DNA of 64,000 nucleotides, taken from Nanobdellota archaeon (GTDB lineage Archaea > Nanobdellota > Nanobdellia > Pacearchaeales > GW2011-AR1). The translations under genes and the position numbers were made by a program. The number at the start of each line of letters is the position of its first letter. The stretch's first letter is position 1. This document shows, in pieces, positions 1-64,000 of this stretch. The notes beneath the pieces are model-generated. The model was not told the DNA's origin and did not search any database. It saw nothing but the letters and a program-made list of their open reading frames with translations. The DNA lies in assembly GCA_013329055.1 (NCBI GenBank), contig DUKY01000020.1, positions 54,989 through 118,988 on the forward strand, in the 5' to 3' direction.

Positions 1-1
1 A

Positions 2-232
2 ATGTTTTTTAAGATTAGAAAAATAATTAATTCTGCTGAATATTATCCGGAGAGTGCTAAAAAAGATGCAGAGAAATTGTTTACTTCATTTTTTAAGATG
101 ATGATTAGCATGGGTTCTGATGATGAAAAAAGGGGTAGTGAAGGAGATTTTTCTGACGATAAAATAGATGAAGAGAGTAACGAGCCTTGGAAAGAAAAGG
201 AATCTGTTACCGGTGAATCTATAAGAAATTAA
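2..232 (+). CDS. hypothetical protein, C-terminal fragment (5' end outside the window), acidic tail
   Basis: The ORF is open to the window edge. No recognisable motif. Confidence 0.3.
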   Translation: MFFKIRKIINSAEYYPESAKKDAEKLFTSFFKMMISMGSDDEKRGSEGDFSDDKIDEESNEPWKEKESVTGESIRN

Positions 233-271
233 TATGAAAGATTTTATATATTATAGTTAATTAAATTAATT

Positions 272-415
272 ATGTATATTATTGGTTTGGCATTATTAAC
301 TTTTATTGTTACATTAATTTTAACTTTAATTGTGTTAGAACTTTTTGAAGAAAAGTTTGCTTCTAGATTTATTTTAAATAAAAGGAACCCCTTGGTTCCT
401 TCAGAAAATTTGTAG
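272..415 (+). CDS. small (47 aa) single-TM protein, below the ORF-track cutoff
   Basis: I translated it by hand as MYIIGLALLTFIVTLILTLIVLELFEEKFASRFILNKRNPLVPSENL. A TATA-like ttttatatatt lies about 25 nt upstream. The last ~11 codons run into the repeat that starts at 383. Confidence 0.3.
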   Translation: MYIIGLALLTFIVTLILTLIVLELFEEKFASRFILNKRNPLVPSENL

Positions 416-675
416 AATTAAATTTTCTGGAACTTCAAAAGGCGATACTTTTGAAGTCTTTAACCCTCTCGAAGCATTGAAGGGTGATATCTTTTAAGTC
501 TAAAATTGTTTTTAAGATTTAACTATTCCCCTGAATTTTTTTACTTGAATTTTAATGCCCCACTCTCCCCAAATTATTATAAATAATAATTTGCCTTTTA
601 GTTGTTAAATCTTAATTATTAAAAACAATTTTTGAATTTTCTTGAAGTTTTAGAAAATTTGTAGAATTAATTATT
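383..675. repeat. composite intergenic hairpin-repeat block (gaacc/ggttc hairpin, two short hairpins, and a family-A element at 502-632)
   Basis: The arms aaaattgtttttaagatttaac (502-523) and gttaaatcttaattattaaaaacaatttt (604-632) are complementary. The inner hairpin is caaattattat-aaa-taataatttg. A 19-nt direct repeat agaaaatttgtagaattaa occurs at 403-421 and 652-670. The same modules recur at 4.6, 7.7-8.3, 12.2, 31.7-32.0 and 36.2-36.8 kb. Confidence 0.85.
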
Positions 676-679
676 TTTA

Positions 680-1282
680 TTATTCTTTTCGTTTATAACT
701 GATTATTGTAAGTCCATTGTTTTGTTGAACTTCCATGCTTAGTGGATCATAAGTTTTTATTAAATCAGGGAAATAAAATTCGTTACTAAACAATTGGTCA
801 ATTCCTTTTCTTTGAGGCACTACTTCTGATTCAAAAATATCGCCTTTTGTTGATAGGACTAAATATGCTTGGTTCCCTTTATAACTTATAGGAGTATAAA
901 AAATACGTGAATTTTTTTCATCTCTTCCGCCTTGGGTAAAATTTTTGTTTAAAAATTTGATTCCTCTAAATTGAAGAATTAAATTAAAATTTTCTTTGTT
1001 GTCAGAATCATAAATATCTGTTATGCATTCTATTTTTGGTTCATATTGAATTTTTGGTGCAGTAGTTTTTTTAGGTTTAGGTTTTTGATATTGATGTTGG
1101 GAAATATCCCATGAATCTTCATCATCTTTTTTTATTTTTCCTACTCCAAATCCTTGTCTTCTTTCTGAACTTTGTCTTCCTAGTGAGATATGTGTTAGAT
1201 TATTATCAAGCAATTTTCCAAGTAATTTATTTTTTCTTCTTCCTGTTGAGGTGATAGGGGGAATACTTCTAATATGTGACAT
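680..1282 (-). CDS. hypothetical protein
   Basis: 200-aa ORF with no recognisable motif. Confidence 0.5.
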   Translation of the reverse strand: MSHIRSIPPITSTGRRKNKLLGKLLDNNLTHISLGRQSSERRQGFGVGKIKKDDEDSWDISQHQYQKPKPKKTTAPKIQYEPKIECITDIYDSDNKENFNLILQFRGIKFLNKNFTQGGRDEKNSRIFYTPISYKGNQAYLVLSTKGDIFESEVVPQRKGIDQLFSNEFYFPDLIKTYDPLSMEVQQNNGLTIISYKRKE

Positions 1283-1481
1283 TTTGGTTTTTTAATATTT
1301 TTAATTATATTTTTCATAGAATAATTTGATTTATAAAACTTTATAAAAGACATCCGTTGGTTTCCTTTCAGAAAATTTTTTGAATGTTTTGTTCAAATCT
1401 TATTTTTTATTGGCAAATCAAAAATTTTGGTATCGCTTTAATTAAACTATCCTGTTGATGTTTTACAAGCGATTAATAGAA

Positions 1482-2153
1482 TTACTTTTTTACCCCAAAA
1501 GCATGACCAACGTCAACGTTCCAGTAGCCATCGACACGAAGCCTTCTGCCTCCGAAACTCCAGTAATCGTACAAGGCAGATATTCTGGTAATCTCAGTAA
1601 GATTAGAATCAACAAATTCAAGACTCCGAACTTTTGGATTTCTTTTGTATTTTGAAGCTAAATAAGCGATTTTATCTGCTCCAACTTCTCCATATCTTGC
1701 AATAATGTAAGGATTCTTAGCTAATGCATAAGTTGATTGTTCACCAACTGCATAGCCAAAAGGAACAAATTTTACACTTGGATCGTTTTTCTTTAGTCTT
1801 TCAGTCAAAGCTTTTCTATCCATTACTAATCTTCCGTTTTTTATTGTAGGATTAGCTTCAACAATGACTCCATTGTGAACTTCTTTTCCTGCATGTTTAG
1901 GGAGATATAAGTTTCCGTTAAATTCCACTAACCAAAAATCATTTAAAATTTTTAGAATTTCAGCTTCAAATTCTCCTTTTGGATTTTGTAAAGCATCGTA
2001 AACTAATGAAGCTGTTTGAGCTGAAGTTGGTCTTTGTAACCCATCTGCGTCTATTTGCTGAGCAAGACTTCCATAAGTTCCTATAAATGAAGGATGCTGA
2101 AAAGTAATTTTTCCTTTTTCATGAGGGATTCTAGTTTCATGTATTGCTTCCAT
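1482..2153 (-). CDS. hypothetical protein
   Basis: 223-aa ORF with non-low-complexity composition. The antisense ORF 1455..1655 is judged spurious. Confidence 0.6.
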   Translation of the reverse strand: MEAIHETRIPHEKGKITFQHPSFIGTYGSLAQQIDADGLQRPTSAQTASLVYDALQNPKGEFEAEILKILNDFWLVEFNGNLYLPKHAGKEVHNGVIVEANPTIKNGRLVMDRKALTERLKKNDPSVKFVPFGYAVGEQSTYALAKNPYIIARYGEVGADKIAYLASKYKRNPKVRSLEFVDSNLTEITRISALYDYWSFGGRRLRVDGYWNVDVGHAFGVKK

Positions 2154-2276
2154 GTTTTTTTCACAAATTTAAACTTTATAAAACTTTCTATATTGTTACT
2201 ACTAAATAATTAATTATAATTCTTCTTTATTTGTTCTATTTTCTCAAATTGTCGTCTATAATATAAGATATAAAAA

Positions 2277-2316
2277 TTAAAAAAGAAATAATGCCGTGTA
2301 AAGAATCTCACACGGC
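2277..2316 (-). terminator. intrinsic-terminator-like hairpin followed by a T-rich run, downstream of the 2335..2814 gene
   Basis: A GC-rich 7-bp stem pairs gccgtgt (2293-2299) with acacggc (2310-2316). On the minus strand it is followed by attatttctttttt, just downstream of the stop codon at 2335. Confidence 0.45.
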
Positions 2317-2334
2317 GTTAAATTAAAAATAAAA

Positions 2335-2814
2335 TTAAAGTTTAAGCCTTTTCTTTCTATCTTTGAAAGCTACAAATCCTATTGCTGTCAAATATAATAC
2401 TAATCCAATTTTTGGGATAATCATTGATAGACTAAACCATCCCGGATATTTTCTTTTTTCAAATACTCTCCAATAAGAGATTATTAGTAATACAAAAAGA
2501 GCAATCCAACCAACAATTGGTAATAGATATAAGAAAACCCATGCCCAATGAAAACCTCCTAGTTGCAATCTTAATGCTGTACTTGCAAAAGGTATCCATG
2601 ATAACCAAGGATGTTTATGTTTTAATTTTCGGGCAATAACCATCCATGAGAATGAATGGTAAACATATAGGCTTATTAATAAAAATATTATTGTGATGAT
2701 TCCTAAAGCTATTAATCCTCCGATTATCCCGCCAATCATAATATCTGTTAGGGGGTTATCAATTATAACTTGTGTATTATCAGCAATAACTTTTCCTACT
2801 ATTTCAAATGCCAT
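2335..2814 (-). CDS. integral membrane protein (about 4 TM segments)
   Basis: Several long hydrophobic stretches, for example IIGGLIALGIITIIFLLISLYVY and WVFLYLLPIVGWIALFVLLII. Confidence 0.6.
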   Translation of the reverse strand: MAFEIVGKVIADNTQVIIDNPLTDIMIGGIIGGLIALGIITIIFLLISLYVYHSFSWMVIARKLKHKHPWLSWIPFASTALRLQLGGFHWAWVFLYLLPIVGWIALFVLLIISYWRVFEKRKYPGWFSLSMIIPKIGLVLYLTAIGFVAFKDRKKRLKL

Positions 2815-2904
2815 TAATTATCAAACCTCCTTTCATAATTATAATATGTTTTTAGGGTTTATAAGAATTAAGTTTAACCTATTAGCTTTGAATTTTAATA
2901 AAAA

Positions 2905-4554
2905 TTAATTTTTTGCAATTCTTATTGCTACAATTACAATAACAATAACCAGGATTATATTAAGTAAGATAATTGCCCATAATACCCAGTTTATTTTGCC
3001 AGTAATTGATTTCATTTGATCAACAAATCCTTTATCAGCTTCTTTAATTAAAACTGATACTGGTTGTTGTGAAATTAATTGGTTATTTGATAAAATTTCA
3101 AGATTAAACATTTGATCTCCAAATGCTTCTTTGTTTACATCGAATGTTATTAATACTTCTTTAACTTCGCCTTTATTTAATGTGAATGTATTTTGATCTA
3201 TGCTTGCACTTGATGCCCATGCAGTATATCCTGCTGTATTTAATGTATATGTTGTTGATTCTTCACCAGTATTTGCAATTATTGCTTTAATTATTAATTC
3301 TTCTCCTGCTTTTCCATCAGATACTAAACTTGCTGAAACTGTTACTTTTGCATCTGCTTTACAAACTCCAGTTACTTCAATATTTGTGCTGAATTCTGCT
3401 TCGTCATCTCCAAAATTATTTTGATAAACATCTTGGTCTTCATCATAAACAAACATTGTAATTTGATAAGTTTTTTGTTCCATTTCTTTAGTTGTTTCTA
3501 ATGTTACTTCAATTTTTTCAGAATCAAATGCGTCAATACTTCCAACAATTACTTCTTGTGCAATTCCTAATTCTTTATTATAGAAATATACTGATACATC
3601 ATCCTGGTCTTCATCACCAATGTTCCATACTTCTGCGATAATTGTGATTTTCTCGTCACATAACATTGTTTCTGGTGCTTGAATATTGTAAAGGATTACA
3701 AAATTTTCTTCAATTACGATTTCAATATCTTCTTGAGTTGTGTAAGTACATGTATCATCATTATCAAATTCTGCGTCTTCTGCATTTGCCCAAAGGTATA
3801 ATACATATTCTCCTTCTTCTAATTCGTCAATATTGTCATCTAATTTGATTGTTACTATTACTGTTTCTTCATCGCCGTCTTTAAGTTTAAATTTGCTTTC
3901 ATCTCCGTCAACATACCATTCATTTGTTGCTTTATTATATAATCCCCATGATAATTTAATGTCTCTGATATCATCATTTCCGTTGTTTTCAATTTGAACT
4001 TCTACTTGAATTTCATCCATTGGCAACCATTCAGTGTCTTCTCCAAATCCTTTTACTGTTATGTCGTCAATTTTAACTTTTAGGTTATTTCCTAAGTTTG
4101 TTTTTGCAATACAACTTGTAATTTCTTCAGGTTGAATTGGGTTTGTTACTGTTAATGTGATTGGTAAAGTATCAGTTACTGTTAGATTTGTGTTAGAATT
4201 ATTTGCTGTTACTATTAAAGTACCTGTATAATTTTGTGCTGTTGTTCCTTCCGGAACATTGATGGTTAATGTTATTAGTGAACTTTTATTTGTTTGATCT
4301 AATGAAGTAATTGTTCCATTAATATTATTTGATGTTAATGAACCTAATGATAATGGTGTGTTAAATGAGATATTTGTTAAATCTCCTTCATTAGTTTCAT
4401 TTAATTTGAATGTAACTGTTGCAGTGTTTCCTGAAACAATAGATTGTGTTGCACCTGTTACATCTGTAAATTCAATTGATGCAGATGTGAAACTTATACA
4501 TAGAATTAATACTAAGATGCTTGCACTTACAAAATTTAAGATTTTGTTATTCAT
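2905..4554 (-). CDS. secreted surface protein with CARDB/Ig-like repeats and a C-terminal TM anchor
   Basis: It has an N-terminal signal-like segment (ILNFVSASILVLILCISFTSA). It has T/N-rich beta-type regions and CARDB-like segments (VWNIGDEDQDDVSVYFYN, VQIENNGNDDIRDIKLSW). The C-terminal helix is WVLWAIILLNIILVIVIVIVAI. Confidence 0.7.
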   Translation of the reverse strand: MNNKILNFVSASILVLILCISFTSASIEFTDVTGATQSIVSGNTATVTFKLNETNEGDLTNISFNTPLSLGSLTSNNINGTITSLDQTNKSSLITLTINVPEGTTAQNYTGTLIVTANNSNTNLTVTDTLPITLTVTNPIQPEEITSCIAKTNLGNNLKVKIDDITVKGFGEDTEWLPMDEIQVEVQIENNGNDDIRDIKLSWGLYNKATNEWYVDGDESKFKLKDGDEETVIVTIKLDDNIDELEEGEYVLYLWANAEDAEFDNDDTCTYTTQEDIEIVIEENFVILYNIQAPETMLCDEKITIIAEVWNIGDEDQDDVSVYFYNKELGIAQEVIVGSIDAFDSEKIEVTLETTKEMEQKTYQITMFVYDEDQDVYQNNFGDDEAEFSTNIEVTGVCKADAKVTVSASLVSDGKAGEELIIKAIIANTGEESTTYTLNTAGYTAWASSASIDQNTFTLNKGEVKEVLITFDVNKEAFGDQMFNLEILSNNQLISQQPVSVLIKEADKGFVDQMKSITGKINWVLWAIILLNIILVIVIVIVAIRIAKN

Positions 4555-4612
4555 TATGTCATTCTGTAATTACAACGATTTATAAACATTTCGGTTTGAT
4601 GAAATGGAGATT

Positions 4613-4766
4613 AAAATGAACCCTTGGTTTCTTTTTGAAAAAGTGTTTTAAAGATTTTAACAAATCCCCTTTTTAATCTTGAATTTTTCCCACATCCCCC
4701 AAATTATTACTAAAGTAATAATTTGCCTTTAAGCAGTTAAAATCTTAATTATTAAAAACAATTTTT
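4613..4766. repeat. A-run/gaacc-ggttc hairpin/T-run followed by a family-A hairpin element
   Basis: The hairpin is aaaatgaacccttggtttcttttt. The arms are gaaaaagtgttttaaagattttaac and gttaaaatcttaattattaaaaacaattttt. The inner hairpin is caaattattac-taaa-gtaataatttg. Confidence 0.8.
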
Positions 4767-4859
4767 GAAACTTGAATGGTTAATCCTATTCCTATTATTA
4801 ATATGTAAAATTAATTTGTTATTTCTTTTATTCCTTTCTTTTAATCTAAATATAAAAAA

Positions 4860-4869
4860 CTTTAAATAT
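4860..4869 (+). promoter_or_regulatory. TATA-box-like element upstream of the MNT/HEPN pair
   Basis: ctttaaatat lies about 20 nt upstream of the ATG at 4883. The same A/T-box spacing recurs at many genes in this window. Confidence 0.4.
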
Positions 4870-4882
4870 CTATGGTTCATAA

Positions 4883-5449
4883 ATGAAACATATGGTTCAA
4901 AATAAAAACATAGAATTTGAAATAGTATTAATGTTAATTAATCGGAAGTCTCATTTAAGAGAAATTGCAAGATTAATTAATGAACCTCATTCAACAGTTT
5001 TAAGAAAAATTAATCAACTTGTCAAAGATTCTATTCTTGATTATAAAACTGAAGGAAAAAATAAAAGCTTTTTTATTAAAAGAAATATTAAAGCTAGAAA
5101 TTATGTTCATCTCTCTGAAATCTATAAATTAAATAAGTTATTAGATAAGTCTCCTCAAATGTCAATCATCTTAGAGGATGTTAAGAATAATTTTTCTAAA
5201 GGAATGATAATTTTGTTTGGAAGTTATGCTAAAGGGAATGAAACAAAGAATAGCGATATTGATATTTACTTAGAGACCAATGATAATAAAATTAAAAATA
5301 AAATAAAGGAATTAAATTCAAAATTAAGTATTAAGATTGGGGAATTTGATTTGAATTCATTATTAATCAAAGAAATTATTAAAAATCATGTTATTATTAG
5401 AGGTGTAGAGGATTATTATGAAAAAAATAAAATTTTTGAAACATCTTAA
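4883..5449 (+). CDS. minimal nucleotidyltransferase (MNT-type antitoxin-like) with an N-terminal wHTH
   Basis: GSYAKGNETKNSDIDIYL matches the GS-x9-11-DxD pol-beta-type NTase motif. The N-terminus is wHTH-like (LREIARLINEPHSTVLRKINQLV). The gene overlaps the downstream HEPN gene by 32 nt. Confidence 0.75.
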   Translation: MKHMVQNKNIEFEIVLMLINRKSHLREIARLINEPHSTVLRKINQLVKDSILDYKTEGKNKSFFIKRNIKARNYVHLSEIYKLNKLLDKSPQMSIILEDVKNNFSKGMIILFGSYAKGNETKNSDIDIYLETNDNKIKNKIKELNSKLSIKIGEFDLNSLLIKEIIKNHVIIRGVEDYYEKNKIFETS

Positions 5450-5909
5450 CAAATCAGAAAAATTAAAGATTGTTGAGGTTTCTGAAAGTATGAAAGATTC
5501 TTATTTAGAAAAAGCAAAAAATTGTTTGAAAGCTTCAAAAATTCTTTTGAAAAATGAGCTTTATGAAAATTCTGTCTCCGAGAGTTATTATTGTATTTAT
5601 AATTCATTACTTGCTTTATTATTTAAAATTGGAATTAAATGTGAAAATCATTCTGCATCAATTATTATTTTTGAAAAATTATTTGCAGATAATGAATTGG
5701 TTAAAATCCTTTTATGGGCAAAAGAAGAAAGAATTGATAAACAATATTATGTTGAGACTCAACAGGTAATAAAAGTTACAAAAAAGTCATGTGAAGAGAT
5801 GATTGAAAAAGCAGAAGATATTTTATTAAAATTAAGAGTTATAATTGATGGATTAAATAATGAGAAAGTAAATCAGATCCGAAATTCTTTTGAGAAATTG
5901 TTAAATTAA
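5418..5909 (+). CDS. HEPN-domain protein (partner of the MNT)
   Basis: It is all-helical, with SESYYCIYNSLLALLFKIGIKCENH and EERIDKQYY, as in PF05168-type HEPN. It overlaps the MNT gene. I did not see a canonical Rx4-6H motif. Confidence 0.65.
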   Translation: MKKIKFLKHLNKSEKLKIVEVSESMKDSYLEKAKNCLKASKILLKNELYENSVSESYYCIYNSLLALLFKIGIKCENHSASIIIFEKLFADNELVKILLWAKEERIDKQYYVETQQVIKVTKKSCEEMIEKAEDILLKLRVIIDGLNNEKVNQIRNSFEKLLN

Positions 5910-7609
5910 ACCTTCTTTTCAATCTCTTTTTTTATTTGAGAAATAAAATCTTCTATTTTTAATTGAACTATTTCCTTTTCGTCTCTTTTTTTGATTGCTA
6001 TAACTTTATTTTCCTGCTCTTTTTCTCCTATTGTTACTAAATAATTGAATCTTTGAATCTGTGCTTCTCGTGCTTTTTTTCCTATTGATTCATTTCTGTC
6101 ATCAAGTTCTACCATGAATCCTTGTTCAAATAATTTGTTGTATATCTCTTTTGCATATTCTTTAACTTCGTCATTCATTGTCATAATTTTAATTTGGTTT
6201 GGTGAAAGCCATAATGGGAATTTTCCATTTAAGTGTTCAGTTAGTATTCCTAGGAATCTTTCAATTGCTCCGTAAATTACCCTATGAAGCATTATTGGTC
6301 TTTTGATTTCTCCTTTTTCGTCGGTGTATTCCAGTTCAAATCTTTGTGGTAATGCCATGTCAAGTTGAATTGTTGAGCATTGCCATGTTCTATTTAATGA
6401 ATCTTTTAAATGGAAATCAATTTTTGGTCCATAAAATGCTCCGTCTCCTGCATTAATTTGATATTTTATTTTTTTCTTTTTTAGAATATTTTCTAATGCT
6501 TCTTCTGCTTTGTCCCATAATTTTTCGTCACCGATTCTTTTTTCCGGTCTTGTTGAAAGCTCTATATGGTCAAATTTTAAATTAAATGTATTGAAAATTT
6601 TATTGATTAATTCTATTATTTTTTCAACTTCATTTTCTAATTGTTTTTCTGTACAAAAAATGTGTGCATCATCTTGTGTAAATTGGATTACTCTAAATAA
6701 TCCTGATAGTGTTCCTGAAAGTTCTACTCTATGAACTATTCCTAATTCTCCTACTCGCATAGGTAAGTCTTTGTATGATTTTGGGGAAGTTTTGTAAACT
6801 AGCATTCCTCCTGGGCAATTCATTGGTTTAACTAAAAAGTCTCTATTTTCATAAATTGTTTTAAAATTGTTTTCAGAATATTTTGTCCAGTGTCCTGAAA
6901 TTTCCCAAAGTTTTCTGTCAAGTATTTGTGGTGTTGAAATTTCTGTGTAATCTTTTCTATGAAGTTCTCTCCAGAGTTCTATTAATTTATTTTTTAGATG
7001 CAGTCCTTTATGATGCCAGAAAACCATTCCAGGTGCTGTTTCATTAAAGCTCCAAAGGTCTAGTTTTCTTCCGATTATTCTATGGTCATTATCTTTTAAT
7101 TTTGATGTGTCTAATTTTGATTTTGAAATTTCTTTTAAGAGCCTTTTTCTTTCTTCTTCTGTGATGTCTTCTTCTTCGTGACCTTTAATTACTATTTCTC
7201 TTGAGAGTTCACTTAATGGGTGACCTTTGACTTTTAATTCAAATGTTTTGTAATATCCAAAAGGAGAATGTGATACATTATATTTTTCTTTTTGCAATTT
7301 TTTTTGTGATTCTTCTAAAATCTTTATTGCATTTGTTGGTTTTCCTAAATTATTTGATAAATGTGCATATGGATAAAGGACTATGTTTTTTGCTCCAACT
7401 TGTTCTGCGATTTTTTTTATTTCTTGAGTATATTTTTCAATTGCTTCAGGGATATTTGTGTCATTTTTTTCTATTGCTGTTAATATTACCAGTGCTTCTT
7501 TTACTTCGTGTTCTTTTAATTCTTCTTCGGATAAATCTTCAATTGATTTTAATGCTTTTTTTTGTGCTTGCCATTTAATATAATCAGTATGTAATGATAA
7601 AATCTTCAT
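5906..7609 (-). CDS. thrS: threonyl-tRNA synthetase, archaeal type with N-terminal editing-like domain
   Basis: Motifs present are HRVELSGTLSGLFRVIQFTQDDAHIFC, GDGAFYGPKIDFHL and RPIMLHRVIYGAIERF, and there is a C-terminal anticodon-binding region. Confidence 0.92.
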   Translation of the reverse strand: MKILSLHTDYIKWQAQKKALKSIEDLSEEELKEHEVKEALVILTAIEKNDTNIPEAIEKYTQEIKKIAEQVGAKNIVLYPYAHLSNNLGKPTNAIKILEESQKKLQKEKYNVSHSPFGYYKTFELKVKGHPLSELSREIVIKGHEEEDITEEERKRLLKEISKSKLDTSKLKDNDHRIIGRKLDLWSFNETAPGMVFWHHKGLHLKNKLIELWRELHRKDYTEISTPQILDRKLWEISGHWTKYSENNFKTIYENRDFLVKPMNCPGGMLVYKTSPKSYKDLPMRVGELGIVHRVELSGTLSGLFRVIQFTQDDAHIFCTEKQLENEVEKIIELINKIFNTFNLKFDHIELSTRPEKRIGDEKLWDKAEEALENILKKKKIKYQINAGDGAFYGPKIDFHLKDSLNRTWQCSTIQLDMALPQRFELEYTDEKGEIKRPIMLHRVIYGAIERFLGILTEHLNGKFPLWLSPNQIKIMTMNDEVKEYAKEIYNKLFEQGFMVELDDRNESIGKKAREAQIQRFNYLVTIGEKEQENKVIAIKKRDEKEIVQLKIEDFISQIKKEIEKKV

Positions 7610-7654
7610 ATGGTGCTTAAGCTTAAGAGGTTTTTAAAATTAATTGATAATTTT

Positions 7655-8300
7655 TTTTAAAAAGTGTGTTAAAGATTTTAACTATTCCCCTGAATTTTTT
7701 TGTTGAAAAAGTGTGTCAAAGATTTTAACAAATCCCCTTTTTAATCTTGAATTTTTCCCACATTCTCATAACCTCGCACGAAACTTTGTGGATTATTGTT
7801 TCTACCACGAAGTTATTCGCCCCAAAATCATTATTAATGATTTGCCTTTAAGCTATAGAGAATTATAAAATAATTCTCTAAAAAGTAAACTAAACCAACG
7901 TTAATTCAATTAGTTTACTTTGTTAAAATCTTATTATTAAACACACTTTTTTATTTTTTTACTTGAATTTAATGCCCCCCTTCTTCTCGTAACCTCGCAC
8001 GAAACTTTGTGGATGAAAAAAGCATACAAAGATTTTAACAAATCCCCTTTTTAATCTTGAATTTTTCCCACATCCCCCAAATCATTATTAAAATAATGAT
8101 TTGCCTTTAAGCAGTTAAAATCTTATTGTTGGTATGCTTTTTTTATTGTTTCTACCACGAAGTTATTCGCCCCCATTATTCCTAAAGTAATAATTTACCT
8201 TTAAGTTATATTAAAATCTTATTATTAAACACACTTTTTTATTTCTTTACTTGAATTTAATGCCTCCCCTTCTCGTAACCTCGCACGAAACTTTATTGAT
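7655..8300. repeat. about 650 bp block of nested family-A hairpin elements (at least three elements, one inside another)
   Basis: The outer arms are aaaaagtgtgtt... (7659) and ...aaacacactttttt (8240). An inner element has arms at 7706-7729 and 7921-7952. A third element (8015-8143) interrupts the module that is intact at 7781-7822. Confidence 0.85.
8015..8143. mobile_element. MITE-like hairpin element inserted into the loop of another repeat module
   Basis: The intact sequence is aaactttgtggat|tattgtttctaccacgaagttattcgcccc at 7781-7824. The same flanks occur at 8002-8014 and 8144-8170, separated by a ~129-bp element with complementary ends gaaaaaagcatac...gtatgctttttt. Confidence 0.7.
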
Positions 8301-8364
8301 ATAAAAGTATTTGAAAAATCTCAATTATTAATTACTCTTTTATTATAATTAATCTTATAAATAA

Positions 8365-9144
8365 ATGACTCTTGTATTTTTAATGGTAGAACCTAAAATC
8401 ATTGAATTAAAGGTTAATGGAAAATATTTAACTCTTGTTGGTTCTAATCATGGTAAATTTAGTGGTTCAAAATGCGGGGAATCAGATTTTTTAAAAAGAA
8501 AATATTTTTATGAAGGGTTGATTGATGAATCTGATATTGTTGTTTTAGAACAACCTGTTGGAGGGGAGTTTTATGAAGATATTTCTTTTTTTGCAAAGTT
8601 AGGTTTGATTGCATATGATTCTAATAAAGAAGTTTATGTTATTGATCCAAATAATGTTCCAGCAAATAATCTTCAAAAATTTTTATGTGAACATTTTGAA
8701 AAAGATGGAAAATTACCCTTAGAAATACATGAAGGTTTTACCGGTAAGATTTCATATGAAAGATACAAAAAAGATCATCCTTTTGAAGGGTATATTGATT
8801 ATTTAAATAATATCGGAGAATTTTATTTTAAAATTGCTCATGGTATCAATGATTGGAGAAATGTTGTTATTGCTAAAGGATTAGTTGAAAAAATATCTCA
8901 ACTTTCTGTAGAGAATATTGTTGCTATTCATGGTGCACAGCATACTCGACCTATTGCGTTTTATATTAATAATCCTGAATTAAGACAACAAAAATTTGAG
9001 GGATATAAACGTTTTAATGAAGTTGGTAGGCAAGGGATAAAAAAGTTTACTCCTGTTTTTGATATTAACAATATGGATAAATGTATCTGGAAAAGAGAAT
9101 TAATTTTGCCTGATGCTCATACCATTGTTGTTAAGAGGATTTAA
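8365..9144 (+). CDS. hypothetical protein, possibly TraB/GumN-like
   Basis: The N-terminal LTLVGSNHG and C-terminal VAIHGAQHTRPI resemble the two GxxH motifs of the TraB/PrgY/GumN family. The resemblance is weak and judged by eye only. Confidence 0.35.
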   Translation: MTLVFLMVEPKIIELKVNGKYLTLVGSNHGKFSGSKCGESDFLKRKYFYEGLIDESDIVVLEQPVGGEFYEDISFFAKLGLIAYDSNKEVYVIDPNNVPANNLQKFLCEHFEKDGKLPLEIHEGFTGKISYERYKKDHPFEGYIDYLNNIGEFYFKIAHGINDWRNVVIAKGLVEKISQLSVENIVAIHGAQHTRPIAFYINNPELRQQKFEGYKRFNEVGRQGIKKFTPVFDINNMDKCIWKRELILPDAHTIVVKRI

Positions 9145-9149
9145 TTAAA

Positions 9150-9533
9150 ATGAAAATTCCAGAAAAATTATCTCAAAAAAATATTGAGAAATTGTGTTCA
9201 CTTGTGAATGCTGTTCAGATAAATATAGAACCGATTTTGTATGGGGAAAGAATGAATAATTATGGTCAGATGGTTCAGGAGGAATGTATGGCTTCAATTG
9301 AGGGAAATATTTACGAACCTCCAGAAAATTTTAAGGTAGCTCTGTCTTATAATTGGGATAATATGCCTCAAACATTAGTTCATGAATGTACTCATATAAT
9401 GTTTCCTTATATTGATGATAGTGTTTATTTAACTGATATTGATAAATTAGAAATTCTTTTTTGGAATGAACCATTAGTGCGAAAAGTCGCAAGAGAAAGA
9501 TTAATTGATGTATTAGGTAAACATAAATTGTAA
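9150..9533 (+). CDS. hypothetical protein with an HExxH motif (putative small metallopeptidase-like)
   Basis: The motif is LVHECTHIMF. It lies 5 nt downstream of the previous gene. Confidence 0.4.
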   Translation: MKIPEKLSQKNIEKLCSLVNAVQINIEPILYGERMNNYGQMVQEECMASIEGNIYEPPENFKVALSYNWDNMPQTLVHECTHIMFPYIDDSVYLTDIDKLEILFWNEPLVRKVARERLIDVLGKHKL

Positions 9534-9557
9534 TTATTTTAAAGTAATAAAATTAGT

Positions 9558-9570
9558 AAATTTTATAAAG
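9558..9570 (+). promoter_or_regulatory. TATA-box-like element upstream of the SLT gene
   Basis: aaattttataaag is centred about 27 nt upstream of the ATG at 9591. Confidence 0.4.
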
Positions 9571-9590
9571 GCTTATTTCTGAAAATACAA

Positions 9591-10127
9591 ATGCAAAATT
9601 TTTTATTAAATAGAAGAGATTTTTTGAAGCTCTCTGGTTTGACTGGATTAGCCTTAGCTGGAGATTTGATTATCCCGGATTTAGGTTTTGCAAAACCGAA
9701 TAAACATTTAAGAAAAAAATTAAGCCCTTGTCTTGATAATTTATCTGAAAAAATTATTTTTCTTGAATCAAGTTGGGATCCTTCAGCTTATCGTGCAGAT
9801 ACAAATGCAACGGGTTTAATGGGTGTAACTCCTATTGTTTTAAGAGAATGGAATGAAATTAGAGGTAAAAAAACTCAAAGTCATACCTCTTCTGATTTGT
9901 TTAATCCTATAATTAATGTAAAAATTGGTAGTTGGTATTTGCATGATAGGATTGGGAAAGTTTACATTCCTTGCTATGATTTAAAAAATACTCCTGAAAA
10001 TATGCTTGCTTGTTATAATGCCGGGCCAGTTAAGATTGCTAAACTTGGAATAACAGATGCTGTAGAAGATTTTAAAAAACTTCCCTCTCAAACTAGGGAA
10101 TATATTAAGAAATATTGGGGGTTATAA
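9591..10127 (+). CDS. lytic transglycosylase (SLT domain) with a twin-arginine signal peptide
   Basis: The N-terminus NRRDFLKLSGLTGLALAG is a Tat motif. ESSWDPSAYRADTNATGLMGVTP matches the SLT catalytic E-S ... GLMQ pattern, and YNAGP is also present. Confidence 0.75.
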   Translation: MQNFLLNRRDFLKLSGLTGLALAGDLIIPDLGFAKPNKHLRKKLSPCLDNLSEKIIFLESSWDPSAYRADTNATGLMGVTPIVLREWNEIRGKKTQSHTSSDLFNPIINVKIGSWYLHDRIGKVYIPCYDLKNTPENMLACYNAGPVKIAKLGITDAVEDFKKLPSQTREYIKKYWGL

Positions 10128-10168
10128 ATTTAGAAATATTTAAATAGTTACTATATAGGGGTGATATT

Positions 10169-10465
10169 ATGAAAAATTTAAAGAATTTATTCGTTACAGG
10201 GTTGATTTTAGAGATGTTAAGTTTACCAAAGGTTGTTGTTTCTCCGGTGCAAAATGTAAATTTAGATAGAGAAATTTTTACTGATAAGTCTACTAGTGGT
10301 ATACTTTATGTTAATCAAAATAATAATGGGAGATATGATTTAGTAAATGATAGAAAATCTATTTTATTTCATGGTTATTCATCGGATAATAAAAATATTG
10401 TATTAAATAATTTAGTTAAAAGATTTCCTGAAGGATTTAATTTAACTATTCAAGAAAAAAATTAA
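10169..10465 (+). CDS. small hypothetical protein with a hydrophobic N-terminus
   Basis: 98-aa ORF. A TATA-like atatttaaata and a ggggtga lie upstream. Confidence 0.4.
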   Translation: MKNLKNLFVTGLILEMLSLPKVVVSPVQNVNLDREIFTDKSTSGILYVNQNNNGRYDLVNDRKSILFHGYSSDNKNIVLNNLVKRFPEGFNLTIQEKN

Positions 10466-10469
10466 TCAA

Positions 10470-10961
10470 ATGGATTCAAAATATATTTCTTTGTTTGAAG
10501 ATTCTTTACTTCCTACGCAAGATTATTTAGAGGATTATAAATTATTTAATGTTTTTTATTCTTTTTTTCATAATAAGGAAAAGAATCTTCCGATTGTTCC
10601 TATAAGAGAACATCCTTCAAGAGAGGATAAATATTTAGTTCTTGATGGACATCATAGAATAACTATTGCAGGTTTATTTAATAAAGAGATTAATTGTTTT
10701 GTTGCTCAATCAAAATATGATTTAATGGATGAGGAAGAGGAAAATCCGGGGGATAATTTTTATTTTGGAGGAAATCCTTTTAATAATATCTTTAGCAGAT
10801 GGAATGATGTTTTATACTTTGAATCTCTTTTGGATGTTCCTAAAACTTTTAAGGATTTAAGATTTCAATATAGTTTTTTAAAAAATGTTGATATAGCAAA
10901 AGATTATTTTAAAGCAAGAGGTTTTGATTTAGAAAAGAGAGTTAATTTAAGTGATAATTAA
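10470..10961 (+). CDS. ParB/sulfiredoxin-fold (ParB-like nuclease domain) protein
   Basis: YLVLDGHHRITIAG matches the ParB N-terminal-domain DGxHR motif. Confidence 0.55.
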   Translation: MDSKYISLFEDSLLPTQDYLEDYKLFNVFYSFFHNKEKNLPIVPIREHPSREDKYLVLDGHHRITIAGLFNKEINCFVAQSKYDLMDEEEENPGDNFYFGGNPFNNIFSRWNDVLYFESLLDVPKTFKDLRFQYSFLKNVDIAKDYFKARGFDLEKRVNLSDN

Positions 10962-12085
10962 ATTTTATAAATAAATTTATCAATATCTTTTTGCGTGATT
11001 TTGCTTCTTCTTTCCTGATGTTTTGTTAAATAATTATTTATTTTATCAATTAAAATTTGTTTTAATTCTCCTGATAACAATTTTCCTGATTTGTAATCAT
11101 CATGTATTTGTTTTAATTTTTCGTCGTTTTCTTCTAAATAGATTAACCATTGGTATGCTACATCTATGTCCGGATTTCCTCCGAATTTTCGATGTTCTTC
11201 AATTGTGTCTCTTCCTCCGCTAAATGCGTATTTGTTTATTTTATTTTTTACAACTTTCGGTGAATCTGTCATTAAAATTGCTTTTTCGTGATCTGTCGAT
11301 GACATTTTTTCATCAATGCCTGTTATTGCAGGCATCATTTTTGCATGCATTATTGCCGGTTTTTGATGACCTAATTTTTCTATGACATCTCTGGAAATTC
11401 TAAAGTGCGGGTCCTGGTCAAATCCCAACGGGATTAAGCATGGTTTATTTGTTTTATTTAATACATTAGGTAAAAATACCGGTACTGTTTGCATTGCTGT
11501 ATAAAATATGCTTCCGATATTATTTGAATCTGTAAATCCAAATGCTGCTTTAATTGTTGAAAAAGTTATTTTTTTTGCAACTTTAATTGCCTCGGGATAC
11601 ATTATCCCTGCGTGTTTTGTATCAATTAAAAAGTGTGTTTTTTTCGGATCAAAATCCATCGCAATTACGTCAAGCATATTTTCATAGGTCCACTTTTGAA
11701 TTTCTTCATATGATTTATCTTTATATAAAAATTTTTCATCGTCTGTAAATTGAAACCATAATTCTACGTCAAATGTTTCCTGTAGCCATTTTACAAATTC
11801 CCAAATTCCAATTACATGTCCAAGATGTACTGGTCCGGATGGTCCACAACCAGTGTAAAGAAAGAACTTATTTCCTTTTTCATATTCATCTAATGCCCAT
11901 TTTAAATCCCGATGAGCAAAATATATTTCTCTTCTTAAATAATGAGAATCTTTTTTTGTAATTTCTTTTATTTTATTTAGAATTTTTGAATCTAATCTTT
12001 TTATCCCAAATTGTTCTATTAATTTATTGTAATCTACTGTTCCTTTTACTTCATAAGGGGTTACTTTGAACTCTTTTTCATTCAT
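10958..12085 (-). CDS. trpS: tryptophanyl-tRNA synthetase (archaeal/eukaryotic type)
   Basis: GCGPSGPVHLGHVIG is the HIGH region, QFTDDEKFLY is present, and EKMSSTD is the KMSKS-like motif. Confidence 0.88.
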   Translation of the reverse strand: MNEKEFKVTPYEVKGTVDYNKLIEQFGIKRLDSKILNKIKEITKKDSHYLRREIYFAHRDLKWALDEYEKGNKFFLYTGCGPSGPVHLGHVIGIWEFVKWLQETFDVELWFQFTDDEKFLYKDKSYEEIQKWTYENMLDVIAMDFDPKKTHFLIDTKHAGIMYPEAIKVAKKITFSTIKAAFGFTDSNNIGSIFYTAMQTVPVFLPNVLNKTNKPCLIPLGFDQDPHFRISRDVIEKLGHQKPAIMHAKMMPAITGIDEKMSSTDHEKAILMTDSPKVVKNKINKYAFSGGRDTIEEHRKFGGNPDIDVAYQWLIYLEENDEKLKQIHDDYKSGKLLSGELKQILIDKINNYLTKHQERRSKITQKDIDKFIYKI

Positions 12086-12130
12086 AATCTAATAGAGGAG
12101 TAAAGGTCTTTTAAATATTTTCTAAGAATT

Positions 12131-12363
12131 GGTTCTGTCCAGAATTAAGTTTTTTTGATTTTAGGATTCCCCCTTCAATGAAAGACCCCTCGGTTCTCTT
12201 AGAAAATTGTTTTTAAGATTTAACTATTCCCCTGAATTTTTTTGTTTGAATCTTTATCCCCACATCCCCCTCATTATTGCAAAGCAATAATTCGCCTTTA
12301 AGTTGTTAAATCTTAATTGTTAAAAACAATTTTTTAATTTCCTCAAAGTTTGGAAGGGGTATC
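12131..12363. repeat. composite repeat insertion (left half of family B plus a family-A element at 12201-12335) flanked by an 11-bp direct repeat
   Basis: ttctaagaatt occurs at 12120-12130 and 12364-12374. The B-type left arm is ggttctgtccagaattaagtttttttgattttag. The A-type arms are agaaaattgtttttaagatttaac and gttaaatcttaattgttaaaaacaatttttt. Confidence 0.75.
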
Positions 12364-12372
12364 TTCTAAGAA

Positions 12373-14571
12373 TTAATTCTTTTTATCTAAAACATATAAA
12401 CAAATTTCTCTTGCATCTTCTTTCCGATAATTAAATTTTTTTTGCAGATTTTCAAGTAAAAATCCGACATCCCTTTTAATTTTATCATCGTATTTTTCAA
12501 AACTTTTTTGACCATATTCTTTTAATGCATTTCTAAAATTTTCATTTTTTAAATACGGGAGTAATGCACTTTTTTTTAAATTTTCTGAATAAATTGCAAA
12601 TAAATCTCTATATTGGTCTGTTTCTGTTATCTTTTTTTCTTCTACTAACATTTCCTGCGGTAATGTTTGTGTTGCAAAATCTTTATGCATTTGAATCCTA
12701 AATTTTTTGTATCCTAATTCTTTTAACTCTGGTTTTTCCGGTAAAAACATTCCTCCCGCATCAGCAATTACTCTTTCAATGCCCTGGAAAAATGGTTCAC
12801 CAATTACAATTTCATCCCCTGTATAAATACATTTAATTGTTTGTTCTTTTGGTGAATAATTTATTGCAAATAAATAATTTTGAATTGTTTTACTTATTTC
12901 TTCATCATTATATCGATATAAACATTCTTGAACTTCTTCCAGAACTTTATAATCATAACTTTTTTTAACTGCTGTTAAAACTTCTGCAGATATATCTGCT
13001 TTCTCTTCGATTTCTGTATAACTTGGTTTCATTATCCCTTCAAAAAATTCCTGAACCATCTCCATTGTGAAACATTTTCTATCTTTTGATTGGTAAGTTG
13101 ACATAAAATTTCTTAATTCTTTAATTGATGTTCTTCCGGAAAGACCATCAAAACCTTCTGATTCTGATTCTCCTAATACTTTTTCTTTTACTTCTCTTGT
13201 AAAATTATTTTTATCTTCTTTACTTAGCCAATCCGGAATTTTTCCCCCATAAATTTCCATCTTTAATAACAGCATATCTTTATCTGTATAATTCGCATAT
13301 CTTTCCGGACTGTTTATCCATTTTTTTAAGGGTTCAGATTTAATATTTAACCTCGATGAAACAACAATCTTTGCAAAATTTTCTAATACCCCTGGTAAAA
13401 ATTGCTGTTCAATTTGTTCTCCAAATTCACTCTTATAAATTTGAATTTCTGTTTGAGGCACTAATACATATGGAATTTTTCTAACGACAATTCTGTCTCT
13501 GAACGCTTTATCTTTTTCAAATGCATCTTTATCTTCCGGATTTGTTAATCCGATAAATAGAGAAGAAATTTTTTCTTCTAATTCTTCAGCTCGTTCGACA
13601 GAGTCGCTGACAACACTATGAAGACCTAATAATCTTTTTTGATTTTCTCCTTTAATGTCCATTAAAGCATAAATCCCGTTATTTGTTCTTGCTAATTGAG
13701 GGTATTTATATAGCACTGCATCACTGCTTCCAAAAATTTTATTTAATTGTTCCTGTAAATATTTATCCAATTCTATTTGATTTTTTATCGGGTCTTTTGG
13801 GTTCCATACGCTTATTCCCTGCCCTTTTCGTCGATCAAATTTAAATCTTTTTGCCCGAATCATATTTAAAATTTTTTCCGGTTCTAAATCTTTTTGTGTA
13901 AGCTGAGAATAAACTGATGTGCAAATTGTGCAAGGATCTTTTTCAAATATCCATCTATATTCTTTATCTTCGAATAATTGTTTTTTGAATTTTTCATCAT
14001 GGATTAATTCTTCTAAAAGTTGTTTTCTGTGTTTTTTTTGTATTTGGATTATTGGATGATCATGATGCGGGCATGGAATATTTAGTTCTGTTTGATTTTT
14101 TTCTTTTGAATTTAATTCGTGAAGATTTAATCTCCATAATGTTTCATATGTAATTCCTTCTTCTGTTAAAGCATATTCTTCAAATTTTGTAATAAAATTT
14201 GTTAAAAATGTACTTTTACCGCTCCCTTTTGGTCCTTCAAAAAGATAAATTGAATTACTTGTCGAGTTATCTTTTAGCCCTTCTATTAATTTAATGAACT
14301 TTTTTGAAAAAAATTTATCTGCAAAAAAAGGTCTTTGAGTATTTTTTTCAAGTAAATTTGAAAGGTCATATGCTGTGCTTTTAGGTTCTCCGGGATATTC
14401 TTCAATTCCTTCAGGGATAAAATAATAAACCATATCTCTGGTTAATTGAAATATATTTCTTAAAAATTTTTTTGGTTCTTTTTCAGTTTTTTGCAAAAAT
14501 TCATCTAATGAAATTGAATGTTCTACTGTTTCATTTCTTAAATTTGCAATTAGATTTTGTTTACTTTTCAT
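12373..14571 (-). CDS. PrkA-like AAA+ protein (second, divergent PrkA paralogue)
   Basis: The Walker A motif is FEGPKGSGKSTF. It is a large helical protein whose start overlaps the stop of spoVR by 4 nt. Confidence 0.65.
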   Translation of the reverse strand: MKSKQNLIANLRNETVEHSISLDEFLQKTEKEPKKFLRNIFQLTRDMVYYFIPEGIEEYPGEPKSTAYDLSNLLEKNTQRPFFADKFFSKKFIKLIEGLKDNSTSNSIYLFEGPKGSGKSTFLTNFITKFEEYALTEEGITYETLWRLNLHELNSKEKNQTELNIPCPHHDHPIIQIQKKHRKQLLEELIHDEKFKKQLFEDKEYRWIFEKDPCTICTSVYSQLTQKDLEPEKILNMIRAKRFKFDRRKGQGISVWNPKDPIKNQIELDKYLQEQLNKIFGSSDAVLYKYPQLARTNNGIYALMDIKGENQKRLLGLHSVVSDSVERAEELEEKISSLFIGLTNPEDKDAFEKDKAFRDRIVVRKIPYVLVPQTEIQIYKSEFGEQIEQQFLPGVLENFAKIVVSSRLNIKSEPLKKWINSPERYANYTDKDMLLLKMEIYGGKIPDWLSKEDKNNFTREVKEKVLGESESEGFDGLSGRTSIKELRNFMSTYQSKDRKCFTMEMVQEFFEGIMKPSYTEIEEKADISAEVLTAVKKSYDYKVLEEVQECLYRYNDEEISKTIQNYLFAINYSPKEQTIKCIYTGDEIVIGEPFFQGIERVIADAGGMFLPEKPELKELGYKKFRIQMHKDFATQTLPQEMLVEEKKITETDQYRDLFAIYSENLKKSALLPYLKNENFRNALKEYGQKSFEKYDDKIKRDVGFLLENLQKKFNYRKEDAREICLYVLDKKN

Positions 14572-16181
14572 TTTTGTGCTTCTATAAGTCTTTTTCTTAT
14601 TTTTTTATCTTTCATTTTATATCTGACCTGATTATTCATTGTGAATTGACCTTGATCATTTTGTCCCATAATTACTTCTGTTGTATCTAATAAAACTGCA
14701 TTTCCCCAAATATGTTCTATTCCAATCATAGTGTTTGGAATAAATTGTGTGATTAATGGTTTACCTTCAAAATGGTGTTTAAGATATAATGATTCTTCAT
14801 TTGTTTTTTTTAGATTAACTGTAATATGTGGCGGATCAGGTAAAATTCCGATGAGCATTTTTTTATAATCTTCTGCTTTTCTGCTTTTAATGTAATATTC
14901 CATTTTTCTTTCTTGTTGATTGATTCTTTGACCAATAACATATAGTTTATGTTTATCCATAAAATCTTGATCTACAAATCTATTAATTAATTCAAAATCT
15001 GAAAATTCTTTTCGTAATTTAAATATCATCTCTTTGCCTTTTCCGGTTTTAAGGTCGTATTTTTCCCTTGTTTCTGTATCTTTTATTTTTTCAAAATCAT
15101 AAGTTAATTTTCCTTTATCTGCAAGTTCTTCAACATATTGAATTAATCTTAATCCGATTGCATAAGGATTTATTCTACCTTTTGTTAATGCTGTGACTCC
15201 TGCATTTAATTTTGCATAATCAATTTCACGACTTCTGACTATTTCGTCATTTCTAAATAATTCGTCATGCCAATAACTTGCCCATCCTTCGTTCATGATT
15301 TTTGTTCTCATTTGAGGTGCAAAATATAATCCTGCTTCTCTTACAATTGTTATTATCTCTTTCATCCATTCATTTTCTTTTTTTCTTAATTTTGGAGAAT
15401 TATGTAAAATATATTCTAACACGTCGTTATGTTTTTTTGGTTTTTCTTCGTTTTGATATCTTTTAAATTGCTCTTCAAATTCCGGAAAATTATTTTTAAC
15501 ATCTGCAAAAAATAATGAATCAATTAATTCCGGGTTTTGGTCTAATATTTTATTATATTTCTCTAGTTCATCAGATTGTTTTGAAGGTCTGATACTTTCT
15601 TCTTTTAAAAAGATATTAAAATAAAAATCTACTTTTGGAGGCAATTTTATTTCATTTGGAAAATTTGCCTTGTTTAAATCTTCATGAAACCCTACGATAT
15701 TATCTAATCCTCTTGCTGCTTCAATCACATAATCCACCCATCTGCCATGTTTACTTCTTAATCTTTCTATTGCTCTTTTATTTGCAAGTGATTGACCGAC
15801 AAAATCATCGTTCCATGTCTGGCGAAATAAAGCATTGTTTTGAAAAAAATCTATGTGGCCTAAAACATGATAAAAAATCATTGTGTTCATCCAATCTGTA
15901 TTATTATCGTTATAAAATGACATTGCAGGTCTTGAATTAATTACTGTTTCATATGCATTATGCGGGCTTATTTGGTATTCTCCTTCTCCGTGCAAAACGT
16001 GTATATCCTGAATCCAATAATCATACATTGTCGGGATAAATACCTTTGGTGATAATTCAATCATATCTCTGTTAGTTACATTATATTCCAATGTATGGGG
16101 ATCGAATTTTAATCCTGCGTTTTTAGCTTTTTCTTTGCATCTTTCCATTATTTGTTTTGCGTTTATGTCTATTAATTCCAT
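14568..16181 (-). CDS. spoVR: SpoVR family protein
   Basis: Motifs include MNEGWASYWH and YHVLGHIDFFQNN. Its length is typical of the SpoVR/YcgB family. Confidence 0.85.
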   Translation of the reverse strand: MELIDINAKQIMERCKEKAKNAGLKFDPHTLEYNVTNRDMIELSPKVFIPTMYDYWIQDIHVLHGEGEYQISPHNAYETVINSRPAMSFYNDNNTDWMNTMIFYHVLGHIDFFQNNALFRQTWNDDFVGQSLANKRAIERLRSKHGRWVDYVIEAARGLDNIVGFHEDLNKANFPNEIKLPPKVDFYFNIFLKEESIRPSKQSDELEKYNKILDQNPELIDSLFFADVKNNFPEFEEQFKRYQNEEKPKKHNDVLEYILHNSPKLRKKENEWMKEIITIVREAGLYFAPQMRTKIMNEGWASYWHDELFRNDEIVRSREIDYAKLNAGVTALTKGRINPYAIGLRLIQYVEELADKGKLTYDFEKIKDTETREKYDLKTGKGKEMIFKLRKEFSDFELINRFVDQDFMDKHKLYVIGQRINQQERKMEYYIKSRKAEDYKKMLIGILPDPPHITVNLKKTNEESLYLKHHFEGKPLITQFIPNTMIGIEHIWGNAVLLDTTEVIMGQNDQGQFTMNNQVRYKMKDKKIRKRLIEAQK

Positions 16182-17479
16182 TATTCTGATATAATTTGTT
16201 TTAATCCTTTTATTATTTCTTCTTCGTTAGCAGTATCTGCCATCATTGAGTAAAGTCTTAAGTGATCTTTTTCCTGTTCTAATAATCCTGATTTTTTGAA
16301 ATATTGTTCTACAAATGTATCTCCTAATTTTGTTCCTCCGGTATTTTGTGCAATTGTGATTCCTATTCTGTTTGAGTATGCAAGCATATTTCCGACTTCT
16401 TTGATTGTTTCTTTTCCTGTCTGATCCCAGTCATCTCCGTCTGTTCCATGGAATACATAAATATTATAATCCCTTGCTAAATTTTCTTCTTCAACAATTT
16501 TATTGACTAATTTAAATGCACTTGATACTTTTGTTCCGCCTGCTGTTGAAATGGTATAATATTTATGGAAATTTTCAACTTCTTTTGCATCTGTATCATG
16601 AACTATAAATCTTGTTTTTACATTTTTTTGATATTGATATGTTAACCATGCATAAATCATTAAATGTTGATTTACAATTACGTCTGTGGGTTTGCCTTGC
16701 ATTGAACCAGAATAATCCCTTAAGAAAAAGACTAATGCCTGCGATTCATATTCGACTTCTCTGGATAAAACTCTGTATATTTTATCTTTTGGATCAACAA
16801 TTAATTTATTGGGGTCAATTTTGCCTTTTGGATTTATTTTTTTTAATCCAAGATTTGTTTCAATTATTTTTCTTAATGTTCTTTTTTTGTCTAAAAATTG
16901 TCCTGTTCTGGAGTTTATATCTGTAAGATCATATTTGAATTTTGTTAATGATGGTTTTGTGCCTTTATCTTTTAAATGTGGTAATTCAAATTTTTCAGTT
17001 AAGATTTTTCCCAGTTCATAAGTACTTGATTCTAATTCATGTTCGCTTCCTTCTCCATCTCCTCCTTCTCCGGATTCTCCTTCTTCTCCATGTTGGTCAA
17101 GGGGTTTTTCTCCGATTACATCTCCTTCTTCGCCTTCGCCACTTCCTCCCATTCCGTCTTCATTTTGAGGTTGTCCATGATAAAATTTTTCTTCAAAAAC
17201 ATTTGGGATAATTACTACTTTACCATTTTTGCCAGGTTTTGCAATTTTATCCATTCTAATTTTTTTTGGAAATCCGTCTTTTTCCCGTTGTTCATCTCTT
17301 TTTAACAAATCTTCCATTGTTTGTATTTGCATTACCGGAGAAGTATTTCTTTGTAATAATATTTCAAAATCGCTAAAATAATTTTTGTTTGGTTTTATAA
17401 AATTTGGTAAATAATGTTCTTGAGAATTTATTTTTTCTTTATCTATAATTTCTTGTTGTACAATTTGAGTTCTTTTCAT
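16181..17479 (-). CDS. yeaH: DUF444/YeaH family protein (vWA-like)
   Basis: Motifs are FFLRDYSGSMQGKP (MIDAS-like DxSGS) and HGTDGDDWD, plus an acidic G/E-rich linker. The stop and start overlap with spoVR (ATGA-type junction at 16181). Confidence 0.85.
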   Translation of the reverse strand: MKRTQIVQQEIIDKEKINSQEHYLPNFIKPNKNYFSDFEILLQRNTSPVMQIQTMEDLLKRDEQREKDGFPKKIRMDKIAKPGKNGKVVIIPNVFEEKFYHGQPQNEDGMGGSGEGEEGDVIGEKPLDQHGEEGESGEGGDGEGSEHELESSTYELGKILTEKFELPHLKDKGTKPSLTKFKYDLTDINSRTGQFLDKKRTLRKIIETNLGLKKINPKGKIDPNKLIVDPKDKIYRVLSREVEYESQALVFFLRDYSGSMQGKPTDVIVNQHLMIYAWLTYQYQKNVKTRFIVHDTDAKEVENFHKYYTISTAGGTKVSSAFKLVNKIVEEENLARDYNIYVFHGTDGDDWDQTGKETIKEVGNMLAYSNRIGITIAQNTGGTKLGDTFVEQYFKKSGLLEQEKDHLRLYSMMADTANEEEIIKGLKQIISE

Positions 17480-17595
17480 TTTGGTTTATTTTTCGCAGTT
17501 TGATTGCGACCAAAAGGAAAGCCAGAGGGATTTTCATTTTAAAGAAAATTTCTCTTTATTTAATGTTAAAATTATATTTATTCTTTAAATCAAAA

Positions 17596-19671
17596 TTATG
17601 CTTTTGGTCCTCGAGCATTTTCTGCAAAATATTGTATTGTTTTATCTGCACAAGTTGGGCAATATCCTAATTTATTTAACATTGTTTCTATCATTCTTGT
17701 TCTGACTTTTGCATTTTCTTCGTTTGTTCTATTTGCTAATGCTCCTACTAAACTTGATTCTGTTCCGATATCTGATTCAAATCTTGTATCTGTAATTGCC
17801 TTTACAAGTGTTGTGTTATCCATAAAATCATATTTTGGATCAGTTTGCATTCTTTGAGCATATGTTTTTAATATTGTACTTCTAAAACTTGCACTTTGTT
17901 CTTTTGATTTTAATCCAATTCTTCCTTCAATTGAATTAATCCATCTTTCATCAACTTTAATTTTTTCAATTTTTCCGGTTTGTGGATCTTTATAACTTAA
18001 CATTTTATCTTTTGGAAGATTGTCTCCTGATAATGCGACAACCATATTTACATAATTTCTTACTTCTTTTACAATTGCTTCTGGCTCATCCATATATGCA
18101 TCAAAAATTCTTTGTTTAACTTGGTTCAAATAAAGTGTTTCTGCAGTTTTAATATCTTCTAAATATTTAGTTCTTCTTCCTGAATCTGTTACATAATCTA
18201 AAATTACTCTTTCTAATGATCCAAAAACATCTCCTGCAAATATACATTTTCCCTCTTGTGTTTTAGGGCTTTTTGTTAAAATTGATTTTGCTCTTTCTAA
18301 ATTTCTATGAGTAAAACCAGATTGTCCAAATCGTTTTGTGACATCCGGACTTGTGCTTAAATCATCTATTAATTCTGTTAAAGTTTTAAGACTTTTTTCT
18401 CCAGCTACTTCCCCTGCTGCTAAATTCATTATCTCTTGCGAGGTTAATTTATCTGATTTTGGTAATCTTGTTAATACTCCTCCAACTGATAGTGCATAAT
18501 TAGTCAATGGATCAACATGCAAATTATCTCCTCCAAATGTTGTTAGTTTTTCTTTATTTCCTATGACATATGCTGTTAATTTTTTTTGTAATTTGTAATC
18601 AGTATTATGTCCGACGAAACATGTATCACATCTATCTAAAATTGGTGCTTCTTCTGCTGCTTCCTGGAATTTTGCAAATTCTGCATTATTTGATGTTCCA
18701 ATAATAAATGTGTCCATTGGCCATTTAAATCCGTCAATTTCTATTGTTCGATTTTGAATTAATCCTAAATAAAGTTTAATTAAATCTGCTTTATTTTTGA
18801 AAAATTCGTCGGGAGAATGGATTCCTCCCCCTGCTGTTCTTGATAAAGCTCCTCTTCGTAAATCAAATCTGTATGGATTATTTGAATCTTCTAAATGAAG
18901 TAATCTTGTAATTGCTTCATCTCCTAAAAGGTCTACTGCTGAAGAAGTAATTTTATCTTTTGCAGGATATTTTCCTGTTAAGATTCCTCTTGTTGGACTA
19001 ATTGGAACTTTTACTATTTCTATATATTCCTGCATTATTTTATTTAAATCCTCTTCTGTATGTTCTTTAATTTTTTCTAAAATATATTCACTGCATGCTC
19101 CCAAGGGTCTGTAATTTTTAAAAAATGATTCTATTTGTATATTATTAAATCCTAATTGTCCTAAAAATTCTTTACTTGCATTTTTATCATTTTTTAAATT
19201 CATTGCAAAAATCATTGGATCTTCATAAGTCTGGGATTCAATTTCTTTGATGTCTCCGAAACCTGCAATATTTTCTAAACCTTTAAATTTGAATGTGTAT
19301 CTTTCATTACCCGGCATTGCAATAAAATTTCTGTATGTCTTAAATAAATAATCTACTAAATAAGTTTTACCATTTCCCGGCTCTCCTACTAAAATAAATG
19401 CTCTTTCTCTTGCGGATCCTCCGTCGGCACCATCTTTAATAAATCCAACCAGTTGATTTAATTCATCGTACATTCCGACAAGCGGTTTTTCACCTTTTCG
19501 AAATATATTAAAATCATAAGTTGTTTTTCCGTTAACATTAATTTTTGTGAATGCATTTTCTCCATCAAGAATCATACGAGAAATAGATTCAAAAGCGTTT
19601 TCAAAACGTCTTTTACCCTCTTTAACTTCTGTCAAGTGAGTTATTAAACTCGCTTCACCTCTCATCACCAT
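17596..19671 (-). CDS. prkA: PrkA family serine protein kinase (AAA+ N-terminal domain)
   Basis: The Walker A motif is VGEPGNGKTYLV. Other matches are IGTSNNAEF and LDRCDTCFV, and the length is about 690 aa as in PrkA/YeaG. Confidence 0.88.
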   Translation of the reverse strand: MVMRGEASLITHLTEVKEGKRRFENAFESISRMILDGENAFTKINVNGKTTYDFNIFRKGEKPLVGMYDELNQLVGFIKDGADGGSARERAFILVGEPGNGKTYLVDYLFKTYRNFIAMPGNERYTFKFKGLENIAGFGDIKEIESQTYEDPMIFAMNLKNDKNASKEFLGQLGFNNIQIESFFKNYRPLGACSEYILEKIKEHTEEDLNKIMQEYIEIVKVPISPTRGILTGKYPAKDKITSSAVDLLGDEAITRLLHLEDSNNPYRFDLRRGALSRTAGGGIHSPDEFFKNKADLIKLYLGLIQNRTIEIDGFKWPMDTFIIGTSNNAEFAKFQEAAEEAPILDRCDTCFVGHNTDYKLQKKLTAYVIGNKEKLTTFGGDNLHVDPLTNYALSVGGVLTRLPKSDKLTSQEIMNLAAGEVAGEKSLKTLTELIDDLSTSPDVTKRFGQSGFTHRNLERAKSILTKSPKTQEGKCIFAGDVFGSLERVILDYVTDSGRRTKYLEDIKTAETLYLNQVKQRIFDAYMDEPEAIVKEVRNYVNMVVALSGDNLPKDKMLSYKDPQTGKIEKIKVDERWINSIEGRIGLKSKEQSASFRSTILKTYAQRMQTDPKYDFMDNTTLVKAITDTRFESDIGTESSLVGALANRTNEENAKVRTRMIETMLNKLGYCPTCADKTIQYFAENARGPKA

Positions 19672-19760
19672 ATTATTTCATATGTTCTATTCTTTATAAA
19701 TATATGTCTTCAAAAATATTCATTTAGATTCTTGTATTTAATTTTTTTTATTTTCTACAA

Positions 19761-19772
19761 ATATTTATAAAT
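19761..19772 (+). promoter_or_regulatory. TATA-box-like element
   Basis: atatttataaat is centred about 29 nt upstream of the ATG at 19795, which implies a leaderless or near-leaderless mRNA. Confidence 0.45.
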
Positions 19773-19794
19773 CTCAATTACCTGTTTAATAAAA

Positions 19795-21786
19795 ATGAGG
19801 AATATAATAGCACTAATAATCTTTGGAATAATTTTGGCTTCTTTAGCTTCAGCTGAAATTTTAATTGTTGAACAACCTAATGAGATTTATAATTTGGGTG
19901 ATACAATTAATTTGAATTTTAAAGTTGTGACATTAGAAGATTTAAGTAATTTTTTTAATATGAATTTTGTTTGTAATGGAAAGAAAACAAAAATCCCTCA
20001 GGAATATTTAACCTTAAAAAGCGGTGAAGAAATCGGAATTGAAATGACACTTCCTTTAATTAAAGAGTTTAAATCTTCCGGTTCTTGCAATATTCAATCT
20101 GGTTTAGGTGAAGTATTAACTAATGATTTTAAAGTATCAACTTTAATTGATGTTGAACTTTTAGAGGAGAAATCAGATTTTATCCCCGGTGAAAATTTAA
20201 TTATTAATGGTGAAGCAAAAAAAGAAAATGGCGGTTTAGTTGAAGGATTTGTTGAAGCAAAGATTGGTTTTGATTCTGAAGAGATTCTACTTTCAGAGAT
20301 TGTTAGTAACGGATATTTTACTATCAGTTATCCTTTACCTGAAAAAACTAAAGCCGATGAATATACTGTGAGTATTAAGGTTTATGAAAAAGATGAGGAA
20401 GATGTTATTACTAATAATGGTCTTATGAGTTATAATATTAAGATTTTGCAAGTTCCGACTAATTTAGAGATTGTTTCTGAAAATGTTAATGTGATGCCAG
20501 GAACCAGTTTTAAAATTAAAGGTATTTTGCATGATCAAACCGGTGAAAAAATTTCATCTTCTGTTGTTTTTTCTGTTATTAATGATAAGGGTATTTTAGT
20601 TGAAGAAAAAGAGTTGTCAACAGATGAATTTTTTGAATATTTTATAATCCCTAATGAATCTGTTGCTATATGGAATGTTGAAGTTGTTTCTGAAATGATT
20701 ATGCAAAAAATAAATGTAATTATTTTGGAAAATAAAAATGTTAAAACTGAATTAATTAATAAAACTCTTTTTATCGAGAATATTGGTAATGTTTTTTATA
20801 ATGATTCGGTTATTGTTAAAATTGGCAATGATTCTGTAACTGTTCCTGTAGGTTTAGCTGTTGGTGGGGTTGAGAAATATGTTTTAACTGCTCCAAATGG
20901 CGAGTATCAAGTTGAGATTATTGCTGACGGTGAAAGTAGTTTAATTCACGGAGTTATACTTACCGGCAGAGCTATTGATGTTAAGGATCCTTCATCTATG
21001 GCACTTGAATTTGTTTCTTATCCTATTGTATGGGGTTTTATTATTGTGATTTTACTTTTTGTTGCATTTATTATCTTTAAAAAAGGTTACAAAAAAACTT
21101 TCTTTGGTTACATTACTTCAAAGAAAAAAGAAACTGTTTCAAAAGAAAAGGATATTAAAGAAAAGACTTTTGTGGCTTCGAAAAATAAGGCTGAATTATC
21201 TTTATCTATTGAAGGTGATAAGCAAGATGTAGATTTAGTTTGCTTAAAATTAAAAAACTTTGAAGAATTTAGAGATAAAACCAGTGGTGTTGAACAAGTA
21301 TTGCAAAATATTAATGAATTTGCTTATAGTAAAAAAGCAGTAACTTATGAAAATCAGGATTATTTATTTTTCCTTCTTATTCCAAGAAAAACTAAAACAT
21401 TTAAGAATGAAAAGGCTACATTAGAAATATCTCAATATATTATTAATTCATTAAGTCATCATAACAAATTTTTTAAACAAAAAGTTGACTTTGGTGTTTC
21501 TTTAAATTATGGTCCAATGATTATTAAAGAAGATGATGATAAATTTATGTTTATGGGTCTTGGCGACTTAATGTCTGTTGCTAAAAAGATTTCTTCTTTA
21601 TCTCATGGTGAAGTTTTAGTTAGTCCAACTATGAATAGTAGAATTATGAGCACTGCTAAAACTGATAAAGCTGAAGAAGGTAAAGTTGTATTTTATAAAC
21701 TTAGAGAAATCAAAGATAATGATCAGCATAAAAAATTCTTAAAGGGTTTTGCTGAAAGAATGGATAAGGATAAAAATAAAAAATAA
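19795..21786 (+). CDS. membrane receptor-like protein: signal peptide, extracellular Ig-like repeats, one TM, and a cytoplasmic degenerate class-III cyclase-homology-like domain
   Basis: The signal is IIALIIFGIILASLASA and the TM is VWGFIIVILLFVAFIIF. The C-terminal region VDLVCLKLKNFEEF...FGVSLNYGPMII...GLGDLMSVAKKISSLSHGEVLVSPTM follows the class III cyclase pattern, but the metal-binding Asp positions are replaced. Confidence 0.55.
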   Translation: MRNIIALIIFGIILASLASAEILIVEQPNEIYNLGDTINLNFKVVTLEDLSNFFNMNFVCNGKKTKIPQEYLTLKSGEEIGIEMTLPLIKEFKSSGSCNIQSGLGEVLTNDFKVSTLIDVELLEEKSDFIPGENLIINGEAKKENGGLVEGFVEAKIGFDSEEILLSEIVSNGYFTISYPLPEKTKADEYTVSIKVYEKDEEDVITNNGLMSYNIKILQVPTNLEIVSENVNVMPGTSFKIKGILHDQTGEKISSSVVFSVINDKGILVEEKELSTDEFFEYFIIPNESVAIWNVEVVSEMIMQKINVIILENKNVKTELINKTLFIENIGNVFYNDSVIVKIGNDSVTVPVGLAVGGVEKYVLTAPNGEYQVEIIADGESSLIHGVILTGRAIDVKDPSSMALEFVSYPIVWGFIIVILLFVAFIIFKKGYKKTFFGYITSKKKETVSKEKDIKEKTFVASKNKAELSLSIEGDKQDVDLVCLKLKNFEEFRDKTSGVEQVLQNINEFAYSKKAVTYENQDYLFFLLIPRKTKTFKNEKATLEISQYIINSLSHHNKFFKQKVDFGVSLNYGPMIIKEDDDKFMFMGLGDLMSVAKKISSLSHGEVLVSPTMNSRIMSTAKTDKAEEGKVVFYKLREIKDNDQHKKFLKGFAERMDKDKNKK

Positions 21787-22365
21787 TTATTTTCTAATTA
21801 TCTTTTTATTTTTTATTAAACTAATGATTGTTGAAGGTTTATTGTCTATTGTTCCGTCGTTGATAATATAATCTGCTTTGCTTAGTATTTCTTTATTTAT
21901 ATTTTTTAAATTAGTCATGTGTTTTTCTCCTGTAATATTTACACTTGTTGTTACAAAGATTATATTTATTTTTGATAATTCTTGGCTAAACCAATTATTT
22001 GGTATTCTTATTCCGATATTTTTTCTTTCTGGTATAAGTAATTTAAGAGGATATTTTGCTTTTAGTTTTTGATTTGGGTTTAAAATAAATGTAAATTTTC
22101 CTGGCAATTTGTTTAATTCTTTTTTGAATTGTTTATTATATTCTGTGTTTTCATTAATCCATTTAATTGACGGTACAATTATAGAAAATGGTTTTTTATC
22201 TCTTTGTTTAATTTCTCTTAATTTCTTTATTGATTCCTCGTTTTTTGCATCACATCCAATGCCATAAATAGTATCTGTTGGGTAGATGAAAATTTTTCCA
22301 TTTTTTATTTCTTTGATGTAAAATTCTTTATTTTGTAAAAATTCTTGTTTATTTATTATTTTCAT
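21787..22365 (-). CDS. tsaC: L-threonylcarbamoyladenylate synthase (YrdC/Sua5 domain)
   Basis: The motifs are IYPTDTIYGIGCDA and KQRDKKPFSIIV. It is a single-domain protein of 192 aa. Confidence 0.82.
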   Translation of the reverse strand: MKIINKQEFLQNKEFYIKEIKNGKIFIYPTDTIYGIGCDAKNEESIKKLREIKQRDKKPFSIIVPSIKWINENTEYNKQFKKELNKLPGKFTFILNPNQKLKAKYPLKLLIPERKNIGIRIPNNWFSQELSKINIIFVTTSVNITGEKHMTNLKNINKEILSKADYIINDGTIDNKPSTIISLIKNKKIIRK

Positions 22366-22372
22366 TTTAAAC

Positions 22373-22506
22373 GGCTCTTTTCGGAATTAAGTTTTTTTGA
22401 TTTTAGGATTCCCACTTCTAGTTCAAGCTAAAGCTTGAAGACCCGCCCTTAATGAATACCTGAATTGCCAATATGTTAGCTAAAATCAAAAACTCTAAAC
22501 AGAGCC
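22373..22506. repeat. family-B MITE-like element
   Basis: The arms are ggctcttttcggaattaagtttttttgattttag and ctaaaatcaaaaactctaaacagagcc. The central palindrome is ttcaagct-aa-agcttgaa. The element ends 3 nt from the stop codon at 22510. Confidence 0.8.
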
Positions 22507-22509
22507 ATT

Positions 22510-23436
22510 TTAAACTTTAAATTTTTCAAATTCTTCTCTGTTCTCTAAATCTTTATCCCGATAAGCAATTATTAATTTTTTTGCGAGTTTTTTATCTTGT
22601 TTTTGGTCATATACTACTGTTGGCCCTGAAATTTCTTCATCTACTAAAATATTCCATTTTATTTTTTTAGCAATTTCTTCTATGAAGATGTTTTCTTTGT
22701 GGTCTCTTCCTACAAATATTAAGCCATTATTTTTAAACATTCGTCCTCGTTTTAAAAAAAGTGTTTCTTCATATTTTGGATTTTTATAATCAAACAAGCA
22801 TTTTACTTTTTTAGCATAATCTTTTTCACAAAGCAAGCATCCTCCTGCGGGAGTGGGATATTTAATTTTATATTTTTTGGCAAGTTCTATTTGTTCTATT
22901 CTTTGTCTTCCATGTAAAGATAATAATTTTTCTCTATTGACTAAACCATTTTTTTCATATTCTGTTTCAGGCAATAATTTTGCAGATAATGGTCTTAATA
23001 TTTTATTTTGGAGTCCTGCTTTTTTTTCATCAAATAATAAAATTTCTTTCATTTGCGACATTGGTCTTTGTCCGATTACTTCGCCTGTTGCTATTACTTC
23101 TATTTTTAGTTTTTTGGCTTCTTTTTTTGCCTGTTTAAATATAAATATTTTGCAATCTTTGCATGGATTTAATGCTTTTCCCCTTCCATATTTTGGATTT
23201 TTTGTTAATTCTAAATATTCTTTAAATTTTTGTCCTTTTGTTGCATCGATTATATGCAGATAATATCCTTGTGTTTGTGCAAAGTTTATTATGCAGGGTA
23301 TATCATTACAGCATCCTCCTCCAAAAGGTAATTTGACAAAAACTAAATGGATTTCAAATCCTTGCTTTTCAAGTAATTTTGCGGTTAATCTGCTGTCTAA
23401 TCCTCCGGAGAATAATACTATTGCTTTTTTAATCAT
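22510..23436 (-). CDS. PP-loop ATP pyrophosphatase, ThiI/MnmA-like tRNA thiolation enzyme
   Basis: The PP-loop is VLFSGGLDS. Also present are NPCKDCKIF and ATGEVIGQRPMSQ. Confidence 0.65.
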   Translation of the reverse strand: MIKKAIVLFSGGLDSRLTAKLLEKQGFEIHLVFVKLPFGGGCCNDIPCIINFAQTQGYYLHIIDATKGQKFKEYLELTKNPKYGRGKALNPCKDCKIFIFKQAKKEAKKLKIEVIATGEVIGQRPMSQMKEILLFDEKKAGLQNKILRPLSAKLLPETEYEKNGLVNREKLLSLHGRQRIEQIELAKKYKIKYPTPAGGCLLCEKDYAKKVKCLFDYKNPKYEETLFLKRGRMFKNNGLIFVGRDHKENIFIEEIAKKIKWNILVDEEISGPTVVYDQKQDKKLAKKLIIAYRDKDLENREEFEKFKV

Positions 23437-23677
23437 GGCAATTAAATAGCAAAATTGATTTTTAATGGTGTTGGTTTAAAAATTTAAGATTGTTTCATTT
23501 AACATTATTATTATTATTATTAACCGAAGTTTCACAAAGTGAAATTTGGATAAAATCTGCAAGGTTTCGGAACCGTTAAATTTCTGTTATGTCTGTAGAA
23601 ACTTGTTTCAACCAATGGTTAGTGCAATGATCGGCAAAGCCGAAATCCAGAGTTATTAAGTTGCGTTAAGAAAAAAA

Positions 23678-23959
23678 TTACAAATCAGAAATCCCTTTAT
23701 CAAGATAATATTCTTTAAATCTTTTTCCTGATAAATCGTACAAGCATAAAACTCTTTTCTCTGTAATAAATATCCCATAACCTTTTGGTGGAGTTCCAGC
23801 TAATGCAAAAAAATAGCAATCAGAGTTTTTGTTCTTATCAGGAGTTAAGACAATTAATTCTCGATCTATTTTTGCTCCTCCATAAGTTTTATTATAATGA
23901 TCTATAAGAATATTTTTGATCTCTTCTTTTGTTATTTTTCCAGAAGTTTTATTATCCAT
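23678..23959 (-). CDS. hypothetical protein
   Basis: 93-aa ORF with no motif. Confidence 0.4.
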   Translation of the reverse strand: MDNKTSGKITKEEIKNILIDHYNKTYGGAKIDRELIVLTPDKNKNSDCYFFALAGTPPKGYGIFITEKRVLCLYDLSGKRFKEYYLDKGISDL

Positions 23960-24056
23960 CTATTAGAATATAATCTAATCCCTTAAATATTTATCTAATT
24001 TTTTTTAGCAACTTAATAATTAGACCTAACATCATTTAAATAGACAAAATCTAATC

Positions 24057-24440
24057 TTATCTTGTTTTTGTATAGCAAAAGAATTCTGAAGAATAATCTT
24101 CAATATCGCTGACTTCTTCAAACATATTAATTCTGTTAGTTTTTAGGCTATTACCATTAAAATACAAAATCTTGTCTAATGCAGTTCGAAAGATTCTTGT
24201 TTCTTTAGGATAATTTTTTTGGATAGTTTTGGCACTTGATAGAGTTCTTGCAACCCATATTCCCCCTCTACCTTTTTCACCATATTCTATTTGATCTGGT
24301 TCATAATACCATTTGTTTATTGAATATTGTACAATATTAGGATTTTTATGCATTCCCAGAGATTTCAGATCTTTTGTGACAACTTTATACCCTAAACTAT
24401 ATACTTTGCCATCAAGAATTATAGAATTAATTTTTATCAT
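24057..24440 (-). CDS. hypothetical protein
   Basis: 127-aa ORF with no confident motif. Confidence 0.4.
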   Translation of the reverse strand: MIKINSIILDGKVYSLGYKVVTKDLKSLGMHKNPNIVQYSINKWYYEPDQIEYGEKGRGGIWVARTLSSAKTIQKNYPKETRIFRTALDKILYFNGNSLKTNRINMFEEVSDIEDYSSEFFCYTKTR

Positions 24441-24717
24441 AAATGATTAAGTTAGTGAAGAATTTTTTTGAGATTGAAATTTGATAAGGGTAAGGGAGTG
24501 ATTTGTGATTTAGTGAGATAGAATAAGTTTTTTTTATTTCGTCTATCGCGTGGCGACTTTGAAAAGCGGGTTAAAAAAGAATTATTTATAATTGTATAAA
24601 ATATTTTTTTCATTTTAATAATTCATTATCTCTTTTATATAGAAATTCCCTTTTTATAATTTTCGTTTTTGGAATTTTGAGTTAAATTTAGGTTTTATAG
24701 AATCCTTTCGTAAAAGA

Positions 24718-24728
24718 TTATTTAAATA
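24718..24728 (+). promoter_or_regulatory. TATA-box-like element
   Basis: ttatttaaata is centred about 26 nt upstream of the ATG at 24749. Confidence 0.45.
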
Positions 24729-24748
24729 AAAATTTCATATTTTCTATT

Positions 24749-25102
24749 ATGAAAAAAGAGTGGATGATTCTTGGGTTTGTCTTAATAATTGTGATTTTTG
24801 CAGGGTTTTATTTCTTTAAAAATCCTAATGTTGTGAAAGAAATTCCTTCAGGGGATTATAATATTGAGATTAATAATTTTGCTTTTGCTCCTCAAGAATT
24901 GATAGTTAAAGTAGGAAGTACTGTTGTTTGGAATAATAAAGATTCTGTAAAGCATACTGTTACTTCTGATAGTGGAACTGAATTAGGTTCAGAATTATTA
25001 GGAAATGGTGAGAGTTATTCTCATACTTTTAACAATGTTGGAACTTTTGAATATCATTGTACTCCTCATCCTTCAATGACTGGGAAAATTATTGTTGAAT
25101 AA
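24749..25102 (+). CDS. membrane-anchored type-1 (blue) copper protein, plastocyanin/amicyanin-like
   Basis: It has an N-terminal TM segment. The copper ligands are H in KHTVTSD and C, H, M in YHCTPHPSMTGKIIV. Confidence 0.85.
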   Translation: MKKEWMILGFVLIIVIFAGFYFFKNPNVVKEIPSGDYNIEINNFAFAPQELIVKVGSTVVWNNKDSVKHTVTSDSGTELGSELLGNGESYSHTFNNVGTFEYHCTPHPSMTGKIIVE

Positions 25103-25507
25103 TTATTTAAAAAATTTAGAGATTTCTAAACCAATATAAAACACAAGAGAATGAAATAACCACCAAAAGTATGGCGATAATGTTAAACCTAAGATTACAA
25201 ATGGTGGTGCATTATATCTTGCTGAAATTCCTAATAATTGAATAAATCCTGAATAAGATGTCATTAAATAAGAAAAAGATATCCATGTTCCTGCAAAGAT
25301 TGCAAATAAAGCTTTTTTGTAGTGTTCTTTATTATCAAAAATTGTGAACCAAATAAATGCTAATAATGTTGCATTTCCAAATTTTAAAATATAGTAATAA
25401 TTTGATTCTCCTACTCCGTGAATATGCATTAAGAAATCTGCAAACCAGAAAATTGCAACAACTAAGATTATGTTATATATAATCTTCTTTGTTATTTTTA
25501 TTTTCAT
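25103..25507 (-). CDS. integral membrane protein
   Basis: About four hydrophobic helices; no motif. Confidence 0.5.
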   Translation of the reverse strand: MKIKITKKIIYNIILVVAIFWFADFLMHIHGVGESNYYYILKFGNATLLAFIWFTIFDNKEHYKKALFAIFAGTWISFSYLMTSYSGFIQLLGISARYNAPPFVILGLTLSPYFWWLFHSLVFYIGLEISKFFK

Positions 25508-25552
25508 TCAATTTAATCGGTTTATATGTTTAAATATTATGATACAAATAGA

Positions 25553-25957
25553 TTATTCAATGTATATTTCAAAAAATTGAGTAAATTTTTTCCCTTTTTC
25601 TTTTGCATCTTTTATAGATATTGCATAATTTTTCCCTGAGTCTTTTAGTTCTTTTGGTTCAATGAATAACCATCCTTCCCGATTAAATCTTAATGCTATT
25701 ACCGGTGTTAGTTTAAATATCTCTGAAAATGTTAGGAATCTGCTTATTTGGTCTTTTGAGATATAAATTGTTTGTTTTTTGCTGGATTTGACTTCAATGC
25801 AGAATTTTTTATCTTCTTTTCCTGCAATTAAATCACAATCTGCATTTTCCATTGTTCCACTTCCTGCAACTCTTACGACTCTGTAAATTCCGGTTTCAAT
25901 GAATTTTTGGAAAAGTTCTCTTTCTGTTTTTGAGCCTTTGGCTTTATTTTTTGGCAT
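25553..25957 (-). CDS. hjc: Holliday junction resolvase Hjc
   Basis: The pattern KGSKTERELFQKF...VRVAGSG...DLIAGK...CIEVKSSK matches the Hjc nuclease core (E...D...E-x-K). Confidence 0.85.
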   Translation of the reverse strand: MPKNKAKGSKTERELFQKFIETGIYRVVRVAGSGTMENADCDLIAGKEDKKFCIEVKSSKKQTIYISKDQISRFLTFSEIFKLTPVIALRFNREGWLFIEPKELKDSGKNYAISIKDAKEKGKKFTQFFEIYIE

Positions 25958-25985
25958 GATTGATTTTTCTTAAATTTAATTCTTT

Positions 25986-26326
25986 ATGGCATTCAAGGAA
26001 CCAAGGGGTTCACATTCCATGTGGCATTACAGGAGGCTCCGAAAGTTTACACGAGTTTTCATGATAGCCCTTGATACGAGTGTGGACTTGAGTAGAAAGT
26101 TTACACGAGTTCTCATGATAGCCCCTGATACGAGTGGGTTTGAGTTTAGAGATGCCCCCGTTCCGCAAAGTTTGAGGACGAAGTTATTGAACAGCGACAA
26201 ACATTTTAAATGAATAACGACTTTTCAATGACTGAGCCAGCTTAAAAACTTCAAAAGTATCGTCTTTTGAATGTCCCAGAAAATTTAATTCTACAAATTT
26301 TCTGAGGAAACCAGCGGGTGTCTTTT
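25986..26326 (-). repeat. family-C ~340-bp structured repeat, copy 1 (reverse complement of copy 2 at 44669-45010)
   Basis: The reverse complement begins aaaagacacccgctggtttcctcagaaaattt..., directly abutting the stop of the 26325..26510 gene. About 170 nt are near-identical to copy 2, followed by two tandem units built on gtgtaaactttctactcaagtccacac. Confidence 0.85.
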
Positions 26327-26510
26327 ACAAATCTCTTGCTTGAATTGTTCTTCTGTTATTTGCTTTTGCTCGTTTTATGGCATCTCTTAATATTTCTTCT
26401 ACTTTTCTTTCAAGTGCCATTCCTACTTCTTCTGCAACGCTTGATACTGTATTTTCCTTATCCAGTTCTTTGATTGCTTTTTTGATGTTGCTTTTTACAA
26501 TTAAACTCAT
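26325..26510 (-). CDS. histone-fold-like small DNA-binding protein
   Basis: 61 aa. AEEVGMALERKVEEILRDAIKRAKANNRRTIQARDL resembles the alpha2-L2-alpha3 region of archaeal histones and DUF1931. Confidence 0.55.
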   Translation of the reverse strand: MSLIVKSNIKKAIKELDKENTVSSVAEEVGMALERKVEEILRDAIKRAKANNRRTIQARDL

Positions 26511-26511
26511 T

Positions 26512-26766
26512 TTAACCTCCTAAAATAAATGTTTTAATTACTATGAATCCGTCAACGATTGATCCTAAAATTCCGATTTCTAATATGGTTAAACTTATCC
26601 ATTCTGGTTTTTTATTTTTTTTTAGCATATAAATTCCAAGTCCGATTAAATATAAAAACATAACGAATCCAAATATATCAAAAAATTCCGGGGAGTTTCC
26701 TTGATAAATTAATAAAATTGTTAAAATTATTGCAAATATTCCTACTGCGATTATCACCTTTTTCAT
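26512..26766 (-). CDS. small membrane protein (3 TM)
   Basis: The ORF is hydrophobic and lies 1 nt upstream of the histone-fold gene. Confidence 0.45.
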   Translation of the reverse strand: MKKVIIAVGIFAIILTILLIYQGNSPEFFDIFGFVMFLYLIGLGIYMLKKNKKPEWISLTILEIGILGSIVDGFIVIKTFILGG

Positions 26767-26773
26767 TTAATAT

Positions 26774-28246
26774 TTATTTCTTCTTTGTTTCTTTTTTATT
26801 TAACACTTCGGGTTTCATCAATGGGAAAATAACACATTCTCTTAATGGTTTATTCATTAATATTCCGAATAATCTTTCTGAAACTCCAAACCCGCATGTT
26901 GGTGGCATTCCATGTTTTAATGCTTCAATAAATTCTTTGTCATGTTCCTGAGCTTCTGTGTCTCCTGCATTCTTTAACTTCATTTGTTCTTCAAATCTTT
27001 TTTCCTGATCAAATGGATCGTTAAGTTCTGAATAACCTTTTCCAACCTCTGTTCCTGCAATGATTACCTGAAATTCCTGAACTTTTTCAGGATTATCTGT
27101 CTCTCTTTTAGCAAGTGGTTCAATGCCAACAGGATGACCAACTAAAAAACCAGGTCCTGCAATTTTTTTTCTGCAATATTTCCATAAACTATCAACAAGT
27201 TTCCATCGTCCTGCATTTTTTTCACACTCCAGATTTAATTCTTTAATTTTTTTAAGCATATCTTCTACGCTTGCAGAGAAGATATTAATTCCTGTATATT
27301 TTTTGACTGTTTCTTCATAGTCATATAACTCCCATTTATTGTTTAAATCAAATTCATAATCTCCAGACTTAAATTTTGTTGTTCCAAATACCTCTTTGGC
27401 GATTTTTTTGTACATCTCTTGGATTAATTTCATTCCGTCTTTGTAATCTGCATATGCCCAATAAAATTCCATCTGTGTGTAATCCTGCAAGTGTTCAGCA
27501 TCCATTCCTTCATTTCTAAATTGTCGTCCGATTTCAAATGTTTTATCAAGTCCTGCAACCATTAATTTTTTTTGCCAAAGTTCTCCCATTGATATTCTTA
27601 AATAAACATCTGTGTCAAGTGCATTATGATGTGTTTTAAATGGTGTAGCTGTTGCTCCTCCGGCACTTGTTTCTAATATTGGTGTTTCAACTTCTAAAAA
27701 TCCTTTTTCAATAAGTAATGTTCGAATGATATTCCAGAATTTTTGTTTTTTGATAAACATTTCTTTTACTTCCGGATTCATTAAAATGTCTAAATATCTT
27801 TTTCTTAATTTTTCTTCTTCGTCCTGAATTCCATGGAATTTTTCTGGTAATGGTAAAATTGATTTTGTTATGAGTTTTATGTCTTCTACTAAAATTGAAA
27901 TTTGGTCTGTTTTTGTTTTGAAAACTTTTCCGTCAACTTGTATAAAATCTCCTGAGTCAATATATTTTTTCATGAATTGTTTGACTTCTTCTTTTGTTTC
28001 TCCTGTTTGGAAAACTAATTGAATCTCTCCTGTTCCATCTTTTAAATTTGCAAATCCTATTTGGCCAAAATCTCTTTTGGTCATTACTCTTCCGGCTGTT
28101 TTTATTGTTGTTCCAATTTTTGAGTTTAAGCATTCAAGGCATGTTTGTTTTTTATCAACTTTTGAAGGATAAGTTTCAATTCCTTGTTCTTGCAATTCTT
28201 TTAGTTTCTTTAATCTTTCATCTATTATTTGTTGTTCTCTTCCCAT
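26774..28246 (-). CDS. lysS: lysyl-tRNA synthetase, class II
   Basis: It has an N-terminal OB fold. Motifs are GFLEVETPIL, GGATATPFKTHHNALD, FEIGRQFRNEGMD and GMPPTCGFGVSERL. Confidence 0.92.
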   Translation of the reverse strand: MGREQQIIDERLKKLKELQEQGIETYPSKVDKKQTCLECLNSKIGTTIKTAGRVMTKRDFGQIGFANLKDGTGEIQLVFQTGETKEEVKQFMKKYIDSGDFIQVDGKVFKTKTDQISILVEDIKLITKSILPLPEKFHGIQDEEEKLRKRYLDILMNPEVKEMFIKKQKFWNIIRTLLIEKGFLEVETPILETSAGGATATPFKTHHNALDTDVYLRISMGELWQKKLMVAGLDKTFEIGRQFRNEGMDAEHLQDYTQMEFYWAYADYKDGMKLIQEMYKKIAKEVFGTTKFKSGDYEFDLNNKWELYDYEETVKKYTGINIFSASVEDMLKKIKELNLECEKNAGRWKLVDSLWKYCRKKIAGPGFLVGHPVGIEPLAKRETDNPEKVQEFQVIIAGTEVGKGYSELNDPFDQEKRFEEQMKLKNAGDTEAQEHDKEFIEALKHGMPPTCGFGVSERLFGILMNKPLRECVIFPLMKPEVLNKKETKKK

Positions 28247-28277
28247 GTTGAATAAAAAAGAAATTGTGTTTAAATAA

Positions 28278-28697
28278 TTATTTATTGTTTTTATACCCTG
28301 AATTATCCAGTTCTTGGTTTAATAATTCGTCTGCGAGTTGTTGGTATTTGTCCCATCTGCTTACGTGTTTATATTCTACAACTTTGAAATTTTCCTGTAA
28401 TTTTTGGACTTTTAAAAATAATTCCATTAATTTTGGGTTTTTTACTTTATATTCTCCTAATAATTGTTTTACTACTAATTCAGAATCTAATATGCAGGTT
28501 ATTTTGTCTTGAGTAAATTGTGAGCCTAATTCTAATGCTTTGATTAATCCTTCATATTCGGCGATATTGTTTGTTACATAGTTCCCAACTATTGAGCTAT
28601 GTTTTGTTAAAATTTTATCTTCGTCTCTAACGATTACTCCTATTGCTCCTGGTCCGGGGTTTCCTCTTGCTCCTCCATCAGAATTTGTGTAAATCAT
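28278..28697 (-). CDS. rnhA: ribonuclease HI
   Basis: Motifs are YTNSDGGARGNPGPGAIGVIV, NNIAEYEGLIKALE and ILDSELVVKQL (DED... catalytic pattern). Confidence 0.85.
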   Translation of the reverse strand: MIYTNSDGGARGNPGPGAIGVIVRDEDKILTKHSSIVGNYVTNNIAEYEGLIKALELGSQFTQDKITCILDSELVVKQLLGEYKVKNPKLMELFLKVQKLQENFKVVEYKHVSRWDKYQQLADELLNQELDNSGYKNNK

Positions 28698-28858
28698 GGC
28701 TTAAAAAATTTAAAGAATTATATAAATCTTAGTTTGTTTTTTTAAGTGGTGAAATAGTTTAAAAATGTAAAATTTTGAATTAAGGATAACTAAGAGAGTG
28801 AAAAAATTGATTCTTTTAATGCATATATGCTTAAATAATAGAATGCCAAGATTATTTT

Positions 28859-29257
28859 ATGGCAGAGCATTTGGACTATATACAAAATGCAATCAATCGT
28901 ATGGCAAATAATTCTTTTTTAATTAAAGGTTGGGCTATAACCTTCATATCGTTACTATTTATTCTTTCTGTAAAAGAGTCAAATATTTGGTATTTGATTT
29001 TAACATTTTTACCTCTATTCTGTTTTTGGGGATTAGATGCTTACTATTTAAGACAGGAAAAGTTATTTAGAAAATTATATGACCTTGTAAGAAAAGGCAA
29101 AGTAAAAGAACCATTTACAATGAACACCAAACCATTAAGAAAATATGTTCCAAGTTGGTTTGTGACTTTATTTAATTCAACAATTGTAGGATTATATTTC
29201 ACAATAATATTATTAAACTTGATTCTTATCTTGCTTTTATCATGGGGGATCATATAA
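28859..29257 (+). CDS. small 3-TM membrane protein (first gene of the TIR-like cassette)
   Basis: The hydrophobic helices are WAITFISLLFILSV, WYLILTFLPLFCFWGL and IVGLYFTIILLNLILILLLSW. A TATA-like gcttaaataata lies about 25 nt upstream. The stop codon overlaps the next start (TAATG). Confidence 0.6.
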   Translation: MAEHLDYIQNAINRMANNSFLIKGWAITFISLLFILSVKESNIWYLILTFLPLFCFWGLDAYYLRQEKLFRKLYDLVRKGKVKEPFTMNTKPLRKYVPSWFVTLFNSTIVGLYFTIILLNLILILLLSWGII

Positions 29258-29745
29258 TGGTAAGGAGAGTATTTTTTAGTTTTCATTTTGATAACGATGT
29301 TATGAGAGTTCAATTAGTAAGAAATATGGGTGCCTTAGAGGGTAATGAACCTATATCTGTGAATGATTGGGAAACGGTAAAGAGGGGAGAAGAACCATCT
29401 ATTAAGAGGTGGATTGAAAATACTATGAAAGATTGTGATTGTATTATTGTTTTAATTGGTTCAGAAACTGCAAACCGACCTTGGGTTGATTATGAGATTA
29501 GAAAAGCTTGGGAAATGAAGAAAGGAATTTTAGGGATATATATACATAACTTACCATGTCCAAGAACAGGAAAAAGTCACAAAGGACTAAACCCTTTTGA
29601 CAAAATATTTTTTACAGATGGAACTCCCTTATCTTCAAAAATAAAATGTTATGACCCAAATCCTTTAGATGCTTATAACGATATAAAAACTGGAATTCAG
29701 AGAATTGTTGAATTAGCAATACAAGAAGCAAAGCAAAGAAATTAG
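29257..29745 (+). CDS. TIR-like domain protein (DUF1863 / MTH538-type)
   Basis: RVFFSFHFDND is the beta1 motif, and CDCIIVLIGSETANRPWVDYEIRKAWE contains the conserved W-x-x-E. The ATG at 29257 overlaps the upstream TAA. The ORF track offers 29242 as an alternative start. Confidence 0.7.
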   Translation: MVRRVFFSFHFDNDVMRVQLVRNMGALEGNEPISVNDWETVKRGEEPSIKRWIENTMKDCDCIIVLIGSETANRPWVDYEIRKAWEMKKGILGIYIHNLPCPRTGKSHKGLNPFDKIFFTDGTPLSSKIKCYDPNPLDAYNDIKTGIQRIVELAIQEAKQRN

Positions 29746-29779
29746 ATATTTTTATTAAGTTTGCCTTAGTCAGTTTTTT

Positions 29780-30382
29780 ATGATAAGTTTTGATAGTATC
29801 TACGAAAATATTATTGCAGAAATAGTTGTATTCTTATTATCTCTTTTCCTATCAAAATTTTTGCCTACTTTGTTTAATAAAGAAGAAAATATAAATAAAG
29901 ACAAGGTATTTGATATGTTGAAATTAGTTATTTTTTTAACATCTATTTCAATCCTTAATTTAATATTAAATATCAGTTTTTGGGATAAACAAGAATTAAC
30001 TGTCCTATTCACTCTGCTCTCTATAGGATTTGGAATATCTTTGGTTTATGTTTATAATAATCAATGTCCTGCGTGTAAAAGGTTTATTAAAGCAAAGAAA
30101 AGAATTGATGAGAAAATTATTAAAGAATTTATTAAAGAAATCCCATATCAACCAATGAAAGTTTGGAAATATTCTAATGGAAAGATTAAGAAAAAAGAAC
30201 CATTTGGTGATAAAAAAACAAGGACTGAAAAATGGCAAACTAAGCAAGAATTTTATGAGTGTAATCATTGCAAACACCAATGGGATTCGGGGCATGTTGA
30301 TACCCCCGTATTTATAGAAAATGAATCTCACAAGGTAATAAGCACAAATGAAAAAGATCCAGATGAACCATCAATTTATTAG
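29780..30382 (+). CDS. membrane protein (about 3 TM) with a C-terminal CxxC...CxxC zinc-ribbon
   Basis: The TM stretches are IIAEIVVFLLSLFLSKFL, LVIFLTSISILNLILNI and LFTLLSIGFGISLVYVY. The zinc-ribbon cysteines are in CPACKRF...CNHCKHQW. It lies 34 nt downstream of the TIR-like gene. Confidence 0.5.
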   Translation: MISFDSIYENIIAEIVVFLLSLFLSKFLPTLFNKEENINKDKVFDMLKLVIFLTSISILNLILNISFWDKQELTVLFTLLSIGFGISLVYVYNNQCPACKRFIKAKKRIDEKIIKEFIKEIPYQPMKVWKYSNGKIKKKEPFGDKKTRTEKWQTKQEFYECNHCKHQWDSGHVDTPVFIENESHKVISTNEKDPDEPSIY

Positions 30383-30487
30383 TGTTGTCGGTTAAAAATA
30401 ACCCCCCATGCTTATAAGTTATTTTTCGGGCTAAGTCAATTAGTAAACAAAAAAGTTTTATAAATAATATTTTTATTGTGTTTTTTA

Positions 30488-31252
30488 ATGAAAAATAAAA
30501 AAATCGATAAGACTTTAGAATTTGCTATAATTGCTGAAGAAATTTATAGGAATCAACAGGGGGTTGATTTAGGTGAAGTACATTATTGTTTTGAGGGTTT
30601 ATATGGTATGAAAGGAGAATCTGGGATGGTTTTACCTTCAAAAGAAGTATTGGAATCTGTTCTTAAAAGAGATTGGTTTTCTTTGAAAGATAAAATCTTT
30701 TATACTTCACAAGGGGATGAAGTTATAAGTAAGAATGATAGTTTTATGCAAAAACCTGTGATGTTTTTGCCATGGAATGATCATGGAAAAGTTGTTGTTG
30801 TGCATGAATTGTCTCATGTTGGTTTTATGAAATTATGGCATTTTAATTATACTCTTGATGAAAGAGATGAGGGTTATAATGCTTTGAAAATTCATATTAC
30901 TCTTGATGAGGGTGTTGGGATGAAAATACCTGAATTAGAAGTTTTTAGCAAATATTATTCTAATGAAGAAATGCAAGAGGTTAGGGATACTCAATTGGAA
31001 TATAATGAAAGTAATGAATCATCTTATTTTATTGGTTCTTTAAATGCATGGAAAAATAATATTGGTGATAAATCTGGTAGAATTGATTTTAATAATGGTG
31101 TATGCTTTTATTATGTTGGTAATAATTTTATCCAAAATGTTTGGCAAGAAAAAGATACTTTGGCATCAATAGTTACTCGGCTTAGAGATAATACTCCGAG
31201 TGAAGATGAAATTTTAAATCCTGAGAAATATTTAGTAAGATTAAAAATTTAA
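30488..31252 (+). CDS. hypothetical protein with an HExxH motif (putative metallopeptidase-like)
   Basis: The motif is VVVHELSHVGF. I prefer the ATG at 30488 to the TTG at 30476 because ttttataaata is centred about 28 nt upstream of 30488. Confidence 0.45.
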   Translation: MKNKKIDKTLEFAIIAEEIYRNQQGVDLGEVHYCFEGLYGMKGESGMVLPSKEVLESVLKRDWFSLKDKIFYTSQGDEVISKNDSFMQKPVMFLPWNDHGKVVVVHELSHVGFMKLWHFNYTLDERDEGYNALKIHITLDEGVGMKIPELEVFSKYYSNEEMQEVRDTQLEYNESNESSYFIGSLNAWKNNIGDKSGRIDFNNGVCFYYVGNNFIQNVWQEKDTLASIVTRLRDNTPSEDEILNPEKYLVRLKI

Positions 31253-31524
31253 AAGTGTAAAATTTTGAAATTTTTGACGTCTTGATATTTTTCTGGTTTT
31301 ATTTCAATATTCCTTATTTGAGCGTGTTTTGGTCCTTTTTGGCATAATTCAATCATTTTGTTTACGTCATTTGCATCTCCTTCTGCGAATATTTCAATTC
31401 TTCCGTCTTCTAAGTTTCGTGTAAATCCTTTTATGTTTAATCTTTCAGCTTGTTCTTTTATAAAATCTCTAAAAAAAACTCCCTGAACTGTTCCTGTTAT
31501 ATATATTCTTACTGATTTTTTCAT
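31249..31524 (-). CDS. acyP: acylphosphatase
   Basis: The motif is VRIYITGTVQGVFFRDFIKEQAERLNIKGFTRNLEDGRIEIFAEG, and the protein is 91 aa. Confidence 0.85.
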   Translation of the reverse strand: MKKSVRIYITGTVQGVFFRDFIKEQAERLNIKGFTRNLEDGRIEIFAEGDANDVNKMIELCQKGPKHAQIRNIEIKPEKYQDVKNFKILHF

Positions 31525-31685
31525 TTTTTAAATTAAAATTAAAATTTATATTGGTAAACCCTCTTATTTAATGGAAAGAATGTTGCTTTATTATCTTTTG
31601 GGTTTGATGTCATTAAAATCTTCTGATAAATCTACTTTTTTCAAACTTCTTCAAATTATGGAATGGTGATATCTTGTTGAGTTTT

Positions 31686-32050
31686 GAAATTGTTTTTAAG
31701 ATTTAACTAAAAAGAACCCTCTGGTTCTTTTTGAATCTCCTCAAAATATTGAAAGGTGGCATCTCTTTGAGCCTTTGTGGATGCCACGTGGAAATCCCTG
31801 AATTTCTTTGTTTGAATCTTAATGCCCCACATTCTCGTAACCTCGCACGAAACTTTGTGGGTTATCGTTTCTACCACGAAGTTACTCGCCCCAAAATTAT
31901 TAAAATAATAATTTGCCTTTAGGTCGTTAAAATCTTATTGTTGGTATGCTTTTTTTTATAGTTTCTATTATGAATTTAATTGCCTTTTGTACAATTATTA
32001 AAGTATAATTTGTATTAAGCAATTAAAATCTATTGTTAGTATGCTTTTTT
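31686..32050. repeat. composite family-A repeat block with an inserted hairpin module and two tandem right arms
   Basis: The left arm is gaaattgtttttaagatttaac. The inserted modules are aaaaagaaccctctggttcttttt and gtggcatc...gatgccac. An intact cgcacgaaactttgtgg...ccacgaagtt module is present, and two ...attgttggtatgctttttt arms follow. Confidence 0.8.
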
Positions 32051-32103
32051 ATTAATAATTTTATCACCAAAAAGATAATAAATACCTATTTTTTGATAAT
32101 TTT

Positions 32104-32973
32104 ATGAAACGTCGGATTGTTTTGATCGGGGTTCCTAGTAATCTTGGTGTTGATATTTCCGGTAGTAATTTTGGTCCTGATAAAATAAGGCAATTTTTAA
32201 TTCCTGAATTAGAAAAAAATAATATTAATTTTGTTGATTTAGGTAATCTTTTTGTTCCTGAAAAAAATTTTTTAGGTGATTCTAATGAAAAGTTAAAAAA
32301 TTTAATTTCTATACAAAGAGTTTATCGGAATTTTTCAAGATTGCCTGAAAATTTTTTTGAAAAACCTAATTTCCCGATAATTCTTGGCGGGGACCATAGT
32401 ATTATTTTTGGGCATATTAAAGAATTAACTAAGAAAAAAAATGCGGGGTTAATTTGGTTAGATGCTCATGGTGATTTTAATGATGAATCTACAACTGTTA
32501 CCGGAAATATTCATGGTATGGTTTTAGGTGCTATTGCCGGAAATTCCTTAAAAAAATATTTTGATGTTGATAAGTCTTTGATTAAAGAAAAAAATATTTC
32601 AATTTTAGGGGCAAGAGATTTAGATTTGAATGAAATTTTTTTATTGAAAAATTCAGATGTTATGGTTATTTCTACTGAAAAATTAAAAGAAAATAAAATG
32701 GAGTATATTTCAAAAGCTATTAATCGTGCTAATGATGAAACGAGTGGTTATCATGTTAGTTTTGATCTTGATCTTGTTGATCCTCTTGATGCTCCGGGTG
32801 TTTCTGTTCCTGTGAATGAAGGTATTTCTAAGGAAGAATTTTCAAATATTGTTGATTTAATTGATACTGATAAATTATTGTCTGTTGATTTTGTTGAGTT
32901 AAATCCTTTAAATGATATTGATGATAAGACTGCTAAGTTGATTGTGGATTCTATTTTGAAGTTGTGTAAGTGA
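32104..32973 (+). CDS. arginase-family ureohydrolase (arginase/agmatinase)
   Basis: The Mn-binding motifs are GGDHSI, WLDAHGDFND, TGNIHGM and SFDLDLVDP. Confidence 0.82.
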   Translation: MKRRIVLIGVPSNLGVDISGSNFGPDKIRQFLIPELEKNNINFVDLGNLFVPEKNFLGDSNEKLKNLISIQRVYRNFSRLPENFFEKPNFPIILGGDHSIIFGHIKELTKKKNAGLIWLDAHGDFNDESTTVTGNIHGMVLGAIAGNSLKKYFDVDKSLIKEKNISILGARDLDLNEIFLLKNSDVMVISTEKLKENKMEYISKAINRANDETSGYHVSFDLDLVDPLDAPGVSVPVNEGISKEEFSNIVDLIDTDKLLSVDFVELNPLNDIDDKTAKLIVDSILKLCK

Positions 32974-33303
32974 ATTTTGTTTCTTTTTGGCTAAAATCTA
33001 CAATTTGATTTCTTATGTAGCGCCCACTACATGGCGAAATAAAATTATAACATTTTATCTCAAAAATAATTCAAAATTTTTTGGGGTTTTGAAATGTCTT
33101 CTTTACTAACTTTTTATATTTTATTTTTGAGGAGAATTTTTTTGGGGGTGGTCGGGGGTTTAAGGCTTCCCAGTAATTGAGTTGAAAATCGGGATTAAGA
33201 GAAGTTGTTTAAGTTCGGAGTGTAGCGTGGCTTGAGTTTAAAAAAGGGTGATTATATCAAGTTCTTTGTTTCTTTTTAGATACATATGTATCTATATTGA
33301 TAC

Positions 33304-33319
33304 GAGGGGAACACTCACG
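33304..33319. repeat. left copy of the inverted repeat bracketing the higher-GC island
   Basis: gaggggaacactcacg here; the reverse complement of 35460-35474 is gggggcacactcacg. Confidence 0.5.
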
Positions 33320-33385
33320 TAAATAAGTGAAGTATGAGCTCTTAACTTTTGTTGAATTCAATAAACATCATGTTGTTAAAAAGCA

Positions 33386-34597
33386 TTACTTCATATGTGC
33401 CAAAATATCGCCAAAGATTAAATTCTGCTGTGCTCTATATTTCCTCACTGCAAGGCCGATGGTCTGCTCGTTCGAGAAGGCTTTATTCATCCTTTTTCCC
33501 TCACTGTTAGTGCCGAATCCGGCATAGTATGCCCATGTTCCGGTGTCCATGAACGCCTGCGGCCAACAGCAGTAATCGGTCCTGTTCATTGGCGATTTGA
33601 TTATCAAGTCCCCGCAAGAAAAGCCTGACATGAACAGTGCGGGTGCACCATTTTCTCTTGCGAACTCAAGGTACTCGTCAATAGTAGACCAGTAAGGCTG
33701 AGTATGTTTTGCTGATAGGAACGCTGGACCGCCAAGCCTTTCAAGCTGTTGTTTACCAATGATGCTCAGGGACATATCTCTTCCGGTGGTATCATCCCCG
33801 TGGATGCTGAAGTGCATAGCGAGGTGCTTCTTTTTCAGCTTATCGGTAACCTTCTGGTATTCGGTGTTATAGACATATTCCTGCGGCATGTCATAACCGA
33901 GACCCTCCTTCGGGTCCGCAAGACCTATGTACTTTCCATTTTCACTTCCCTCGTAGTCAGTTAAGTGAAGGGCAGTTCTGGGATACTTCTTCATGTAACT
34001 TTCAAAGTTGTTGTGGTAGTCTGTGTAGGTCTCCATCGTCTTGAGGATGAAGCTAACCTTTTCAGGATCAGTATAGGCGAATGGTGGCATTATTGATGAG
34101 ATTGCTATGTCACTGCACCTGCAACAGCCACAGTCCTCGTCCACACACTCCATTTTCCAGTATATTGCCGCAAGGCTTTCCCAGTTTGTTGCATTGACCC
34201 CGCTTGCTGTCGGCAGGTCATCTCCTATCAGGATTATATAGGCAACATTGTCATCCATGTATAAATCATCAACGAATTTGTCTAATTCATCTATTGTCTT
34301 CCCTGGAAACTTTTTCAGCCCTGCATTCTCGATGTTTAGGTCCTTCTTTACAGATGTGAAATATTTCGAAACCGATGAAGCGACATCATCAGTATCATAA
34401 ATTCCGCCTTTTGAAACAATAATTGTCACTCTATCCTTTTCCACATTCACAGAACAATAGCAGGGATGCTCTGGAGATACAATGGAAGTAATCCAACATA
34501 CAGTGAAGCTTGCTTGTGAGAAAACCAGCATTATGGTTATAACGATGATTATGGCAACCCAAAATTTTTTTCTTTTGAGCAATTCTGGGATTTTCAT
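33386..34597 (-). CDS. membrane-anchored clan-CD (caspase/gingipain-fold)-like cysteine peptidase
   Basis: It has an N-terminal TM. A candidate His-Cys dyad follows hydrophobic strands: LAMHFSIHGDD and ALFMSGFSCGDL, about 60 residues apart. The fold assignment was made by eye. Confidence 0.45.
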   Translation of the reverse strand: MKIPELLKRKKFWVAIIIVITIMLVFSQASFTVCWITSIVSPEHPCYCSVNVEKDRVTIIVSKGGIYDTDDVASSVSKYFTSVKKDLNIENAGLKKFPGKTIDELDKFVDDLYMDDNVAYIILIGDDLPTASGVNATNWESLAAIYWKMECVDEDCGCCRCSDIAISSIMPPFAYTDPEKVSFILKTMETYTDYHNNFESYMKKYPRTALHLTDYEGSENGKYIGLADPKEGLGYDMPQEYVYNTEYQKVTDKLKKKHLAMHFSIHGDDTTGRDMSLSIIGKQQLERLGGPAFLSAKHTQPYWSTIDEYLEFARENGAPALFMSGFSCGDLIIKSPMNRTDYCCWPQAFMDTGTWAYYAGFGTNSEGKRMNKAFSNEQTIGLAVRKYRAQQNLIFGDILAHMK

Positions 34598-35397
34598 GTT
34601 TTAGTCCCTATTTTCATATCTGCGACAGTATCACGACATGTTTCCTTAATTTTAGGGATTTCAATCATTTCGCAGATAGATTCATCTCCTTTCATTGAGG
34701 CAACTTCTGAATAGCAAGATGCCCGAATTTCTATATCTAGAATTTCTCTGCATATCTGAGGGTCAAGCTTGTTCCATGCAATATATCTATAACAGTGGTC
34801 CTTGTAAGATTCAATGGAAATTTTGTTGCATATTGAAGTGTCGTTTTCTATATTTGCGATCTTGCTATAGCACCAGTCTCTCGGATAGACATTTTCGATT
34901 TCATTACAGATGAACATATGCTTGCGTGAAATGTTAATAGGGAATTTTATCTCGCCTAAGACAATGTCTAAGAAGTATACCTCTATGCTGTGACCAACCA
35001 TACCCTTAGTTTCTGAGTCATATTTTTCATACTGGAATTTTGCCCGTAATTCTGGATTTCGTAACTTTTCATAGACTGTAGGATCCTCGGGAGCTGCTGC
35101 AATCACCGCTTTCATACATTCACTGATGCGGTAATCACTAGGCATTCCGCTTACGCAAAGAACAGGATCATGTCTTGCTACAGCAATTTCTTGCTGACAG
35201 GATGCTCTTTCATAGGGATTTTGAATCTGCATGCATGCAGGATTCACAGTTTCCCAAGCGGACTTGGAACAGGTTATTGATGTGGAACATTGGATACGGT
35301 AAATCAATGTCGGCATATTATAAATAAATATAATAATAACAACCAGAATTATTAAAAAAATAATCCAAAAGATATTTTTTGGATATTTATTTGTCAT
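34594..35397 (-). CDS. membrane-anchored cysteine-rich repeat protein
   Basis: It has an N-terminal TM (IFWIIFLIILVVIIIFIY). C-x(n)-C spacings repeat (DPVLCV...ISECM, DTSICNKI...DHCYRYIA, DPQICREI...ASCYSEVA, DESICEMI...ETCRD). It overlaps the downstream gene by 4 nt. Confidence 0.55.
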   Translation of the reverse strand: MTNKYPKNIFWIIFLIILVVIIIFIYNMPTLIYRIQCSTSITCSKSAWETVNPACMQIQNPYERASCQQEIAVARHDPVLCVSGMPSDYRISECMKAVIAAAPEDPTVYEKLRNPELRAKFQYEKYDSETKGMVGHSIEVYFLDIVLGEIKFPINISRKHMFICNEIENVYPRDWCYSKIANIENDTSICNKISIESYKDHCYRYIAWNKLDPQICREILDIEIRASCYSEVASMKGDESICEMIEIPKIKETCRDTVADMKIGTKT

Positions 35398-35459
35398 TAT
35401 CCAGATTACAGTTTAACAAGTTTATTAATATTACTATCCCTTCTTGAGTGTAGTTCAAT

Positions 35460-35474
35460 CGTGAGTGTGCCCCC
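35460..35474. repeat. right copy of the inverted repeat bracketing the higher-GC island
   Basis: cgtgagtgtgccccc; see the feature at 33304-33319. Confidence 0.5.
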
Positions 35475-35535
35475 ATAGTCATAATTGCGTATAACATCAA
35501 TTAAATAAACAAAATTATCCAGAAATATTTTAATT

Positions 35536-36120
35536 TTAAATCCCTCGATTATCTAATTCATTGTTTACAACTGCTACAACTTGTGAAGCAAAATACATTT
35601 TGGGTCCAATTGAAATGGGTGTTAAAGATTTTTTTAATCTCTTTAATTCTTTTCTTGGGAATCCTTCATGGTCTCCGATAATGAATGCACATTCTTTTTG
35701 TATTTTTGCTTCTCTTAAAGATTCTCCGCCTTTTTCTAAGATAAAACATTCAACATCTTTATCCAATAATTCTTCTATAACGTGTAAGAAACTTTTTTTT
35801 TCTATGAAACATCCGGGCAAAACTTCTGTTTTTTCTCCGGCTTTATATTTGTATAATATTCTTTTTATAAGATTTCCGACATCTTTTTTTGATATTTCAA
35901 GTTCTGGTGTTACTCTAATTTCTATATGTTTTGGTGGGTCTGGCATTCCATAAAATATAAAGTGGAAGTTTACATCCTCTCTAAATCCGTGTGACAAGAA
36001 TACTCCTTGTATAAATGAGTGAATTGCAATATCCATCCTTCCTGCTTTCATTAAATTTCCATCAGAAAGTGCTTTTCCGCTTGTAACTGCACTATTTGAA
36101 AAATATATTATATGACGCAT
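35536..36120 (-). CDS. trmY: tRNA (pseudouridine54-N1)-methyltransferase TrmY (SPOUT, DUF358)
   Basis: MRHIIYFSN...GRMDIAIHSFIQGVFLSHGFREDVNFHFIFYGMPDPPKHIEI matches the TrmY family pattern. Confidence 0.78.
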   Translation of the reverse strand: MRHIIYFSNSAVTSGKALSDGNLMKAGRMDIAIHSFIQGVFLSHGFREDVNFHFIFYGMPDPPKHIEIRVTPELEISKKDVGNLIKRILYKYKAGEKTEVLPGCFIEKKSFLHVIEELLDKDVECFILEKGGESLREAKIQKECAFIIGDHEGFPRKELKRLKKSLTPISIGPKMYFASQVVAVVNNELDNRGI

Positions 36121-36152
36121 ATTTTATTAAATAAAATTTTACTTATAAACAT

Positions 36153-36186
36153 TGTTTATCCTGTTTATCCTGTTTATCCTGTTTTT
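36153..36186. repeat. 9-bp tandem repeat (tgtttatcc, about 3.5 copies) in the trmY upstream region
   Basis: Read directly from the sequence: tgtttatcctgtttatcctgtttatcctgttttt. Confidence 0.8.
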
Positions 36187-36212
36187 ATTTTCTATTGAAT
36201 TTGAATTTTCAT

Positions 36213-36768
36213 AAAGAATACAAGATTTTAACAAATCCCCTTTTTTCTTTGTTTGAATTTTATTCCCCACATTCTCATAACCTCGCACGAAACTTTGTGT
36301 AGGTAAAAAAGCGTATGAAAATTTGATTTTTGAGATTCCCACTTCAAGTTCAAGCTAAAGCTTGAAGACCCGCCCTTAAAAATATTTGAATTTCCAATAA
36401 GCTAATCAAAAATTAAATTTTTATTATTAAACACACTTTTTTATTTCTTTGCTTGAATTTTAATCTCCCACATTCCCCAAATTATTACAAAAGTAATAAT
36501 TTGCCTTTAAGCTATAGAAAAAATAATATTTTTTCTAAAAAGTAAACTAAACCAACGTTAATTCAATTAGTTTACTTCGTTAAAATCTTATTGTTGGTAT
36601 GCTTTTTTTATTATTTGCGAAGTTACTCTACTCCTTGTGAAAACTTGCTTTAAATCAAGAAAAAATTTTGATTTATTGGCAATTTTCAAAGTTACTCGCC
36701 CCTTTATTGCTTTGCAATATCTCACCTTTAAGTTTCATTAAAATCTTATTGTTGGTATGCTTTTTTTA
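36213..36768. repeat. about 550 bp mosaic of family-A modules with a nested family-B copy (36321-36414)
   Basis: It contains ...cgcacgaaactttgtg interrupted by other modules, and the B core cccacttcaagttcaagctaaagcttgaagacccgccc. The two-hairpin module tagagaa.../agtaaacta...tagtttact matches 7855-7921. Two ...attgttggtatgcttttttt arms are present. Confidence 0.8.
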
Positions 36769-36826
36769 CTTTTAAGAAGTTTGGGAATTGAATAAAAAAA
36801 TTTTAATGGGTCATTTTTATCAAAAG

Positions 36827-36837
36827 ATATTTAAATG
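36827..36837 (+). promoter_or_regulatory. TATA-box-like element
   Basis: atatttaaatg is centred about 26 nt upstream of the ATG at 36858. Confidence 0.45.
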
Positions 36838-36857
36838 AATTTTATTAAGATATCATT

Positions 36858-37613
36858 ATGAAAATGAAATTTGGTGCAATTTTTAGTTTTTTACTAACGA
36901 TATTAGTTTTATCTGTCGTTACTGCTTCAATGATAATTCCAGTTAATGATCGGGCAAAGGAAAATTCCCCTGCTCCATCAAAGTCACCAGTTATTGGAGA
37001 AAATTGGAATTTAGAAAGAGTAGATTTTATTCATTATGCAAAACCTGATAGTATTGGAAAACCAACAAAGGCTAATACTTGTTATAAGTTAATGGGTGTA
37101 AAATGGAAATCTTTACCTGTAAATTATATAATTAATCCAACAAATCAAGATGGTTTGTCTTATGATTTTGTTGTAAACACTATCAGTAGTTCTGCAGAAA
37201 ATTGGGATAGTCAGACTTCATCAGAATTATTTAATAATAATTATGTTGTTGATTATAATTCTCAATATGGTGTTCAGGATTATAAAAATTCTATTGTTTT
37301 TGGAAATTATCCCGAGGGTAATGTTATAGGTGTTACTTCTGTATGGTATACCCGAGTTGGAAAAGAAATTGTAGAATTTGATATGTTATTGAATGATAAT
37401 TATCAATGGGGTGATGCAACTGTTGATTCTTCTTTAATGGATTTAGAAAATATTATGACTCATGAATTAGGTCATTCTGTTGGTTTAGCTGATATTTATA
37501 CTGATAGTTGTTCAAGCGTTACAATGTATGGTTATTCTAATTATGGGGATATTGAAAAAAGAAGTTTAGAGAATCCGGATATTTTAGGTTTACAAAGTAT
37601 GTATGGAATATAA
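36858..37613 (+). CDS. secreted matrixin-like (M10) zinc metalloprotease
   Basis: The signal/TM is FGAIFSFLLTILVLSVVTA. The zinc motif is HELGHSVGLAD, followed by the Met-turn-like SVTMYGY. Confidence 0.8.
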   Translation: MKMKFGAIFSFLLTILVLSVVTASMIIPVNDRAKENSPAPSKSPVIGENWNLERVDFIHYAKPDSIGKPTKANTCYKLMGVKWKSLPVNYIINPTNQDGLSYDFVVNTISSSAENWDSQTSSELFNNNYVVDYNSQYGVQDYKNSIVFGNYPEGNVIGVTSVWYTRVGKEIVEFDMLLNDNYQWGDATVDSSLMDLENIMTHELGHSVGLADIYTDSCSSVTMYGYSNYGDIEKRSLENPDILGLQSMYGI

Positions 37614-37616
37614 AAA

Positions 37617-37931
37617 TTATTTTTTTTCCCATCTATCTTTATCTCTTCCATAACACTTATTCATTTTCTTTTCCCAGGCTTTATCTAAATCGATGTTATG
37701 AGAATTTGCCATACAAATCATTGCAAAGATAACGTCTGTAATTTCCTCTCCAATCTCTGCAGTATCTTCTTTTGATTTTTTGATTCGTGGTCCATATCTA
37801 TTATTTATCTCTCTTGAAAGTTCCCCTAATTCTTCAACTGCTTGTGCAATAATTGCTAATGGTGGGAAATATCCAATTTTATATTGTGAAATCCATTCAT
37901 CAACTTGTTTTTGAATATCTTTAAGTGTCAT
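37617..37931 (-). CDS. MazG-like nucleotide pyrophosphohydrolase
   Basis: The motifs are AVEELGELSREI and EIGEEITDVIFAMICMAN (EExxE/D metal motifs); 104 aa. Confidence 0.78.
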   Translation of the reverse strand: MTLKDIQKQVDEWISQYKIGYFPPLAIIAQAVEELGELSREINNRYGPRIKKSKEDTAEIGEEITDVIFAMICMANSHNIDLDKAWEKKMNKCYGRDKDRWEKK

Positions 37932-37966
37932 ACTTAAGAAAAATAATTTTGCTTTATTAAATGTTT

Positions 37967-39316
37967 TTAAACAAGACCTTGATCTATCATTGCATCAGCA
38001 ACTTTAGTAAATCCTGCAATATTTGCTCCGGCAACGTAATTATTTGAATATCCGTATTGTTTTGAAGCATCTAAACATGTTTTATGAATATTTTTCATGA
38101 TATCTTTTAGACGTCTGTCAACTTCATTTTTATCCCATGAAAGTCGCATGCTATTTTGACTCATCTCAAGTCCTGAAACACTAACTCCTCCGGCATTTGC
38201 TGCTTTTCCTGGTCCGTATAAAAGATTATTATCTAAGAAAATTTTAACTGCTTCAGGAGTTGAAGGCATATTTGCTCCTTCACTTACTAATTGAACTTTA
38301 TTTTTAATTAAATTTAATGCATCCTGTTCATTAATTTCATTTTGTGTAGCACTTGGAAATGCACAATCTGCCTTATGATCCCATAATGGATTATAAGTTT
38401 CGTTTTCTTTTTTTTGTGTAAATGTTGCATTAGGATATTTTGTTGCATATTCGCTGATTCTTCCTCTTTTAACATTTTTTAATTCTTTTATAAATTGAAG
38501 TTTTTCTTTATTAATTCCTTCTGGGTCATAGATATATCCTGAAGAATCAGAAACTGTAATAACTTTTCCTTTAAGTTCAATTATTTTTTCAATAGTAAAC
38601 TGTGCTACATTTCCTGATCCGGAAACTAAACAAGTTTTATCTTCTAATGTTTCTTTTTTTGTATTTAGCATTTCAGAAGCAAAATAAACATTACCATAAC
38701 CTGTTGCTTCTGGTCTAATAAGGCTTCCTCCCCATTTTAATCCCTTGCCTGTAAAAACCCCGGTAAATTCATTATTTAGTTTTTTATACATTCCAAAAAG
38801 ATAACCAATTTCTCTTGCTCCAACTCCAATATCTCCTGCAGGTACATCTGTGTCTGCTCCGATGTGTCGATATAATTCACTCATAAAACTTTGACAGAAT
38901 CTCATAACTTCTCTATCTGATTTTCCTTTTGGATCAAAATCTGATCCTCCTTTTCCTCCTCCCATTGGCAATGTTGTTAAAGCATTTTTGAATACTTGTT
39001 CAAAAGCAAGAAATTTTAATATACTTAGATTCACTGACGGATGGAATCGCAAACCTCCTTTGTAAGGACCGATTGCACTATTCATTTGGATTCTATATCC
39101 TCTGTTTATCTGAATTTCTCCTTGATCATCAATCCATGGAACTCTAAATTGTATAGTCCTTTCCGGTTCAATCATTCTTTCTAATATTTTTTGAGAGGTG
39201 TAAATTGGATTTTTTGCAATTACTGGTTTAATGCTTTCAACTACTTCAAAAACTGCCTGATGAAACTCTTTTTCATTCGGGTCTCTTATTTTAATGTAAT
39301 CAATAATTGAATTCAT
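37967..39316 (-). CDS. gdhA: glutamate dehydrogenase (NADP-type hexameric family)
   Basis: KGGLRFHPSVNLSILKFLAFEQVFKNALTTLPMGGGKGGSDFDPKGKS is nearly identical to the bacterial GdhA signature. The GSGNVAQ Rossmann motif is present. Confidence 0.93.
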   Translation of the reverse strand: MNSIIDYIKIRDPNEKEFHQAVFEVVESIKPVIAKNPIYTSQKILERMIEPERTIQFRVPWIDDQGEIQINRGYRIQMNSAIGPYKGGLRFHPSVNLSILKFLAFEQVFKNALTTLPMGGGKGGSDFDPKGKSDREVMRFCQSFMSELYRHIGADTDVPAGDIGVGAREIGYLFGMYKKLNNEFTGVFTGKGLKWGGSLIRPEATGYGNVYFASEMLNTKKETLEDKTCLVSGSGNVAQFTIEKIIELKGKVITVSDSSGYIYDPEGINKEKLQFIKELKNVKRGRISEYATKYPNATFTQKKENETYNPLWDHKADCAFPSATQNEINEQDALNLIKNKVQLVSEGANMPSTPEAVKIFLDNNLLYGPGKAANAGGVSVSGLEMSQNSMRLSWDKNEVDRRLKDIMKNIHKTCLDASKQYGYSNNYVAGANIAGFTKVADAMIDQGLV

Positions 39317-39494
39317 TTTAATTTTTTTAAACTATTTAGAATTATTTGTGTAATAAATAAAGTATTACTCATCTTAATATTTTTTATATCCTTTAACTTT
39401 ATAAAGATTATTGTGAATTATTCTATTGGTTGTATCATTATTATTTTTTTAATCACATAATAATCTTTATATTAATTGGATTCATTAATTTAAA

Positions 39495-40400
39495 ATGAAG
39501 AATTTAATTAATAGAATTAAAAGACAATTTTCTTCTCAATTACTTAGGAAAGAACATATCTCTTATCTTTTAGGATGGAACAAATTACTTGGGAATAAAA
39601 AAAAGGTATTGTATAATGCAATGGGGCCTGATTTAAGTACTGTTCTATTATTTGCAAATCCCACTGAGATAATTGGTGTTGATCCAAAAGGTTTTTTTAG
39701 AGATACAGAAGAGTATGTTTTGAAATTTTGGGATTTTATTGATATTAAACCAATTGTTAAGTCAGGAGATTCTTGGTATCATTCTGAAAAAAATATTGCC
39801 AAGTCTTACAAACCTACTGAAGAAGAATTATATTTTTTTAAAGAAGATTTAAACTTTAGAAAAAATTATGGATATTGGGATATTACTCATATTCGACGAT
39901 GGGATCTTGATCGTTTATTGATGATTGAATTTAAAAAATTAAATGTTGATCCTGATTCGATTAAGTTTAATTCAAATCCTTTTCAAATTTCATTTGAGTG
40001 GGCATATCCAAAAGAGAAAGCAAAAGAAAGAAAATTAATTTATCTTCCAGGAACACTTGATAAAGTTTTTGATGGAATCAAAGAGATTGATTGTTATTAT
40101 CAAAAGTCATTGCCGAATCCAAGTGATACTTTAACATATTTAAATTTAGTATTGCCGAATCTTTCTTCAAAAAGTGTTGTGGCTTTAGGTTATATTTTAA
40201 ATGATCGTCCTTATGGATGGAAAAATAATGAGCAATTTTCCCAAGATGTGAAAAAATTATTAGGGGATAGATTCTATTATGAGGAAGGAAATAAAAAATT
40301 AAATAATTTAATTGATAAAATTCCCGATGACGTTAATGATCCTTACAATCAATATGGTATGAAATTACATATTTTTAGAAGTAACTATGTAGAATTATAA
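39495..40400 (+). CDS. hypothetical protein
   Basis: 301-aa ORF with a TATA-like ctttatatta about 27 nt upstream. A possible Rossmann-like VLYNAMGPD...IIGVD is too weak to call. Confidence 0.5.
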   Translation: MKNLINRIKRQFSSQLLRKEHISYLLGWNKLLGNKKKVLYNAMGPDLSTVLLFANPTEIIGVDPKGFFRDTEEYVLKFWDFIDIKPIVKSGDSWYHSEKNIAKSYKPTEEELYFFKEDLNFRKNYGYWDITHIRRWDLDRLLMIEFKKLNVDPDSIKFNSNPFQISFEWAYPKEKAKERKLIYLPGTLDKVFDGIKEIDCYYQKSLPNPSDTLTYLNLVLPNLSSKSVVALGYILNDRPYGWKNNEQFSQDVKKLLGDRFYYEEGNKKLNNLIDKIPDDVNDPYNQYGMKLHIFRSNYVEL

Positions 40401-40407
40401 ATAATTT

Positions 40408-41298
40408 TTATCCTCTTATTGGTTGCATTACAAATTCACCTTTTGCAAAAATAGATTCGTTATTGATTATTTTATAAATTCCGATAAAACGTTTTTTGCA
40501 AAAAACTGTGACTTTTTCTCCATTCTTAAAATTTTGTTCTTCAATTAAGTCGTCATATTTTATTGGCTTACCTGTTAAAATATTTTTTTCACTTGTTGAT
40601 TTTATTTTTATTGTTGGATATAACTCTGTGATTATTTCCCCTGGGATAATCATTTCTCGTAATAATTTTTCATTTCCTTGTTTATATTCTTCGATTGCTT
40701 TTTCTAAATCATATAATTTTATTGCCGGATATTTTGAATCATTTTCTGAAAATATTCCTGCTTTTGTTCTTCTTAATTCCAGCATATGTGCTCCGATGTT
40801 TAATTCTTTTCCAAGATCATCAATTAATTTTCTAATGTAAGTTCCTCCTTGGCATTCAACAGAAAATAAGAAATCTTTTCCATTTTTTTCCAATAGATCA
40901 AACTTTATAATTTCTCTTTGCCGTTCCTGTCTTTTGACTCTTGATTTTAACGGTGGAATTTGATTTATCTTTCCTAAAAATTTTTTTTGGATTTCTTTTT
41001 GAATTTCTTCTAATGAAATATCTTCATGAAGTCGCATAATTCCAACATAAGTTTTATTTTCTCCTAAAAAATAACCTGTTAATTTGCAGGCTCTGTTTAA
41101 TGCTATTGGTAAAACTCCTGTAACTTTTGGGTCTAGTGTTCCGAAATGCGAAGTTTTTCTTAAATTTAAATTTCGTCTTACAAATGCTGAAATGTTGAAA
41201 GATGTTGGTCCTGATGATTTGTCAACATTTATTATTCCGAATTCTAAAAGTTCTTGAATGGATTTAGTTTCTTTAATTTCTTCCAGATTAATATTCAT
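40408..41298 (-). CDS. cbf5: H/ACA RNP pseudouridine synthase Cbf5 (TruB family with PUA domain)
   Basis: HFGTLDPKVTGVLPIAL contains the catalytic Asp motif. GGTYIRKLIDDLG is present, and the C-terminus is PUA-like. Confidence 0.9.
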   Translation of the reverse strand: MNINLEEIKETKSIQELLEFGIINVDKSSGPTSFNISAFVRRNLNLRKTSHFGTLDPKVTGVLPIALNRACKLTGYFLGENKTYVGIMRLHEDISLEEIQKEIQKKFLGKINQIPPLKSRVKRQERQREIIKFDLLEKNGKDFLFSVECQGGTYIRKLIDDLGKELNIGAHMLELRRTKAGIFSENDSKYPAIKLYDLEKAIEEYKQGNEKLLREMIIPGEIITELYPTIKIKSTSEKNILTGKPIKYDDLIEEQNFKNGEKVTVFCKKRFIGIYKIINNESIFAKGEFVMQPIRG

Positions 41299-41311
41299 AG
41301 AATTATGGGGT

Positions 41312-42130
41312 TTAATCGCTTTTAAATAGTTTCTCTAAAGAAGATGTAGGGGTGCTAAATTTTACATAAATTATTGTATCATCTTCATTATGTGATACAC
41401 TTAATCCAATATATGTTTTATCTGTTTTATTTATCTCTGTTTTTGTCCATCTTTTGAATCTATCCCTAAATTCTTTTGAGTATTTTGGTTTTTGTTCTTG
41501 AATTTTCTCCGAAGGATTATTTGTTTTTTCCGGAAAGATATAATTTAAACTTAGTTCTGTTGTTTTTTGTTCCGGTTGCCAAAGGATTTTACTTTCAAAA
41601 TTTTGTCCATATTTTGCTTCAATTCTTGCTCCAATATTATAACCCCATGAATTGTCTTTTCTATCTAAATCCGGTGAAAGTGATACTTTCCATTTTTCAT
41701 CTCCATGATATTTTTTACCTGGAGCATAAAATTCGATACTTCCGTCTTTTTTTCCAATTATTTCTGTTCTTGTCCAGGGTTTTATTTCTTCGTCGTACCA
41801 ATTTATTATATTTTGTATAAATGGTGTTTCTTCAAATGCACTTCCTAATGATTCAAGAAGATCATAAGAAAATTGATCCCTTTGATAATTATGTACGTCT
41901 CTTTTTGTTCCGTCAATATACCATTTGTAGTTATCTTCGCATTTGTAGGGGGTATTTAGTGCTTCTTCTTCTGTACAAGAATCCATTCCATATAATTCTT
42001 TTTTTTCTGTAACTGATTCTTCTAAAGCATCAAAATAATCTTCTGCTAATTTTGTTTGAAAATTTTCTGCATAAGAATGATTTATTGGTAGAAATGTAAG
42101 CATTGCAGTTAATGCAATTTTTTTAATCAT
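41312..42130 (-). CDS. secreted hypothetical protein
   Basis: The N-terminal signal is IALTAMLTFLPINHSYA. No motif. Confidence 0.5.
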   Translation of the reverse strand: MIKKIALTAMLTFLPINHSYAENFQTKLAEDYFDALEESVTEKKELYGMDSCTEEEALNTPYKCEDNYKWYIDGTKRDVHNYQRDQFSYDLLESLGSAFEETPFIQNIINWYDEEIKPWTRTEIIGKKDGSIEFYAPGKKYHGDEKWKVSLSPDLDRKDNSWGYNIGARIEAKYGQNFESKILWQPEQKTTELSLNYIFPEKTNNPSEKIQEQKPKYSKEFRDRFKRWTKTEINKTDKTYIGLSVSHNEDDTIIYVKFSTPTSSLEKLFKSD

Positions 42131-42179
42131 TAAAAAGATAGATTTAGCTAGTTTAAAAGGATTTAGATTTGTCTTTTAT

Positions 42180-42839
42180 TTATTCTATTTGATTTGTGCT
42201 TTCAATTTTTCCTTTTTGTTCTTCTGTTAACATTTTTGCTGTATGTTTCTTTTCTTTTGCTTCCATTTTCATTTCTTTTTGAGCGAATTCTTCCATTGAT
42301 TTGTTTTTTTCTCCTTCAATTATTTCTTTTTCAGTATTTTCTTCTTCTGGAATTTCTTTTTTTGTTGATTTTGTTTTTTGTTTTGCTTCTGCAATTTTTT
42401 CTCTTTTTTCTAATCTTGCTATTTTGAATTTATATTTATCTGATAATTCTGCTAATTCTACTTTTACAATGTCTCCAATTTTAGTTGCTTTAACTTTAAT
42501 TTTGTGTGGCGGACTTCTTATTCCTCTAAACCAAACTGCTTCATTTAGAATTTTATCAATTTTGATTTTTTCCAAGTCTCTGTTTTGAACTCTCATGTGT
42601 CTTGCGATGAATTCTTTTATTGTTTTTACTGCTTTATTTGTTTTTTTGTATCTTGGAACTGATCTGCATTTTTCTCTTAATGGAATAATATATATTCTTT
42701 CTAATTCCGGTGTTTCTTTTGCAACTGGTTTAGTTTTTAGGGGGGTTGTTTTTGGTTTATCTTCTATCTTTGTCTCTTGTTTTGAGATTTTTTCTTCTGT
42801 GATTTTTTTTTCAGTTTTTTCTTTTGCCATTTTATCCAA
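42180..42839 (-). CDS. rpl31e: ribosomal protein eL31 with long K/E-rich N- and C-terminal extensions
   Basis: The core is ERIYIIPLREKCRSVPRYKKTNKAVKTIKEFIARHM...LNEAVWFRGIRSPPHKIKVKA. The flanking sequence is lysine/glutamate-rich low complexity. Confidence 0.85.
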   Translation of the reverse strand: MDKMAKEKTEKKITEEKISKQETKIEDKPKTTPLKTKPVAKETPELERIYIIPLREKCRSVPRYKKTNKAVKTIKEFIARHMRVQNRDLEKIKIDKILNEAVWFRGIRSPPHKIKVKATKIGDIVKVELAELSDKYKFKIARLEKREKIAEAKQKTKSTKKEIPEEENTEKEIIEGEKNKSMEEFAQKEMKMEAKEKKHTAKMLTEEQKGKIESTNQIE

Positions 42840-43035
42840 AGTGTGATTTTCTCATTTTTCGAGGGCTAATCTTTAATTTAGTTCTTCTCCATGATCTTTT
42901 TGTTCTTGTCATAGCTGATGGGTGAATTTTTTTTCCGATTCCGAATTTTTTTATTACTGCCCAAATTGGTGCCCATTTAGTTTGTCGAGCTTTTACTGCT
43001 AACTTTTCTTTTTTTTGTTTGTTTTTGATTGGCAT
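42832..43035 (-). CDS. rpl39e: ribosomal protein eL39
   Basis: The motif is KARQTKWAPIWAVIKKFG...HPSAMTRTKRSWRRTKLKI. Confidence 0.85.
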   Translation of the reverse strand: MPIKNKQKKEKLAVKARQTKWAPIWAVIKKFGIGKKIHPSAMTRTKRSWRRTKLKISPRKMRKSHFG

Positions 43036-43036
43036 T

Positions 43037-43456
43037 TTATATACTCTCCAAAAATATTTTACCTTTTGCTGTTAATTGTCTTCCTGGTCTTTTGCTTTTT
43101 ACCCCTCTAACATCTTTTGCAATTTCAGTAAGACCTGCTAAGTCAGATTGTTGTAAAATTGTTCTTATTATTTTTCCACTTGCTTTTCTGAATTCTTCCG
43201 GTTTAAATCCTCTGTTTTTTTTACTTCCGTATTTTGTTCTTAATCGACTTACTCCAACAATTTTTCTTTTGTAAATTTGTCTTAAGATACTTGCTGTTCT
43301 TTTATACCAGAAATCTTCGTCTTCAATTGGTCGTGATTTTGATGGACCTGATTTTACGAAACTTGCCCAAACTGGTGCTTTAAATTCCGGAATTTGTTTT
43401 AAGCTTTCAGCTAATTTTAAGTTATATGTTTGAGCATCTAATTTGTTTATTGTCAT
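43037..43456 (-). CDS. rps19e: ribosomal protein eS19
   Basis: The motifs are PVWASFVKSGPSKSRPIEDEDFWYKRTASILRQIY and RTKYGSKKNRGFKPEEF. Confidence 0.9.
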   Translation of the reverse strand: MTINKLDAQTYNLKLAESLKQIPEFKAPVWASFVKSGPSKSRPIEDEDFWYKRTASILRQIYKRKIVGVSRLRTKYGSKKNRGFKPEEFRKASGKIIRTILQQSDLAGLTEIAKDVRGVKSKRPGRQLTAKGKIFLESI

Positions 43457-43628
43457 TTGATTTAGCCACTCTTTACAGAGTTAGATCAGCTTTTGGCTGT
43501 TTAGCTAAGGTTAGTGTGTAATTTGGATTTATAAAAGTATCGAATTTAATTTGGAAAGTTTTAAAAAAACTTTTTTATTATATTATTTATTGAATTGGAA
43601 TAATTTCCATTTCAGGAGAAATGAAAAT

Positions 43629-43964
43629 ATGAAAAAGAGTAGCTGGTCAACAATAATTATTGTTTTTGGAATTTTAATTATTTCTGTTTTTATTTTGTAT
43701 AGACCTACTATAGAGACTCCTGAAGAAATTGCAAAATGTATCGGAAGAGAATCTTTGATTTATACTCAGTTAGGTTGTCATGCTTGTTTAATTCAGGAAG
43801 AGATGTTTGGTGATTCTTATAAATATTTGAATAAAATTGATTGTTTTTATGAACGTGAAAAATGTTTAGATATTGGTGCTACGCCTACTTGGATTATTAA
43901 TGGGCAACGGTATGAAGGGGTTCATAGTATTGAAGAATTACAAAATTTAACGGGGTGTGAATAA
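43629..43964 (+). CDS. membrane-anchored thioredoxin-like protein (CxxC)
   Basis: The TM is WSTIIIVFGILIISVFILY. GCHACLIQEEMFG...CFYEREKCLDIGATPTWIING resembles the Trx-like domain associated with VKOR/DsbD systems. I prefer the ATG at 43629 to the TTG at 43551. Confidence 0.6.
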   Translation: MKKSSWSTIIIVFGILIISVFILYRPTIETPEEIAKCIGRESLIYTQLGCHACLIQEEMFGDSYKYLNKIDCFYEREKCLDIGATPTWIINGQRYEGVHSIEELQNLTGCE

Positions 43965-44668
43965 TGATTGATTTAAGTGAATTTTTTAGAATTACTGGTT
44001 TGGCTTTGGCAGATTCTATTAATCCTTGTGCTATTGCTGTTTTAACAATGATTTTAATGTCTATTTTAATTAAAAATCCCGGAAAAAAAGAAAAAGTTCT
44101 TTACGCTGGTTTAAGTTTTATTTTGGCTGTTTATGTTGGATATTTATTTTATGGAATTATTATTGTTCAATTTTTTAAATCGTTTGCTGAAGTTTTAAGA
44201 GATAATTCCGGTTTTGTTTTTAATGGTCTTGCAATTTTTTCTATGATTATCGGGGCATTAAATATCAAGGATTATTTTTTATATAAAAAAGGCGGTATTG
44301 CTACAGAAATGCCGATTTTTTTACGTCCAAAAGTTAAAAAGATTATCGACGGTATTACCTCTCCGTTTGGTGCATTTTTTACCGGATTTTTGATTACTTT
44401 ATTTTTATTGCCGTGTACAATTGGTCCGTATATAGTTGCTTCAGGTTTATTAGCTGATAAGATTTTTTTAATTGCAATTTTTTGGTTATTATATTATAAT
44501 TTGGTTTTTGTTTTACCAATGCTGATTATTGTTGGTATTATTTATTTTGGATTTGTAAAAGTTGACGAAGTTTCCGGCTGGAAAGAAAGTAATATTCGAT
44601 TGTTGCATTTAATTGCCGGTATTTTATTATTTGTCGTCGGATTTTCGTTGTTGATTGGGTGGCTATAA
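43964..44668 (+). CDS. ccdA: CcdA/DsbD-family thiol-disulfide electron transporter
   Basis: It has six TM-like helices and the two conserved Cys-Pro motifs, DSINPCAIAVL and LLPCTIGPY. Start and stop overlap with the upstream Trx-like gene. Confidence 0.78.
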   Translation: MIDLSEFFRITGLALADSINPCAIAVLTMILMSILIKNPGKKEKVLYAGLSFILAVYVGYLFYGIIIVQFFKSFAEVLRDNSGFVFNGLAIFSMIIGALNIKDYFLYKKGGIATEMPIFLRPKVKKIIDGITSPFGAFFTGFLITLFLLPCTIGPYIVASGLLADKIFLIAIFWLLYYNLVFVLPMLIIVGIIYFGFVKVDEVSGWKESNIRLLHLIAGILLFVVGFSLLIGWL

Positions 44669-45010
44669 TAAAAGACACCCGCTGGTTTCCTCAGAAAATT
44701 TGAAAAATGAAATTTTCTGGGACTATCAAAAGACGATACTTTTGAAGTTTTTGAGCTGGCTCAGTCATTGAAAAGTCGTTATTCATTTAAAATGTTTGTC
44801 GCTGTTCAATAACTTCGTCCTCAAACTTTGCGGAGCGGTGGCATCTTTACTCAAGCCCACACTTGCGACTTTTAAAATTTGCTTTCAGAATATTATGCAA
44901 GTGTAAACTTTCTACTCAAGTCCACACTTACAGCTTTTATCTTTACCTTCGGGATTAATGTAAGTGTAAACTTTCGACCTCCTTGTAATGCCACATGAAG
45001 TATTGAATGG
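44669..45010 (+). repeat. family-C ~340-bp structured repeat, copy 2
   Basis: It starts immediately after the ccdA stop codon (taataaaagacacccgctgg...). It contains the hairpins cagaaaattt...aaattttctg and tcaaaag-acgata-cttttga, and two units cacacttgc...gcaagtgt and cacacttac...gtaagtgt. The closing stem gtggcat...atgccac is present. Confidence 0.85.
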
Positions 45011-45042
45011 TGATTTTTTAAACGAGATATCCCTAGAAGTAG

Positions 45043-45249
45043 TTAAAATGAAATTTTATTATTATTAAATTCATATCTTGTTCGATTTCTGCAAAAATTG
45101 CAACAATTAGAATATTCTAAACAAATACTTTCGCATTCTCTGTCTAGTTCTCTGTTTGTGCAAAGAAAAATATCTTGTTTTTCTGCCTGATCATATCTAA
45201 TAAAGACTTCTTTATTAGGGTGATATTGTCTGCATCTTAATTCTGACAT
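45043..45249 (-). CDS. small cysteine-rich hypothetical protein
   Basis: 68 aa with 9 Cys (CESICLEYSNCCNFC). Confidence 0.4.
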   Translation of the reverse strand: MSELRCRQYHPNKEVFIRYDQAEKQDIFLCTNRELDRECESICLEYSNCCNFCRNRTRYEFNNNKISF

Positions 45250-45331
45250 TTTTATAATAAAATTAATCTATTTATATATCTTATTCTATTTTTGGATAAG
45301 TATTTAAATGTTGTTTTTTTATGTTTTTATT

Positions 45332-45652
45332 ATGAAAGAATACAAAGTAACTGGTGTAATTGACTTGAATAAACCTTCTGAACAAATTTTTTTTGGGGTT
45401 GTAAAAGGTCTTGAAGGGAAATTTAATGGGAAAATTAGTTTTAGTAATTGTTCTGGGTGTTCTGGTTGTAATGGTGAATCTGAAAAATTGGAAATGGCTG
45501 TATATAGTAAATCATTAAGTATTGTTTATACTTCTCCTGATGCTTTTTTAGGTCATTTTGAAAAATTTGACCGAGAAGAAGGAAAACACGGCATTGTTGG
45601 TGAGTATTCCAATAAAAGGATGTATTTGAATGTTGCGGAATTAGTTAAATAA
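45332..45652 (+). CDS. hypothetical protein (paralogue of 45684..46028)
   Basis: It shares the EGKF(N/S)GKI motif with the next gene and has a CSGCSGC stretch. I prefer the ATG at 45332 because gtatttaaat is centred about 27 nt upstream. Confidence 0.45.
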   Translation: MKEYKVTGVIDLNKPSEQIFFGVVKGLEGKFNGKISFSNCSGCSGCNGESEKLEMAVYSKSLSIVYTSPDAFLGHFEKFDREEGKHGIVGEYSNKRMYLNVAELVK

Positions 45653-45683
45653 TATTTAAATAGTTGTAAATCTTGAGTTTTTT

Positions 45684-46028
45684 ATGGTTATATGTAGATT
45701 GACAAAAGTTTTATTGGAAAATGGAAGACCAATGGATAAAGATTTTTCTGAAATTTTTGAAGTTAGTGACGAAGGTAAATTTTCAGGAAAAATTTTTAAG
45801 TATCAACCTTTTTGCAAAGGTGAAATTAGGGGAAAATTTGATTTAACTAAAGGAATTTTGTCTTTGAATTATCTTTTTAATGGTACAAGCATTGGACAAA
45901 TTTATAGCTTAGAGCGACAATTTTGTTTACCTTGTAATCGTGAGACTATTTTTGGTCATTATTTTGATAAAAAGAGAGAAGTTTTATTCCAAATTGAAGA
46001 TTGTGATAAATGTGACAAGTGTGATTAA
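45684..46028 (+). CDS. hypothetical protein, Cys-rich C-terminus
   Basis: The motifs are DEGKFSGKI and CDKCDKCD. A TATA-like aatatttaaata is centred about 27 nt upstream. Confidence 0.45.
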   Translation: MVICRLTKVLLENGRPMDKDFSEIFEVSDEGKFSGKIFKYQPFCKGEIRGKFDLTKGILSLNYLFNGTSIGQIYSLERQFCLPCNRETIFGHYFDKKREVLFQIEDCDKCDKCD

Positions 46029-46046
46029 GTATTAAAAATTCTATTT

Positions 46047-46322
46047 ACTTGATTTCTAAAAACTCTACTCGTTTCCAGAGCAGTTTATTAATCTTTTACA
46101 TTACTTCTGTTCTAAAAACTCTACTTGTTCCAGAGCAGTTTATGAATTTATTAATTTTTTATATTACTCCTGCTCTAAAAACTCTACTCGTTTTCAGAAC
46201 AGTTTTATTTTATTTTTTAATTTTTTAATTTTTTAAATTACTCCTGCTCTAAAAACTCTACTCGTTTCCAGAGCAGTTTATGAATTTATTAATTTTTTAA
46301 ATTACTCCTGCTCTAAAAACTC
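46047..46322. repeat. tandem array (4 full and 1 partial units of about 55-75 bp), each unit carrying the hairpin ctgctct-N19-agagcag
   Basis: The unit tactcctgctctaaaaactctactcgtttccagagcagttta is repeated. The linkers are short, AT-rich and partly identical to one another. The last partial unit merges with the 3' end of the Dph2 fragment. Confidence 0.85.
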
Positions 46323-46609
46323 GGCATCATCTCTGAATGTCCAAATTGAATTGTTAAATCAATTTGTTTTTGAATTTTTCCTGGTAAAATTGGTGTGTCG
46401 CAAGCTCCAAAACAGCTTTCAATCCAAATTAAAAATTCCGCATCTGTTTTTTCTTCTAAATAGTCAACTATTGCTGTTGCATATTGTTTTAGTCCATCCG
46501 GAAATTGGAGCAAAATTAATTTTGCATTTGATTTTTTTATTTGTTCAATTATTTTGTTTAATTCTAAGTCATATTGTTTTTCTATATCTGATATTGTATA
46601 TTTTTGCAT
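46313..46609 (-). pseudogene. dph2: Dph2 (diphthamide synthesis radical-SAM enzyme), N-terminal ~98 aa only; truncated or split
   Basis: AKLILLQFPDGLKQYATAIVDYLEE...CFGACD...IQFGHSEM matches the first third of archaeal Dph2 (about 340 aa). The ORF stops right after the GHS motif, at the tandem repeat. Confidence 0.65.
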
Positions 46610-46761
46610 TTTAAAATAAGCTTTTAAAGAATTATATATTTATTGGTTAAATTATGTTCTAATTTTTAAAATTCTTTATTGGAAAAAATAATTTATCCCA
46701 TTGTTTAAAATTTTACCCCGATTCTCAAATAGCCTTTAAGAATTAACTTTAAAATATTTAT

Positions 46762-46821
46762 ATTGGAGAGGGATAATTAGGCATGTTAATCCCTGCCTTT
46801 CTCATCTTGTCCCTCTCCAAT
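46762..46821. other. 12-bp perfect inverted repeat enclosing a 36-nt relatively GC-rich loop (candidate small RNA or regulatory hairpin)
   Basis: attggagaggga (46762-46773) pairs with tccctctccaat (46810-46821). The inner stem is aggca...tgcct. Confidence 0.35.
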
Positions 46822-46868
46822 TAAAAGATTAGGTGAGATGATAAGTTTTCAATTTAAAATTAGAATCT

Positions 46869-47387
46869 TTAACCCTTACTTTTTCTGTTTGGTTTGTTTA
46901 TCTCGAACCATTTGCTGATTTCTTGAATTATTTCTGATGTTATTCTTGGGTCTTGAAGTTCGTAAAATTCTTGAGGAGTTATTATTTTATAATATCCTTT
47001 TCCATATGTATTAACTTCTTTAAGATTGCCATATTGAAATTTTTCCCTTGTTGTAATACAAGTGTCTTCTCTACATCTTCCCCAATTATTATTATTTTCT
47101 GTTGGAAAATTGTCTAGTTGCCATTTCCAATTTCCACATTCATAAATTTGCATTAATGTGTCATAACTTTCCTGAGTTGGAGTATTAATTGCTGTTTTTT
47201 CTAATTCTTTTAAAATTAAAATTGGTCTGCCATTTTCGTTTCTTTCTAAAAGAGGTTTTATTTGGTTTGAACCCATATATTGATTTAGGTCTCCAAATAA
47301 ATTCATTCTTTGAATTTTTGTTTCTTCTAATTTTTTCATCATCTTTTCATGTGGAAGAATTATCATTGATTTGTTGAGGGTTATCAT
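46869..47387 (-). CDS. MITLNKSM-family orphan protein, paralogue 1 of 6
   Basis: 172 aa. It shares the N-terminus MITLNKSMIILPHEKMMKKLEE, the core YDTLMQIYECGNWKW, and the C-terminus ITPQEFYELQDPRITSEIIQEISKWFEINKPNRKSKG. Confidence 0.7.
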   Translation of the reverse strand: MITLNKSMIILPHEKMMKKLEETKIQRMNLFGDLNQYMGSNQIKPLLERNENGRPILILKELEKTAINTPTQESYDTLMQIYECGNWKWQLDNFPTENNNNWGRCREDTCITTREKFQYGNLKEVNTYGKGYYKIITPQEFYELQDPRITSEIIQEISKWFEINKPNRKSKG

Positions 47388-47388
47388 T

Positions 47389-47901
47389 TTATCCTTTACT
47401 TTTTCTGTTTGGTTTGTTTATCTCGAACCATTTGCTGATTTCTTGAATTATTTCTGATGTTATTCTTGGGTCTTGAAGTTCATAAAACTCTTGAGGAGTT
47501 ATTATTTTATAATTTCCGTATTCGTTAACTTCTTTAAGATCTCCATATTGAAATTTATTATATGCTTGAACACAAGTTATTTTTCCATAGCATTCCCAAG
47601 CATTAAATTCTGTTGGTAAAATTATGTCTTCAACCCATTTTCTATCACCACATTCGTAAATTTGCATTAATGTGTCATAATTTTCTTGAGTGGGAGTATG
47701 AATTACTGTCCTTTCTAATTCTTTTAATTCTAAAATTGGTCTTCCATTTTCATCTTTTGTAAGATTAGAATTTGTTGAGTCAGATCCCATATATTGATTA
47801 AGGTTTCCAAATAAATTAATTCTTTTAATTCTTGTATCTTCTAATTTTTTCATCATCTTTTCATGTGGAAGAATTATCATTGATTTGTTTAATGTTATCA
47901 T
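47389..47901 (-). CDS. MITLNKSM-family orphan protein, paralogue 2 of 6
   Basis: 170 aa. Its stop lies 1 nt before the start of paralogue 1. An ~85-nt stretch at the 3' end is identical to paralogue 1. Confidence 0.7.
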   Translation of the reverse strand: MITLNKSMIILPHEKMMKKLEDTRIKRINLFGNLNQYMGSDSTNSNLTKDENGRPILELKELERTVIHTPTQENYDTLMQIYECGDRKWVEDIILPTEFNAWECYGKITCVQAYNKFQYGDLKEVNEYGNYKIITPQEFYELQDPRITSEIIQEISKWFEINKPNRKSKG

Positions 47902-48021
47902 TTTAATTTTATCTTTAATCTGAAGTTTATAAACTTTTGTTTTAGATGTAACTATCTAGTGGTAAACTATTTTATTCTAGAATTATTTTTATCTTTGGAT
48001 TATTAAATAAGAAATTTAGAA

Positions 48022-49641
48022 TTATCTGCTTTTAATAAATTCTTTTAGTAAATTAACAATGTTGTTTTTTTTATTTGGTAAAAAGGAGATTGATCCGGCA
48101 TTTTTATGTCCTCCTCCTTCAACGAATGTTTCCGGGAGTTTTTTATCAATGAATTTAATTAATTCATGAACAGAAAAATTAGCTTCGTCTGTTGCTCTCA
48201 TAGTAATTGCAGTATTCATAATTCCTGCAGTTACAACAGCTGTTTCGCCGGTTCTTTTTTGGTATTCATCATGTACTAATCCAGTTGCTCTGCCTGGTTT
48301 AGGGAAAAAACCAAATCCGGGAAAAGTTTCTTCAATTTCAATACTTTGTAAAATAACATTACCCATTTTTTCTTGTTTTGCATTACTCATTCCAATTGCT
48401 AAACCTTTTTTATCCATCTTTTTAATATACGGTGCCATTAATTGGACTAATTCTTTTTGTTTGTTTCTTGGTTCTCCAAATAAAACTTCTATGTATTCCC
48501 GAACTTCCATAAATCGAATTTTTGAAGAAACATATTCTATAACTAAAGCAATATCTGAAAGCAGTTCTTTTGTGTATCCTTCTTTTTCTGCAATTTTTAA
48601 ATAATCATTCATTGTTTTAGGATTACTTAATTCAATTCTGTCTGCAAAACCAGACATTGCCGGGATTTGATTTATATTTTTTACATTTGGATTAATGAAT
48701 CTTGCAAGTTCAGAACAAAGCATTCCTGCAGAAAAATGTGAACCGTCTTCTCCGACTAAAAAAGGATTTATATGCGTTAAAACTTCTCTTGAAATAACAT
48801 CCTGATCAAATTTGTGATGATCCACAATTATAAAATCTGATCCGTGAACTTTTCCTTGTTGGATTGCCATTAAATCTTCCTGTGTTGAACCGTTATCTGC
48901 AATAATTATCAGTGGCATTTTATTTGAAAATCTTGCAACATTTCTTAATGATTGTGCAGTGTCTCTTATCGAGTCATCAATTTCATAAAATGGTGCAGCA
49001 CATGGGGCTCTTGTGAAAAACTCCCAACGGGATTTTTCAGAACCATGCTGTTCTTCTATTAATGGCAAGATTGCTCTTTCTAAAGAAAATCCTGAACTAT
49101 ATCCATCTGTATCATTATGATGTCTTACGATTATTGGTCTATCTTGTATTATCGCGAGTTTAATTTCTGTTGCAGCTTTAATAAATGAATCTTTAAGTTT
49201 ATTTAGAATTGGACTTTCTACAAGAAATTTTGGCGGAATAACTTTGGCTCTTTCTCTTTCAATGTTTTCAATAGATTTGATAAAATCTTTTTCTTCAGAA
49301 GGATTTAATTTATTAATTTTTATTATATTTCCTTCTGTTTCTCCCTGAAATTCTTCGATTTTAATAAATGTTTTAATAGAATCTCCTTCTGTTAATTCAG
49401 GATATGCTCGTTGTCCTGCACCGACAAAACCTTTTAAAGAAAGGCTTCCTGTTCCGTCAGAAATAACGAATACAGTTGGACCTCCTGTTTGTGCAATACG
49501 ATTTATTTTTCCGAATATAAATACAGTATTTTTTGAATTTTTTTTAATATCTTTTATAAATGATTTTTCCAGTTTTTCTTCTCTTTCTTGTGTTTTTACT
49601 GGTCTTTTAAAATCTTTATTCTTTTTAGAAAAATTATTCAT
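48022..49641 (-). CDS. recJ: archaeal RecJ/Cdc45-like DHH phosphoesterase (GAN-like) with an N-terminal OB-fold region
   Basis: The DHH motifs are VRHHNDTDGYSSG, IIADNGS and IVDHHKF. The DHHA1 motif is GGGHKNAGS. Confidence 0.82.
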   Translation of the reverse strand: MNNFSKKNKDFKRPVKTQEREEKLEKSFIKDIKKNSKNTVFIFGKINRIAQTGGPTVFVISDGTGSLSLKGFVGAGQRAYPELTEGDSIKTFIKIEEFQGETEGNIIKINKLNPSEEKDFIKSIENIERERAKVIPPKFLVESPILNKLKDSFIKAATEIKLAIIQDRPIIVRHHNDTDGYSSGFSLERAILPLIEEQHGSEKSRWEFFTRAPCAAPFYEIDDSIRDTAQSLRNVARFSNKMPLIIIADNGSTQEDLMAIQQGKVHGSDFIIVDHHKFDQDVISREVLTHINPFLVGEDGSHFSAGMLCSELARFINPNVKNINQIPAMSGFADRIELSNPKTMNDYLKIAEKEGYTKELLSDIALVIEYVSSKIRFMEVREYIEVLFGEPRNKQKELVQLMAPYIKKMDKKGLAIGMSNAKQEKMGNVILQSIEIEETFPGFGFFPKPGRATGLVHDEYQKRTGETAVVTAGIMNTAITMRATDEANFSVHELIKFIDKKLPETFVEGGGHKNAGSISFLPNKKNNIVNLLKEFIKSR

Positions 49642-49685
49642 TTATAGTTGAATCTTTACTTGGTTATAAAATTTGCGGTTGTTGA

Positions 49686-49818
49686 GGCTCTGTCCAGAAT
49701 TAAGTTTTTTTGATTTTAGAATTCCCACTTCTAGTTCAAGCTAAAGCTTGAAGACCCGCCCTTAATGAATATCTGAATTGCCAAAAGTTAGCTAAAATCA
49801 AAAACTTTGGACAGAGCC
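49686..49818. repeat. family-B MITE-like element overlapping the 3' end of the glycosyltransferase gene
   Basis: The arms are ggctctgtccagaattaagtttttttgattttag and ctaaaatcaaaaactttggacagagcc. The core is cccacttctagttcaagctaaagcttgaagacccgccc. Confidence 0.85.
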
Positions 49819-50573
49819 GGTTGTTGATTAAAGAACTTTTTTATTCTTAAATCATAAGTAATTTCAAGGTATATTCTTGTTATAATCTCTTTTATAGATA
49901 GTTTAATTGGTTTTTGAGTCTTATTATTCCTTATTCTATATTGTAAATTTACATTTAAATCCGGACAAAATTTTAATTTTCCGATTTGTTCAAGTTTTTT
50001 GGATAGAAAAAAATCATCTTTTGCATGAGTAATATTTTCCTGTTTTCTTAATTTTTCAAGACCTTCATATCCTTTAACTGATATAAATGCAGATCTTCGA
50101 AATGCACTATTTCCTCCTCCTAGGCAATATAAGTTACTTAATAATTTTAAATAATAAATTGAGATATAAAAAAAATTAAAAATTTTTCCTTTATTTCTGA
50201 ATCTTGATTTTCCTCCAATTCCAACAATTTTTTGGTCCTTAAAATTTTTAATTATCACAGAAACCCAATTTTTATCTGCAAATGCATCAGCGTCGAGTGA
50301 GCCGATTATTGTTCCTTTTGATTTTTTTATCCCGAAATCTCTTGCATTTGTTTGGTTTCCTTTTGGATAGTAAAATAATTTAAAATTTATCTCTTTTTCT
50401 TTGAATTTTTTTTCGAATTTTTTTGCGATTTCTTTAGTATTGTCTGTACTTCCATTATCGACTATTATAATTTCATATGGTTTTTTTGTTTGATTCAGGA
50501 GAGAGGTTAGGCAATTTTTGATATTTTGCTTTTCATTTAATGTGGGAATAATTATGCTTAATTTTTCTTCCAT
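49788..50573 (-). CDS. family-2 glycosyltransferase
   Basis: The motifs are LSIIIPTLNE, EIIIVDNGSTDNT and GSLDADAF. The last ~10 codons (..PALSKVFDFS*) are encoded by the family-B repeat. Confidence 0.8.
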   Translation of the reverse strand: MEEKLSIIIPTLNEKQNIKNCLTSLLNQTKKPYEIIIVDNGSTDNTKEIAKKFEKKFKEKEINFKLFYYPKGNQTNARDFGIKKSKGTIIGSLDADAFADKNWVSVIIKNFKDQKIVGIGGKSRFRNKGKIFNFFYISIYYLKLLSNLYCLGGGNSAFRRSAFISVKGYEGLEKLRKQENITHAKDDFFLSKKLEQIGKLKFCPDLNVNLQYRIRNNKTQKPIKLSIKEIITRIYLEITYDLRIKKFFNQQPALSKVFDFS

Positions 50574-50657
50574 CTTTAAATATTAGGCAATTTAATTTAA
50601 AAATGATTGCAAATTAATTTAAGTTATATTTTTAAATTAAATTATCTTTTTTTATTC

Positions 50658-51251
50658 ATGTTTTTAGAAAGTATTTTACCTTTTATTGGTCAATATGGAA
50701 AGAGTATTTCTTTTCTTGGAGGTTTTATAACCGGAGAAAGTGTAATAATTACTCTTGCTTTTTTATCTGCTCAGGGTTTTTTGCCTTTATGGTATGTGCT
50801 TGTTTTTTGTACTATTGGTATGTATTTATCTGATTTTATTCCTTTTACAATTGGAAGATTTAAATTTTTTAGAAATTTTTTAGAAAAAGAAAAATATGTC
50901 AGGCAAGTTGAAAAAATTGAATATCATTTGCAAAAATATACAAAAAATAATCTTTTTTTAATTTTATTTTATACTAAAATTATTTATGGAGCGAGTATTC
51001 CTGCATTGGTTTATCTTGGTGCAAAAAAAACATCTTATTCTAAATTTTCGTATTATAATTTATTTGTTGAGTTAATCTTTGTTCCTTTTGTTGTTTTAAT
51101 TGGTTGGCTTACCGGTAAAGGTTTTAGTTTTCTTGCTAAGATTTTTGAAAATCTAAGAATTGCTATTTTGTTCTTAATACTTGTTATTATTATTTTATAC
51201 TTTATTAGAAAATGGGAAAGTCAAAGATTGATAAAAAAGCAAAAACTATAA
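50658..51251 (+). CDS. DedA/SNARE-associated-like membrane protein
   Basis: It is a multi-TM protein with GGFITGESVIITLAFLSAQG. I prefer the ATG at 50658 to the TTG at 50607. Confidence 0.5.
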   Translation: MFLESILPFIGQYGKSISFLGGFITGESVIITLAFLSAQGFLPLWYVLVFCTIGMYLSDFIPFTIGRFKFFRNFLEKEKYVRQVEKIEYHLQKYTKNNLFLILFYTKIIYGASIPALVYLGAKKTSYSKFSYYNLFVELIFVPFVVLIGWLTGKGFSFLAKIFENLRIAILFLILVIIILYFIRKWESQRLIKKQKL

Positions 51252-51991
51252 ACCTAAAAGGAAATTCAAAAAAAGAATTTTTTCTTTTGCATGGTTTTAC
51301 AGGAAGTCCTACTGATTTTAATCATCTTGGAGAATATCTTAATAAGCGATTTGATGCAAATGTAAGAATTATAAGATTAAAAGGTCATGGGGAAAAAATA
51401 GAAAATCTTAGTAATTTTGAATATAATGATCTTTTTTTGCAGGCTGAGAATGAATTAAAAAAAGACTTAAAAAAAGGAAGAGAAATAATTGTTGGAGGAA
51501 TTAGTCTAGGTAGTTTTATTGCATTACAGCTTTCAACAAAATATCCTGTTAAAGGGATTATAAATATTTCAATTCCTTATAAATATAAATTCTTAATTTC
51601 AATTGTTGCTTTTTTTGAACCTTTTATTAAAAAAAAGCATTGGAAAAAGGTAATGCCTAAATATCAAAAAGATTTGCGAAAAGATGCTTTTTATTATGAT
51701 GCCAGTCTTTTTGGTTTTAGATATATCAAAGAGGGTAAATCTGAATTAGATAAAATTTTGAATAAGGTTAATGCTCCTTGTTTAATCATTCATGTTGCTA
51801 AAGAAAAAATTTTTCATCCTGATAGTGCAAAAATTATTCTAAATAAAATTAATTCTAAAATTGTTGAGTTTGATTTATTTAAATCTCCTGAGGGTTCAAG
51901 TCATAATCCTTTTTATTCTAAAAATCATAGTCAATTATACGATATTATTGGTAATTTTGTTGAAAAAAATAATTTATTTAGTAAATCTTAA
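51212..51991 (+). CDS. alpha/beta-hydrolase carboxylesterase
   Basis: FFLLHGFTGSPTDF and the nucleophile elbow GGISLGS are present, with a late His in SSHNPF. Confidence 0.72.
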   Translation: MGKSKIDKKAKTINLKGNSKKEFFLLHGFTGSPTDFNHLGEYLNKRFDANVRIIRLKGHGEKIENLSNFEYNDLFLQAENELKKDLKKGREIIVGGISLGSFIALQLSTKYPVKGIINISIPYKYKFLISIVAFFEPFIKKKHWKKVMPKYQKDLRKDAFYYDASLFGFRYIKEGKSELDKILNKVNAPCLIIHVAKEKIFHPDSAKIILNKINSKIVEFDLFKSPEGSSHNPFYSKNHSQLYDIIGNFVEKNNLFSKS

Positions 51992-52503
51992 TATTTAATT
52001 CCTTTGCTTCTTCTATCTGGTTTATTTGTTTCAAACCATTTATTTATTTCTTCTATCGTCATATCTCTTATTTGCGGGTCTTGAATATCATAAAATTCTT
52101 GGGGCGTTCTGATCAAAGATTTTTCTACAAATCTTTGTATTTCCCCATATCTAAATCCTTCAAATGCACCAATACATGTATTTTCTTTATATGTTGTCCA
52201 AGCATTATATCTTGTGGGAATATCTCCATCCTGCCATTCCCAATTACCACATTCGTAAATTTGCATTAAGATATCATATTCATATTGTGTGAAAACATTA
52301 ATATATGTATCTTGTAATGATTTTAAATTTAAAATTGGCCTTCCCTCTTCATCTCTTCTTAAATCTGACTTTTTTAAAGATTTTTTTCCCATGAATCCAT
52401 CCATTTCTCTAAGCTTAAATGGTCCATTTTTCTTTCTTTCTTCTGCTTTCTTAATAATTTCATCATGCGGTAGAATTATCATTGATTTGTTTAATGTTAT
52501 CAT
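51988..52503 (-). CDS. MITLNKSM-family orphan protein, paralogue 3 of 6 (most divergent N-terminal half)
   Basis: 171 aa with MITLNKSMIILPHDE..., YDILMQIYECGNWEW and INKWFETNKPDRRSKG. Its 3' end overlaps the convergent esterase gene by 4 nt. Confidence 0.65.
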   Translation of the reverse strand: MITLNKSMIILPHDEIIKKAEERKKNGPFKLREMDGFMGKKSLKKSDLRRDEEGRPILNLKSLQDTYINVFTQYEYDILMQIYECGNWEWQDGDIPTRYNAWTTYKENTCIGAFEGFRYGEIQRFVEKSLIRTPQEFYDIQDPQIRDMTIEEINKWFETNKPDRRSKGIKY

Positions 52504-52513
52504 TTTTTATTAA

Positions 52514-52990
52514 TTAGAAATCGAATTTAAACCATTGATTTATTTCTTCTATCATTGAATTTGTAACACCTTCAATATCATAAAACTCTTTTGATTGTAT
52601 TATTTTGTAATTTATACTTTCATAAAATTCTATACTTGAAAATCCTACTTTGCCCTGTACACTTATGCATGTTTTTTTTCCATACATCTCCCAAAAGCTA
52701 CGTGTTGTTGGTTTATTTTCACTTTCCCATTTCCAATCTGCACATTCACAAACTCTCATTAAATCCCAATATTCTTTTTTGCTTATTGTTTGCACTACTG
52801 TTTTATCTAAAGGGGTTAAATATAAACTTGGTCTTCCATTTTTATCTCTCTTAAAATTAGCATTTATATTTGATCCCATATATTTATTAAGGTCTTTACA
52901 TAAAAGCATTCTTTGAACTCTTGTTTGTTCTAATTTTTTTATCATTTCTTCATGAGGGATAATTATCATTGATTTGTTTAATGTTATCAT
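52514..52990 (-). CDS. MITLNKSM-family orphan protein, paralogue 4 of 6 (lacks the basic C-terminal tail)
   Basis: 158 aa with MITLNKSMIIIPHEE..., YWDLMRVCECADWKW and EEINQWFKFDF. Confidence 0.65.
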   Translation of the reverse strand: MITLNKSMIIIPHEEMIKKLEQTRVQRMLLCKDLNKYMGSNINANFKRDKNGRPSLYLTPLDKTVVQTISKKEYWDLMRVCECADWKWESENKPTTRSFWEMYGKKTCISVQGKVGFSSIEFYESINYKIIQSKEFYDIEGVTNSMIEEINQWFKFDF

Positions 52991-52991
52991 T

Positions 52992-53495
52992 TTATCCTTT
53001 GCTTTTTCTGTTTGGTTTATTTATTTCAAATAATTGATTTATCTCTTTAATCATTTTTTGCGTTATTTCTGGTTTTTGAAATTCGCAAAATTCTTGCAAA
53101 GTTAATATCTTCCAATTCTTTTGAATATAAAATTCTTTGTTTCCACATCTAAATCCGTTTTTTATTGGTATGCATGTTTTTTGTTTATAACCTTTCCAAA
53201 AATTATGTTCTGTTGGGTTATTATCTGGCCATTCCCATTTTCCAATTTCATAGATTTGCATTAATGTGTCATAATTTTCCTGAGTTGGAATATGGACTGC
53301 TGTATTTTCTAATTCTGTTAAAATTAAAGTTGGTCTTCCATATTCTCCTTTTGCAAGATTAGAATTTGTTGAATTATATCCCATATATTGATTCAGGTTT
53401 TTGAATAAATGCATTCTTTGTATTCTTGTTTCTTCTAATTTTTTTATCATTTCTTCTTGTGGAAGAATTGTCATTGATTTGTTTAATGTGATCAT
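52992..53495 (-). CDS. MITLNKSM-family orphan protein, paralogue 5 of 6
   Basis: 167 aa. Here the core Cys is replaced (QIYEIGKWEW). The C-terminus is EINKPNRKSKG. Confidence 0.65.
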   Translation of the reverse strand: MITLNKSMTILPQEEMIKKLEETRIQRMHLFKNLNQYMGYNSTNSNLAKGEYGRPTLILTELENTAVHIPTQENYDTLMQIYEIGKWEWPDNNPTEHNFWKGYKQKTCIPIKNGFRCGNKEFYIQKNWKILTLQEFCEFQKPEITQKMIKEINQLFEINKPNRKSKG

Positions 53496-53496
53496 T

Positions 53497-54009
53497 TTAT
53501 CCTTTGCTTTCTCTATTTGGTTTGTTTATCTCGAACCATTCATTTATCTCTTGGATGATTTCTTGTGTTATTTCTGGTTCTTGAAGTTCGTAAAATTCTT
53601 TAGGGGTTATTATTTTCAAATTAAAATTTTGTGCATGTTTAAATGCAAAACTATATATAAAATTTTTTTTTGCGGTTATATTCATGTTGTTTTCTTGATT
53701 GTTTTTCCAAGCATTAAATTCTGTAGGTAATTTTTCAGAATACCATTTCCAGCTTCCACATTCATAAAGTTGCATTAGTGTGTCATAAATTTTTTGATTT
53801 TGTATTTGTATGACCATTCCATCTAATTGTTTTAAATCTAAAATTGGTTTTCCATTTTCATTTCTTTTTAAATTATAATTTATTTGATTGGTTCCAATAT
53901 ATTGGTTAAGGTCTTTACATAGAAGCATTCTTTGTATTCTTGTTTGTTTTAATTTTTCTATCATTTCATCATGCGGTAGAATTATCATTGATTTGTTTAA
54001 TGTTATCAT
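53497..54009 (-). CDS. MITLNKSM-family orphan protein, paralogue 6 of 6
   Basis: 170 aa with YDTLMQLYECGSWKW and EWFEINKPNRESKG. Its stop lies 1 nt before the start of paralogue 5. Confidence 0.65.
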   Translation of the reverse strand: MITLNKSMIILPHDEMIEKLKQTRIQRMLLCKDLNQYIGTNQINYNLKRNENGKPILDLKQLDGMVIQIQNQKIYDTLMQLYECGSWKWYSEKLPTEFNAWKNNQENNMNITAKKNFIYSFAFKHAQNFNLKIITPKEFYELQEPEITQEIIQEINEWFEINKPNRESKG

Positions 54010-54124
54010 TGGTATTATTTTTAGATTTAAAATTTATAAACTTTTGGTTCAATGTTACTATTTAGTGACAAATGATAATTCTTAAAATAGTTTAAAAAAT
54101 ATTTTTATATTTGAAGAATTACTT

Positions 54125-54871
54125 TTAGCGTAAATAAAATCTGGAATCTAATATTTCCTGTAAAGAATATTTTCTTGTATTTAATGTGCTATCTCTTGTT
54201 GGTAATATTCCCATAAGACGACTACCTCCATCATCAAGATCGTCTGCTCCGTTGACATATGATTCATTGCCGAGTCTTCCAAGATACCATGCTCTTATTT
54301 CCGGAGTTTTTCCTTTGCAAGAACCGAGAATAATGCTCATTGGTGTTTCATGACCGTATTTTTTTTCACTTTCATCGTAAATAAAATCTGTATAATCATT
54401 GAGCAGGGCTTGATCTCTTGCTAAAATTCTCCAAAGAGGGTCACTTTTAACATCTTCTTTTGATTTAAAATCTATTGTTCTTTCAAGTTTGTGATTTTTA
54501 AATTCAATAACATTTGATTGTTTTTTTAATTGTTCATAAATTGCAAATGCTTCATCTTTATTTTCACTTAATAATAATGCACCATTGTATAATTTTTTAG
54601 TATCTTGGGAGATTTTTATTAACATTTCTGAATCTAAATCAATTAAGATATTTTGTGTTTCCGGATGATAGATAACTGCATCGCAGGTGTCATAGTTACT
54701 TAGCCAAGCATTTTTTATAGCTTCCGGACCATTTTTATAGTTGAGTCTGATTTGCATGAATTGTGAAATATTTCCCGGGATTCTTCCTTCTGCTCTTAGC
54801 TTAGGCATTGTTTTTATGTATTTGCCTGAAAATTCTTTATATGTTTCTGGTGTTTCATTAAGTTTTGCCAT
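54125..54871 (-). CDS. hypothetical protein heading the second paralogue array
   Basis: 248-aa ORF with no motif recognised. It lies 115 nt upstream of paralogue 6 on the same strand. Confidence 0.55.
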   Translation of the reverse strand: MAKLNETPETYKEFSGKYIKTMPKLRAEGRIPGNISQFMQIRLNYKNGPEAIKNAWLSNYDTCDAVIYHPETQNILIDLDSEMLIKISQDTKKLYNGALLLSENKDEAFAIYEQLKKQSNVIEFKNHKLERTIDFKSKEDVKSDPLWRILARDQALLNDYTDFIYDESEKKYGHETPMSIILGSCKGKTPEIRAWYLGRLGNESYVNGADDLDDGGSRLMGILPTRDSTLNTRKYSLQEILDSRFYLR

Positions 54872-55010
54872 AATTCAACAATTAAAAATGGGTTTATAAT
54901 CTTTATTGAGATAAATAATAATTAAAGTTTTTCAAGTAAAGATTTGACTTTGTCCCTTCTCAAGAAGCAAATGATAAAGAATAAAAACGAACAAAAGCTT
55001 AAGAGAATTA

Positions 55011-56753
55011 ATGGAAAATCAAATCAGACAGCCAATCGTAACGGTCTGCGGACATGTAGACCACGGAAAAACATCTATTTTAGATTGTCTTAGAAGTTCA
55101 TGTGTTCAGGAAGGCGAGGCTGGTGGAATTACACAAAAAATTTCTTTTACTTCTTATCCTATGAATCAGTTAAAAGCTGCTTGTCCTTTAATTGGGAAAT
55201 CAGGGATTAAACTTAATATTCCCGGTTTTTTGTTAATTGATACTCCTGGTCATGCGGCGTTCACAAATTTAAGAAAACGTGGCGGGAGTTTAGCTGATTT
55301 GGCTGTTTTGGTTATCGATATTAATGACGGTATAAAACCTCAAACTGCTGAGGTTATTAAAATTTTAAAAATGAATCATACGCCTTTTATTATTGCTTTA
55401 AATAAAATTGATAATATTTCCGGATGGAGAAATAGCGATAAGGATTTGAGATCGGCGATTGAATCTCAACAGGAAAATGTTAAGCAGGTTTTTGATGAAA
55501 GGTATATGACTTTGATTGGTGCGTTAAATAATTATGGGTTTGATGCGGATTTATATTATAATATTGATGATTTTACTAAACAGGTTGCTTTGGTTCCATG
55601 TTCGGCTATTACAAAACAGGGTATTCCTGAATTAATTATGATGCTTTGCGGGTTAAGTCAGAGATATTTAACTGAAAAATTGAAATTACATAAAGATGCA
55701 AAAGGTGTTATGCTTGAAATTAAAAAAGAAAAGTCAACTAACTATATTGAGGCGATTTTGTATGATGGTGAATTATCAAGGCAAGATGAAATTGCTGTTG
55801 CGAGTTTTGATGGTGAGCCGATTATTACCAAGATAAGAATTTTGGAAGAAATTTTACCGTTGTGTTCAAAATTTATTCCGAAAGATAAAGTTCAAGCTTC
55901 AACGGGGATTCGGATGCAATTAATTGAAAAAGAAAATATTTTACCTGGAATGCCGTTTGTTCTTTACAAAAATAATTTAAATGAAATTAAAGAAATTTTT
56001 AAGAAAGAAATTTCTGAAAATATTAAAACTGAAAAATATGGTATTATTGCTAAGGCTGATTCTTTAGGTAGTTTAGAAGCATTGTTGGTTTTGTTGGGTG
56101 AAAAAAATATTCCTGTTGTTAAGGCTGGTATTGGCAGTATTAATAAATCAGATGTAATTTCTGCAAAAGCTAATTTGGAGATTAATGAGCTTAATGCAAT
56201 TATCATTGGGTTTAATGTTGATCTTGAAGAGGATGCTAAGGAAATTTTGCAGAAAAATATTAAGGTTTTAACGAATGATGTTGTTTATCGTTTAATTGAT
56301 GATTTGGTTGATTATCGAAAAGAAAAAATGAATGAAATTGAGAAAAGGCGTTTAATGTCTCTTGCAACAATTTGCAAGTTAAGGGTTTTACCTCAATATG
56401 TTTTTAGAAATACTAAACCTGCAATTTTTGGTGTTAGGGTTGAGGGGGGAAAATTAACGTCTGATTTAGCTTTGATTAATAGTTCTGAAGAAAAAGTCGG
56501 GCGAGTGAAAAATATTGAGTCTGAAGGTAAATCTGTTAGTGAAGCTAATGAAAATTTAGAAGTTGCGATTTCTATTCCTGGTGTTAATTTTGAGCGACAG
56601 TTAAAGGATGTTGATTTTCTTTATACTGATATTGGTGAATCGCAGTTTAGAAATTTTAAGAAAAATAAGGATCTTTTAAGTGAGAATGAAAAGAAGATTT
56701 TAATGGAGATTGCTGATATTAAGAGAAAAAAACGTGTTGATTGGGGGGCGTGA
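55011..56753 (+). CDS. infB: translation initiation factor aIF5B (IF-2 family GTPase)
   Basis: The GTPase motifs are G1 GHVDHGKTS, G3 DTPGH and G4 NKID. The domain II-IV length is typical of aIF5B. Confidence 0.92.
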   Translation: MENQIRQPIVTVCGHVDHGKTSILDCLRSSCVQEGEAGGITQKISFTSYPMNQLKAACPLIGKSGIKLNIPGFLLIDTPGHAAFTNLRKRGGSLADLAVLVIDINDGIKPQTAEVIKILKMNHTPFIIALNKIDNISGWRNSDKDLRSAIESQQENVKQVFDERYMTLIGALNNYGFDADLYYNIDDFTKQVALVPCSAITKQGIPELIMMLCGLSQRYLTEKLKLHKDAKGVMLEIKKEKSTNYIEAILYDGELSRQDEIAVASFDGEPIITKIRILEEILPLCSKFIPKDKVQASTGIRMQLIEKENILPGMPFVLYKNNLNEIKEIFKKEISENIKTEKYGIIAKADSLGSLEALLVLLGEKNIPVVKAGIGSINKSDVISAKANLEINELNAIIIGFNVDLEEDAKEILQKNIKVLTNDVVYRLIDDLVDYRKEKMNEIEKRRLMSLATICKLRVLPQYVFRNTKPAIFGVRVEGGKLTSDLALINSSEEKVGRVKNIESEGKSVSEANENLEVAISIPGVNFERQLKDVDFLYTDIGESQFRNFKKNKDLLSENEKKILMEIADIKRKKRVDWGA

Positions 56754-56777
56754 AAAAAGGAAACCCTTGGTTCCCTC
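56754..56777 (+). terminator. A-run followed by the ggaaacc/ggttcc hairpin immediately after the infB stop codon (terminator-like; same module that begins the repeat families)
   Basis: The sequence is tga-aaaaaaggaaacccttggttccct. The same module occurs at 383, 4613, 31709 and 44669, and as the reverse complement at 26000 and 26311. Confidence 0.35.
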
Positions 56778-56813
56778 AGAAAATCTTATAAGTAATTATT
56801 TGAATTCTTTTTT

Positions 56814-57350
56814 ATGACAAATGTTGAATTTTATGGCAAGAATGTTAATTTAGATAAAACCGGGATTGTTTTAGTTGATATGCAGTATTCATATTTAAAA
56901 GAATATTCTTTGAAAGATGTTTTTTTTATGCGTGAAGCTCAAAAAGATATTTTACAGATTGCTGTGGATAAAAATTATCCTCTTGGAGTATTAGAATCTA
57001 TTTGGGATAAAAGAACTGATTCTGAATTGAGGGATTTAATAAATAATGTTCAAAGAAAAAAATATTTTAAAAAAGAAAAAATGGATGGTTTTTCAAATGA
57101 AAAACTTTATCCTTGGCTAAAAAAAATGAATTTGGAAACTTTGTGTTTTATGGGGATACATACGAATCAATGTGTTTTAGAAACTGCTAAATCTGCTAAG
57201 GATTATGGCTTTCATATTATTCTCGCAAGACAGTTAACGAAGGGTATTGCTTCTTCTAAAAATTTTTTTAAATCAATTAATTGGTTTAGATATAATGGGG
57301 TTTATACTAAAAATTATAAAGAAATTGTTGAGTTGTTAAATAAAAAATAA
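56814..57350 (+). CDS. isochorismatase-family cysteine hydrolase
   Basis: GIVLVDMQYSY carries the Asp, and CFMGIHTNQCVLETAKSA carries the catalytic Cys. Confidence 0.72.
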   Translation: MTNVEFYGKNVNLDKTGIVLVDMQYSYLKEYSLKDVFFMREAQKDILQIAVDKNYPLGVLESIWDKRTDSELRDLINNVQRKKYFKKEKMDGFSNEKLYPWLKKMNLETLCFMGIHTNQCVLETAKSAKDYGFHIILARQLTKGIASSKNFFKSINWFRYNGVYTKNYKEIVELLNKK

Positions 57351-57380
57351 TAAAAATTTTGATTAACAGATTATTAAAAA

Positions 57381-57662
57381 TTAATAATCTGGTAATTCAG
57401 ATTCATCAGATTCAGATTCTTCTGGTTCTTGCGGAGCCACTTGTGTTGGCTTGATGTCATCTTTAGAGATTGAATTAATCATCTCTTTGAATTTTGGAAA
57501 GTCAGTTGCCGGGATTCTTACTCCTGCTTTTGTAAATCCTGTGTATCTTTCACTTGTTACAAATTCTCTTATTGTAAGTCCTCGTTGACCACCAAAATCA
57601 TCAAGTCGTATTACGATATCTGACCTGTCATTTTTAGTAATTCTTCCGATGTCTTTTTCCAT
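57381..57662 (-). CDS. PC4-like ssDNA-binding protein with an acidic tail
   Basis: DIVIRLDDFGGQRGLTIREFVTSERYTGFTKAGVRIP follows the PC4/YdbC-like beta-sheet pattern. The C-terminus is EESESDESE. Confidence 0.6.
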   Translation of the reverse strand: MEKDIGRITKNDRSDIVIRLDDFGGQRGLTIREFVTSERYTGFTKAGVRIPATDFPKFKEMINSISKDDIKPTQVAPQEPEESESDESELPDY

Positions 57663-57722
57663 GTTTGTTTAAAATCAAAATCTATTTTTAAATATTATGT
57701 AGAAAATGGGATAAAATTTTTC

Positions 57723-57824
57723 GGCTTTGTCCTGAATTAAGTTTTTTTGATTGTTAGGATCCCCACCCTTAATTAATACTTGAATTGCCAAAAGTTAGCT
57801 AAAATCAAAAACTTTGGACAAAGT
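57723..57824. repeat. family-B MITE-like element, short form lacking the central palindrome
   Basis: The arms are ggctttgtcctgaattaagtttttttgattgttag and ctaaaatcaaaaactttggacaaag. Confidence 0.75.
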
Positions 57825-57869
57825 TAAATTATTCGTTAAATTAATAAATTATTCTTCATACATTATTTT

Positions 57870-58115
57870 ATGTTAGAAAAAACTGTTGAAGAGGATAAAA
57901 AAATTAGGGGGATTTTAAAAAAATTTTCTAAGAATAAGAATGATTTTAAAGAAAAATATCCTGAAGATTTTGGTACTCTTAAAAAATTAGGTTATGTTAT
58001 TGAAATGTATAACTATAATCGAATGCCGGATTATTCTCTGTCTATTAAAGGATATAATTTAATTTATAATCTTTCTAAAAAATCTAATTGCAATCGTCCA
58101 ATTTTAATTCGATGA
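57870..58115 (+). CDS. hypothetical protein
   Basis: 81-aa ORF with a TATA-like ttaataaatt about 26 nt upstream. Confidence 0.4.
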   Translation: MLEKTVEEDKKIRGILKKFSKNKNDFKEKYPEDFGTLKKLGYVIEMYNYNRMPDYSLSIKGYNLIYNLSKKSNCNRPILIR

Positions 58116-58156
58116 TTTTTCAAAAGATTTATATGTATTAAGATCATTAATTATTT

Positions 58157-58453
58157 ATGGCAGATGGTTGTGAATACAGAAATAGTTGTCCAAAATATCT
58201 TGGGGTATATGATAATAGTCCTATGACTTCTAAAAATCAAAAAGATTTATGTGATAATGCTTCAAAAAAAATACTTGAGGCTGGAAATTATTGTTCGGAT
58301 TATGATTATATTACTGCATTTAGTGATTTAGTATTTGATTCTATTAAGCAAGCTACTAAAAACCTTTCTCATAATTTATGTGAGGCTGAAGGATGTTTAA
58401 GGGAAATTCATAAGCGAAAGGTACTTCTACACAATAGTAACATTTATAAATAA
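58157..58453 (+). CDS. small Cys-containing hypothetical protein (paralogue of the next gene)
   Basis: The N-terminus is DGCEYRNSCPKYLGVYDNSPMTSKNQKDLCDNA; the next gene has DIGCKYKSVCSTYKGKFDCTPLYSKNFRNTCDKA. A TATA-like agatttatatg is centred about 27 nt upstream. Confidence 0.5.
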   Translation: MADGCEYRNSCPKYLGVYDNSPMTSKNQKDLCDNASKKILEAGNYCSDYDYITAFSDLVFDSIKQATKNLSHNLCEAEGCLREIHKRKVLLHNSNIYK

Positions 58454-58473
58454 TGTTTTTTATAATTTTATTT

Positions 58474-58695
58474 ATGACAGATATTGGTTGTAAATATAAA
58501 AGTGTATGCAGTACTTATAAAGGTAAGTTTGACTGTACCCCTTTATATTCAAAAAATTTTAGAAATACCTGTGATAAAGCTAATGATATTGATGTACTTT
58601 GTCCTATGTATGGCTTGTATGAACAAATTGATTCTTTAAATGGAGCAAATAAATCTCTTTTGCAATTATTGAATATTTCTGAAGAAAAAATATAA
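58474..58695 (+). CDS. small Cys-containing hypothetical protein (paralogue of the previous gene)
   Basis: I prefer the ATG at 58474 because atttataaata (58442-58452) is centred about 27 nt upstream. The ORF track starts at 58453. Confidence 0.5.
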   Translation: MTDIGCKYKSVCSTYKGKFDCTPLYSKNFRNTCDKANDIDVLCPMYGLYEQIDSLNGANKSLLQLLNISEEKI

Positions 58696-58719
58696 TTTTT
58701 ATTTCTGATTAATTACTTC

Positions 58720-59265
58720 TTAAATTATACTCGCTCTGATTATTTTGACTTCTTTTAATGGTTTATCATTTGCATCTGTTTGTACTTCTGCAATTTTATC
58801 TACAACATCCATTCCTTCAGTCACTATTCCGAAAGTTGGATGTTTTCCATCAAGAAAATTATTATCTACTAAATTAATAAAAAATTGGCTTCCTCCGGTA
58901 TTTTTTGATCCTGTATTTGCCATTGATATTGTTCCTCGATTATTTTTATTCCCACTTTTGTGTGTAAATTCATCTTCAATAGTATATCCTGGTCCTCCCA
59001 TTCCTGTGCCTGTTGGGTCTCCTCCCTGAATCATAAATCCGTCGATAATTCTATGAAAAATGACTTTATCATAAAATCCTTCTTTAACTAATTTTTCAAA
59101 ATTTCCTGCTGTAAGTGGCATATCTGTATAAAGTGTTATTACAATATTTCCCATATTTGTTTCAAGTAATACTTTTGTTGGTTTTGTCATTTTATATGTT
59201 GCTCCGATTATTCCAATTATTGCGACACAAATTAAAATCGCTGTTAATAATTTTATTTTGTGCAT
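58720..59265 (-). CDS. cyclophilin-type peptidyl-prolyl cis-trans isomerase, N-terminally membrane-anchored
   Basis: The motifs are GFYDKVIFHRIIDGFMIQGGDPTGTG, SMANTG and GSQFFI. The N-terminal TM is LLTAILICVAIIGIIGA. Confidence 0.88.
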   Translation of the reverse strand: MHKIKLLTAILICVAIIGIIGATYKMTKPTKVLLETNMGNIVITLYTDMPLTAGNFEKLVKEGFYDKVIFHRIIDGFMIQGGDPTGTGMGGPGYTIEDEFTHKSGNKNNRGTISMANTGSKNTGGSQFFINLVDNNFLDGKHPTFGIVTEGMDVVDKIAEVQTDANDKPLKEVKIIRASII

Positions 59266-59316
59266 TAATTATCTAACTATTTTTTATTTTTAAAGTTTAT
59301 TAATCTTTTTGGATAA

Positions 59317-60675
59317 TTATCTTCTTGCTCTGTTATAATTTGGTCTATTATTATATCTTCTTCCAGATTCATTTCTCTGTTCTGAATCGTTTCCTCTTGA
59401 GTCTCTTCTTTGTCCTGAATTACTTCCTCTTGAGAAATTTCTTCCTGAACTTCTTCTTTGACCTGAATTGTTCCCTCTTGAGAAATTTCTTCCTGAACTT
59501 CTTCTTTGACCTGAATCATTTCCTCTTCCATGATCTCTTCTTCCAGTATCCATCTCTATTCTTATTGTTTTAAATTCCGGTGTTTCTTCATGTTCTATTT
59601 TTAATGATTTGTCTTCACTTATTTTATTAAAATTTTCATAATCTCTATTTGCTACAATATTAATTGCTTTACCCTCTTTACCTGCTCTTGCTGTTCTTCC
59701 AATTCTATGGACATATTCTTTGCTGTCTTTTGGTAAATCGTAATTATATATATGGCTTACACTGTTAATATCCAGTCCTCTTGCTGCGACGTCGGTACAA
59801 ACAAGGATGCTTGTTCCTTTTGCATGGAATTCTTCTAAAATTTTTGTTCTTTTATTTTGTGCTAGTCCTCCATGGATTGCTTGTGCGTTGATATTGATTT
59901 TTTGCAAGTTTTGAACTAAGAAATCTACATTTCTTCTTGTTGAGCAGAAAATCATTACTAAATCTGATTTTTCTTTTTCAAGTAAATGCACTAGTAATGA
60001 AAATTTTTCGTAAGGTTGCACGTCGTAATATACTTGTTTTAATTTTGAACTGTCAACATATGATTTAACTGAGATTTCTTTTGCATTTCTTGTATATTGT
60101 TTTGCGAGATAATCTAAGTCTGATGAAATTGTTGCTGAAAATAACATTGTTTGTCTTTCTGTTGGACATTGTGTGATTATTCTATCTACGTCTTTAAGAA
60201 ATCCCATGTCTAGCATTCTATCGACTTCATCTAAGACTAAAATTTTTATATTGTCTAAATCTAATGTTCTTCTTTTCATGTGATCTAGAATTCTTCCTGG
60301 GGTTCCGACGATTATATCTGCCTGCGGGATGTTTCTTATCTGTGCGTTTATATCTACTCCGCCGTAAATTGCGTATGTTCTTAATCTTTTATTATGCGAG
60401 AATTTTTTTATTGCTGATGCTACTTGGTCTGCTAATTCTCTTGTTGGTGTTAAGACTAATGCCTGAACATTTTTGTTTGGGTTTATATTTTGGACTATTG
60501 CTGAGGCAAATGCTAAGGTTTTTCCGCTTCCTGTTGATGAACCTCCGATTATATCCTGTTTAGCTAATGCTAACGGGATTGCTTGCTCTTGTATTTCTGA
60601 GGGTTCGCTAAATCCTTCTTGTTCTATTATTTCTAAGAGATCATTACTTAACCCTAGTTCTTTGAATGTTTTCAT
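59317..60675 (-). CDS. DEAD-box RNA helicase (motif II DEVD) with a repetitive R/G/S/N-rich C-terminal tail
   Basis: The Q motif is GFSEPSEIQ. Other motifs are SSTGSGKTLAF, LDEVDRML, SAT and HRIGRTARAG. The tail carries a GRNFSRG(N/S)NSGQRR repeat. Confidence 0.9.
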   Translation of the reverse strand: MKTFKELGLSNDLLEIIEQEGFSEPSEIQEQAIPLALAKQDIIGGSSTGSGKTLAFASAIVQNINPNKNVQALVLTPTRELADQVASAIKKFSHNKRLRTYAIYGGVDINAQIRNIPQADIIVGTPGRILDHMKRRTLDLDNIKILVLDEVDRMLDMGFLKDVDRIITQCPTERQTMLFSATISSDLDYLAKQYTRNAKEISVKSYVDSSKLKQVYYDVQPYEKFSLLVHLLEKEKSDLVMIFCSTRRNVDFLVQNLQKININAQAIHGGLAQNKRTKILEEFHAKGTSILVCTDVAARGLDINSVSHIYNYDLPKDSKEYVHRIGRTARAGKEGKAINIVANRDYENFNKISEDKSLKIEHEETPEFKTIRIEMDTGRRDHGRGNDSGQRRSSGRNFSRGNNSGQRRSSGRNFSRGSNSGQRRDSRGNDSEQRNESGRRYNNRPNYNRARR

Positions 60676-60935
60676 TTTGAATTTATTTATGAATAATTTT
60701 TAAAATTGATTCATTTTTTTAATTAATAATTTGTCAAGAATTGTTTCTTGAAATTTAAGTCTTGCGAGACATTAATCTCAAGACTTATCACATTAGTAAT
60801 ATTATTTGATGATATCTTCGGTTTATAAACTGTTTGTTTTTGGAGAGGTTTATTTGAAAAGTAAAAGATAACTGAAATATGTAGTTCTTAAGTTTTTTAT
60901 GTTAGGTCCATTAAGATATGAAACTAAAATAAAAG

Positions 60936-61202
60936 ATGTGCCTTTACAATGGATGTTCCGCTTTGAGTTATATTACCCCGATTTACCTCAATTTCCAATT
61001 ACTTATGTTCATAAAATATTCAGAACAAAAAGAAATTTGGCATGAAACTTACAGATTCCGTGTGCTTGTTGAAGGAATATTTTCTGCACTTAAGAGAAAG
61101 CATCTAAACTATTTACGTTCCAAAAAAGAGATTGCTCTTCATGTTGAGCTTTTGCTAAAGGTACTGGTATACAATTTGACAATAATTGGGAAGTATTCCT
61201 AA
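60936..61202 (+). pseudogene. C-terminal remnant of an IS4/IS5-type DDE transposase
   Basis: YRFRVLVEGIFSALKRKHLNYLRSKKEIALHVELLLKVLVYNL matches the Y-x2-R-x3-E-x6-K region of IS4/IS5 transposases. No intact N-terminal part is present. Confidence 0.55.
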
Positions 61203-61449
61203 TTAATGGTTTTCCTTCTTTAACTAATTCTATTCCGTCTGGAGTTCTTGCATACCAAGTTTCAGCAGAAATAGTATTCCCCACAACAATAGCACCACTT
61301 ACAGAGATATGACCATGTTCCATCTTATCCTCCCTCTCTCCAAAATAGATTTCTCTCATCCAAGGTTTGCATTTGGGATAGTGTATTGAAACAAATTTTG
61401 AACCTATCTTAACTCTTTTAGCCATACTATTCGGATAGTTTTCGGGCAT
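61090..61449 (-). CDS. hypothetical protein whose 3' third runs antisense through the IS remnant (probably truncated or fused by the insertion)
   Basis: The ORF continues past 61202 into transposase-remnant sequence. The N-terminal ~82 aa lie outside the remnant. Confidence 0.35.
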   Translation of the reverse strand: MPENYPNSMAKRVKIGSKFVSIHYPKCKPWMREIYFGEREDKMEHGHISVSGAIVVGNTISAETWYARTPDGIELVKEGKPLIRNTSQLLSNCIPVPLAKAQHEEQSLFWNVNSLDAFS

Positions 61450-61638
61450 TAATTACTTTTCGGACTGTGTTGTTTTTGAGAATTTAACAAAAGCCTTGAA
61501 TTATTTATTTGTATTTAAATACTCGACGGGTAAATTTTACAGGTAAAATTTTAGGGTAGAATATTTAAATATAAGGTTCATTATATTAATAATGAATATT
61601 GAATCATACTTTATTTTTTGTCGAGGTGGTAACTTTAA

Positions 61639-61767
61639 ATGTTAGGAAATACTTATATCTTGATTTTAATAGCGATTTTTTCAATAATCGCGGGGAATTC
61701 AGAAAAAATTGCTGAATCCTTAATAATAGGATTCTTGTTAGTATTATTTATTGTATATAAAGAATAA
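61639..61767 (+). CDS. small (42 aa) two-TM protein, below the ORF-track cutoff
   Basis: I translated it by hand as MLGNTYILILIAIFSIIAGNSEKIAESLIIGFLLVLFIVYKE. A gaggtgg lies about 10 nt upstream. Confidence 0.3.
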   Translation: MLGNTYILILIAIFSIIAGNSEKIAESLIIGFLLVLFIVYKE

Positions 61768-61797
61768 ATTTTAAGAACAATCAATTTTTTTAGAATT

Positions 61798-62403
61798 TTA
61801 TCGTCCTTCTCTTTCTTTTAATTTTTTCATTAAATAATAAGCTCCACCAAACACAATTACTCCTGGGATAAATGTAATTCCTGCAAATCCTACTGATGTT
61901 GCAATTATTCCTGCTCCGATGGTTCCTATTGTTCCAACTCCGACTCCTTCAAGAATATGGCTTATTTCAGAAACTTTTTTTTCAATACCTTTTTCTAAGG
62001 TATCAATTTGCATAATTATTTTTCCTTCTTTAAGGACTCTAATCTTTCTGTCTTCTTCAGATAAAATAAATGATACTGTATCTTTGTGTATCGAAGCACT
62101 TAATCCTGCTGAATGTCTTGTTCCAAAATTTTTTAAAACTTTATTCGCATGAATTTTTACTCCGTATGCAATCATGTCACCTTTTTTGTTCATTATGACT
62201 GCTCCATCCATTAATGCTAAAGATTCAAGTAATTTTGGATTTTTAAGAATATTAAAACTTGGAACTGTTTGTTCAACTAATGGTTTATATTTTAAACTTT
62301 GATTATCTGTAACAATTATTAAAGCACCTTCGCCTCTTTTTGAGATTTTTAAACAAACTTTAATTATTTCTTCGTCTAATCCTTCACTAAAACTTTTTGG
62401 CAT
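61798..62403 (-). CDS. diadenylate cyclase (DAC domain) with a C-terminal glycine-rich TM hairpin
   Basis: GEGALIIV, MDGAVIMNKKG and GTRHSAGLSASIHKDTVSFILSEEDRKIRV match the DGA and RHR-type DAC motifs, here as RHS. The C-terminus is GVGVGTIGTIGAGIIATSVGFAGITFIPGVIVFGGAYYL. Confidence 0.72.
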   Translation of the reverse strand: MPKSFSEGLDEEIIKVCLKISKRGEGALIIVTDNQSLKYKPLVEQTVPSFNILKNPKLLESLALMDGAVIMNKKGDMIAYGVKIHANKVLKNFGTRHSAGLSASIHKDTVSFILSEEDRKIRVLKEGKIIMQIDTLEKGIEKKVSEISHILEGVGVGTIGTIGAGIIATSVGFAGITFIPGVIVFGGAYYLMKKLKEREGR

Positions 62404-62615
62404 ATTAATATATATATTAATGTACTTAATAAATTTTGCGGGTGATATGTTCAGCTTATGATTCTTCAGAATTTTTTTGCTATTAAGTTTTATTTATTTG
62501 GTTGATGTAATTGAAAAAATCTAAAAATAGAAGAATTGAAACAAATTATTTTTTTCTGTTTTGAAGATATTATCGGCGTTATCAAATTCTGCTTTAGGGG
62601 TTCCACTTACAATTC

Positions 62616-62924
62616 TTATTTTTCAATCAGAATTAACAGAAATGAAGTATTCTCTTTTGCTTTTAATGAATGAATTGCGTTTTCTTTCATATGAATAAAA
62701 ACTCCTTTTAACATTTCTATATCCTTTCCATGAAGATTAAAAATTCCTTTTCCTTGAACAACATATAAAATTCCTTGTTTTGTTGAAGTGTGTTCTGATA
62801 TTTTAGTCCCAGAAGCCATACAAAATAATGTGCAGTCAATCTTATCATTTTTGAAAATTTCTTTACTTAAAACTCCTTGTTTAGGATATTCAATCATTTC
62901 TAAAATTTGTTTTTCATAATTCAT
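62616..62924 (-). CDS. cupin-domain protein
   Basis: 102 aa with a beta-barrel pattern, GTKISEHTS...ILYVVQGKG...IHSL. Confidence 0.6.
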   Translation of the reverse strand: MNYEKQILEMIEYPKQGVLSKEIFKNDKIDCTLFCMASGTKISEHTSTKQGILYVVQGKGIFNLHGKDIEMLKGVFIHMKENAIHSLKAKENTSFLLILIEK

Positions 62925-63463
62925 TTTTTTGTCATCTCTTTCGCAAATTTTTCAAACCTTTCAACTTCTTTTTTCTTAGCAAAATTTATTTTATTAAATT
63001 TTTCAAGCATTGTTTTTTGAACTTTTTTACTTAATGCTTCATCAGCCATAGGATACAGGATATTATTTTCCTTGAATATATGTTCTCTGATTAATCGAAT
63101 ATAGTTCCTTGCACCTTCAATTAATTTATTTTTATCTTTTTCATTCATTCCGGATTCCATCATTTTGACATTTTTCCTCCCTTCATCATGTTCAAACAAC
63201 ATTTGTTCTACCGGATTACAATGTACTAATCCTTCTTCTGCACATTTATTAAACTCTTTGAATAAAATATTTTCTTCTTTTGCATGGTGAAATTTGTCTG
63301 CATAGTTTCTGATAAAATCAATAATCTTTGCGAAAAAAGTTGCGTTAATATTTTTATTTTTTAATTGAGTAATTTCCAATTCTAAAGCATCAACGACTTT
63401 TAAGATATATTCATGTTCTTTTGATAATATTTCTGAAGTTTCTGAGTTGGTTTTCATTGGCAT
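62921..63463 (-). CDS. hemerythrin-like (HHE cation-binding) domain protein
   Basis: The motifs are EHEYILK, DKFHHAKEENILF, FEHDEGR and HIFKENNILYP. Confidence 0.7.
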   Translation of the reverse strand: MPMKTNSETSEILSKEHEYILKVVDALELEITQLKNKNINATFFAKIIDFIRNYADKFHHAKEENILFKEFNKCAEEGLVHCNPVEQMLFEHDEGRKNVKMMESGMNEKDKNKLIEGARNYIRLIREHIFKENNILYPMADEALSKKVQKTMLEKFNKINFAKKKEVERFEKFAKEMTKK

Positions 63464-63774
63464 TTTTTTCTTTTACAGACTTTACAATATTTTTTAACAT
63501 GTTTTTCTACAATATTTAATAGGGGGATAATAGTATCTTTATTCAATGAATAAATTCTTTTTCTACCATTATTTTGAACTTCAATAAAACCGCATTCTAA
63601 TAATGATTTTAGGGCATGTGAAACTTTACTTCTTTCTTGGTTAAGTTGTTTTGATAATTCTGTTACACTTAGTGGCTTCTCTTTTAGCTTTGTTATAATA
63701 TCGACTTTTAATTTAGTTCCAAGAGTTTCGAAAAATAAATAACATTTGTTTTCCATATGTGAATTATAATTCAC
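63454..63774 (-). CDS. ArsR/SmtB-family wHTH transcriptional regulator with a C-terminal Cys cluster
   Basis: LKVDIITKLKEKPLSVTELSKQLNQERSKVSHALKSLLECGFI is the wHTH. The C-terminus is CKVCKRKKC. It overlaps the hemerythrin gene by 10 nt. Confidence 0.75.
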   Translation of the reverse strand: MNYNSHMENKCYLFFETLGTKLKVDIITKLKEKPLSVTELSKQLNQERSKVSHALKSLLECGFIEVQNNGRKRIYSLNKDTIIPLLNIVEKHVKKYCKVCKRKKCQ

Positions 63775-63931
63775 GTATATTTATAAATCTTATGGAATCA
63801 ATTCTTCTAAAAAATCTGCTGGGGTTTTTTTGGATAAATTTAATCTGTTATTATCACAAAGTAACAACAAAAACAAAACATTTAAATAGTTCTTATTGTT
63901 AACAATATCATAAAAAATTTATATTTGAAAA

Positions 63932-64000
63932 ATGAAAAACAAAATCGTTTCAACATTGGCTGGAATTTTATTAGCTGGAAGTGTAGCTGGTTGTGTGACA
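63932..64000 (+). CDS. putative lipoprotein/secreted protein, N-terminal fragment (continues beyond the window)
   Basis: MKNKIVSTLAGILLAGSVAGCVT has a lipobox-like AGC. Confidence 0.35.
   Translation, partial: MKNKIVSTLAGILLAGSVAGCVT

What the first reader, a model, noticed from the sequence alone, without database searches (positions are those of the whole stretch)
33304..35474. Two-gene island with visibly higher G+C, bracketed by an imperfect terminal inverted repeat: probable horizontally acquired cassette
Seen in the sequence: I counted 33/60 G+C for 33541-33600 and 23/60 for 34741-34800 inside the island, against 12/60 for 36841-36900 in a neighbouring native gene. Codon choice shifts visibly (many GCC, CTG, CGG-type codons). 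The island (ORFs 33386..34597 and 34594..35397, overlapping by 4 nt) is bounded by GGGGAACACTCACG (33306-33319) and CGTGAGTGTGCCCCC (35460-35474). These form an inverted pair with the G-run outermost, the geometry of transposon ends. The region 33130-33300 to the left is also atypically G-rich. No transposase lies inside. Inference: this is a recent acquisition from a higher-GC donor, possibly as a non-autonomous mobile cassette.
Basis: partly seen in the sequence, partly recalled or inferred. Interest (0 to 1): 0.6.

Follow-up and report, generated by a model that had tools for sequence, protein, structure and literature searches.

The report
Acquired peptidase cassette with decayed transposon ends
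A tiny groundwater (DPANN) archaeon picked up a two-gene cassette from another such archaeon. It encodes a membrane-anchored gingipain-like protease and a cysteine-rich partner, and its inverted end repeats are worn-down ends of a so far undescribed family of gene-carrying mobile elements.

Summary
The two overlapping genes (33386-35397, minus strand) have 41% G+C against 28.6% for the genome. Third-codon-position G+C is 0.51 and 0.35 against a genome mean of 0.18. The 13/14 inverted repeat is real and occurs nowhere else in the genome.

The acquisition reading is supported. Eight same-family genomes share the gene order TrmY-like gene, acylphosphatase, RNase H. In three of them only 36-66 nt separate the first two genes. 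Here 4 kb sit at that spot.

The nearest homologues (71-76% identity) lie on 42-43% G+C contigs; one of these contigs is DPANN-like, the other was not typed. Seven independent assemblies reproduce both junctions.

The inverted 14-mers are not simple transposon tips. They are an inner box of long, multi-box terminal inverted repeats. I found seven other left/right end pairs in other DPANN-type contigs, each with different cargo (0.8-4.9 kb) and no transposase. The window's ends are decayed, so this copy is probably immobile.

The first gene product (ORF1) folds like gingipain RgpB, with an invariant His-Gly and a conserved Cys. It matches no Pfam family. The second (ORF2) is a disulfide-rich helical repeat protein.

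The enzyme that moves these elements, any target duplication and the biochemical function remain unknown.

The parts
33386..34597 (-). ORF1, 403 aa. It has an N-terminal membrane anchor and an ectodomain with a gingipain (RgpB)-like two-subdomain alpha/beta fold. Candidate catalytic residues are His266-Gly267 and Cys328; Cys343-Cys344-Trp345 are invariant.
   Evidence: ORF. AF2 model pLDDT 89. Foldseek top hits 1cvr and 4ief, E 3e-9, probability 1.0, TM about 0.5; the next hits are insignificant. Conservation. No Pfam, NCBIfam or PADLOC hit.
34594..35397 (-). ORF2, 267 aa. It has an N-terminal membrane anchor and an all-helical repeat ectodomain with 12 invariant Cys. It is translationally coupled to ORF1 through an ATGA overlap at 34594-34597.
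   Evidence: invariant Cys. AF2 pLDDT 86.5. No significant PDB fold or sequence match. It sits next to ORF1 homologues in L012, L013, L014, L016 and G053.
35421..35436 (-). A+T-rich TATA-like box (TAGTAATATTAATAAAC on the minus strand) about 30 nt upstream of the ORF2 start. This is the probable archaeal promoter of the cassette.
   Evidence: Sequence. The same stretch is conserved upstream of the ORF2 homologues in L013 and L014, and after the left end in G060:C45. Promoter function is inferred.
35446..35510 (-). Decayed left end (LE) of the element. Box 1 reads GTTATACGC, and one fused box A/B reads AATTATGACTATGGGGGCACACTCACGATTG.
   Evidence: The 19-mer GGGGGCACACTCACGATTG is identical in 15 or more LE copies elsewhere. 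The LE profile hits only this place in the genome, E 1.5e-4. Alignments.
33165..33330 (+). Decayed right end (RE), read from outside inwards on the plus strand.
   Evidence: The left arm with its inner flank matches the RE of L023 (24 nt, 92%) and of L020 (19 nt, 95%). Box spacing of about 115-125 nt matches L020 and L023. The RE profile score is weak, E 1.1, so the outer limit is tentative.
35536..36120 (-). Native flanking gene: PF04013 RNA methyltransferase (TrmY-like). It is a core gene of the family.
   Evidence: Pfam label. Found at 62-71% identity in same-family genomes and present in 35 of 40 relatives.
31249..31524 (-). Native backbone gene: acylphosphatase. In relatives it lies directly after the TrmY-like gene.
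   Evidence: The gap between the two genes is 36-66 nt in L063, L064 and L065, and about 4.0 kb here.
32104..32973 (+). Arginase-family gene. It lies outside the element but inside the same variable spot. It has host-like composition and no close orthologue in relatives, so it is a separate accessory gene.
   Evidence: Best identity in 40 relatives is 34%, apart from a single 40% match covering only 94 aa. G+C 0.26-0.29.

Best explanation
The segment from about 33165 to 35510 is one horizontally acquired copy of a cargo-carrying, transposase-less element. It has long terminal inverted repeats and now sits as a decaying relic.

Shown:
- It lies directly downstream of the native TrmY-like gene, at a spot that is empty in several related genomes and holds other genes in others.
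- Its cargo keeps the base composition of its nearest relatives, which lie on 42-43% G+C contigs; one of these contigs is DPANN-like (Pace-/Woesearchaeota type).
- The two 14-mers are 'box B' of a left and a right end. In better-preserved copies each end carries, from outside inwards, GTTAAAATC, then (A/G)TTATGAC..GGGGCACAC, then a spacer, then AAGGGGCACACTCACG.
- The same end pairs bracket seven other, unrelated cargos in other genomes.

Inferred:
- The element was moved in trans by an unidentified transposase or recombinase that binds the repeated GGGGCACAC boxes.
- The copy is now immobile, because box A is lost from the right end, the two left-end boxes are fused, and the end sequences have drifted towards A+T.

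Cargo function (inferred from fold and conservation). ORF1 is an extracellular, membrane-tethered cysteine endopeptidase of the caspase/gingipain fold group (MEROPS clan CD), with a His266/Cys328 dyad. ORF2 is a disulfide-stabilised helical-repeat partner made in step with it through the ATGA overlap. It may act as a substrate-recruiting, stabilising or inhibitory subunit. For a cell-surface-dependent symbiont, the pair plausibly cuts host or environmental surface proteins.
For: Composition.

Insertion at a variable spot:
- The backbone order w40408-41298 / TrmY-like / acylphosphatase / RNase H holds in 8 family genomes.
- The TrmY-like to acylphosphatase gap is 36-66 nt in three of them. Other genes fill it in L067, L070 and L068.
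- ORF1 is absent from 58 of 59 relatives.

Donor-like relatives:
- The window's ORF1 is sister to L014 and L013 (support 100/97).
- The G+C profile along the cassette equals that of L013 and L014, with uniform 63-83% nucleotide identity.
- The permease next to the pair in L013 is 79-83% identical to Pacearchaeota and Woesearchaeota proteins.

End family:
- The exact 19-mer occurs in 15 or more left-end copies.
- Left/right pairs occur in L020 (4.9 kb), L023 (3.3), L028 (2.4), L033 (0.8), L081 (1.65), L082 (1.4) and L083 (3.3).
- Their cargos are unrelated and no transposase domain was found: TIR-domain protein, ABC transporter with a TrmB regulator, RecB/Cas4-RNase H nuclease, HNH endonuclease, QueC-like protein, membrane proteins.
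- Distribution is patchy and low-copy: 6 of 151 relatives of G060 and 0 of 59 relatives of G000.
- The left-end profile hits only the window's right arm in this genome.

Assembly: 7 contigs from at least 5 samples span both junctions at 99.97-100% identity. Contig naming styles suggest several different assemblers; this is my reading of the names, not a tool result.

Proteins.
Against: - No target-site duplication could be defined.
- No autonomous copy or cognate transposase was found.
- The window's right end is recognised only weakly by the RE profile (E 1.1), and its outer part is assigned by eye.
- The nearest cargo homologue is only about 77% identical in DNA, so the direct donor is unsampled and 'recent' is relative.
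- One same-order genome (G053) carries the pair at 56% identity. Identity alone therefore does not exclude ancient presence followed by many losses.
- ORF1 matches no peptidase family by sequence.
- 7 of 46 family members have Ser in place of Cys328.
Confidence: 0.72

Rival explanations
1. The cassette was acquired horizontally, but the ends played no part. On this view the left-end fragment simply came along as upstream DNA of ORF2 from the donor. The 14-nt left arm would be a chance or unrelated match, and entry would have been by illegitimate or homologous recombination at a hotspot.
For: - The left-end fragment plus promoter is also linked to ORF2 in L013, so it could be plain 5' flanking DNA.
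- RE profile score is weak (E 1.1).
- No target duplication was found.
- The spot also holds unrelated accessory genes without such ends.
Against: - A G+C-rich 13/14 inverted match arose in 1 of 3000 random placements.
- The left arm carries the RE-specific inner flank (ACGTAAA.AAGT), not the LE one (ACGATTG).
- The distance from the box-1-like motif to box B fits other right ends.
- Seven other loci show the same left-end, cargo, right-end layout.
Confidence: 0.18
2. The conserved ~115-nt sequence is a site for a tyrosine recombinase (Xer- or integron-like), and the cassette is a recombination cassette rather than a transposon.
For: - An XerA-like recombinase lies just outside the left end in L020 (NF040815, 211.8 bits; curated cutoff 220).
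- In G060:C45 two left-end fragments overlap in the box-B core, lie inverted and are 20.5 kb apart, as expected after inversion at that core.
- Neighbouring genes are variable and defence-like.
Against: - Excision or integration needs direct, not inverted, sites. Eight loci show inverted ends.
- Only 1 of about 20 loci has a recombinase nearby.
- The recombinase scores best as XerA and falls below the integron-integrase cutoff (192.6 against 265).
Confidence: 0.07
3. The island is native, or an assembly or binning artefact. Its high G+C would then reflect amino-acid content or a foreign contig joined by mistake.
For: - One other high-G+C gene in the genome (C15:59824-63363) owes its G+C to codon position 2, not position 3.
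- Reads could not be inspected.
Against: - GC3 is 0.51 and 0.35 against 0.18.
- Identical junctions appear in 7 assemblies from several samples.
- The native flanks lie on the same contigs.
- The site is empty in relatives.
Confidence: 0.03

Closest known systems
Mobile insertion cassettes (MICs): transposase-less passenger-gene units bounded by IS- or Tn3-type inverted repeats, in the Bacillus cereus group and Xanthomonas (PMC6542083, PMC4337579; listed by title, not read)
   Same: Inverted ends bracket one to a few passenger genes, with no transposase inside. Different cargos sit between the same ends. Mobilisation in trans is presumed.
   Different: - Here the ends are 115-165 nt long with several boxes (two GGGGCACAC boxes plus GTTAAAATC).
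- The left and right ends are asymmetric.
- No parent IS or transposon, and no transposase, is known.
- The hosts are DPANN archaea.
- Target duplication is unresolved.
- I had no IS reference library, so the ends were not compared with known IS families.
Gingipain R (RgpB), peptidase family C25, clan CD (PDB 1cvr, 4ief)
   Same: Best and only significant structural match: E 3e-9, TM about 0.5 over about 400 columns. It shares the two alpha/beta subdomains. A His-Gly follows one strand and a Cys follows a later strand, as in clan CD enzymes (clan CD topology is from my own knowledge).
   Different: - 14% identity.
- No Pfam C25 hit for any of 46 family members.
- No Ig-like or secretion-signal C-terminal domain.
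- N-terminal membrane anchor instead.
- An extra Cys-rich insert (CVDEDCGCCRCSD) and an invariant CCW motif.
- The family is tiny: 114 representatives among 1.84 billion.
Integron gene cassettes
   Same: Small promoter-proximal units with varied cargo next to conserved recombination sequences. A tyrosine recombinase lies beside one copy (L020).
   Different: The ends are inverted, not direct attC sites. The cassettes carry their own promoter and up to five genes. No IntI-type integrase was found.
MITEs and small hairpin repeats of DPANN genomes
   Same: Non-autonomous and bounded by inverted repeats.
   Different: These elements carry 0.8-4.9 kb of genes and occur at roughly one copy per genome. 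They are not short, multi-copy and non-coding.

Membership tests
Horizontally acquired genomic islet | Composition and codon usage deviate from the host genome | tested here: met
   G+C 0.41 against 0.286. GC3 0.506 and 0.348 against 0.176 (SD 0.042), ranks 2 and 8 of 853 ORFs.
Horizontally acquired genomic islet | Absent from the syntenic position in related genomes | tested here: met
   The TrmY-like and acylphosphatase genes are adjacent (36-66 nt) in L063-L065 and 4 kb apart here. ORF1 is absent from 58 of 59 relatives. No same-genus genome was available.
Horizontally acquired genomic islet | Closest homologues lie outside the host's close relatives | tested here: met
   Sister to L014 and L013 (76% and 71% identity; support 100/97) on 42-43% G+C contigs. 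The same-order G053 clade branches outside.
Transposase-less cargo element with terminal inverted repeats (MIC-like) | Terminal inverted repeats shared by a family of elements | tested here: met
   Seven other left/right end pairs with aligned boxes. The window's right arm is a left end at E 1.5e-4. The window's left arm is a right end only weakly, E 1.1 plus an RE-type flank.
Transposase-less cargo element with terminal inverted repeats (MIC-like) | Different passenger genes between the same ends, with no transposase inside | tested here: met
   Eight different cargos and no transposase or integrase Pfam domain. Not every small cargo ORF was scanned.
Transposase-less cargo element with terminal inverted repeats (MIC-like) | Target-site duplication at the insertion | tested here: inconclusive
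   The outer limits of the ends are unclear. The sequences outside GTTAAAATC are themselves partly conserved and inverted, and no consistent direct repeat was seen.
Transposase-less cargo element with terminal inverted repeats (MIC-like) | A cognate autonomous element or transposase with the same ends | tested here: not met
   None in the roughly 25 loci examined. None in IMG/VR. Only an XerA-like recombinase lies beside one copy.
MITE | Short (under about 0.8 kb), non-coding and multi-copy | tested here: not met
   About 2.35 kb with two intact genes, and a single copy in the genome.
Integron cassette | Direct attC sites and an IntI integrase platform | tested here: not met
   The ends are inverted. 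The only nearby recombinase scores as XerA and falls below the IntI cutoff. No attC model was available.
Peptidase family C25 (gingipain), clan CD | Sequence match to the family profile (Pfam Peptidase_C25) | tested here: not met
   No peptidase family (hence no Peptidase_C25) among the Pfam hits at E up to 1 for ORF1 and up to 0.01 for the 46 members. Nothing in the PDB profile search.
Peptidase family C25 (gingipain), clan CD | Caspase/gingipain alpha/beta fold | tested here: met
   Foldseek hits on 1cvr and 4ief, E 3e-9 to 3e-8, probability 1.0, TM 0.49-0.53. The model has pLDDT 89.
Peptidase family C25 (gingipain), clan CD | Catalytic His (in a His-Gly motif) and Cys at the ends of successive strands | tested here: inconclusive
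   His266-Gly267 is invariant after strand 258-264. Cys328 follows strand 320-326 in 39 of 46 members, with Ser in 7. I had no access to model coordinates or the residue-level superposition.

The most novel reading that the evidence does not exclude
The left and right ends define a new family of archaeal cargo-mobilising elements. On this reading they have long, asymmetric, multi-box terminal repeats and are moved in trans by an unrecognised enzyme. They would shuttle defence, transport and cell-surface genes between DPANN archaea. The window's cassette would be a fossil copy that delivered a new, sequence-isolated branch of clan CD surface proteases.
Probability: 0.4. Interest if true: 0.7.

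Novelty: new variant of a known kind. Interest (0 to 1): 0.55.

Why it matters
DPANN archaea have tiny genomes, and how they gain accessory genes is poorly understood.

This is a clean case of gene gain. The insertion is datable only in relative terms. It shows an empty site in relatives, donor-like composition and recognisable mobile-element ends.

The same ends bracket defence genes, transporters and nucleases elsewhere. That points to a shared vehicle for gene flow among these symbionts, and the enzyme that moves it is still to be found.

The cargo is a rare, unannotated family of gingipain-fold surface proteases with a fixed cysteine-rich partner. It is a concrete candidate for host-surface or protein-scavenging activity in an episymbiont, and it can be tested by ordinary expression and assay.

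Tried and rejected
- Structured RNA. Rfam gave no hit on the island or on 15 element-bearing loci. There were no tRNA or tmRNA genes. The conserved 114-nt left end folds no better than shuffled sequence (z +1.2 and +2.0), and RNAalifold found only a short hairpin. I rejected a structured RNA gene.
- Conserved chromosomal site (dif-like or ncRNA attachment site). Rejected because the element occurs in only 6 of 151 relatives of G060 and in 0 of 59 relatives of G000.
- Integron attC reading of the direct repeats around L013 and L014. I did not pursue it: the ends are inverted in eight loci and no IntI was found.
- Other copies in the genome. Genome-wide searches for the 14-mers and boxes found only chance hits inside coding DNA at C15:29661 and C16:3285.
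- Exact-match hits L018, L019, L021, L022, L025, L029, L037 and L039 are chance occurrences of the 19-mer inside coding DNA with no element context, two of them in named bacterial MAGs.
- The apparent 60-nt deletion in contig L006 is a 10-N scaffold gap.
- Mosaic origin of ORF1 and ORF2, suggested by their different G+C. Rejected: the same G+C gradient exists in L013 and L014, and identity is uniform.
- Defence role. No PADLOC match for either protein.
- Sequence-level PDB searches gave nothing for either profile. The ORF2 fold search gave only generic helical repeats.
- IMG/VR holds no copy of the 19-mer.
- Target duplications could not be resolved.
Full report
**Observation**

The window is G000:C18:54989-118988 of a 1.19-Mb, 26-contig genome with 28.6% G+C.

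- Two minus-strand ORFs, 33386..34597 (403 aa, ORF1) and 34594..35397 (267 aa, ORF2), overlap by ATGA.
- Their G+C is 0.41. 300-nt windows peak at 0.48 and fall to 0.26-0.29 outside.
- Among 2-kb windows of the genome (mean 0.286, SD 0.029), only the rRNA operon and a few other places are as G+C-rich.
- At codon level the signal is stronger. GC3 is 0.506 for ORF1 and 0.348 for ORF2, against 0.176 (SD 0.042) for 853 ORFs. These are ranks 2 and 8, and ORF1 has the highest overall G+C of all.
- The inverted pair GGGGAACACTCACG (33306-33319) and CGTGAGTGTGCCCCC (35460-35474) exists and matches at 13 of 14 positions. It is unique in the genome.
- In 3000 random placements of equal-sized flanks, a G+C-rich match of that quality appeared once. 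Matches of any composition appeared 104 times.

**Not an artefact**

The exact ORF1 product lies on seven contigs from at least five samples, whose naming styles suggest several assemblers. All carry the same neighbours (PF04013 gene, ORF2, ORF1, arginase-family gene) at 99.97-100% identity to the window. An apparent deletion in one contig is a 10-N scaffold gap.

**Inserted relative to the family backbone**

ORF1 has no homologue in 35 same-family genomes. Among 24 same-order genomes only one (G053) has it, with copies at 56% and about 37-46% identity.

The flanking PF04013 (TrmY-like) gene is a core gene, at 62-71% identity within the family. I fetched its surroundings from eight family genomes and compared all window proteins with them. 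This gave one conserved order: w43037-43456, w42180-42839, w40408-41298, TrmY-like, then RNase H (w28278-28697) and w26774-28246.

The short gap between the TrmY-like gene and RNase H in relatives holds the 91-aa acylphosphatase, which in the window lies at 31249-31524.

- In L063, L064 and L065 the TrmY-like and acylphosphatase genes are 36-66 nt apart.
- In L067 and L070 a membrane-protein and HTH pair sits there, and in L068 a 251-aa ORF.
- In the window about 4.0 kb sit there: the island plus an arginase-family gene with host-like composition and no close orthologue in relatives.

The spot is therefore a variable hotspot, and the island is an insertion into it. The synteny found here fits that.

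**Where it came from**

- ORF1 belongs to a small family with no Pfam domain: 50 hits in the 90% clusters, and 114 representatives among 1.84 billion.
- ORF2 homologues (10 hits) lie next to ORF1 homologues wherever context is available. In L013 and L014 they share the same 4-nt overlap.
- In a maximum-likelihood tree the window's ORF1 is sister to L014 and L013 (76% and 71% identity; support 100/97). The G053-type clade, from the host's own order, branches further out.
- L013 and L014 have 42-43% G+C overall, and there the pair matches its flanks.
- The G+C profile along the cassette, including the 0.5 peak near the ORF1 3' end, is the same in the window, L013 and L014. Nucleotide identity is even, at 63-83%. 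The window's copy has therefore kept donor-like composition and is not a mosaic.
- The permease next to the pair in L013 is 79-83% identical to proteins named Pacearchaeota and Woesearchaeota. The donor-like lineage is thus another DPANN archaeon of somewhat higher G+C. The direct donor is unsampled.

**What the inverted repeat is**

The right arm with four further bases (GGGGGCACACTCACGATTG) is identical upstream of the ORF2 homologue in L013. Exact-match scans found it in 19 metagenome and 5 genome loci. Eight of these are chance hits in coding DNA with no element context; two of them lie in named bacterial MAGs. The rest share a conserved sequence of about 115 nt:

(T)GTTAAAATC-AATTATGACTACGGGGCACACA-(A-rich spacer)-AACGGAAGGGGGCACACTCACGATTGGGCTACGCCCTTGAyGGTTTACTAAATGGAATCGGGGGC

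- It is not an RNA family, a tRNA or a stable fold.
- It is sporadic and at about one copy per genome: 6 of 151 relatives of G060 and 0 of 59 relatives of the window's genome. It is therefore not a fixed chromosomal site.
- The window's left arm, together with its inner flank, matches a second conserved sequence. This lies in inverted orientation 3.3 kb (L023) and 4.9 kb (L020) downstream of the first.
- Aligning both ends shows true terminal inverted repeats with the same boxes in the same order. The right end has a spacer about 45 nt longer and its own inner flank, ACGTAAAAAGTAG.
- Further pairs occur in L028, L033, L081, L082 and L083.
- The eight cargos differ:
  - ORF2-ORF1 (this window);
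  - HTH, zinc-ribbon and TIR-domain proteins;
  - an ABC transporter with a TrmB regulator;
  - a Cas4/RecB-RNase H nuclease;
  - an HNH endonuclease;
  - a lipoprotein-like 500-aa protein;
  - a membrane protein;
  - a set with a QueC-like protein.
- None has a transposase or integrase domain.

In the window both ends are worn.

- The left end keeps a box-1-like GTTATACGC and a single fused box A/B. Its inner part has drifted towards A+T: GGGCTACGCCC has become AACTACACTC.
- The right end keeps box B with the RE-type flank and a box-1-like GTTGAAAATC at the expected distance, but no box A.
- A left-end profile finds only this place in the genome (E 1.5e-4). A right-end profile finds the left arm only weakly (E 1.1).

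The 14-mers are an inner box, however, and the element extends to about 33165 and about 35510. This also accounts for the G-rich stretch at 33130-33300.

**Unresolved**

I could not define target duplications, because the sequence outside GTTAAAATC is itself partly conserved and inverted.

No autonomous copy was found. An XerA-like tyrosine recombinase lies just outside the left end in L020. In G060:C45 two left-end fragments overlap at box B and lie inverted, 20.5 kb apart. This keeps a site-specific recombination reading alive at low odds.

**Cargo function**

- ORF1 has an N-terminal helix, taken as a membrane anchor. Its confident model (pLDDT 89) has as its only significant PDB neighbours gingipain R structures 1cvr and 4ief (E 3e-9, probability 1.0, TM about 0.5).
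- His266-Gly267 after strand 258-264 is invariant. Cys328 after strand 320-326 is present in 39 of 46 members, with Ser in 7. Cys343-Cys344-Trp345 is invariant.
- That order fits the His/Cys dyad of clan CD peptidases (my knowledge of the clan). However, no member matches Pfam C25, and I could not inspect the superposition. I call it gingipain-fold and probably a cysteine peptidase, not a C25 member.
- ORF2 is a membrane-anchored, all-helical repeat protein with 12 invariant cysteines and no informative structural neighbour.
- Neither protein matches defence models.
- In an Aenigmatarchaeota contig the pair lies among beta-helix, NHL-repeat and subtilase genes, which fits a cell-surface or secreted role.
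- Extracellular gingipain-type peptidases have been discussed for sediment archaea. Such papers came up in a literature search by title only and were not read.

**Verdict**

It is an ordinary kind of event (gene gain on a small element). It is documented unusually cleanly, and it leads to a family of cargo-carrying elements and a protease family that appear to be undescribed.

Noticed in passing
G000:C15:6940-7045 (outside the window): A second, more decayed right-end-type relic: GCTGTTAAACTC...GAACGAAGTGA...CGTCCATTCTAATGAACGTAGTGATACATCGAGGACAA...AGGGAC. The RE profile scores it at E 1.3e-3. It lies between a small two-gene pair (81 and 90 aa) and A+T-rich ORFs of 199 and 593 aa. This suggests an older insertion of the same element family in this genome.
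   Followed up: partly
G060:C45:1092-1164 and 21649-21720 (loci L059, L060): Two left-end fragments (positions 1-74 and 43-114) overlap at box B and lie inverted, 20.5 kb apart. This is the layout expected after inversion at the box-B core. The left fragment is followed by a promoter like that of ORF2 and a truncated ORF2-like N-terminus (MSNKYQIKRDW...), then a gene that looks like deoxyhypusine synthase (assigned by eye).
   Followed up: partly
window 28697-33000 and 36139-40408: Relative to eight family genomes, the window carries several other insertions in the same backbone. One set is the TIR/ThsB cassette, 200-aa and 258-aa ORFs and an arginase-family gene. Another is an M10 peptidase and glutamate dehydrogenase between the TrmY-like gene and w40408-41298; a MazG gene also sits there, though four relatives carry a MazG homologue (59-84% identity) nearby. 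All have host-like G+C.
   Followed up: partly
G000:C2:2900-17000 (outside the window): A run of ORFs with GC3 of 0.29-0.54 and G+C of 0.32-0.43. No rRNA or other Rfam family was found in the parts scanned. This is either another foreign region or a mis-binned part of the contig.
   Followed up: no
L013:2110-2245 and 4400-4540; L014:1130-1215 and 3260-3316; L016 flanks: The closest ORF2-ORF1 homologues are flanked by other repeats: direct repeats of about 130 nt in L013, a shared TCGGTCTGCTAACAGC in L014, and an inverted GGCTCGCC in L016. These were not explained.
   Followed up: no
L020:71-886: An XerA-like tyrosine recombinase (NF040815, 211.8 bits, just under the cutoff) lies directly outside the left end of the 4.9-kb TIR-domain cargo element.
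   Followed up: partly
L038, L040 (record titles: Methanosarcinales MAGs): Left-end copies at 80-91% identity occur on contigs binned as Methanosarcinales. L040 shares neighbouring genes (SNase-like and HTH proteins) with the Woesearchaeota locus L036. This means either transfer across phyla or DPANN contigs binned with their hosts.
   Followed up: no

Follow-up and report, generated by a model that had tools for sequence, protein, structure and literature searches.

The BOX elements of Streptococcus pneumoniae are modular intergenic sequences with the layout boxA-(boxB)n-boxC, which possess no transposase of their own and are often situated just after genes. The REP sequences and BIMEs of enterobacteria, mosaics of palindromes and linkers that frequently lie right after stop codons, are associated with RAYT (Y1) transposases. 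In the reduced genome of Rickettsia, palindromic repeats of about 100 nt (RPEs) occupy intergenic regions and also occur in frame within genes; RPEs are not known to have a transposase, nor are they described with nested cassettes or tandem inner modules. PATEs, which are derived from IS200/IS605, carry hairpin ends, lack inverted ends and target duplications, show a replication-related orientation bias and have a TnpA and/or TnpB partner. A literature search for MITEs or hairpin repeats of DPANN archaea returned nothing specific.

The window analyzed here, a stretch of 64,000 nt from a Pacearchaeota-type DPANN archaeon, contains two elements of 340 nt, termed copy A and copy B. A previous, sequence-only reading had presented them as the two copies of either a structured RNA or a mobile element with a hypervariable module. 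Our analysis indicates that each is probably a composite belonging to a family of small, hairpin-forming DNA repeats that are non-autonomous and spread over the whole genome. They are best read as selfish DNA with a recombining mosaic structure, similar in kind to BOX, BIME and RPE elements, and are neither a CRISPR-like array nor a dedicated RNA gene.

Location and build of the two composites

Copy A is located on the plus strand (44669-45019, including a degenerate partial second repeat unit and a T6 run) and copy B on the minus strand (25997-26327). As had been noted from the sequence, both start at a stop codon and are co-oriented with their upstream gene. In the ORF list, ccdA (43964-44668, plus strand) ends with the TAA at 44666-44668 immediately 5' of copy A, whose first bases form a second TAA at 44669, right after the end of ccdA at 44668. 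Orthologues share the same ...GWL* C-terminus and the insertion therefore left the CcdA protein unaltered. The stop codon (26325-26327) of the histone-fold gene (26325-26510, minus strand; weak match to Pfam CBFD_NFYB_HMF) is identical with the opening TAA of copy B. The start proposed for copy A at 44669 was thus correct, but not its end, as the array continues 9 nt beyond 45010. Only 23 nt of non-repeat spacer separate copy A from a convergent Cys-rich ORF of 68 aa (45043-45249, minus strand; ORF list), while 39 nt are left between copy B and the ATG of the downstream hjc gene for a Holliday-junction resolvase (25553-25957, minus strand; Pfam Hjc). The loci are not an artefact, since they recur with equal spacer lengths in independent assemblies; the 374-nt spacer behind ccdA is identical in length across all contigs with identical CcdA.

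Each copy is built on a single repeat unit of 79 nt, termed U, which is split by four cassettes in the layout U[1-19]-I1-U[20-30]-I2-U[31-57]-I3-I3-U[58-79]. U consists of a hairpin P1 with a 5' A-run and a 3' T-run, a weak central hairpin P2 and an outer stem P3 (GGTGGCATC/GATGCCAC). I1 is inserted in the 3' strand of P1, I2 in the linker between P1 and P2, and the tandem I3 pair in the loop of P3, and all three insertion points spare the helices of U. A complete U without cassettes is found at 31710-31787 of the plus strand (nhmmer match C18:86698-86775, model positions 1-78). The outer stem GGTGGCAT..ATGCCAC does enclose the region in the composites, as previously proposed, and its insert-free version at 31.75 kb is this complete U.

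Copy A opens with the U[1-19] head TAAAAGACACCCGCTGGTTTC (44669-44689), which comprises the 5' arm, the loop and the upper 3' arm of P1. The 3' strand of P1 is then interrupted by the 58-nt I1 (44690-44747, identified with nhmmer), which contains the hairpins CAGAAAATTT..AAATTTTCTG and TTCAAAAG..CTTTTGAA. The linker U[20-30], tttttgagct (44748-44757), leads to I2, a long hairpin of 60 nt (44758-44817), and U[31-57] (44818-44848) follows with the P2 region and the P3 5' arm GGTGGCATC. The first I3 (44849-44913) bears tip type a and has the form ACTCAAGCCCACAC-TTGC..GCAA-GTGTAAACTTTCT; the second (44914-44976) bears tip type b with TTAC..GTAA. U[58-79] (44977-44995) contributes the rest of the P3 loop and the 3' arm ATGCCAC, and the true end of the array is formed by the degenerate partial second U, tgaagtattgaatggtga, and the T6 run (44996-45019), all on the plus strand.

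On the minus strand, copy B comprises the U[1-19] head (26307-26327), I1 (26249-26306), I2 (26179-26238) and U[31-57] with the P3 5' arm GGGGGCATC (26146-26178). Two tandem I3 cassettes follow (26040-26145), both with tip type c, tcgtatcaRgggctatcatgaRaactc; the 5' foot of the first is degenerate. U[58-79] with the 3' arm of P3 and a partial next head, gaaccccttggttcc, completes the element (25997-26039). Segment by segment, the two copies share 21/21 positions in the head, 53/58 in I1, 9/10 in the linker, 60/60 in I2 and 28/33 in the segment thereafter. The near-identical start described earlier is therefore present, at 96% identity, but extends over about 205 nt and not 170 nt. The differences had been described as concentrated in hairpin loops, which is only partly true, as no more than three of about nine fall in the loop of the first hairpin.

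The CRISPR-like appearance of the distal part results from the tandem I3 pair, in which the "repeat" corresponds to joined feet and the "spacers" to upper stems and tips. The 27-nt unit at 44901-44927 (plus strand) consists of the 3' foot of the first I3 and the 5' foot of the second. As reported, this 27-mer is exact in both copies (44901-44927; 26080-26106), and six near-copies occur at other places in the genome. Two further observations were reproduced: the compensatory pair TTGC..GCAA versus TTAC..GTAA is real (G-C 10, A-U 4 and A-C 1 genome-wide), and the two 27-mers of copy B are identical at 25/27 positions. The inserts are, however, not copy-specific. Each "spacer" type recurs at three to five other loci, including C13:46046, C13:8706, C24:33572 and C2:48951 for type a, C13:45982, C2:14075 and C9:7339 for type b, and C24:33.65k, C16:55564 and C19:26941 for type c. 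Types a and b of copy A are mutually homologous, with 50/65 positions shared across the cassette as a whole and 25/38 in its inner part. Hypervariability of the module is not supported within this genome, where the I3 tips fall into three recurrent types; only across genera does the tip vary within a conserved frame.

The repeat family in the genome and in related strains

Copies A and B are not a pair on their own but two compound members of a large family. A search for further copies, as the sequence-only reading had advised, located the modules separately at more than 100 loci. Genome-wide nhmmer counts amounted to 60 for U (29 of full length), 41 for I1, 10 for I2 and 18 for I3, with five more carrying the type c tip. 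Positions 1-95, 92-157 and 150-340 of copy A each match their own set of loci. The modules are discrete and present in unrelated hosts: 13 of the 41 genomic I1 matches occupy the same position of U as in copy A, and 16 of the 41 copies have one of 25 tRNA genes at most 300 nt away. Six of the ten I2 copies reside inside the MITE M1, which possesses inverted ends of 13 bp and, in 8/10 copies, a target duplication of 9 bp; a seventh I2 (C10:73-131) joins a U head to the right half of M1. Within M1, I2 and I3 have the same boundaries as in U. U units insert as DNA, coding sequence included, as one lies in frame within a polB-like ORF of 853 aa (C13:29980-30057) and another, flanked by a 21-bp target duplication, within an ORF of 396 aa (C13:35663-35741). 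Dispersed copies exchange segments; the I3 region of copy A (positions 150-340) is 91% identical to C13:45951-46138, whereas copy B has type c tips.

Between sister strains, cassette content changes at the same sites. In L093, whose ccdA DNA is 95.6% identical, ccdA is followed by head-I1-I3a-I3b; I2 is absent, leaving a clean 60-nt empty site, and the second U unit is more complete than in copy A. In L125, which encodes an identical histone protein, the site of copy B contains the head, I1 and one I3c, with no I2 and a different P2 subtype, so that the tandem I3 number is two here versus one there. An inversion between A and B was considered and rejected, since each gene is followed by the same tail in the sister strains. 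Logan unitigs, which are interrupted at the repeats, show no more than the presence of the head after ccdA in a diverged strain as well. No element was detected on the 3' side of ccdA in 14 related MAGs of other genera (CcdA 66-74% identical). Conservation of the I3 frame extends to about 25 genera. Of the two alternatives offered before, the mobile element is the better one, given the separate occurrence of the modules at over 100 loci, the strain-variable content and the absence after ccdA in those 14 MAGs; the structured RNA is disfavored and the hypervariable module did not stand.

In architecture, the elements resemble BOX, although the sequences show no kinship and the present host is archaeal. 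In both cases, pairing outer modules, here the arms of P3, enclose a variable number of inner ones (zero, one or two tandem I3), neither has a transposase of its own, and a location directly behind genes is frequent. Here, however, the inner module is a discrete hairpin cassette that also lives in the MITE M1, and two further cassette types are nested in U. The extragenic mosaic of short imperfect palindromes and linkers that characterizes REP/BIME is likewise found, in the form of an array grammar with compensatory hairpins, and these hairpins also lack inverted ends and target duplications. They differ in that no conserved tetranucleotide of the GTAG type was recognized, no RAYT/Y1 gene is present in this genome, and the units are longer (79 nt with three hairpins) and also occur in frame within ORFs. 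The last property is shared with RPEs, which are bacterial and unrelated in sequence, by members of the U family that are found both in frame within ORFs and between genes, though not by A and B themselves. Nested MITEs provide a parallel for non-autonomous elements placed within one another, but it is M1 alone that, by its inverted ends and its duplication of 9 bp, qualifies as a classical MITE, and U and I1-I3 do not. Compared with PATEs, there are hairpins without duplication and an orientation polarity in U, M1 and a second MITE family, M2, with A and B at zero skew, but neither TnpA nor TnpB in the genome.

Proposed insertion and recombination of the modules

No target duplication surrounds copy A or copy B, the longest shared string at A being 11 nt, off-register and within the control range. 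Terminal inverted repeats are absent from the composites (head TAAAAGACACC versus tail ..ATGCCACA) and likewise from I1-I3, and the cassette junctions share at most 2 bp. In the genome, which is 85% complete, there were no matches to Y1 transposase (PF01797), and neither TnpB nor a reverse transcriptase was found. The sole transposase trace, an 88-aa remnant with a sub-threshold match to DDE_Tnp_1, has no M1 ends on its flanks. Multi-copy repeats of 1-2 kb were considered as IS elements and rejected, since they are paralogous gene families. The lack of a mobilizing enzyme in the 85%-complete assembly and of a duplication flanking A and B counts against selfish mobile DNA.

In the model that we prefer for this mosaic DNA, cassettes would enter hairpin loops and junctions without target duplication, and homologous recombination and gene conversion would then shuffle and homogenize the copies. 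The complete identity of I2 in A and B may be attributed to such recombination or gene conversion. The position of each cassette in U is constant, which counts against this model in that it could stem from one ancient insertion with later amplification instead of repeated insertion. Repeat-free spacers in this genome have a median length of 38 nt, with 10 nt between convergent genes. The bases behind stop codons would thus be almost the only dispensable DNA, which may account for the pile-up of elements there, and microhomology at TAA may add to this placement.

A more far-reaching possibility, which we put forward as speculative and unlikely, is that the cassettes, I3 above all, are substrates of an undescribed, replication-coupled and single-stranded cassette insertion in Pacearchaeota. 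Such a process would insert short hairpins at loops and junctions, both in other hairpin repeats and in tRNA-like sequences, and would create no target duplication; the I3 frame would serve as its recognition structure.

Functional readings and implications

Covariation, the analysis of which had been recommended, was confirmed as compensatory changes in P1 (across the 29 full U copies), in P3 and in the I3 stem. In the I3 frame, all positions pair on the opposite strand, C-GA-GAG-UUU-ACAC-GA-G ... C-GA-GUGU-GGG-CUC-GA-G, with two tandem G.A pairs, three G.U pairs and covariation at the flanking pairs; the non-Watson-Crick positions pair on that strand only. On the sense strand, position 1 of the frame is GC in 16 cases, AT in 8, AC in 6 and GT in none, and position 13 is GC in 20, AT in 4 and AC in 3. 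The persistence of this strand-specific pattern across about 25 genera hints that a single-stranded structure is under selection, for which pure junk would have no need, and counts against the selfish reading. An archaeal bulge-helix-bulge has two 3-nt bulges on opposite strands with a 4-bp helix between them. An intron of this kind was rejected, as CCC and AAA are both found at one side of the 4-bp ACAC/GUGU helix, where they form a 3x3 loop, and no such pairing exists at the I2 junctions. A K-turn was rejected for the I3 frame because no 3-nt bulge lies beside the G.A pairs.

The modules, above all the I3 frame, might be functional single-stranded elements read on the opposite strand, either as small antisense RNAs or protein-binding hairpins that end in P1 and UUUU, or as single-stranded DNA recognition hairpins of a replication-coupled HUH/Y1-type or other insertion system. 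We judge this improbable. The complete and covarying pairing of the I3 frame points in its direction, and so do the folding of the opposite strand of copy A, which is better (z = -4.3), and the orientation of I1 in tRNA 3' trailers, where the opposite strand is the one that runs with the tRNA. Cassettes without inverted ends or target duplication would also suit such a system, as would the orientation of U, M1 and M2, which follows the local GC skew in 76/81 arrays, copies A and B themselves being situated in a zero-skew zone. M1, however, is equally polarized despite its inverted ends and 9-bp duplications, and the polarity may therefore reflect selection, e.g., against inversions between repeats, and not an insertion mechanism. 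Y1 transposases occur in 33/100 genera of the family but are missing here together with TnpB, are not enriched with the I3 frame (Y1 genes in 12/27 genomes with the pattern), and no module adjoined any of the four Y1 loci examined in relatives. U shows little asymmetry in wobble pairs (A.C 15 versus G.U 6), copy B would oppose both of its neighboring genes and need its own promoter, and the tips are devoid of target-like complementarity.

More doubtful still is a functional structured RNA acting on the upstream gene as a 3'-UTR stabilizer or terminator, in which the cassettes would be tolerated expansion segments and U would be retained at stop codons for the termination or protection of the transcript by P1, with its A-run, GC hairpin and T-run, and by the T-runs further on. 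The heads of 13 of about 33 arrays lie within 13 nt of the stop of a co-oriented ORF, eight of them exactly at the stop, and arrays are co-oriented with the upstream gene in 21 versus 12 cases. These figures speak for such a function, as do the insertion points that spare U helices, the compensatory changes and the folding of the sense strand, which is slightly superior to that of shuffled sequence (copy A, z = -2.4; copy B, z = -1.5). The closeness to stops is in good part explained by the 38-nt median spacer, though eight of about 33 heads share their TAA with the stop of a long ORF where spacer geometry alone predicts about one to two, an excess that also counts against the selfish reading. 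Orthologous sites in other genera show no conservation and cassettes vary between sister strains. U is also found inside ORFs, and five arrays adjoin start codons of divergent genes. Moreover, it is the opposite strand that folds better and on which alone the I3 mismatches pair. A scan for bacterial-type consensus terminators gave no match, and Rfam yielded no match at the gathering threshold in the whole window; when the element was searched in permissive mode, the best E was 1.5. No RNA signal was obtained from four metatranscriptome runs of the same samples or studies, but these contained none of the locus and are uninformative rather than negative.

We give next to no credence to a mini-CRISPR array in a degenerate or orphan state, or to some other guide-RNA locus with the I3 tips as spacers or guides: a conserved 27-nt unit does alternate with segments of 27-38 nt, as in CRISPR arrays and viral mini-arrays, and the tip does vary across genera inside a conserved frame, but the number of units is limited to two (with one "repeat" complete and two partial), the non-unique "spacers" are recurrent hairpin tips, mutually homologous and self-pairing with base-paired ends, and a leader-plus-cas context is lacking, with neither TnpB nor any match to Cas1 (PF01867) in the 85%-complete genome, control genomes being positive. 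The sequence-only reading had likewise excluded a functional CRISPR array. Its proposal to compare the inserts with viral sequences led to nothing above chance: the tips had only low-complexity chance matches in the genome and none in phage records, and all 41 pattern matches in viral contigs lacked the I3 frame.

Some of the smallest and most compact genomes of cellular life are found in DPANN archaea. Nevertheless, the genome investigated here tolerates more than 100 nested hairpin-repeat loci, which have inflated spacers tenfold and entered essential genes. The two composites offer the clearest view of this system, as they display cassettes in units in arrays, strain-level gain and loss of cassettes and the exchange of segments between copies 18 kb apart. 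The annotation of such MAGs may misidentify these sequences as CRISPR arrays, sRNA genes or pieces of split tRNAs. The strand-specific I3 frame and the polarity relative to the replication strand provide concrete handles for an enzyme search, and if an enzyme for duplication-free cassette insertion were found, it would represent a new route of DNA mobility in archaea.

Composition of the two elements and the wider repeat family

The sequence-only reading had placed a multi-hairpin element directly after two stop codons, and both positions were confirmed. Copy A (window 44669-45019, plus strand) directly follows the end of ccdA at 44668 and opens on a second TAA, and the opening TAA of copy B (25997-26327, minus strand; TAA at 26325-26327) is the stop codon of a 61-aa histone-fold gene. 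Both loci are present in independent assemblies with equal spacer lengths and are therefore not an assembly artefact. The host is a DPANN archaeon with a genome of 1.19 Mb (28% G+C, 85% complete), and the relatives of its CcdA derive from MAGs labelled Pacearchaeota, Woesearchaeota or Nanoarchaeota. Of the spacers around the composites, only 23 nt (A) and 39 nt (B) are not repeat. Copy A is bounded by the first of three small Cys-rich ORFs (68, 114 and 114 aa; window 45043-46028) that follow the Trx-like/CcdA pair, the 68-aa ORF being convergent with ccdA.

Taken at first for a feature with two copies, the elements were found to belong to a genome-wide family. In a whole-genome search, positions 1-95, 92-157 and 150-340 of copy A matched different sets of loci, revealing a mosaic, and more than 100 intergenic regions carried repeats with 15-35 partners apiece. 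Iterative nhmmer searches of the genome defined a base unit, U, of 79 nt (60 matches, 29 of them full length). It comprises a hairpin, P1 (AAAAGGAACC-CCTT-GGTTCCTTTT), lying between an A-run upstream and a T-run downstream, a weak central hairpin, P2, and an outer stem, P3 (GGTGGCATC-16 nt-GATGCCAC), with compensatory changes present in P1 and P3. A stem at 31.75 kb, previously recognized as the outer stem without its insert, is indeed a complete U (window 31710-31787). Partial matches to U are interrupted at three fixed points, each of which holds a discrete cassette: I1 (58 nt, two hairpins; 41 genomic matches), I2 (60 nt, one long hairpin; 10 matches) or I3 (~65 nt, one hairpin; 18 matches and five more with a type c tip). 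Consequently, copies A and B can both be read as U[1-19]-I1-U[20-30]-I2-U[31-57]-I3-I3-U[58-79], and all three insertion points leave the helices of U intact. Near-identity between the two copies spans ~205 nt, with 21/21 identical positions in the head, 53/58 in I1, 9/10 in the linker, 60/60 in I2 and 28/33 in the following segment.

The I3 cassettes and the strand that may be under selection

The 27-nt unit GTGTAAACTTTCTACTCAAGTCCACAC, which had appeared CRISPR-repeat-like, is exact in both copies and has six near-copies elsewhere in the genome. It is the joint of two tandem I3 cassettes, made up of a 3' foot (GTGTAAACTTTCT) from the first and a 5' foot (ACTCAAGTCCACAC) from the second, and the supposed inserts correspond to the tip and upper stem of each I3 hairpin. 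Rather than forming a hypervariable module, these tips fall into three types, each recurring at other loci of the genome: type a at C13:46046, C13:8706, C24:33572 and C2:48951, type b at C13:45982, C2:14075 and C9:7339, and type c, whose tip is the 27-mer of copy B, on C24 and at C16:55564 and C19:26941 (C denotes contigs of this genome). Types a and b are homologous (25/38 identical positions in the inner part and 50/65 in the cassette overall), and the compensatory pair reported between TTGC..GCAA and TTAC..GTAA was recovered in them, with genome-wide counts of ten G-C, four A-U and one A-C.

The predicted fold of copy A amounts to -90.5 kcal/mol on the opposite strand (z = -4.3) versus -80.8 kcal/mol on the sense strand (z = -2.4). 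Of 401 genomes of the order searched by pattern, 30, from 25 genera, gave matches, and about half of them show the clear frame CTC-RAGCCCACAC-TCG..tip..CTC-GTGTAAACTY-TCG. The frame CTC-RAGCCCACAC..GTGTAAACTY-TCG is conserved within varied host sequences in ~25 genera (loci L032-L051, from 27 other genomes of the order), in some genomes as tandem arrays with a 118-nt period (L044, L034). Over 32 copies of I3, position 1 is GC in 16, AT in eight, AC in six and GT in none, CCC opposite AAA is invariant, TC faces TC in 25 and is replaced by TA/TA in five, and position 13 is GC in 20, AT in four and AC in three. On the opposite strand, all of these positions turn into G.U or tandem G.A pairs. The I1 copies in tRNA trailers likewise have the opposite-strand orientation; in U the asymmetry is weak (A.C 15 versus G.U 6). 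The evidence thus leads away, though not decisively, from the orientation first assumed: the pattern is compatible with selection on the single-stranded opposite strand, as RNA or ssDNA, and does not match what a simple 3'-UTR RNA from the sense strand would show. In metatranscriptomes of the same samples no part of the locus was found, which is uninformative on transcription.

The element is not CRISPR, as had been maintained: the "repeat" is a pair of joined I3 feet, the tips are recurrent, and neither Cas1 nor TnpB was found in the 85%-complete genome. The tips showed no match beyond chance in the genome, phage records or IMG/VR contigs, and the element is without a match in Rfam.

Cassette turnover and insertion footprints

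A search of the genome and related MAGs for further copies was productive, and orthologous sites were found to differ in their cassettes. At locus L093 of another genome (ccdA DNA 95.6% identical), ccdA is followed by head-I1-I3a-I3b, the 60-nt I2 being cleanly absent. At locus L125 (histone protein identical), the histone-hjc spacer differs in the subtypes of its head and of P2, contains I1, lacks I2 and bears a single I3c versus two in copy B. The 14 other related MAG loci examined (CcdA 66-74% identical) carry no element after ccdA, and there the C-terminus ...GWL* of CcdA is unchanged. Furthermore, positions 150-340 of copy A (the I3 region) match an array on contig C13 at 91% identity and copy B has type c tips, yet both share the same I2, and a chimera at C10:73 consists of a U head, I2 and the right half of M1, another repeat family. 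Together, these strain differences, the mosaicism and the chimera show cassette gain or loss and segment exchange between dispersed copies. Gene conversion may have operated between A and B, which are inverted and 18 kb apart; an A-B inversion is excluded because sister strains retain the gene-tail pairings. Of the proposed "mobile element with a hypervariable module", a mobile or mosaic nature is upheld, given dispersed modules and cassette turnover, and hypervariability gives way to three recurrent tip types.

I2 and I3 also reside inside M1, with boundaries identical to those in U. M1 is a classical MITE of 133 nt with 13-bp inverted ends (GGCTCTGTCCAGA; six matches in the window versus 0.84 expected), found at window 49686-49818, 22373-22506 and from 12131 and 57723. 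Genome-wide, eight of ten copies show a 9-bp target duplication (for example GGTTGTTGA and ATTTTAAAC), and a 565-nt copy at C19:79280 retains it around nested I3, M2, I3-I3 and I2. At the junctions of I2 and I3, comparison of filled with empty hosts revealed no target duplication and at most 2 bp of shared sequence. I1 is strongly tRNA-linked: 16 of its 41 copies are no more than 300 nt away from a tRNA gene (25 such genes in all), for example at C23:56600-57500, C11:108390-108810 and C4:5297-5509, and most of these 16 occupy the 3' trailer beside T-loop-like fragments (tgattcgaac). M2 is a family of ~135 nt (46 matches) whose ends are inverted (ttttaagatttaac...gttaaatcttaa) and which is frequently found nested among other, unclassified modules in clusters; it occurs at window 377-644, 4615-4770, 7651-8307, 31790-31968 and 36213-36768.

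U itself is inserted in frame within an 853-aa polB-like ORF (C13:29980-30057) and a 396-aa ORF (C13:35663-35741), the latter with a perfect 21-bp direct target duplication (CCTGAAGTAATGATTGTTGAA) and a partial third copy of it. Unusually long direct repeats flank two further U arrays. A U+I1 copy (C11:43224, within C11:43190-43415) is flanked by a 34-bp repeat, and at C24:33690-34050 the flanking repeat reaches at least 39 bp, takes in part of a U tail and resembles a segmental duplication from one U copy to another. No flanking duplications of this kind were found around A or B.

Neither Y1 transposase nor reverse transcriptase was found in this 85%-complete genome. The sole transposase trace is an 88-aa ORF (window 60936-61202, plus strand) matching only the C-terminal third of DDE_Tnp_1 (IS4/IS5-type) at E = 5e-4, below the cut-off; it lacks flanking M1 ends and is likely a DDE-transposase remnant. 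Y1 genes (IS200/IS605 or RAYT-type) are common in this DPANN family, occurring in 33 of 100 genera and reaching 10 copies in a genome. They are not enriched in genomes with the I3 frame (12/27 genomes versus 33/100 genera), and no module adjoins the four Y1 genes examined. Among other genes, tandem pairs of ~170-aa paralogues (MITLNKSMIILPHEKM...EINKPNRKSKG; ~6 genomic copies, without known function) lie at window 46868-47905 and 52816-54010 (minus strand), and a separate 271-276-aa family (MTKQLGEPYQFKRKLSDDSARDLKK...) stands in tandem on contigs C1 and C7.

Orientation, placement and nature of the family

Orientation agreed with the sign of the GC skew in the surrounding ±15 kb genome-wide (for example on C13, C14, C18 and C19) for 29/32 U arrays, 21/23 M1 and 26/26 M2 copies, and more weakly for I1 (18/27). 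The match is kept even if the genes on both sides are encoded on the other strand (U 4/4, M1 7/7, M2 3/3), so that polarity follows the replication arm rather than local transcription. M1, despite its DDE-type footprint, is equally polarised; instead of reflecting single-strand insertion, the polarity may thus stem from selection, such as selection against inversions when repeats in one replication arm recombine. A and B are uninformative here because the skew is close to zero over the ~50 kb in which they lie (C18:60-110 kb; window 5-55 kb), a stretch that might be a rearranged segment or a replication-arm boundary; the rest of the contig is strongly positive (0.12-0.41).

In eight of ~33 array heads, the TAA or TGA doubles as the stop codon of a long ORF in the same orientation, five more lie within 13 nt of such a codon, and five directly adjoin a divergent gene at its predicted start codon. 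The median length of spacers free of repeats is 38 nt (10 nt for convergent genes), so that geometry accounts for much of the nearness to stop codons. The number of exact overlaps is above the geometric expectation of ~1-2, which suggests a TAA preference or microhomology.

The element is probably a nested, recombining member of a selfish hairpin-repeat family. The first interpretation is borne out in part: the element is mobile or mosaic and is not CRISPR, and it is neither hypervariable nor confined to two copies. BOX and BIME mosaics come closest in architecture, and Rickettsia palindromic elements come closest to the in-frame insertions of the family.

Follow-up and report, generated by a model that had tools for sequence, protein, structure and literature searches.

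The question raised by this locus is why a Nanobdellota archaeon carries six related genes for small proteins, packed into two arrays, and what these proteins might do. In the window, by which we mean the whole 64,000-nucleotide stretch of DNA analysed, the ORF list places all six on the minus strand exactly where the initial annotation had put them, four in array B and two in array A:

53497..54009, minus strand: W6, 170 aa, array B gene 1, with leader, core and KPNRESKG tail
52992..53495, minus strand: W5, 167 aa, array B gene 2, orthologue of R2 in the closest relative (L001)
52514..52990, minus strand: W4, 158 aa, array B gene 3, orthologue of R3 in L001
51988..52503, minus strand: W3, 171 aa, final gene of array B, orthologue of R4 in L001
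47389..47901, minus strand: W2, 170 aa, array A gene 1
46869..47387, minus strand: W1, 172 aa, array A gene 2

The intergenic gaps within the arrays are 1, 10, 1 and 1 nt, with tightly packed junctions of the form TAA-A-ATG (W5 starts 1 nt past the W6 stop), and 4086 nt separate array A from array B, so that the packing of 1–10 nt and the intervening block of about 4 kb also stand as first described. W3 and the convergent esterase gene share 4 nt at their 3′ ends. The 30-nt 5′ end of the genes occurs six times at up to 3 mismatches against a chance expectation of 0, and the only repeats in the region are the paralogues themselves.

Alignment of the six copies gives 32 invariant columns and a mean column identity of 66%, with W1 and W2 sharing 76% identity. 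The MITLNKSM start is invariant, a central Y(D/W)xLM..(Y/C)E block is conserved and a KPNRKSKG-type tail is found in five of the six, as had been noted; W4, which ends in WFKFDF, is the sole copy without this basic tail. The picture of conserved ends around a divergent middle holds, with one refinement: the strongly variable part, previously put at about 60 residues, spans approximately 45 (alignment columns 93–137), and a second, weaker variable stretch lies at columns 21–60. The proteins can be divided into (i) a basic N-terminal leader of approximately 45 residues, which is lineage-specific, predicted with low confidence to be helical and most divergent in W3, (ii) a conserved alpha/beta core of approximately 110 residues, (iii) a paralogue-specific block of approximately 45 residues inside the core and (iv) a C-terminal KP(N/D)RxSKG peptide, present in five of the six and recurring in distant family members. 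The window copies also have a conserved C-terminal helical part (KIITPQEFY...EIN.WF). The leader has a pI of 9–10 and the tail is likewise basic, with an acidic core (pI 4.4–6.5) between them. The proteins are soluble (GRAVY −0.5 to −0.9), with no transmembrane segment or signal peptide apparent in their sequences, and the conserved positions are mainly hydrophobic or structural.

An AF2 model of W2 has a pLDDT of 77.8, and the means of 10-residue blocks from residue 51 onwards are mostly 84–95, the lowest being 78. Because the model predicts secondary-structure elements within the variable block, this block is probably a subdomain rather than a simple loop. Foldseek returned no PDB match for the W2 model at E ≤ 0.001; the only structures found to resemble it are uncharacterised phage proteins from BFVD. 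None of the six copies matches a Pfam, NCBIfam or PADLOC model above threshold, which bears out the initial failure to recognise a domain.

The description of the family as an orphan did not survive an exhaustive profile search, which at E ≤ 1e-3 recovered 882 cluster representatives, all named members being DPANN archaea (Woese-, Pace- and Nanoarchaeia); W6 matches the family profile at 2e-42. The six genes are intact, old, maintained copies of a widespread, undescribed domain. The MITLNKSM leader is missing from distant members, which match the profile at positions of approximately 50–168 only. The N-terminus that had been called invariant is a lineage-specific leader lying outside the conserved domain. 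Within the window the leader is carried by the six copies only, and no further leader-bearing hub protein was found there. Of 153 members sampled, 44 carry the conserved tail; 29 of these tail-bearing members have no MITLNKS start (two of the 29 are clade members with a cut N-terminus). Synonymous sites in the tail are saturated (pS 0.88, pN 0.18). Reading of individual sequences also revealed a KKRGRPKK AT-hook-like motif outside the core of one multidomain relative, P0143, and what we judge to be SH3/KOW-like C-terminal parts in other multidomain relatives.

The core has counterparts in phages. Profile comparison with hhalign matched it to gp11 of Enterococcus phage EFC-1 (97.5%, E 6e-12) and to gp67 of Listeria phage LP-101 (96.7%, E 4e-10), over a stretch that spans the (H)T.TQ..Y..LM...E..G..W....PT..N.W..Y...T block. 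Of 65 family members, 19 match phrog_9112 and 14 match phrog_4897, and phrog_9112 is the top PHROG match of W4 (3.4e-5). At the profile level, the core of approximately 110 residues is homologous to the N-terminal, unannotated domain found in phage early proteins (phrog_9112 and the N-terminus of phrog_4897). The phage proteins have two domains, this one as the N-terminal half and DUF3310 or, weakly, DUF1642 as the C-terminus, and are encoded in early or replication modules. The window copies are instead cellular proteins that stand alone, are arranged in tandem arrays and, unlike the phage proteins, have their own leader, an extra C-terminal helical part and the basic tail. The single-domain window copies are not, then, of the phage type, that is, virus-borne and N-terminal in a two-domain early protein. 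Fusion to different C-terminal domains in phages fits a reusable binding module.

The survey of related genomes proposed in the initial annotation gives six copies in the window, eight in the closest relative and five, two or one elsewhere. The genes of array B (W6, W5, W4, W3) correspond in order and one-to-one to R1–R4 of that relative: W6 is the positional orthologue of R1, with 92–99% nucleotide identity (segments 46–end) and 89% in the leader, and R3 lacks the tail just as W4 does. Array A is recombining and mosaic; in the closest relative it holds three mosaic copies and W1 has no one-to-one orthologue there. In a sister strain W2 has a 10-bp frameshifting deletion in an otherwise identical gene and is apparently inactivated.

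The six genes had been called rapidly diverging, a claim that for array B the orthologues contradict. Orthologous pairs have a pN/pS of 0.26 as a whole and of 0.21 for the variable block alone, both inside the range of the neighbouring housekeeping genes (0.05–0.36). Between paralogues the variable block has a pN/pS of 0.95 and is almost unalignable (approximately 50–60% nucleotide identity, compared with 87–96% between orthologues). These ratios point to purifying selection on the orthologues along their whole length, with no sign of positive selection. The initial annotation had set its conflict interpretation against a family of uniform copy number under such selection throughout; the selection is there, but the copy number is not uniform (1, 2, 5, 6 and 8).

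The two array heads have alignable upstream regions, one duplicated promoter-like region per array, and array B lies directly downstream of a further gene:

54010..54085, minus strand: head of array B, upstream region in common with array A, carrying an exact AAAAGTTTATAAA box (54033–54045) that ends 23 nt before the ATG
47902..47975, minus strand: head of array A, upstream region in common with array B, carrying an exact AAAAGTTTATAAA box (47926–47938) that ends 24 nt before the ATG
54125..54871, minus strand: AvpA-like neighbour, 248 aa, directly upstream of array B

Within the 64 kb the exact AAAAGTTTATAAA box is found at the two array heads only, and we read this TATA-like sequence as a putative archaeal BRE/TATA promoter. 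The duplicated upstream region, the TATA-like box and the gaps of 1–10 nt are together counted as signals of co-expression.

Between the arrays are genes for a RecJ/GAN-like protein (DHH, OB-fold and DHHA1 matches, all at or slightly under the Pfam cut-offs), a GT2, a VTT/DedA-like protein (match slightly under the Pfam cut-off) and an alpha/beta hydrolase (the esterase), and a short Dph2-like gene also flanks the arrays. Of 20 larger ORFs scanned in the window, 16 match housekeeping or ordinary cellular families and four match nothing. Housekeeping genes are the only ones seen repeatedly next to the family in different lineages (aIF5B, the short Dph2-like gene, a DsbD-like gene and RecJ/GAN, which adjoins a family member both in the window and in genome L002), and the chromosomal position of the family is conserved across lineages.

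A toxin-like gene had been suspected upstream of the arrays. None is present among the large ORFs of the window or beside the arrays, and none recurs in 12 lineages. The 248-aa protein upstream of array B was itself rejected as a toxin, since its model matches AvpA only: the AF2 model (pLDDT 75.6, pTM 0.80) has a sole significant PDB match, 5ioo_A (E 5.8e-8, probability 1.00, TM 0.55/0.63), which is AvpA, a DGR variable protein of Nanoarchaeota (Handa et al. 2016, PMC5006420). The model suggests that the 248-aa protein is AvpA-like, with a C-type-lectin fold of the DGR-variable-protein type. It has counterparts to the published AvpA motifs, and among 24 homologues its hypervariable positions are interleaved with a fixed scaffold; the VR-equivalent stretch is at approximately residues 195–217, with entropy peaks at 205–216, invariant positions in between and a GRLVGI-type strand. 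This stretch differs from that of the closest relative by two residues. An active DGR for this protein, with a cognate TR and RT, was not found within the 64-kb window, where the VR-equivalent DNA occurs only once and there is no template repeat and no RVT match among the large ORFs. Elsewhere, no family member adjoins the homologues of the AvpA-like gene, making the adjacency specific to this lineage.

The six paralogues resemble DGR variable proteins such as AvpA (PDB 5IOO; PMC5006420) in being candidate DPANN recognition proteins, but a VR/TR pair is lacking and the variable block remains stable from one strain to the next. They are diversified by gene duplication and not by mutagenic retrohoming. 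As C-type-lectin DGR proteins in their own right they were rejected, the W2 model having no PDB match in the same library in which the 248-aa neighbour matched 5IOO. Another Nanoarchaeia genome, L008, encodes seven proteins with a common leader (residues 1–29, 93% identity) on differing C-terminal domains, the family core being on just one of the seven. In four of the seven, the 3′ segments vary at codon positions 1–2 and are fixed at position 3, which is the DGR-type pattern. The leader of this family member, which differs from the MITLNKSM leader, is thus also carried by DGR-type variable proteins of that genome.

We tentatively read the six genes as a co-expressed, hard-wired panel of putative binding or adaptor proteins, a possible account that draws on architecture and context. 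The proteins would be cytoplasmic modules, each displaying its paralogue-specific block on a conserved scaffold as a specificity surface. The common leader and C-terminal peptide would dock every copy to the same partner or partners, tight packing would cause the whole panel to be produced together, and the array would amount to a hard-wired repertoire of fixed specificities. The arena is likely to be virus–host or symbiont–host recognition rather than toxin immunity. This reading is suggested because in L008 the core hangs on an N-terminal handle that also carries DGR-diversified ligand-binding domains, and because array B is directly downstream of an AvpA-like protein. The contrast between a pN/pS of 0.21 for the orthologous block and 0.95 between paralogues is counted in favour of maintained specificities, and the copy numbers of 1–8, mosaic array A and frameshifted W2 are turnover as expected of a repertoire. 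The link to DGR-type proteins is found in two of 12 sampled lineages, and the AvpA-like adjacency could be coincidental, DGR targets being common in DPANN.

The recurrent housekeeping neighbours fit a housekeeping role equally well. The family would then descend from a single-copy accessory factor working with the adjoining information-processing genes (aIF5B, aIF2-gamma/S6e, Dph2-like, RecJ/GAN), and its paralogues would either make up a single hetero-oligomer or be sub-functionalised isoforms, docked onto a component of the ribosome or replisome by the conserved basic tail. The recurrence of housekeeping neighbours alone, including the RecJ/GAN adjacency in two genomes, whole-length purifying selection, co-directional packing suggestive of stoichiometric co-expression and a widely conserved basic C-terminal peptide all favour such a role. 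We nevertheless consider it unlikely, given copy numbers anywhere from 1 to 8 in related genomes, the apparent inactivation of W2, the very divergent paralogue-specific subdomain, the homologues in phage early modules and named members confined to DPANN; synteny within one archaeal class may also reflect descent and not function. The phage homology leads to another explanation, that these are domesticated viral early genes with a direct part in anti-virus conflict, as decoys, superinfection-exclusion factors or sensors of the matching viral proteins, with one paralogue per virus. A contig in the IMG/VR viral collection carries a distant subfamily beside an SSB, a methyltransferase and faint PD-(D/E)XK and weak NUMOD4 matches; DUF3310, the phage fusion partner, also occurs in T7 gp1.7 and in SaV, which triggers AbiV; some loci have AAA_5 and VWA genes, PemK or integrase-like genes nearby; and variable copy number and a mosaic array A are in keeping with it. 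A role of this kind is quite unlikely: two pattern sets failed to find the DPANN-type version in IMG/VR, the family keeps its chromosomal position across lineages, there is no PADLOC match or effector alongside in the window and the orthologues have no sign of positive selection.

It is very unlikely that the proteins are small nucleic-acid-associated regulators, in which the basic leader and tail would bind DNA or RNA and the acidic core would modulate this at paralogue-specific targets. Their charge distribution, the AT-hook-like and SH3/KOW-like parts of multidomain relatives and the position of phage homologues in replication and early modules are consistent with this, but no known nucleic-acid-binding fold (HTH, RHH, zinc-ribbon or other) was detected in the family, the conserved positions are of a structural kind and the AT-hook belongs to a single distant relative, outside the core. 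The proposal originally made for the locus, a polyimmunity array whose six proteins neutralise polymorphic toxins from competitors or encoded nearby, is the most improbable of all. Polyimmunity loci, reportedly described by Zhang and colleagues in 2012, likewise consist of tandem, small, divergent paralogues with strain-variable copy number and recombination between copies. In contrast to them, the arrays here lack both a linked toxin and a known immunity domain (no copy matches SUKH, Imm or similar superfamilies in Pfam or NCBIfam above threshold), and they have a common leader and C-terminal peptide, which are not features of immunity proteins, and purifying selection on every copy; the upstream protein is AvpA-like, and in phages the domain forms the N-terminus of early proteins with several domains. 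The conflict interpretation first proposed is supported in part, by the tandem paralogues with conserved ends, copy-number variation, recombination in array A and a neighbour with a DGR-type fold, which hints at diversification and recognition; toxin immunity and, for array B, rapid divergence are not supported.

The panel of binding or adaptor proteins that we favour can also be compared with the MoxR-vWA (VMAP) ternary conflict systems, which have adaptor-coupled effectors or sensors (Kaur et al. 2020, PMC7159879; PMC10907252). In Pacearchaeota, genes for an AAA_5 ATPase and a VWA-like protein are interspersed among the arrays of the family (AAA_5 and AAA_lid_2 above the Pfam cut-off, VWA_2 below). 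Local jackhmmer with the L008 ATPase and VWA-like proteins gave no relative among the window ORFs, Pfam scans of the large ORFs revealed no such gene, the ATPase/VWA pairs of L008 and L009 have no detectable homology to each other, and the neighbours scanned gave no peptidase or TIR match and no recognised effector. In L008 the MoxR-vWA gene pair is only weakly detected, and varied C-terminal domains on one short N-terminal module are encoded beside an AAA+ and a HExxH/DxSGS protein, an arrangement analogous to the effector-associated adaptor domains described by Dore et al. (2024, PMC10907252).

The six minus-strand paralogues W1–W6 are intact genes arranged in two operons, array A (W2-W1) and array B (W6-W5-W4-W3), and they belong to a large, undescribed family of DPANN archaea whose core is shared with phages. 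All six ORFs lie where the initial annotation had placed them and encode 158–172 aa. All have an invariant MITLNKSM start and a Y(D/W)xLM..(Y/C)E block, and every copy but one has a KPNRKSKG-type tail; 32 columns of the alignment are invariant. The family is not an orphan, as had been thought, because an exhaustive profile search covering 1.84 billion cluster representatives returned 882 proteins at E ≤1e-3, with 383 at ≤1e-10 and 49 at ≤1e-30. All homologues with an organism name come from DPANN archaea (Woesearchaeota, Pacearchaeota, Nanoarchaeota and “Nanoarchaeia”). Scans of the six copies and of distant members against Pfam, NCBIfam and PADLOC gave nothing above threshold.

The proteins have a modular architecture of leader, core and tail. 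Most family members are stand-alone proteins of 105–190 aa that match only profile positions ~50–168, so the conserved unit is a core of ~110 residues, to which the MITLNKSM N-terminus is added as a leader specific to this lineage. This leader is found in the window on the six copies only, and in the metagenome scan it was attached to the core only, apart from one chance match (locus L023). The leader is basic (pI 9–10) and the core acidic to neutral (pI 4.4–6.5); the proteins are hydrophilic, with no transmembrane segment or signal peptide apparent in their sequences. Among 153 sampled members, 44 carry the C-terminal [KH]PxRxSK motif, and 29 of the 44 do not have the MITLNKS start (two of the 29 are members of the clade with a cut N-terminus). 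The motif is missing from W4 and its orthologue. The AlphaFold2 model of W2 shows a helix of low confidence (residues 13–37) followed by a mixed alpha/beta domain; it becomes confident at about residue 51 and stays so to the end (10-residue block means mostly 84–95, lowest 78). As neither Foldseek with the W2 model (best E 6.1) nor a sequence-profile search with a 65-member alignment found a match in the PDB, a fold could not be assigned to W2. Structural neighbours of the model were found only in BFVD, where all are phage proteins without a characterised role (best 4.6e-4).

Within the arrays the genes are separated by 1, 10, 1 and 1 nt, typically with TAA-A-ATG junctions, and the two arrays lie 4086 nt apart. 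The block between them encodes:
RecJ/GAN-like protein, with Pfam matches at or just under the cut-offs
GT2 glycosyltransferase
VTT/DedA-like membrane protein, just under the Pfam cut-off
alpha/beta hydrolase

The 5′ 30 nt of the gene occurs six times at ≤3 mismatches, against 0 expected by chance, and is identical in four copies. The ~70 nt 5′ of the first gene are alike at the two array heads, both of which carry an exact AAAAGTTTATAAA box, ending 23–24 nt before the ATG, that occurs nowhere else in the 64 kb. We infer from these sequences that the array-head region is a duplicated archaeal BRE/TATA promoter, which would drive two near-leaderless polycistronic units, W6-W5-W4-W3 and W2-W1; a sigma-70 promoter scan is uninformative in an archaeon. 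An Rfam scan of 45–55 kb gave a chance miRNA match only.

An integrated element or genomic island at the arrays was rejected, as no tRNA, compositional shift or integrase was seen: ARAGORN found no tRNA gene over the entire 64-kb window, and G+C content ranges from 24 to 36% across it with no break at the arrays. A direct repeat of ~58 nt that brackets the region was considered as an att pair and dismissed, since it is a dispersed motif with four copies in the window. The 22-nt motif CCCGCTGGTTTCCTCAGAAAAT occurs four times at ≤2 mismatches, against 0 expected by chance:
388–409 (+), CCCGCTGGTTTCCTCAGAAAAT motif
26297–26318 (−), CCCGCTGGTTTCCTCAGAAAAT motif
44678–44699 (+), CCCGCTGGTTTCCTCAGAAAAT motif
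56763–56784 (+), CCCGCTGGTTTCCTCAGAAAAT motif

Two of these copies lie just 3′ of the stop codons of a DsbD-like gene and of aIF5B, where the similarity reaches ~58 nt, and the motif may be a 3′-end or regulatory element.

Copy number varies between strains. A local profile scan counted exactly six family genes in the window. The closest syntenic relative, L001, has eight (5 + 3), a Pacearchaeote has five (2 + 3), locus L002 has two that are dispersed, and at least four other lineages have one each. By segment-wise comparison array B has positional orthologues in L001 (W6 with R1, W5 with R2, W4 with R3 and W3 with R4), where there is an additional fifth copy. By the same comparison array A, with two copies in the window and three in L001, is a mosaic produced by recombination: R7 joins a W1-like front to the variable block of W2, the tail of R8 is W3-like, and the variable blocks of R6 and R8 are novel. 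In one metagenome contig (L024 1595–2115, Ga0209518_1033028, equivalent to window 47389–47901) W2 is frameshifted by a 10-bp deletion inside the variable block (AATAAATTTC, with AATA microhomology at its flanks) in a strain that is otherwise 100% identical across W2; either the gene is a natural pseudogene there or the contig is misassembled.

Between paralogues pN/pS is 0.95 in alignment columns 93–135 and is 0.26–0.33 at both ends. The corresponding pS is saturated in the tail (0.88) and unusually low in codons ~46–60 (0.21–0.27), the latter being consistent with gene conversion or a nucleotide-level constraint on the 5′ half. The copies had been described as rapidly diverging, which for array B the orthologues contradict: pooled over four orthologous pairs, pN/pS is 0.26 for the whole gene and 0.21 for the variable block, and every orthologue is under purifying selection. 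These values lie within the range of the flanking genes (aIF5B 0.05, DedA 0.08, RecJ 0.13, GT2 0.22, esterase 0.32, and 0.36 for the 248-aa gene upstream of array B), so the paralogue-specific blocks are old and actively maintained and are not currently racing.

To describe the conserved neighbourhood we took every ORF lying no more than 5 kb from a family member in 12 independent lineages and sorted these ORFs into clusters. Besides the family itself the recurrent groups are aIF5B-type GTPases (four lineages), a short Diphthamide_syn-like protein (four), a DsbD-like membrane protein (three) and RecJ/GAN (two); no toxin, ATPase or VWA gene recurs. The recurrent neighbours indicate that the family gene has long resided in the chromosomes of this archaeal class and was amplified in situ in some lineages. 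The short Dph2-like protein of the window (46313–46609, minus strand, 98 aa) matches only the first ~60 positions of Pfam Diphthamide_syn, at 45 bits against a cut-off of 33.2, and the space downstream is too small for the remainder of the enzyme. Proteins of this kind (87–100 aa) share 50–63% identity in at least four DPANN lineages and usually lie near aIF5B; at the Pacearchaeota locus two copies, 65% identical, flank the block that holds the arrays. The gene appears to encode a conserved mini-protein that arose from the N-terminus of Dph2.

All six copies have weak but consistent PHROG matches over residues ~65–120, and in the diverse 65-member alignment 19 members match phrog_9112 (best 1.2e-7) and 14 match phrog_4897. 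Temperate Firmicutes phages carry relatives detectable by tblastn. Profile comparison showed the unannotated N-terminal 60–80 residues of Enterococcus phage EFC-1 gp11 (97.5%, E 6e-12) and Listeria phage LP-101 gp67 (96.7%, E 4e-10) to be homologous to the core. The C-terminal half of gp11 has a weak DUF1642 match and that of gp67 a clear DUF3310 match, and both genes lie within early or replication modules. T7 gp1.7 contains DUF3310, as does lactococcal SaV, a toxic early protein and AbiV trigger; this concerns the fusion partner and not the core. A distant 235-aa subfamily, P0200, is encoded on an IMG/VR contig next to genes for SSB, a methyltransferase and Phage_VG64, with faint PD-(D/E)XK and weak NUMOD4 matches on the same contig. 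Two pattern sets run on the viral collection did not retrieve the DPANN-type version of the family.

The gene upstream of array B (54125–54871, minus strand) encodes a 248-aa protein with 26 homologues, the named ones from Nanoarchaeia/Nanoarchaeota. Its AlphaFold2 model (pLDDT 75.6, pTM 0.80) has one significant match in the PDB, the C-type-lectin fold of AvpA, the Nanoarchaeota variable protein of a diversity-generating (DGR) system (5IOO chain A; E 5.8e-8, probability 1.00, TM 0.55/0.63). This likeness is invisible to sequence-only searches. Among 24 homologues, residues ~195–217 interleave hypervariable with invariant positions (RAW.V..L...S.A.G...LD...GRLVGIAPEA), with the entropy maximum at 205–216, and two of the three published AvpA motifs (GxxVVVYAH and RFxGV) have counterparts (DAVIYHP and RLMGI). 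The protein is therefore a DGR-type variable protein, and it is not visibly under diversification in the window. An active DGR was rejected, as the window holds no template-repeat copy of the region equivalent to the variable region and its larger ORFs include no reverse transcriptase; that region differs from L001 by two residues. General co-occurrence of the AvpA-like gene with the family was also rejected, because in three other genomes the 8 kb around the homologues contain no family member, and the adjacency to array B is thus specific to this lineage.

A second connection to DGR-type proteins was found in L008, a 536-kb Nanoarchaeia contig (JAQUOT010000001.1) in which a single family member lies within a run of 11 same-strand genes (481–9273). 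Pfam gave no matches over this run beyond the weak ones of its AAA+ protein given below. Seven of its proteins have a common N-terminal leader (M.xIIGDK..S.FDPDLAREINEK), which is 93% identical over residues 1–29 between the family member and its 262-aa neighbour, followed by differing C-terminal domains, only one of which is a core of the W1–W6 type. Four of the other leader proteins, ~26% identical elsewhere, share a 3′ segment of 90–110 nt with 76–85% nucleotide identity, in which differences fall at codon positions 1 and 2 and position 3 remains C or T. The segments show the AAY-to-NNY pattern of DGR variable regions, and the run resembles a multi-target DGR-type locus with a common handle and at least four proteins with DGR-type variable 3′ segments. 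No template repeat or reverse transcriptase was found in the 16.5 kb examined. Neither the leader-bearing proteins nor the 248-aa family have a PDB match by sequence, and a relationship between the two by sequence was rejected (hhalign probability 1%). The run also encodes a 47-aa ORF, a 464-aa AAA+ protein (weak Mg-chelatase/AAA_7 matches) and a 568-aa protein in which HExxH and DxSGS motifs occur. The Pacearchaeote has a similar pair interspersed with its arrays, an AAA_5 ATPase and a HExxH/VWA_2-like protein of 564 aa (VWA_2 below the Pfam cut-off). In bacteria, MoxR-vWA systems are known in which the sensors are DGR-diversified and adaptor domains are shared (PMC10907252), and the likeness of these two loci to them is architectural only. 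Homology between the ATPase/VWA pairs of L008 and locus L009, or their presence in the window, was rejected after local jackhmmer searches found nothing.

Chiefly because the L008 core takes the place of DGR-diversified ligand-binding domains on a common handle, we tentatively favour the possibility that W1–W6 are binding or adaptor modules expressed together, which would form a hard-wired repertoire for recognition, probably in virus- or host-related interactions. The paralogue-specific subdomain would set binding specificity, and the common leader and tail would dock all copies to one or more shared partners. The strongest argument against such a repertoire is that the recurrent neighbours of the family are housekeeping genes only, and a housekeeping-accessory role, although unlikely, would account for them; the linkage to aIF5B, RecJ/GAN and the mini Dph2-like protein would then point to an accessory factor of archaeal information processing. 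The immunity array next to a toxin proposed in the initial annotation is very improbable: the one point in its favour is the tandem layout, no toxin gene lies upstream or recurs near the family, and the 248-aa protein upstream of array B is AvpA-like by its model match and not a toxin.

A more far-reaching version of the recognition repertoire is speculative and rather doubtful. Here the core would be an unrecognised ligand-binding scaffold, interchangeable in DPANN with DGR C-type-lectin domains on common N-terminal handles. The arrays would form a germline-encoded receptor repertoire, generated by duplication and recombination, that works alongside the somatic-like DGR route or takes its place when episymbionts recognise a host or virus, and phages would use the scaffold as the targeting half of early host-takeover proteins.

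Tandem lineage-specific expansions of small diversified proteins are already known and W1–W6 demonstrate no new mechanism; the novelty lies in the family, an undescribed DPANN-wide domain with no solved-structure match that is phage-shared and DGR-linked. A small DPANN genome devotes six genes, and its closest relative eight, to one small family absent from databases. Two lineages have the family alongside DGR-type variable proteins, in one case with the N-terminal handle in common, and together with the DPANN-wide distribution and the phage-shared core this offers a testable entry to host or virus recognition in episymbionts. The core, leader and KPNRxSKG tail define a new domain family suitable for modelling and annotation.

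Several other features of the window were observed. Five tandem units with 56–74-nt spacing (46020–46343) lie between the convergent genes 45684–46028 (+) and 46313–46609 (−), each with a hairpin CTGCTCTGGAAACGAGTAGAG and, after it, a stretch of T on the minus strand; none has an Rfam match. A CRISPR-like array was rejected because the “spacers” are similar to one another, and the units may be a terminator stack or a small repeat element. Two adjacent 114-aa ORFs, 45308–45652 (+) and 45684–46028 (+), have the Cys-rich motifs CSGCSGC and, at the C-terminus, CDKCDKCD, and are kept in L001 at 91–92%; a 68-aa Cys-rich ORF lies on the opposite strand (45043–45249, −), and none of the three has a Pfam match. 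Bins of 2 kb within 32001–36000 have a G+C content of 0.34–0.36, compared with 0.24–0.32 in the remaining bins, and include the co-directional ORFs 33386–34597 (403 aa) and 34594–35397 (267 aa), both without a Pfam match; this segment may be foreign DNA. The minus strand at 12373–19671 carries a cluster of PrkA, SpoVR, DUF444 (YeaH-like) and a second PrkA, a duplication of PrkA in a small DPANN genome; PrkA/SpoVR/DUF444 is a stress-response module known chiefly from bacteria.
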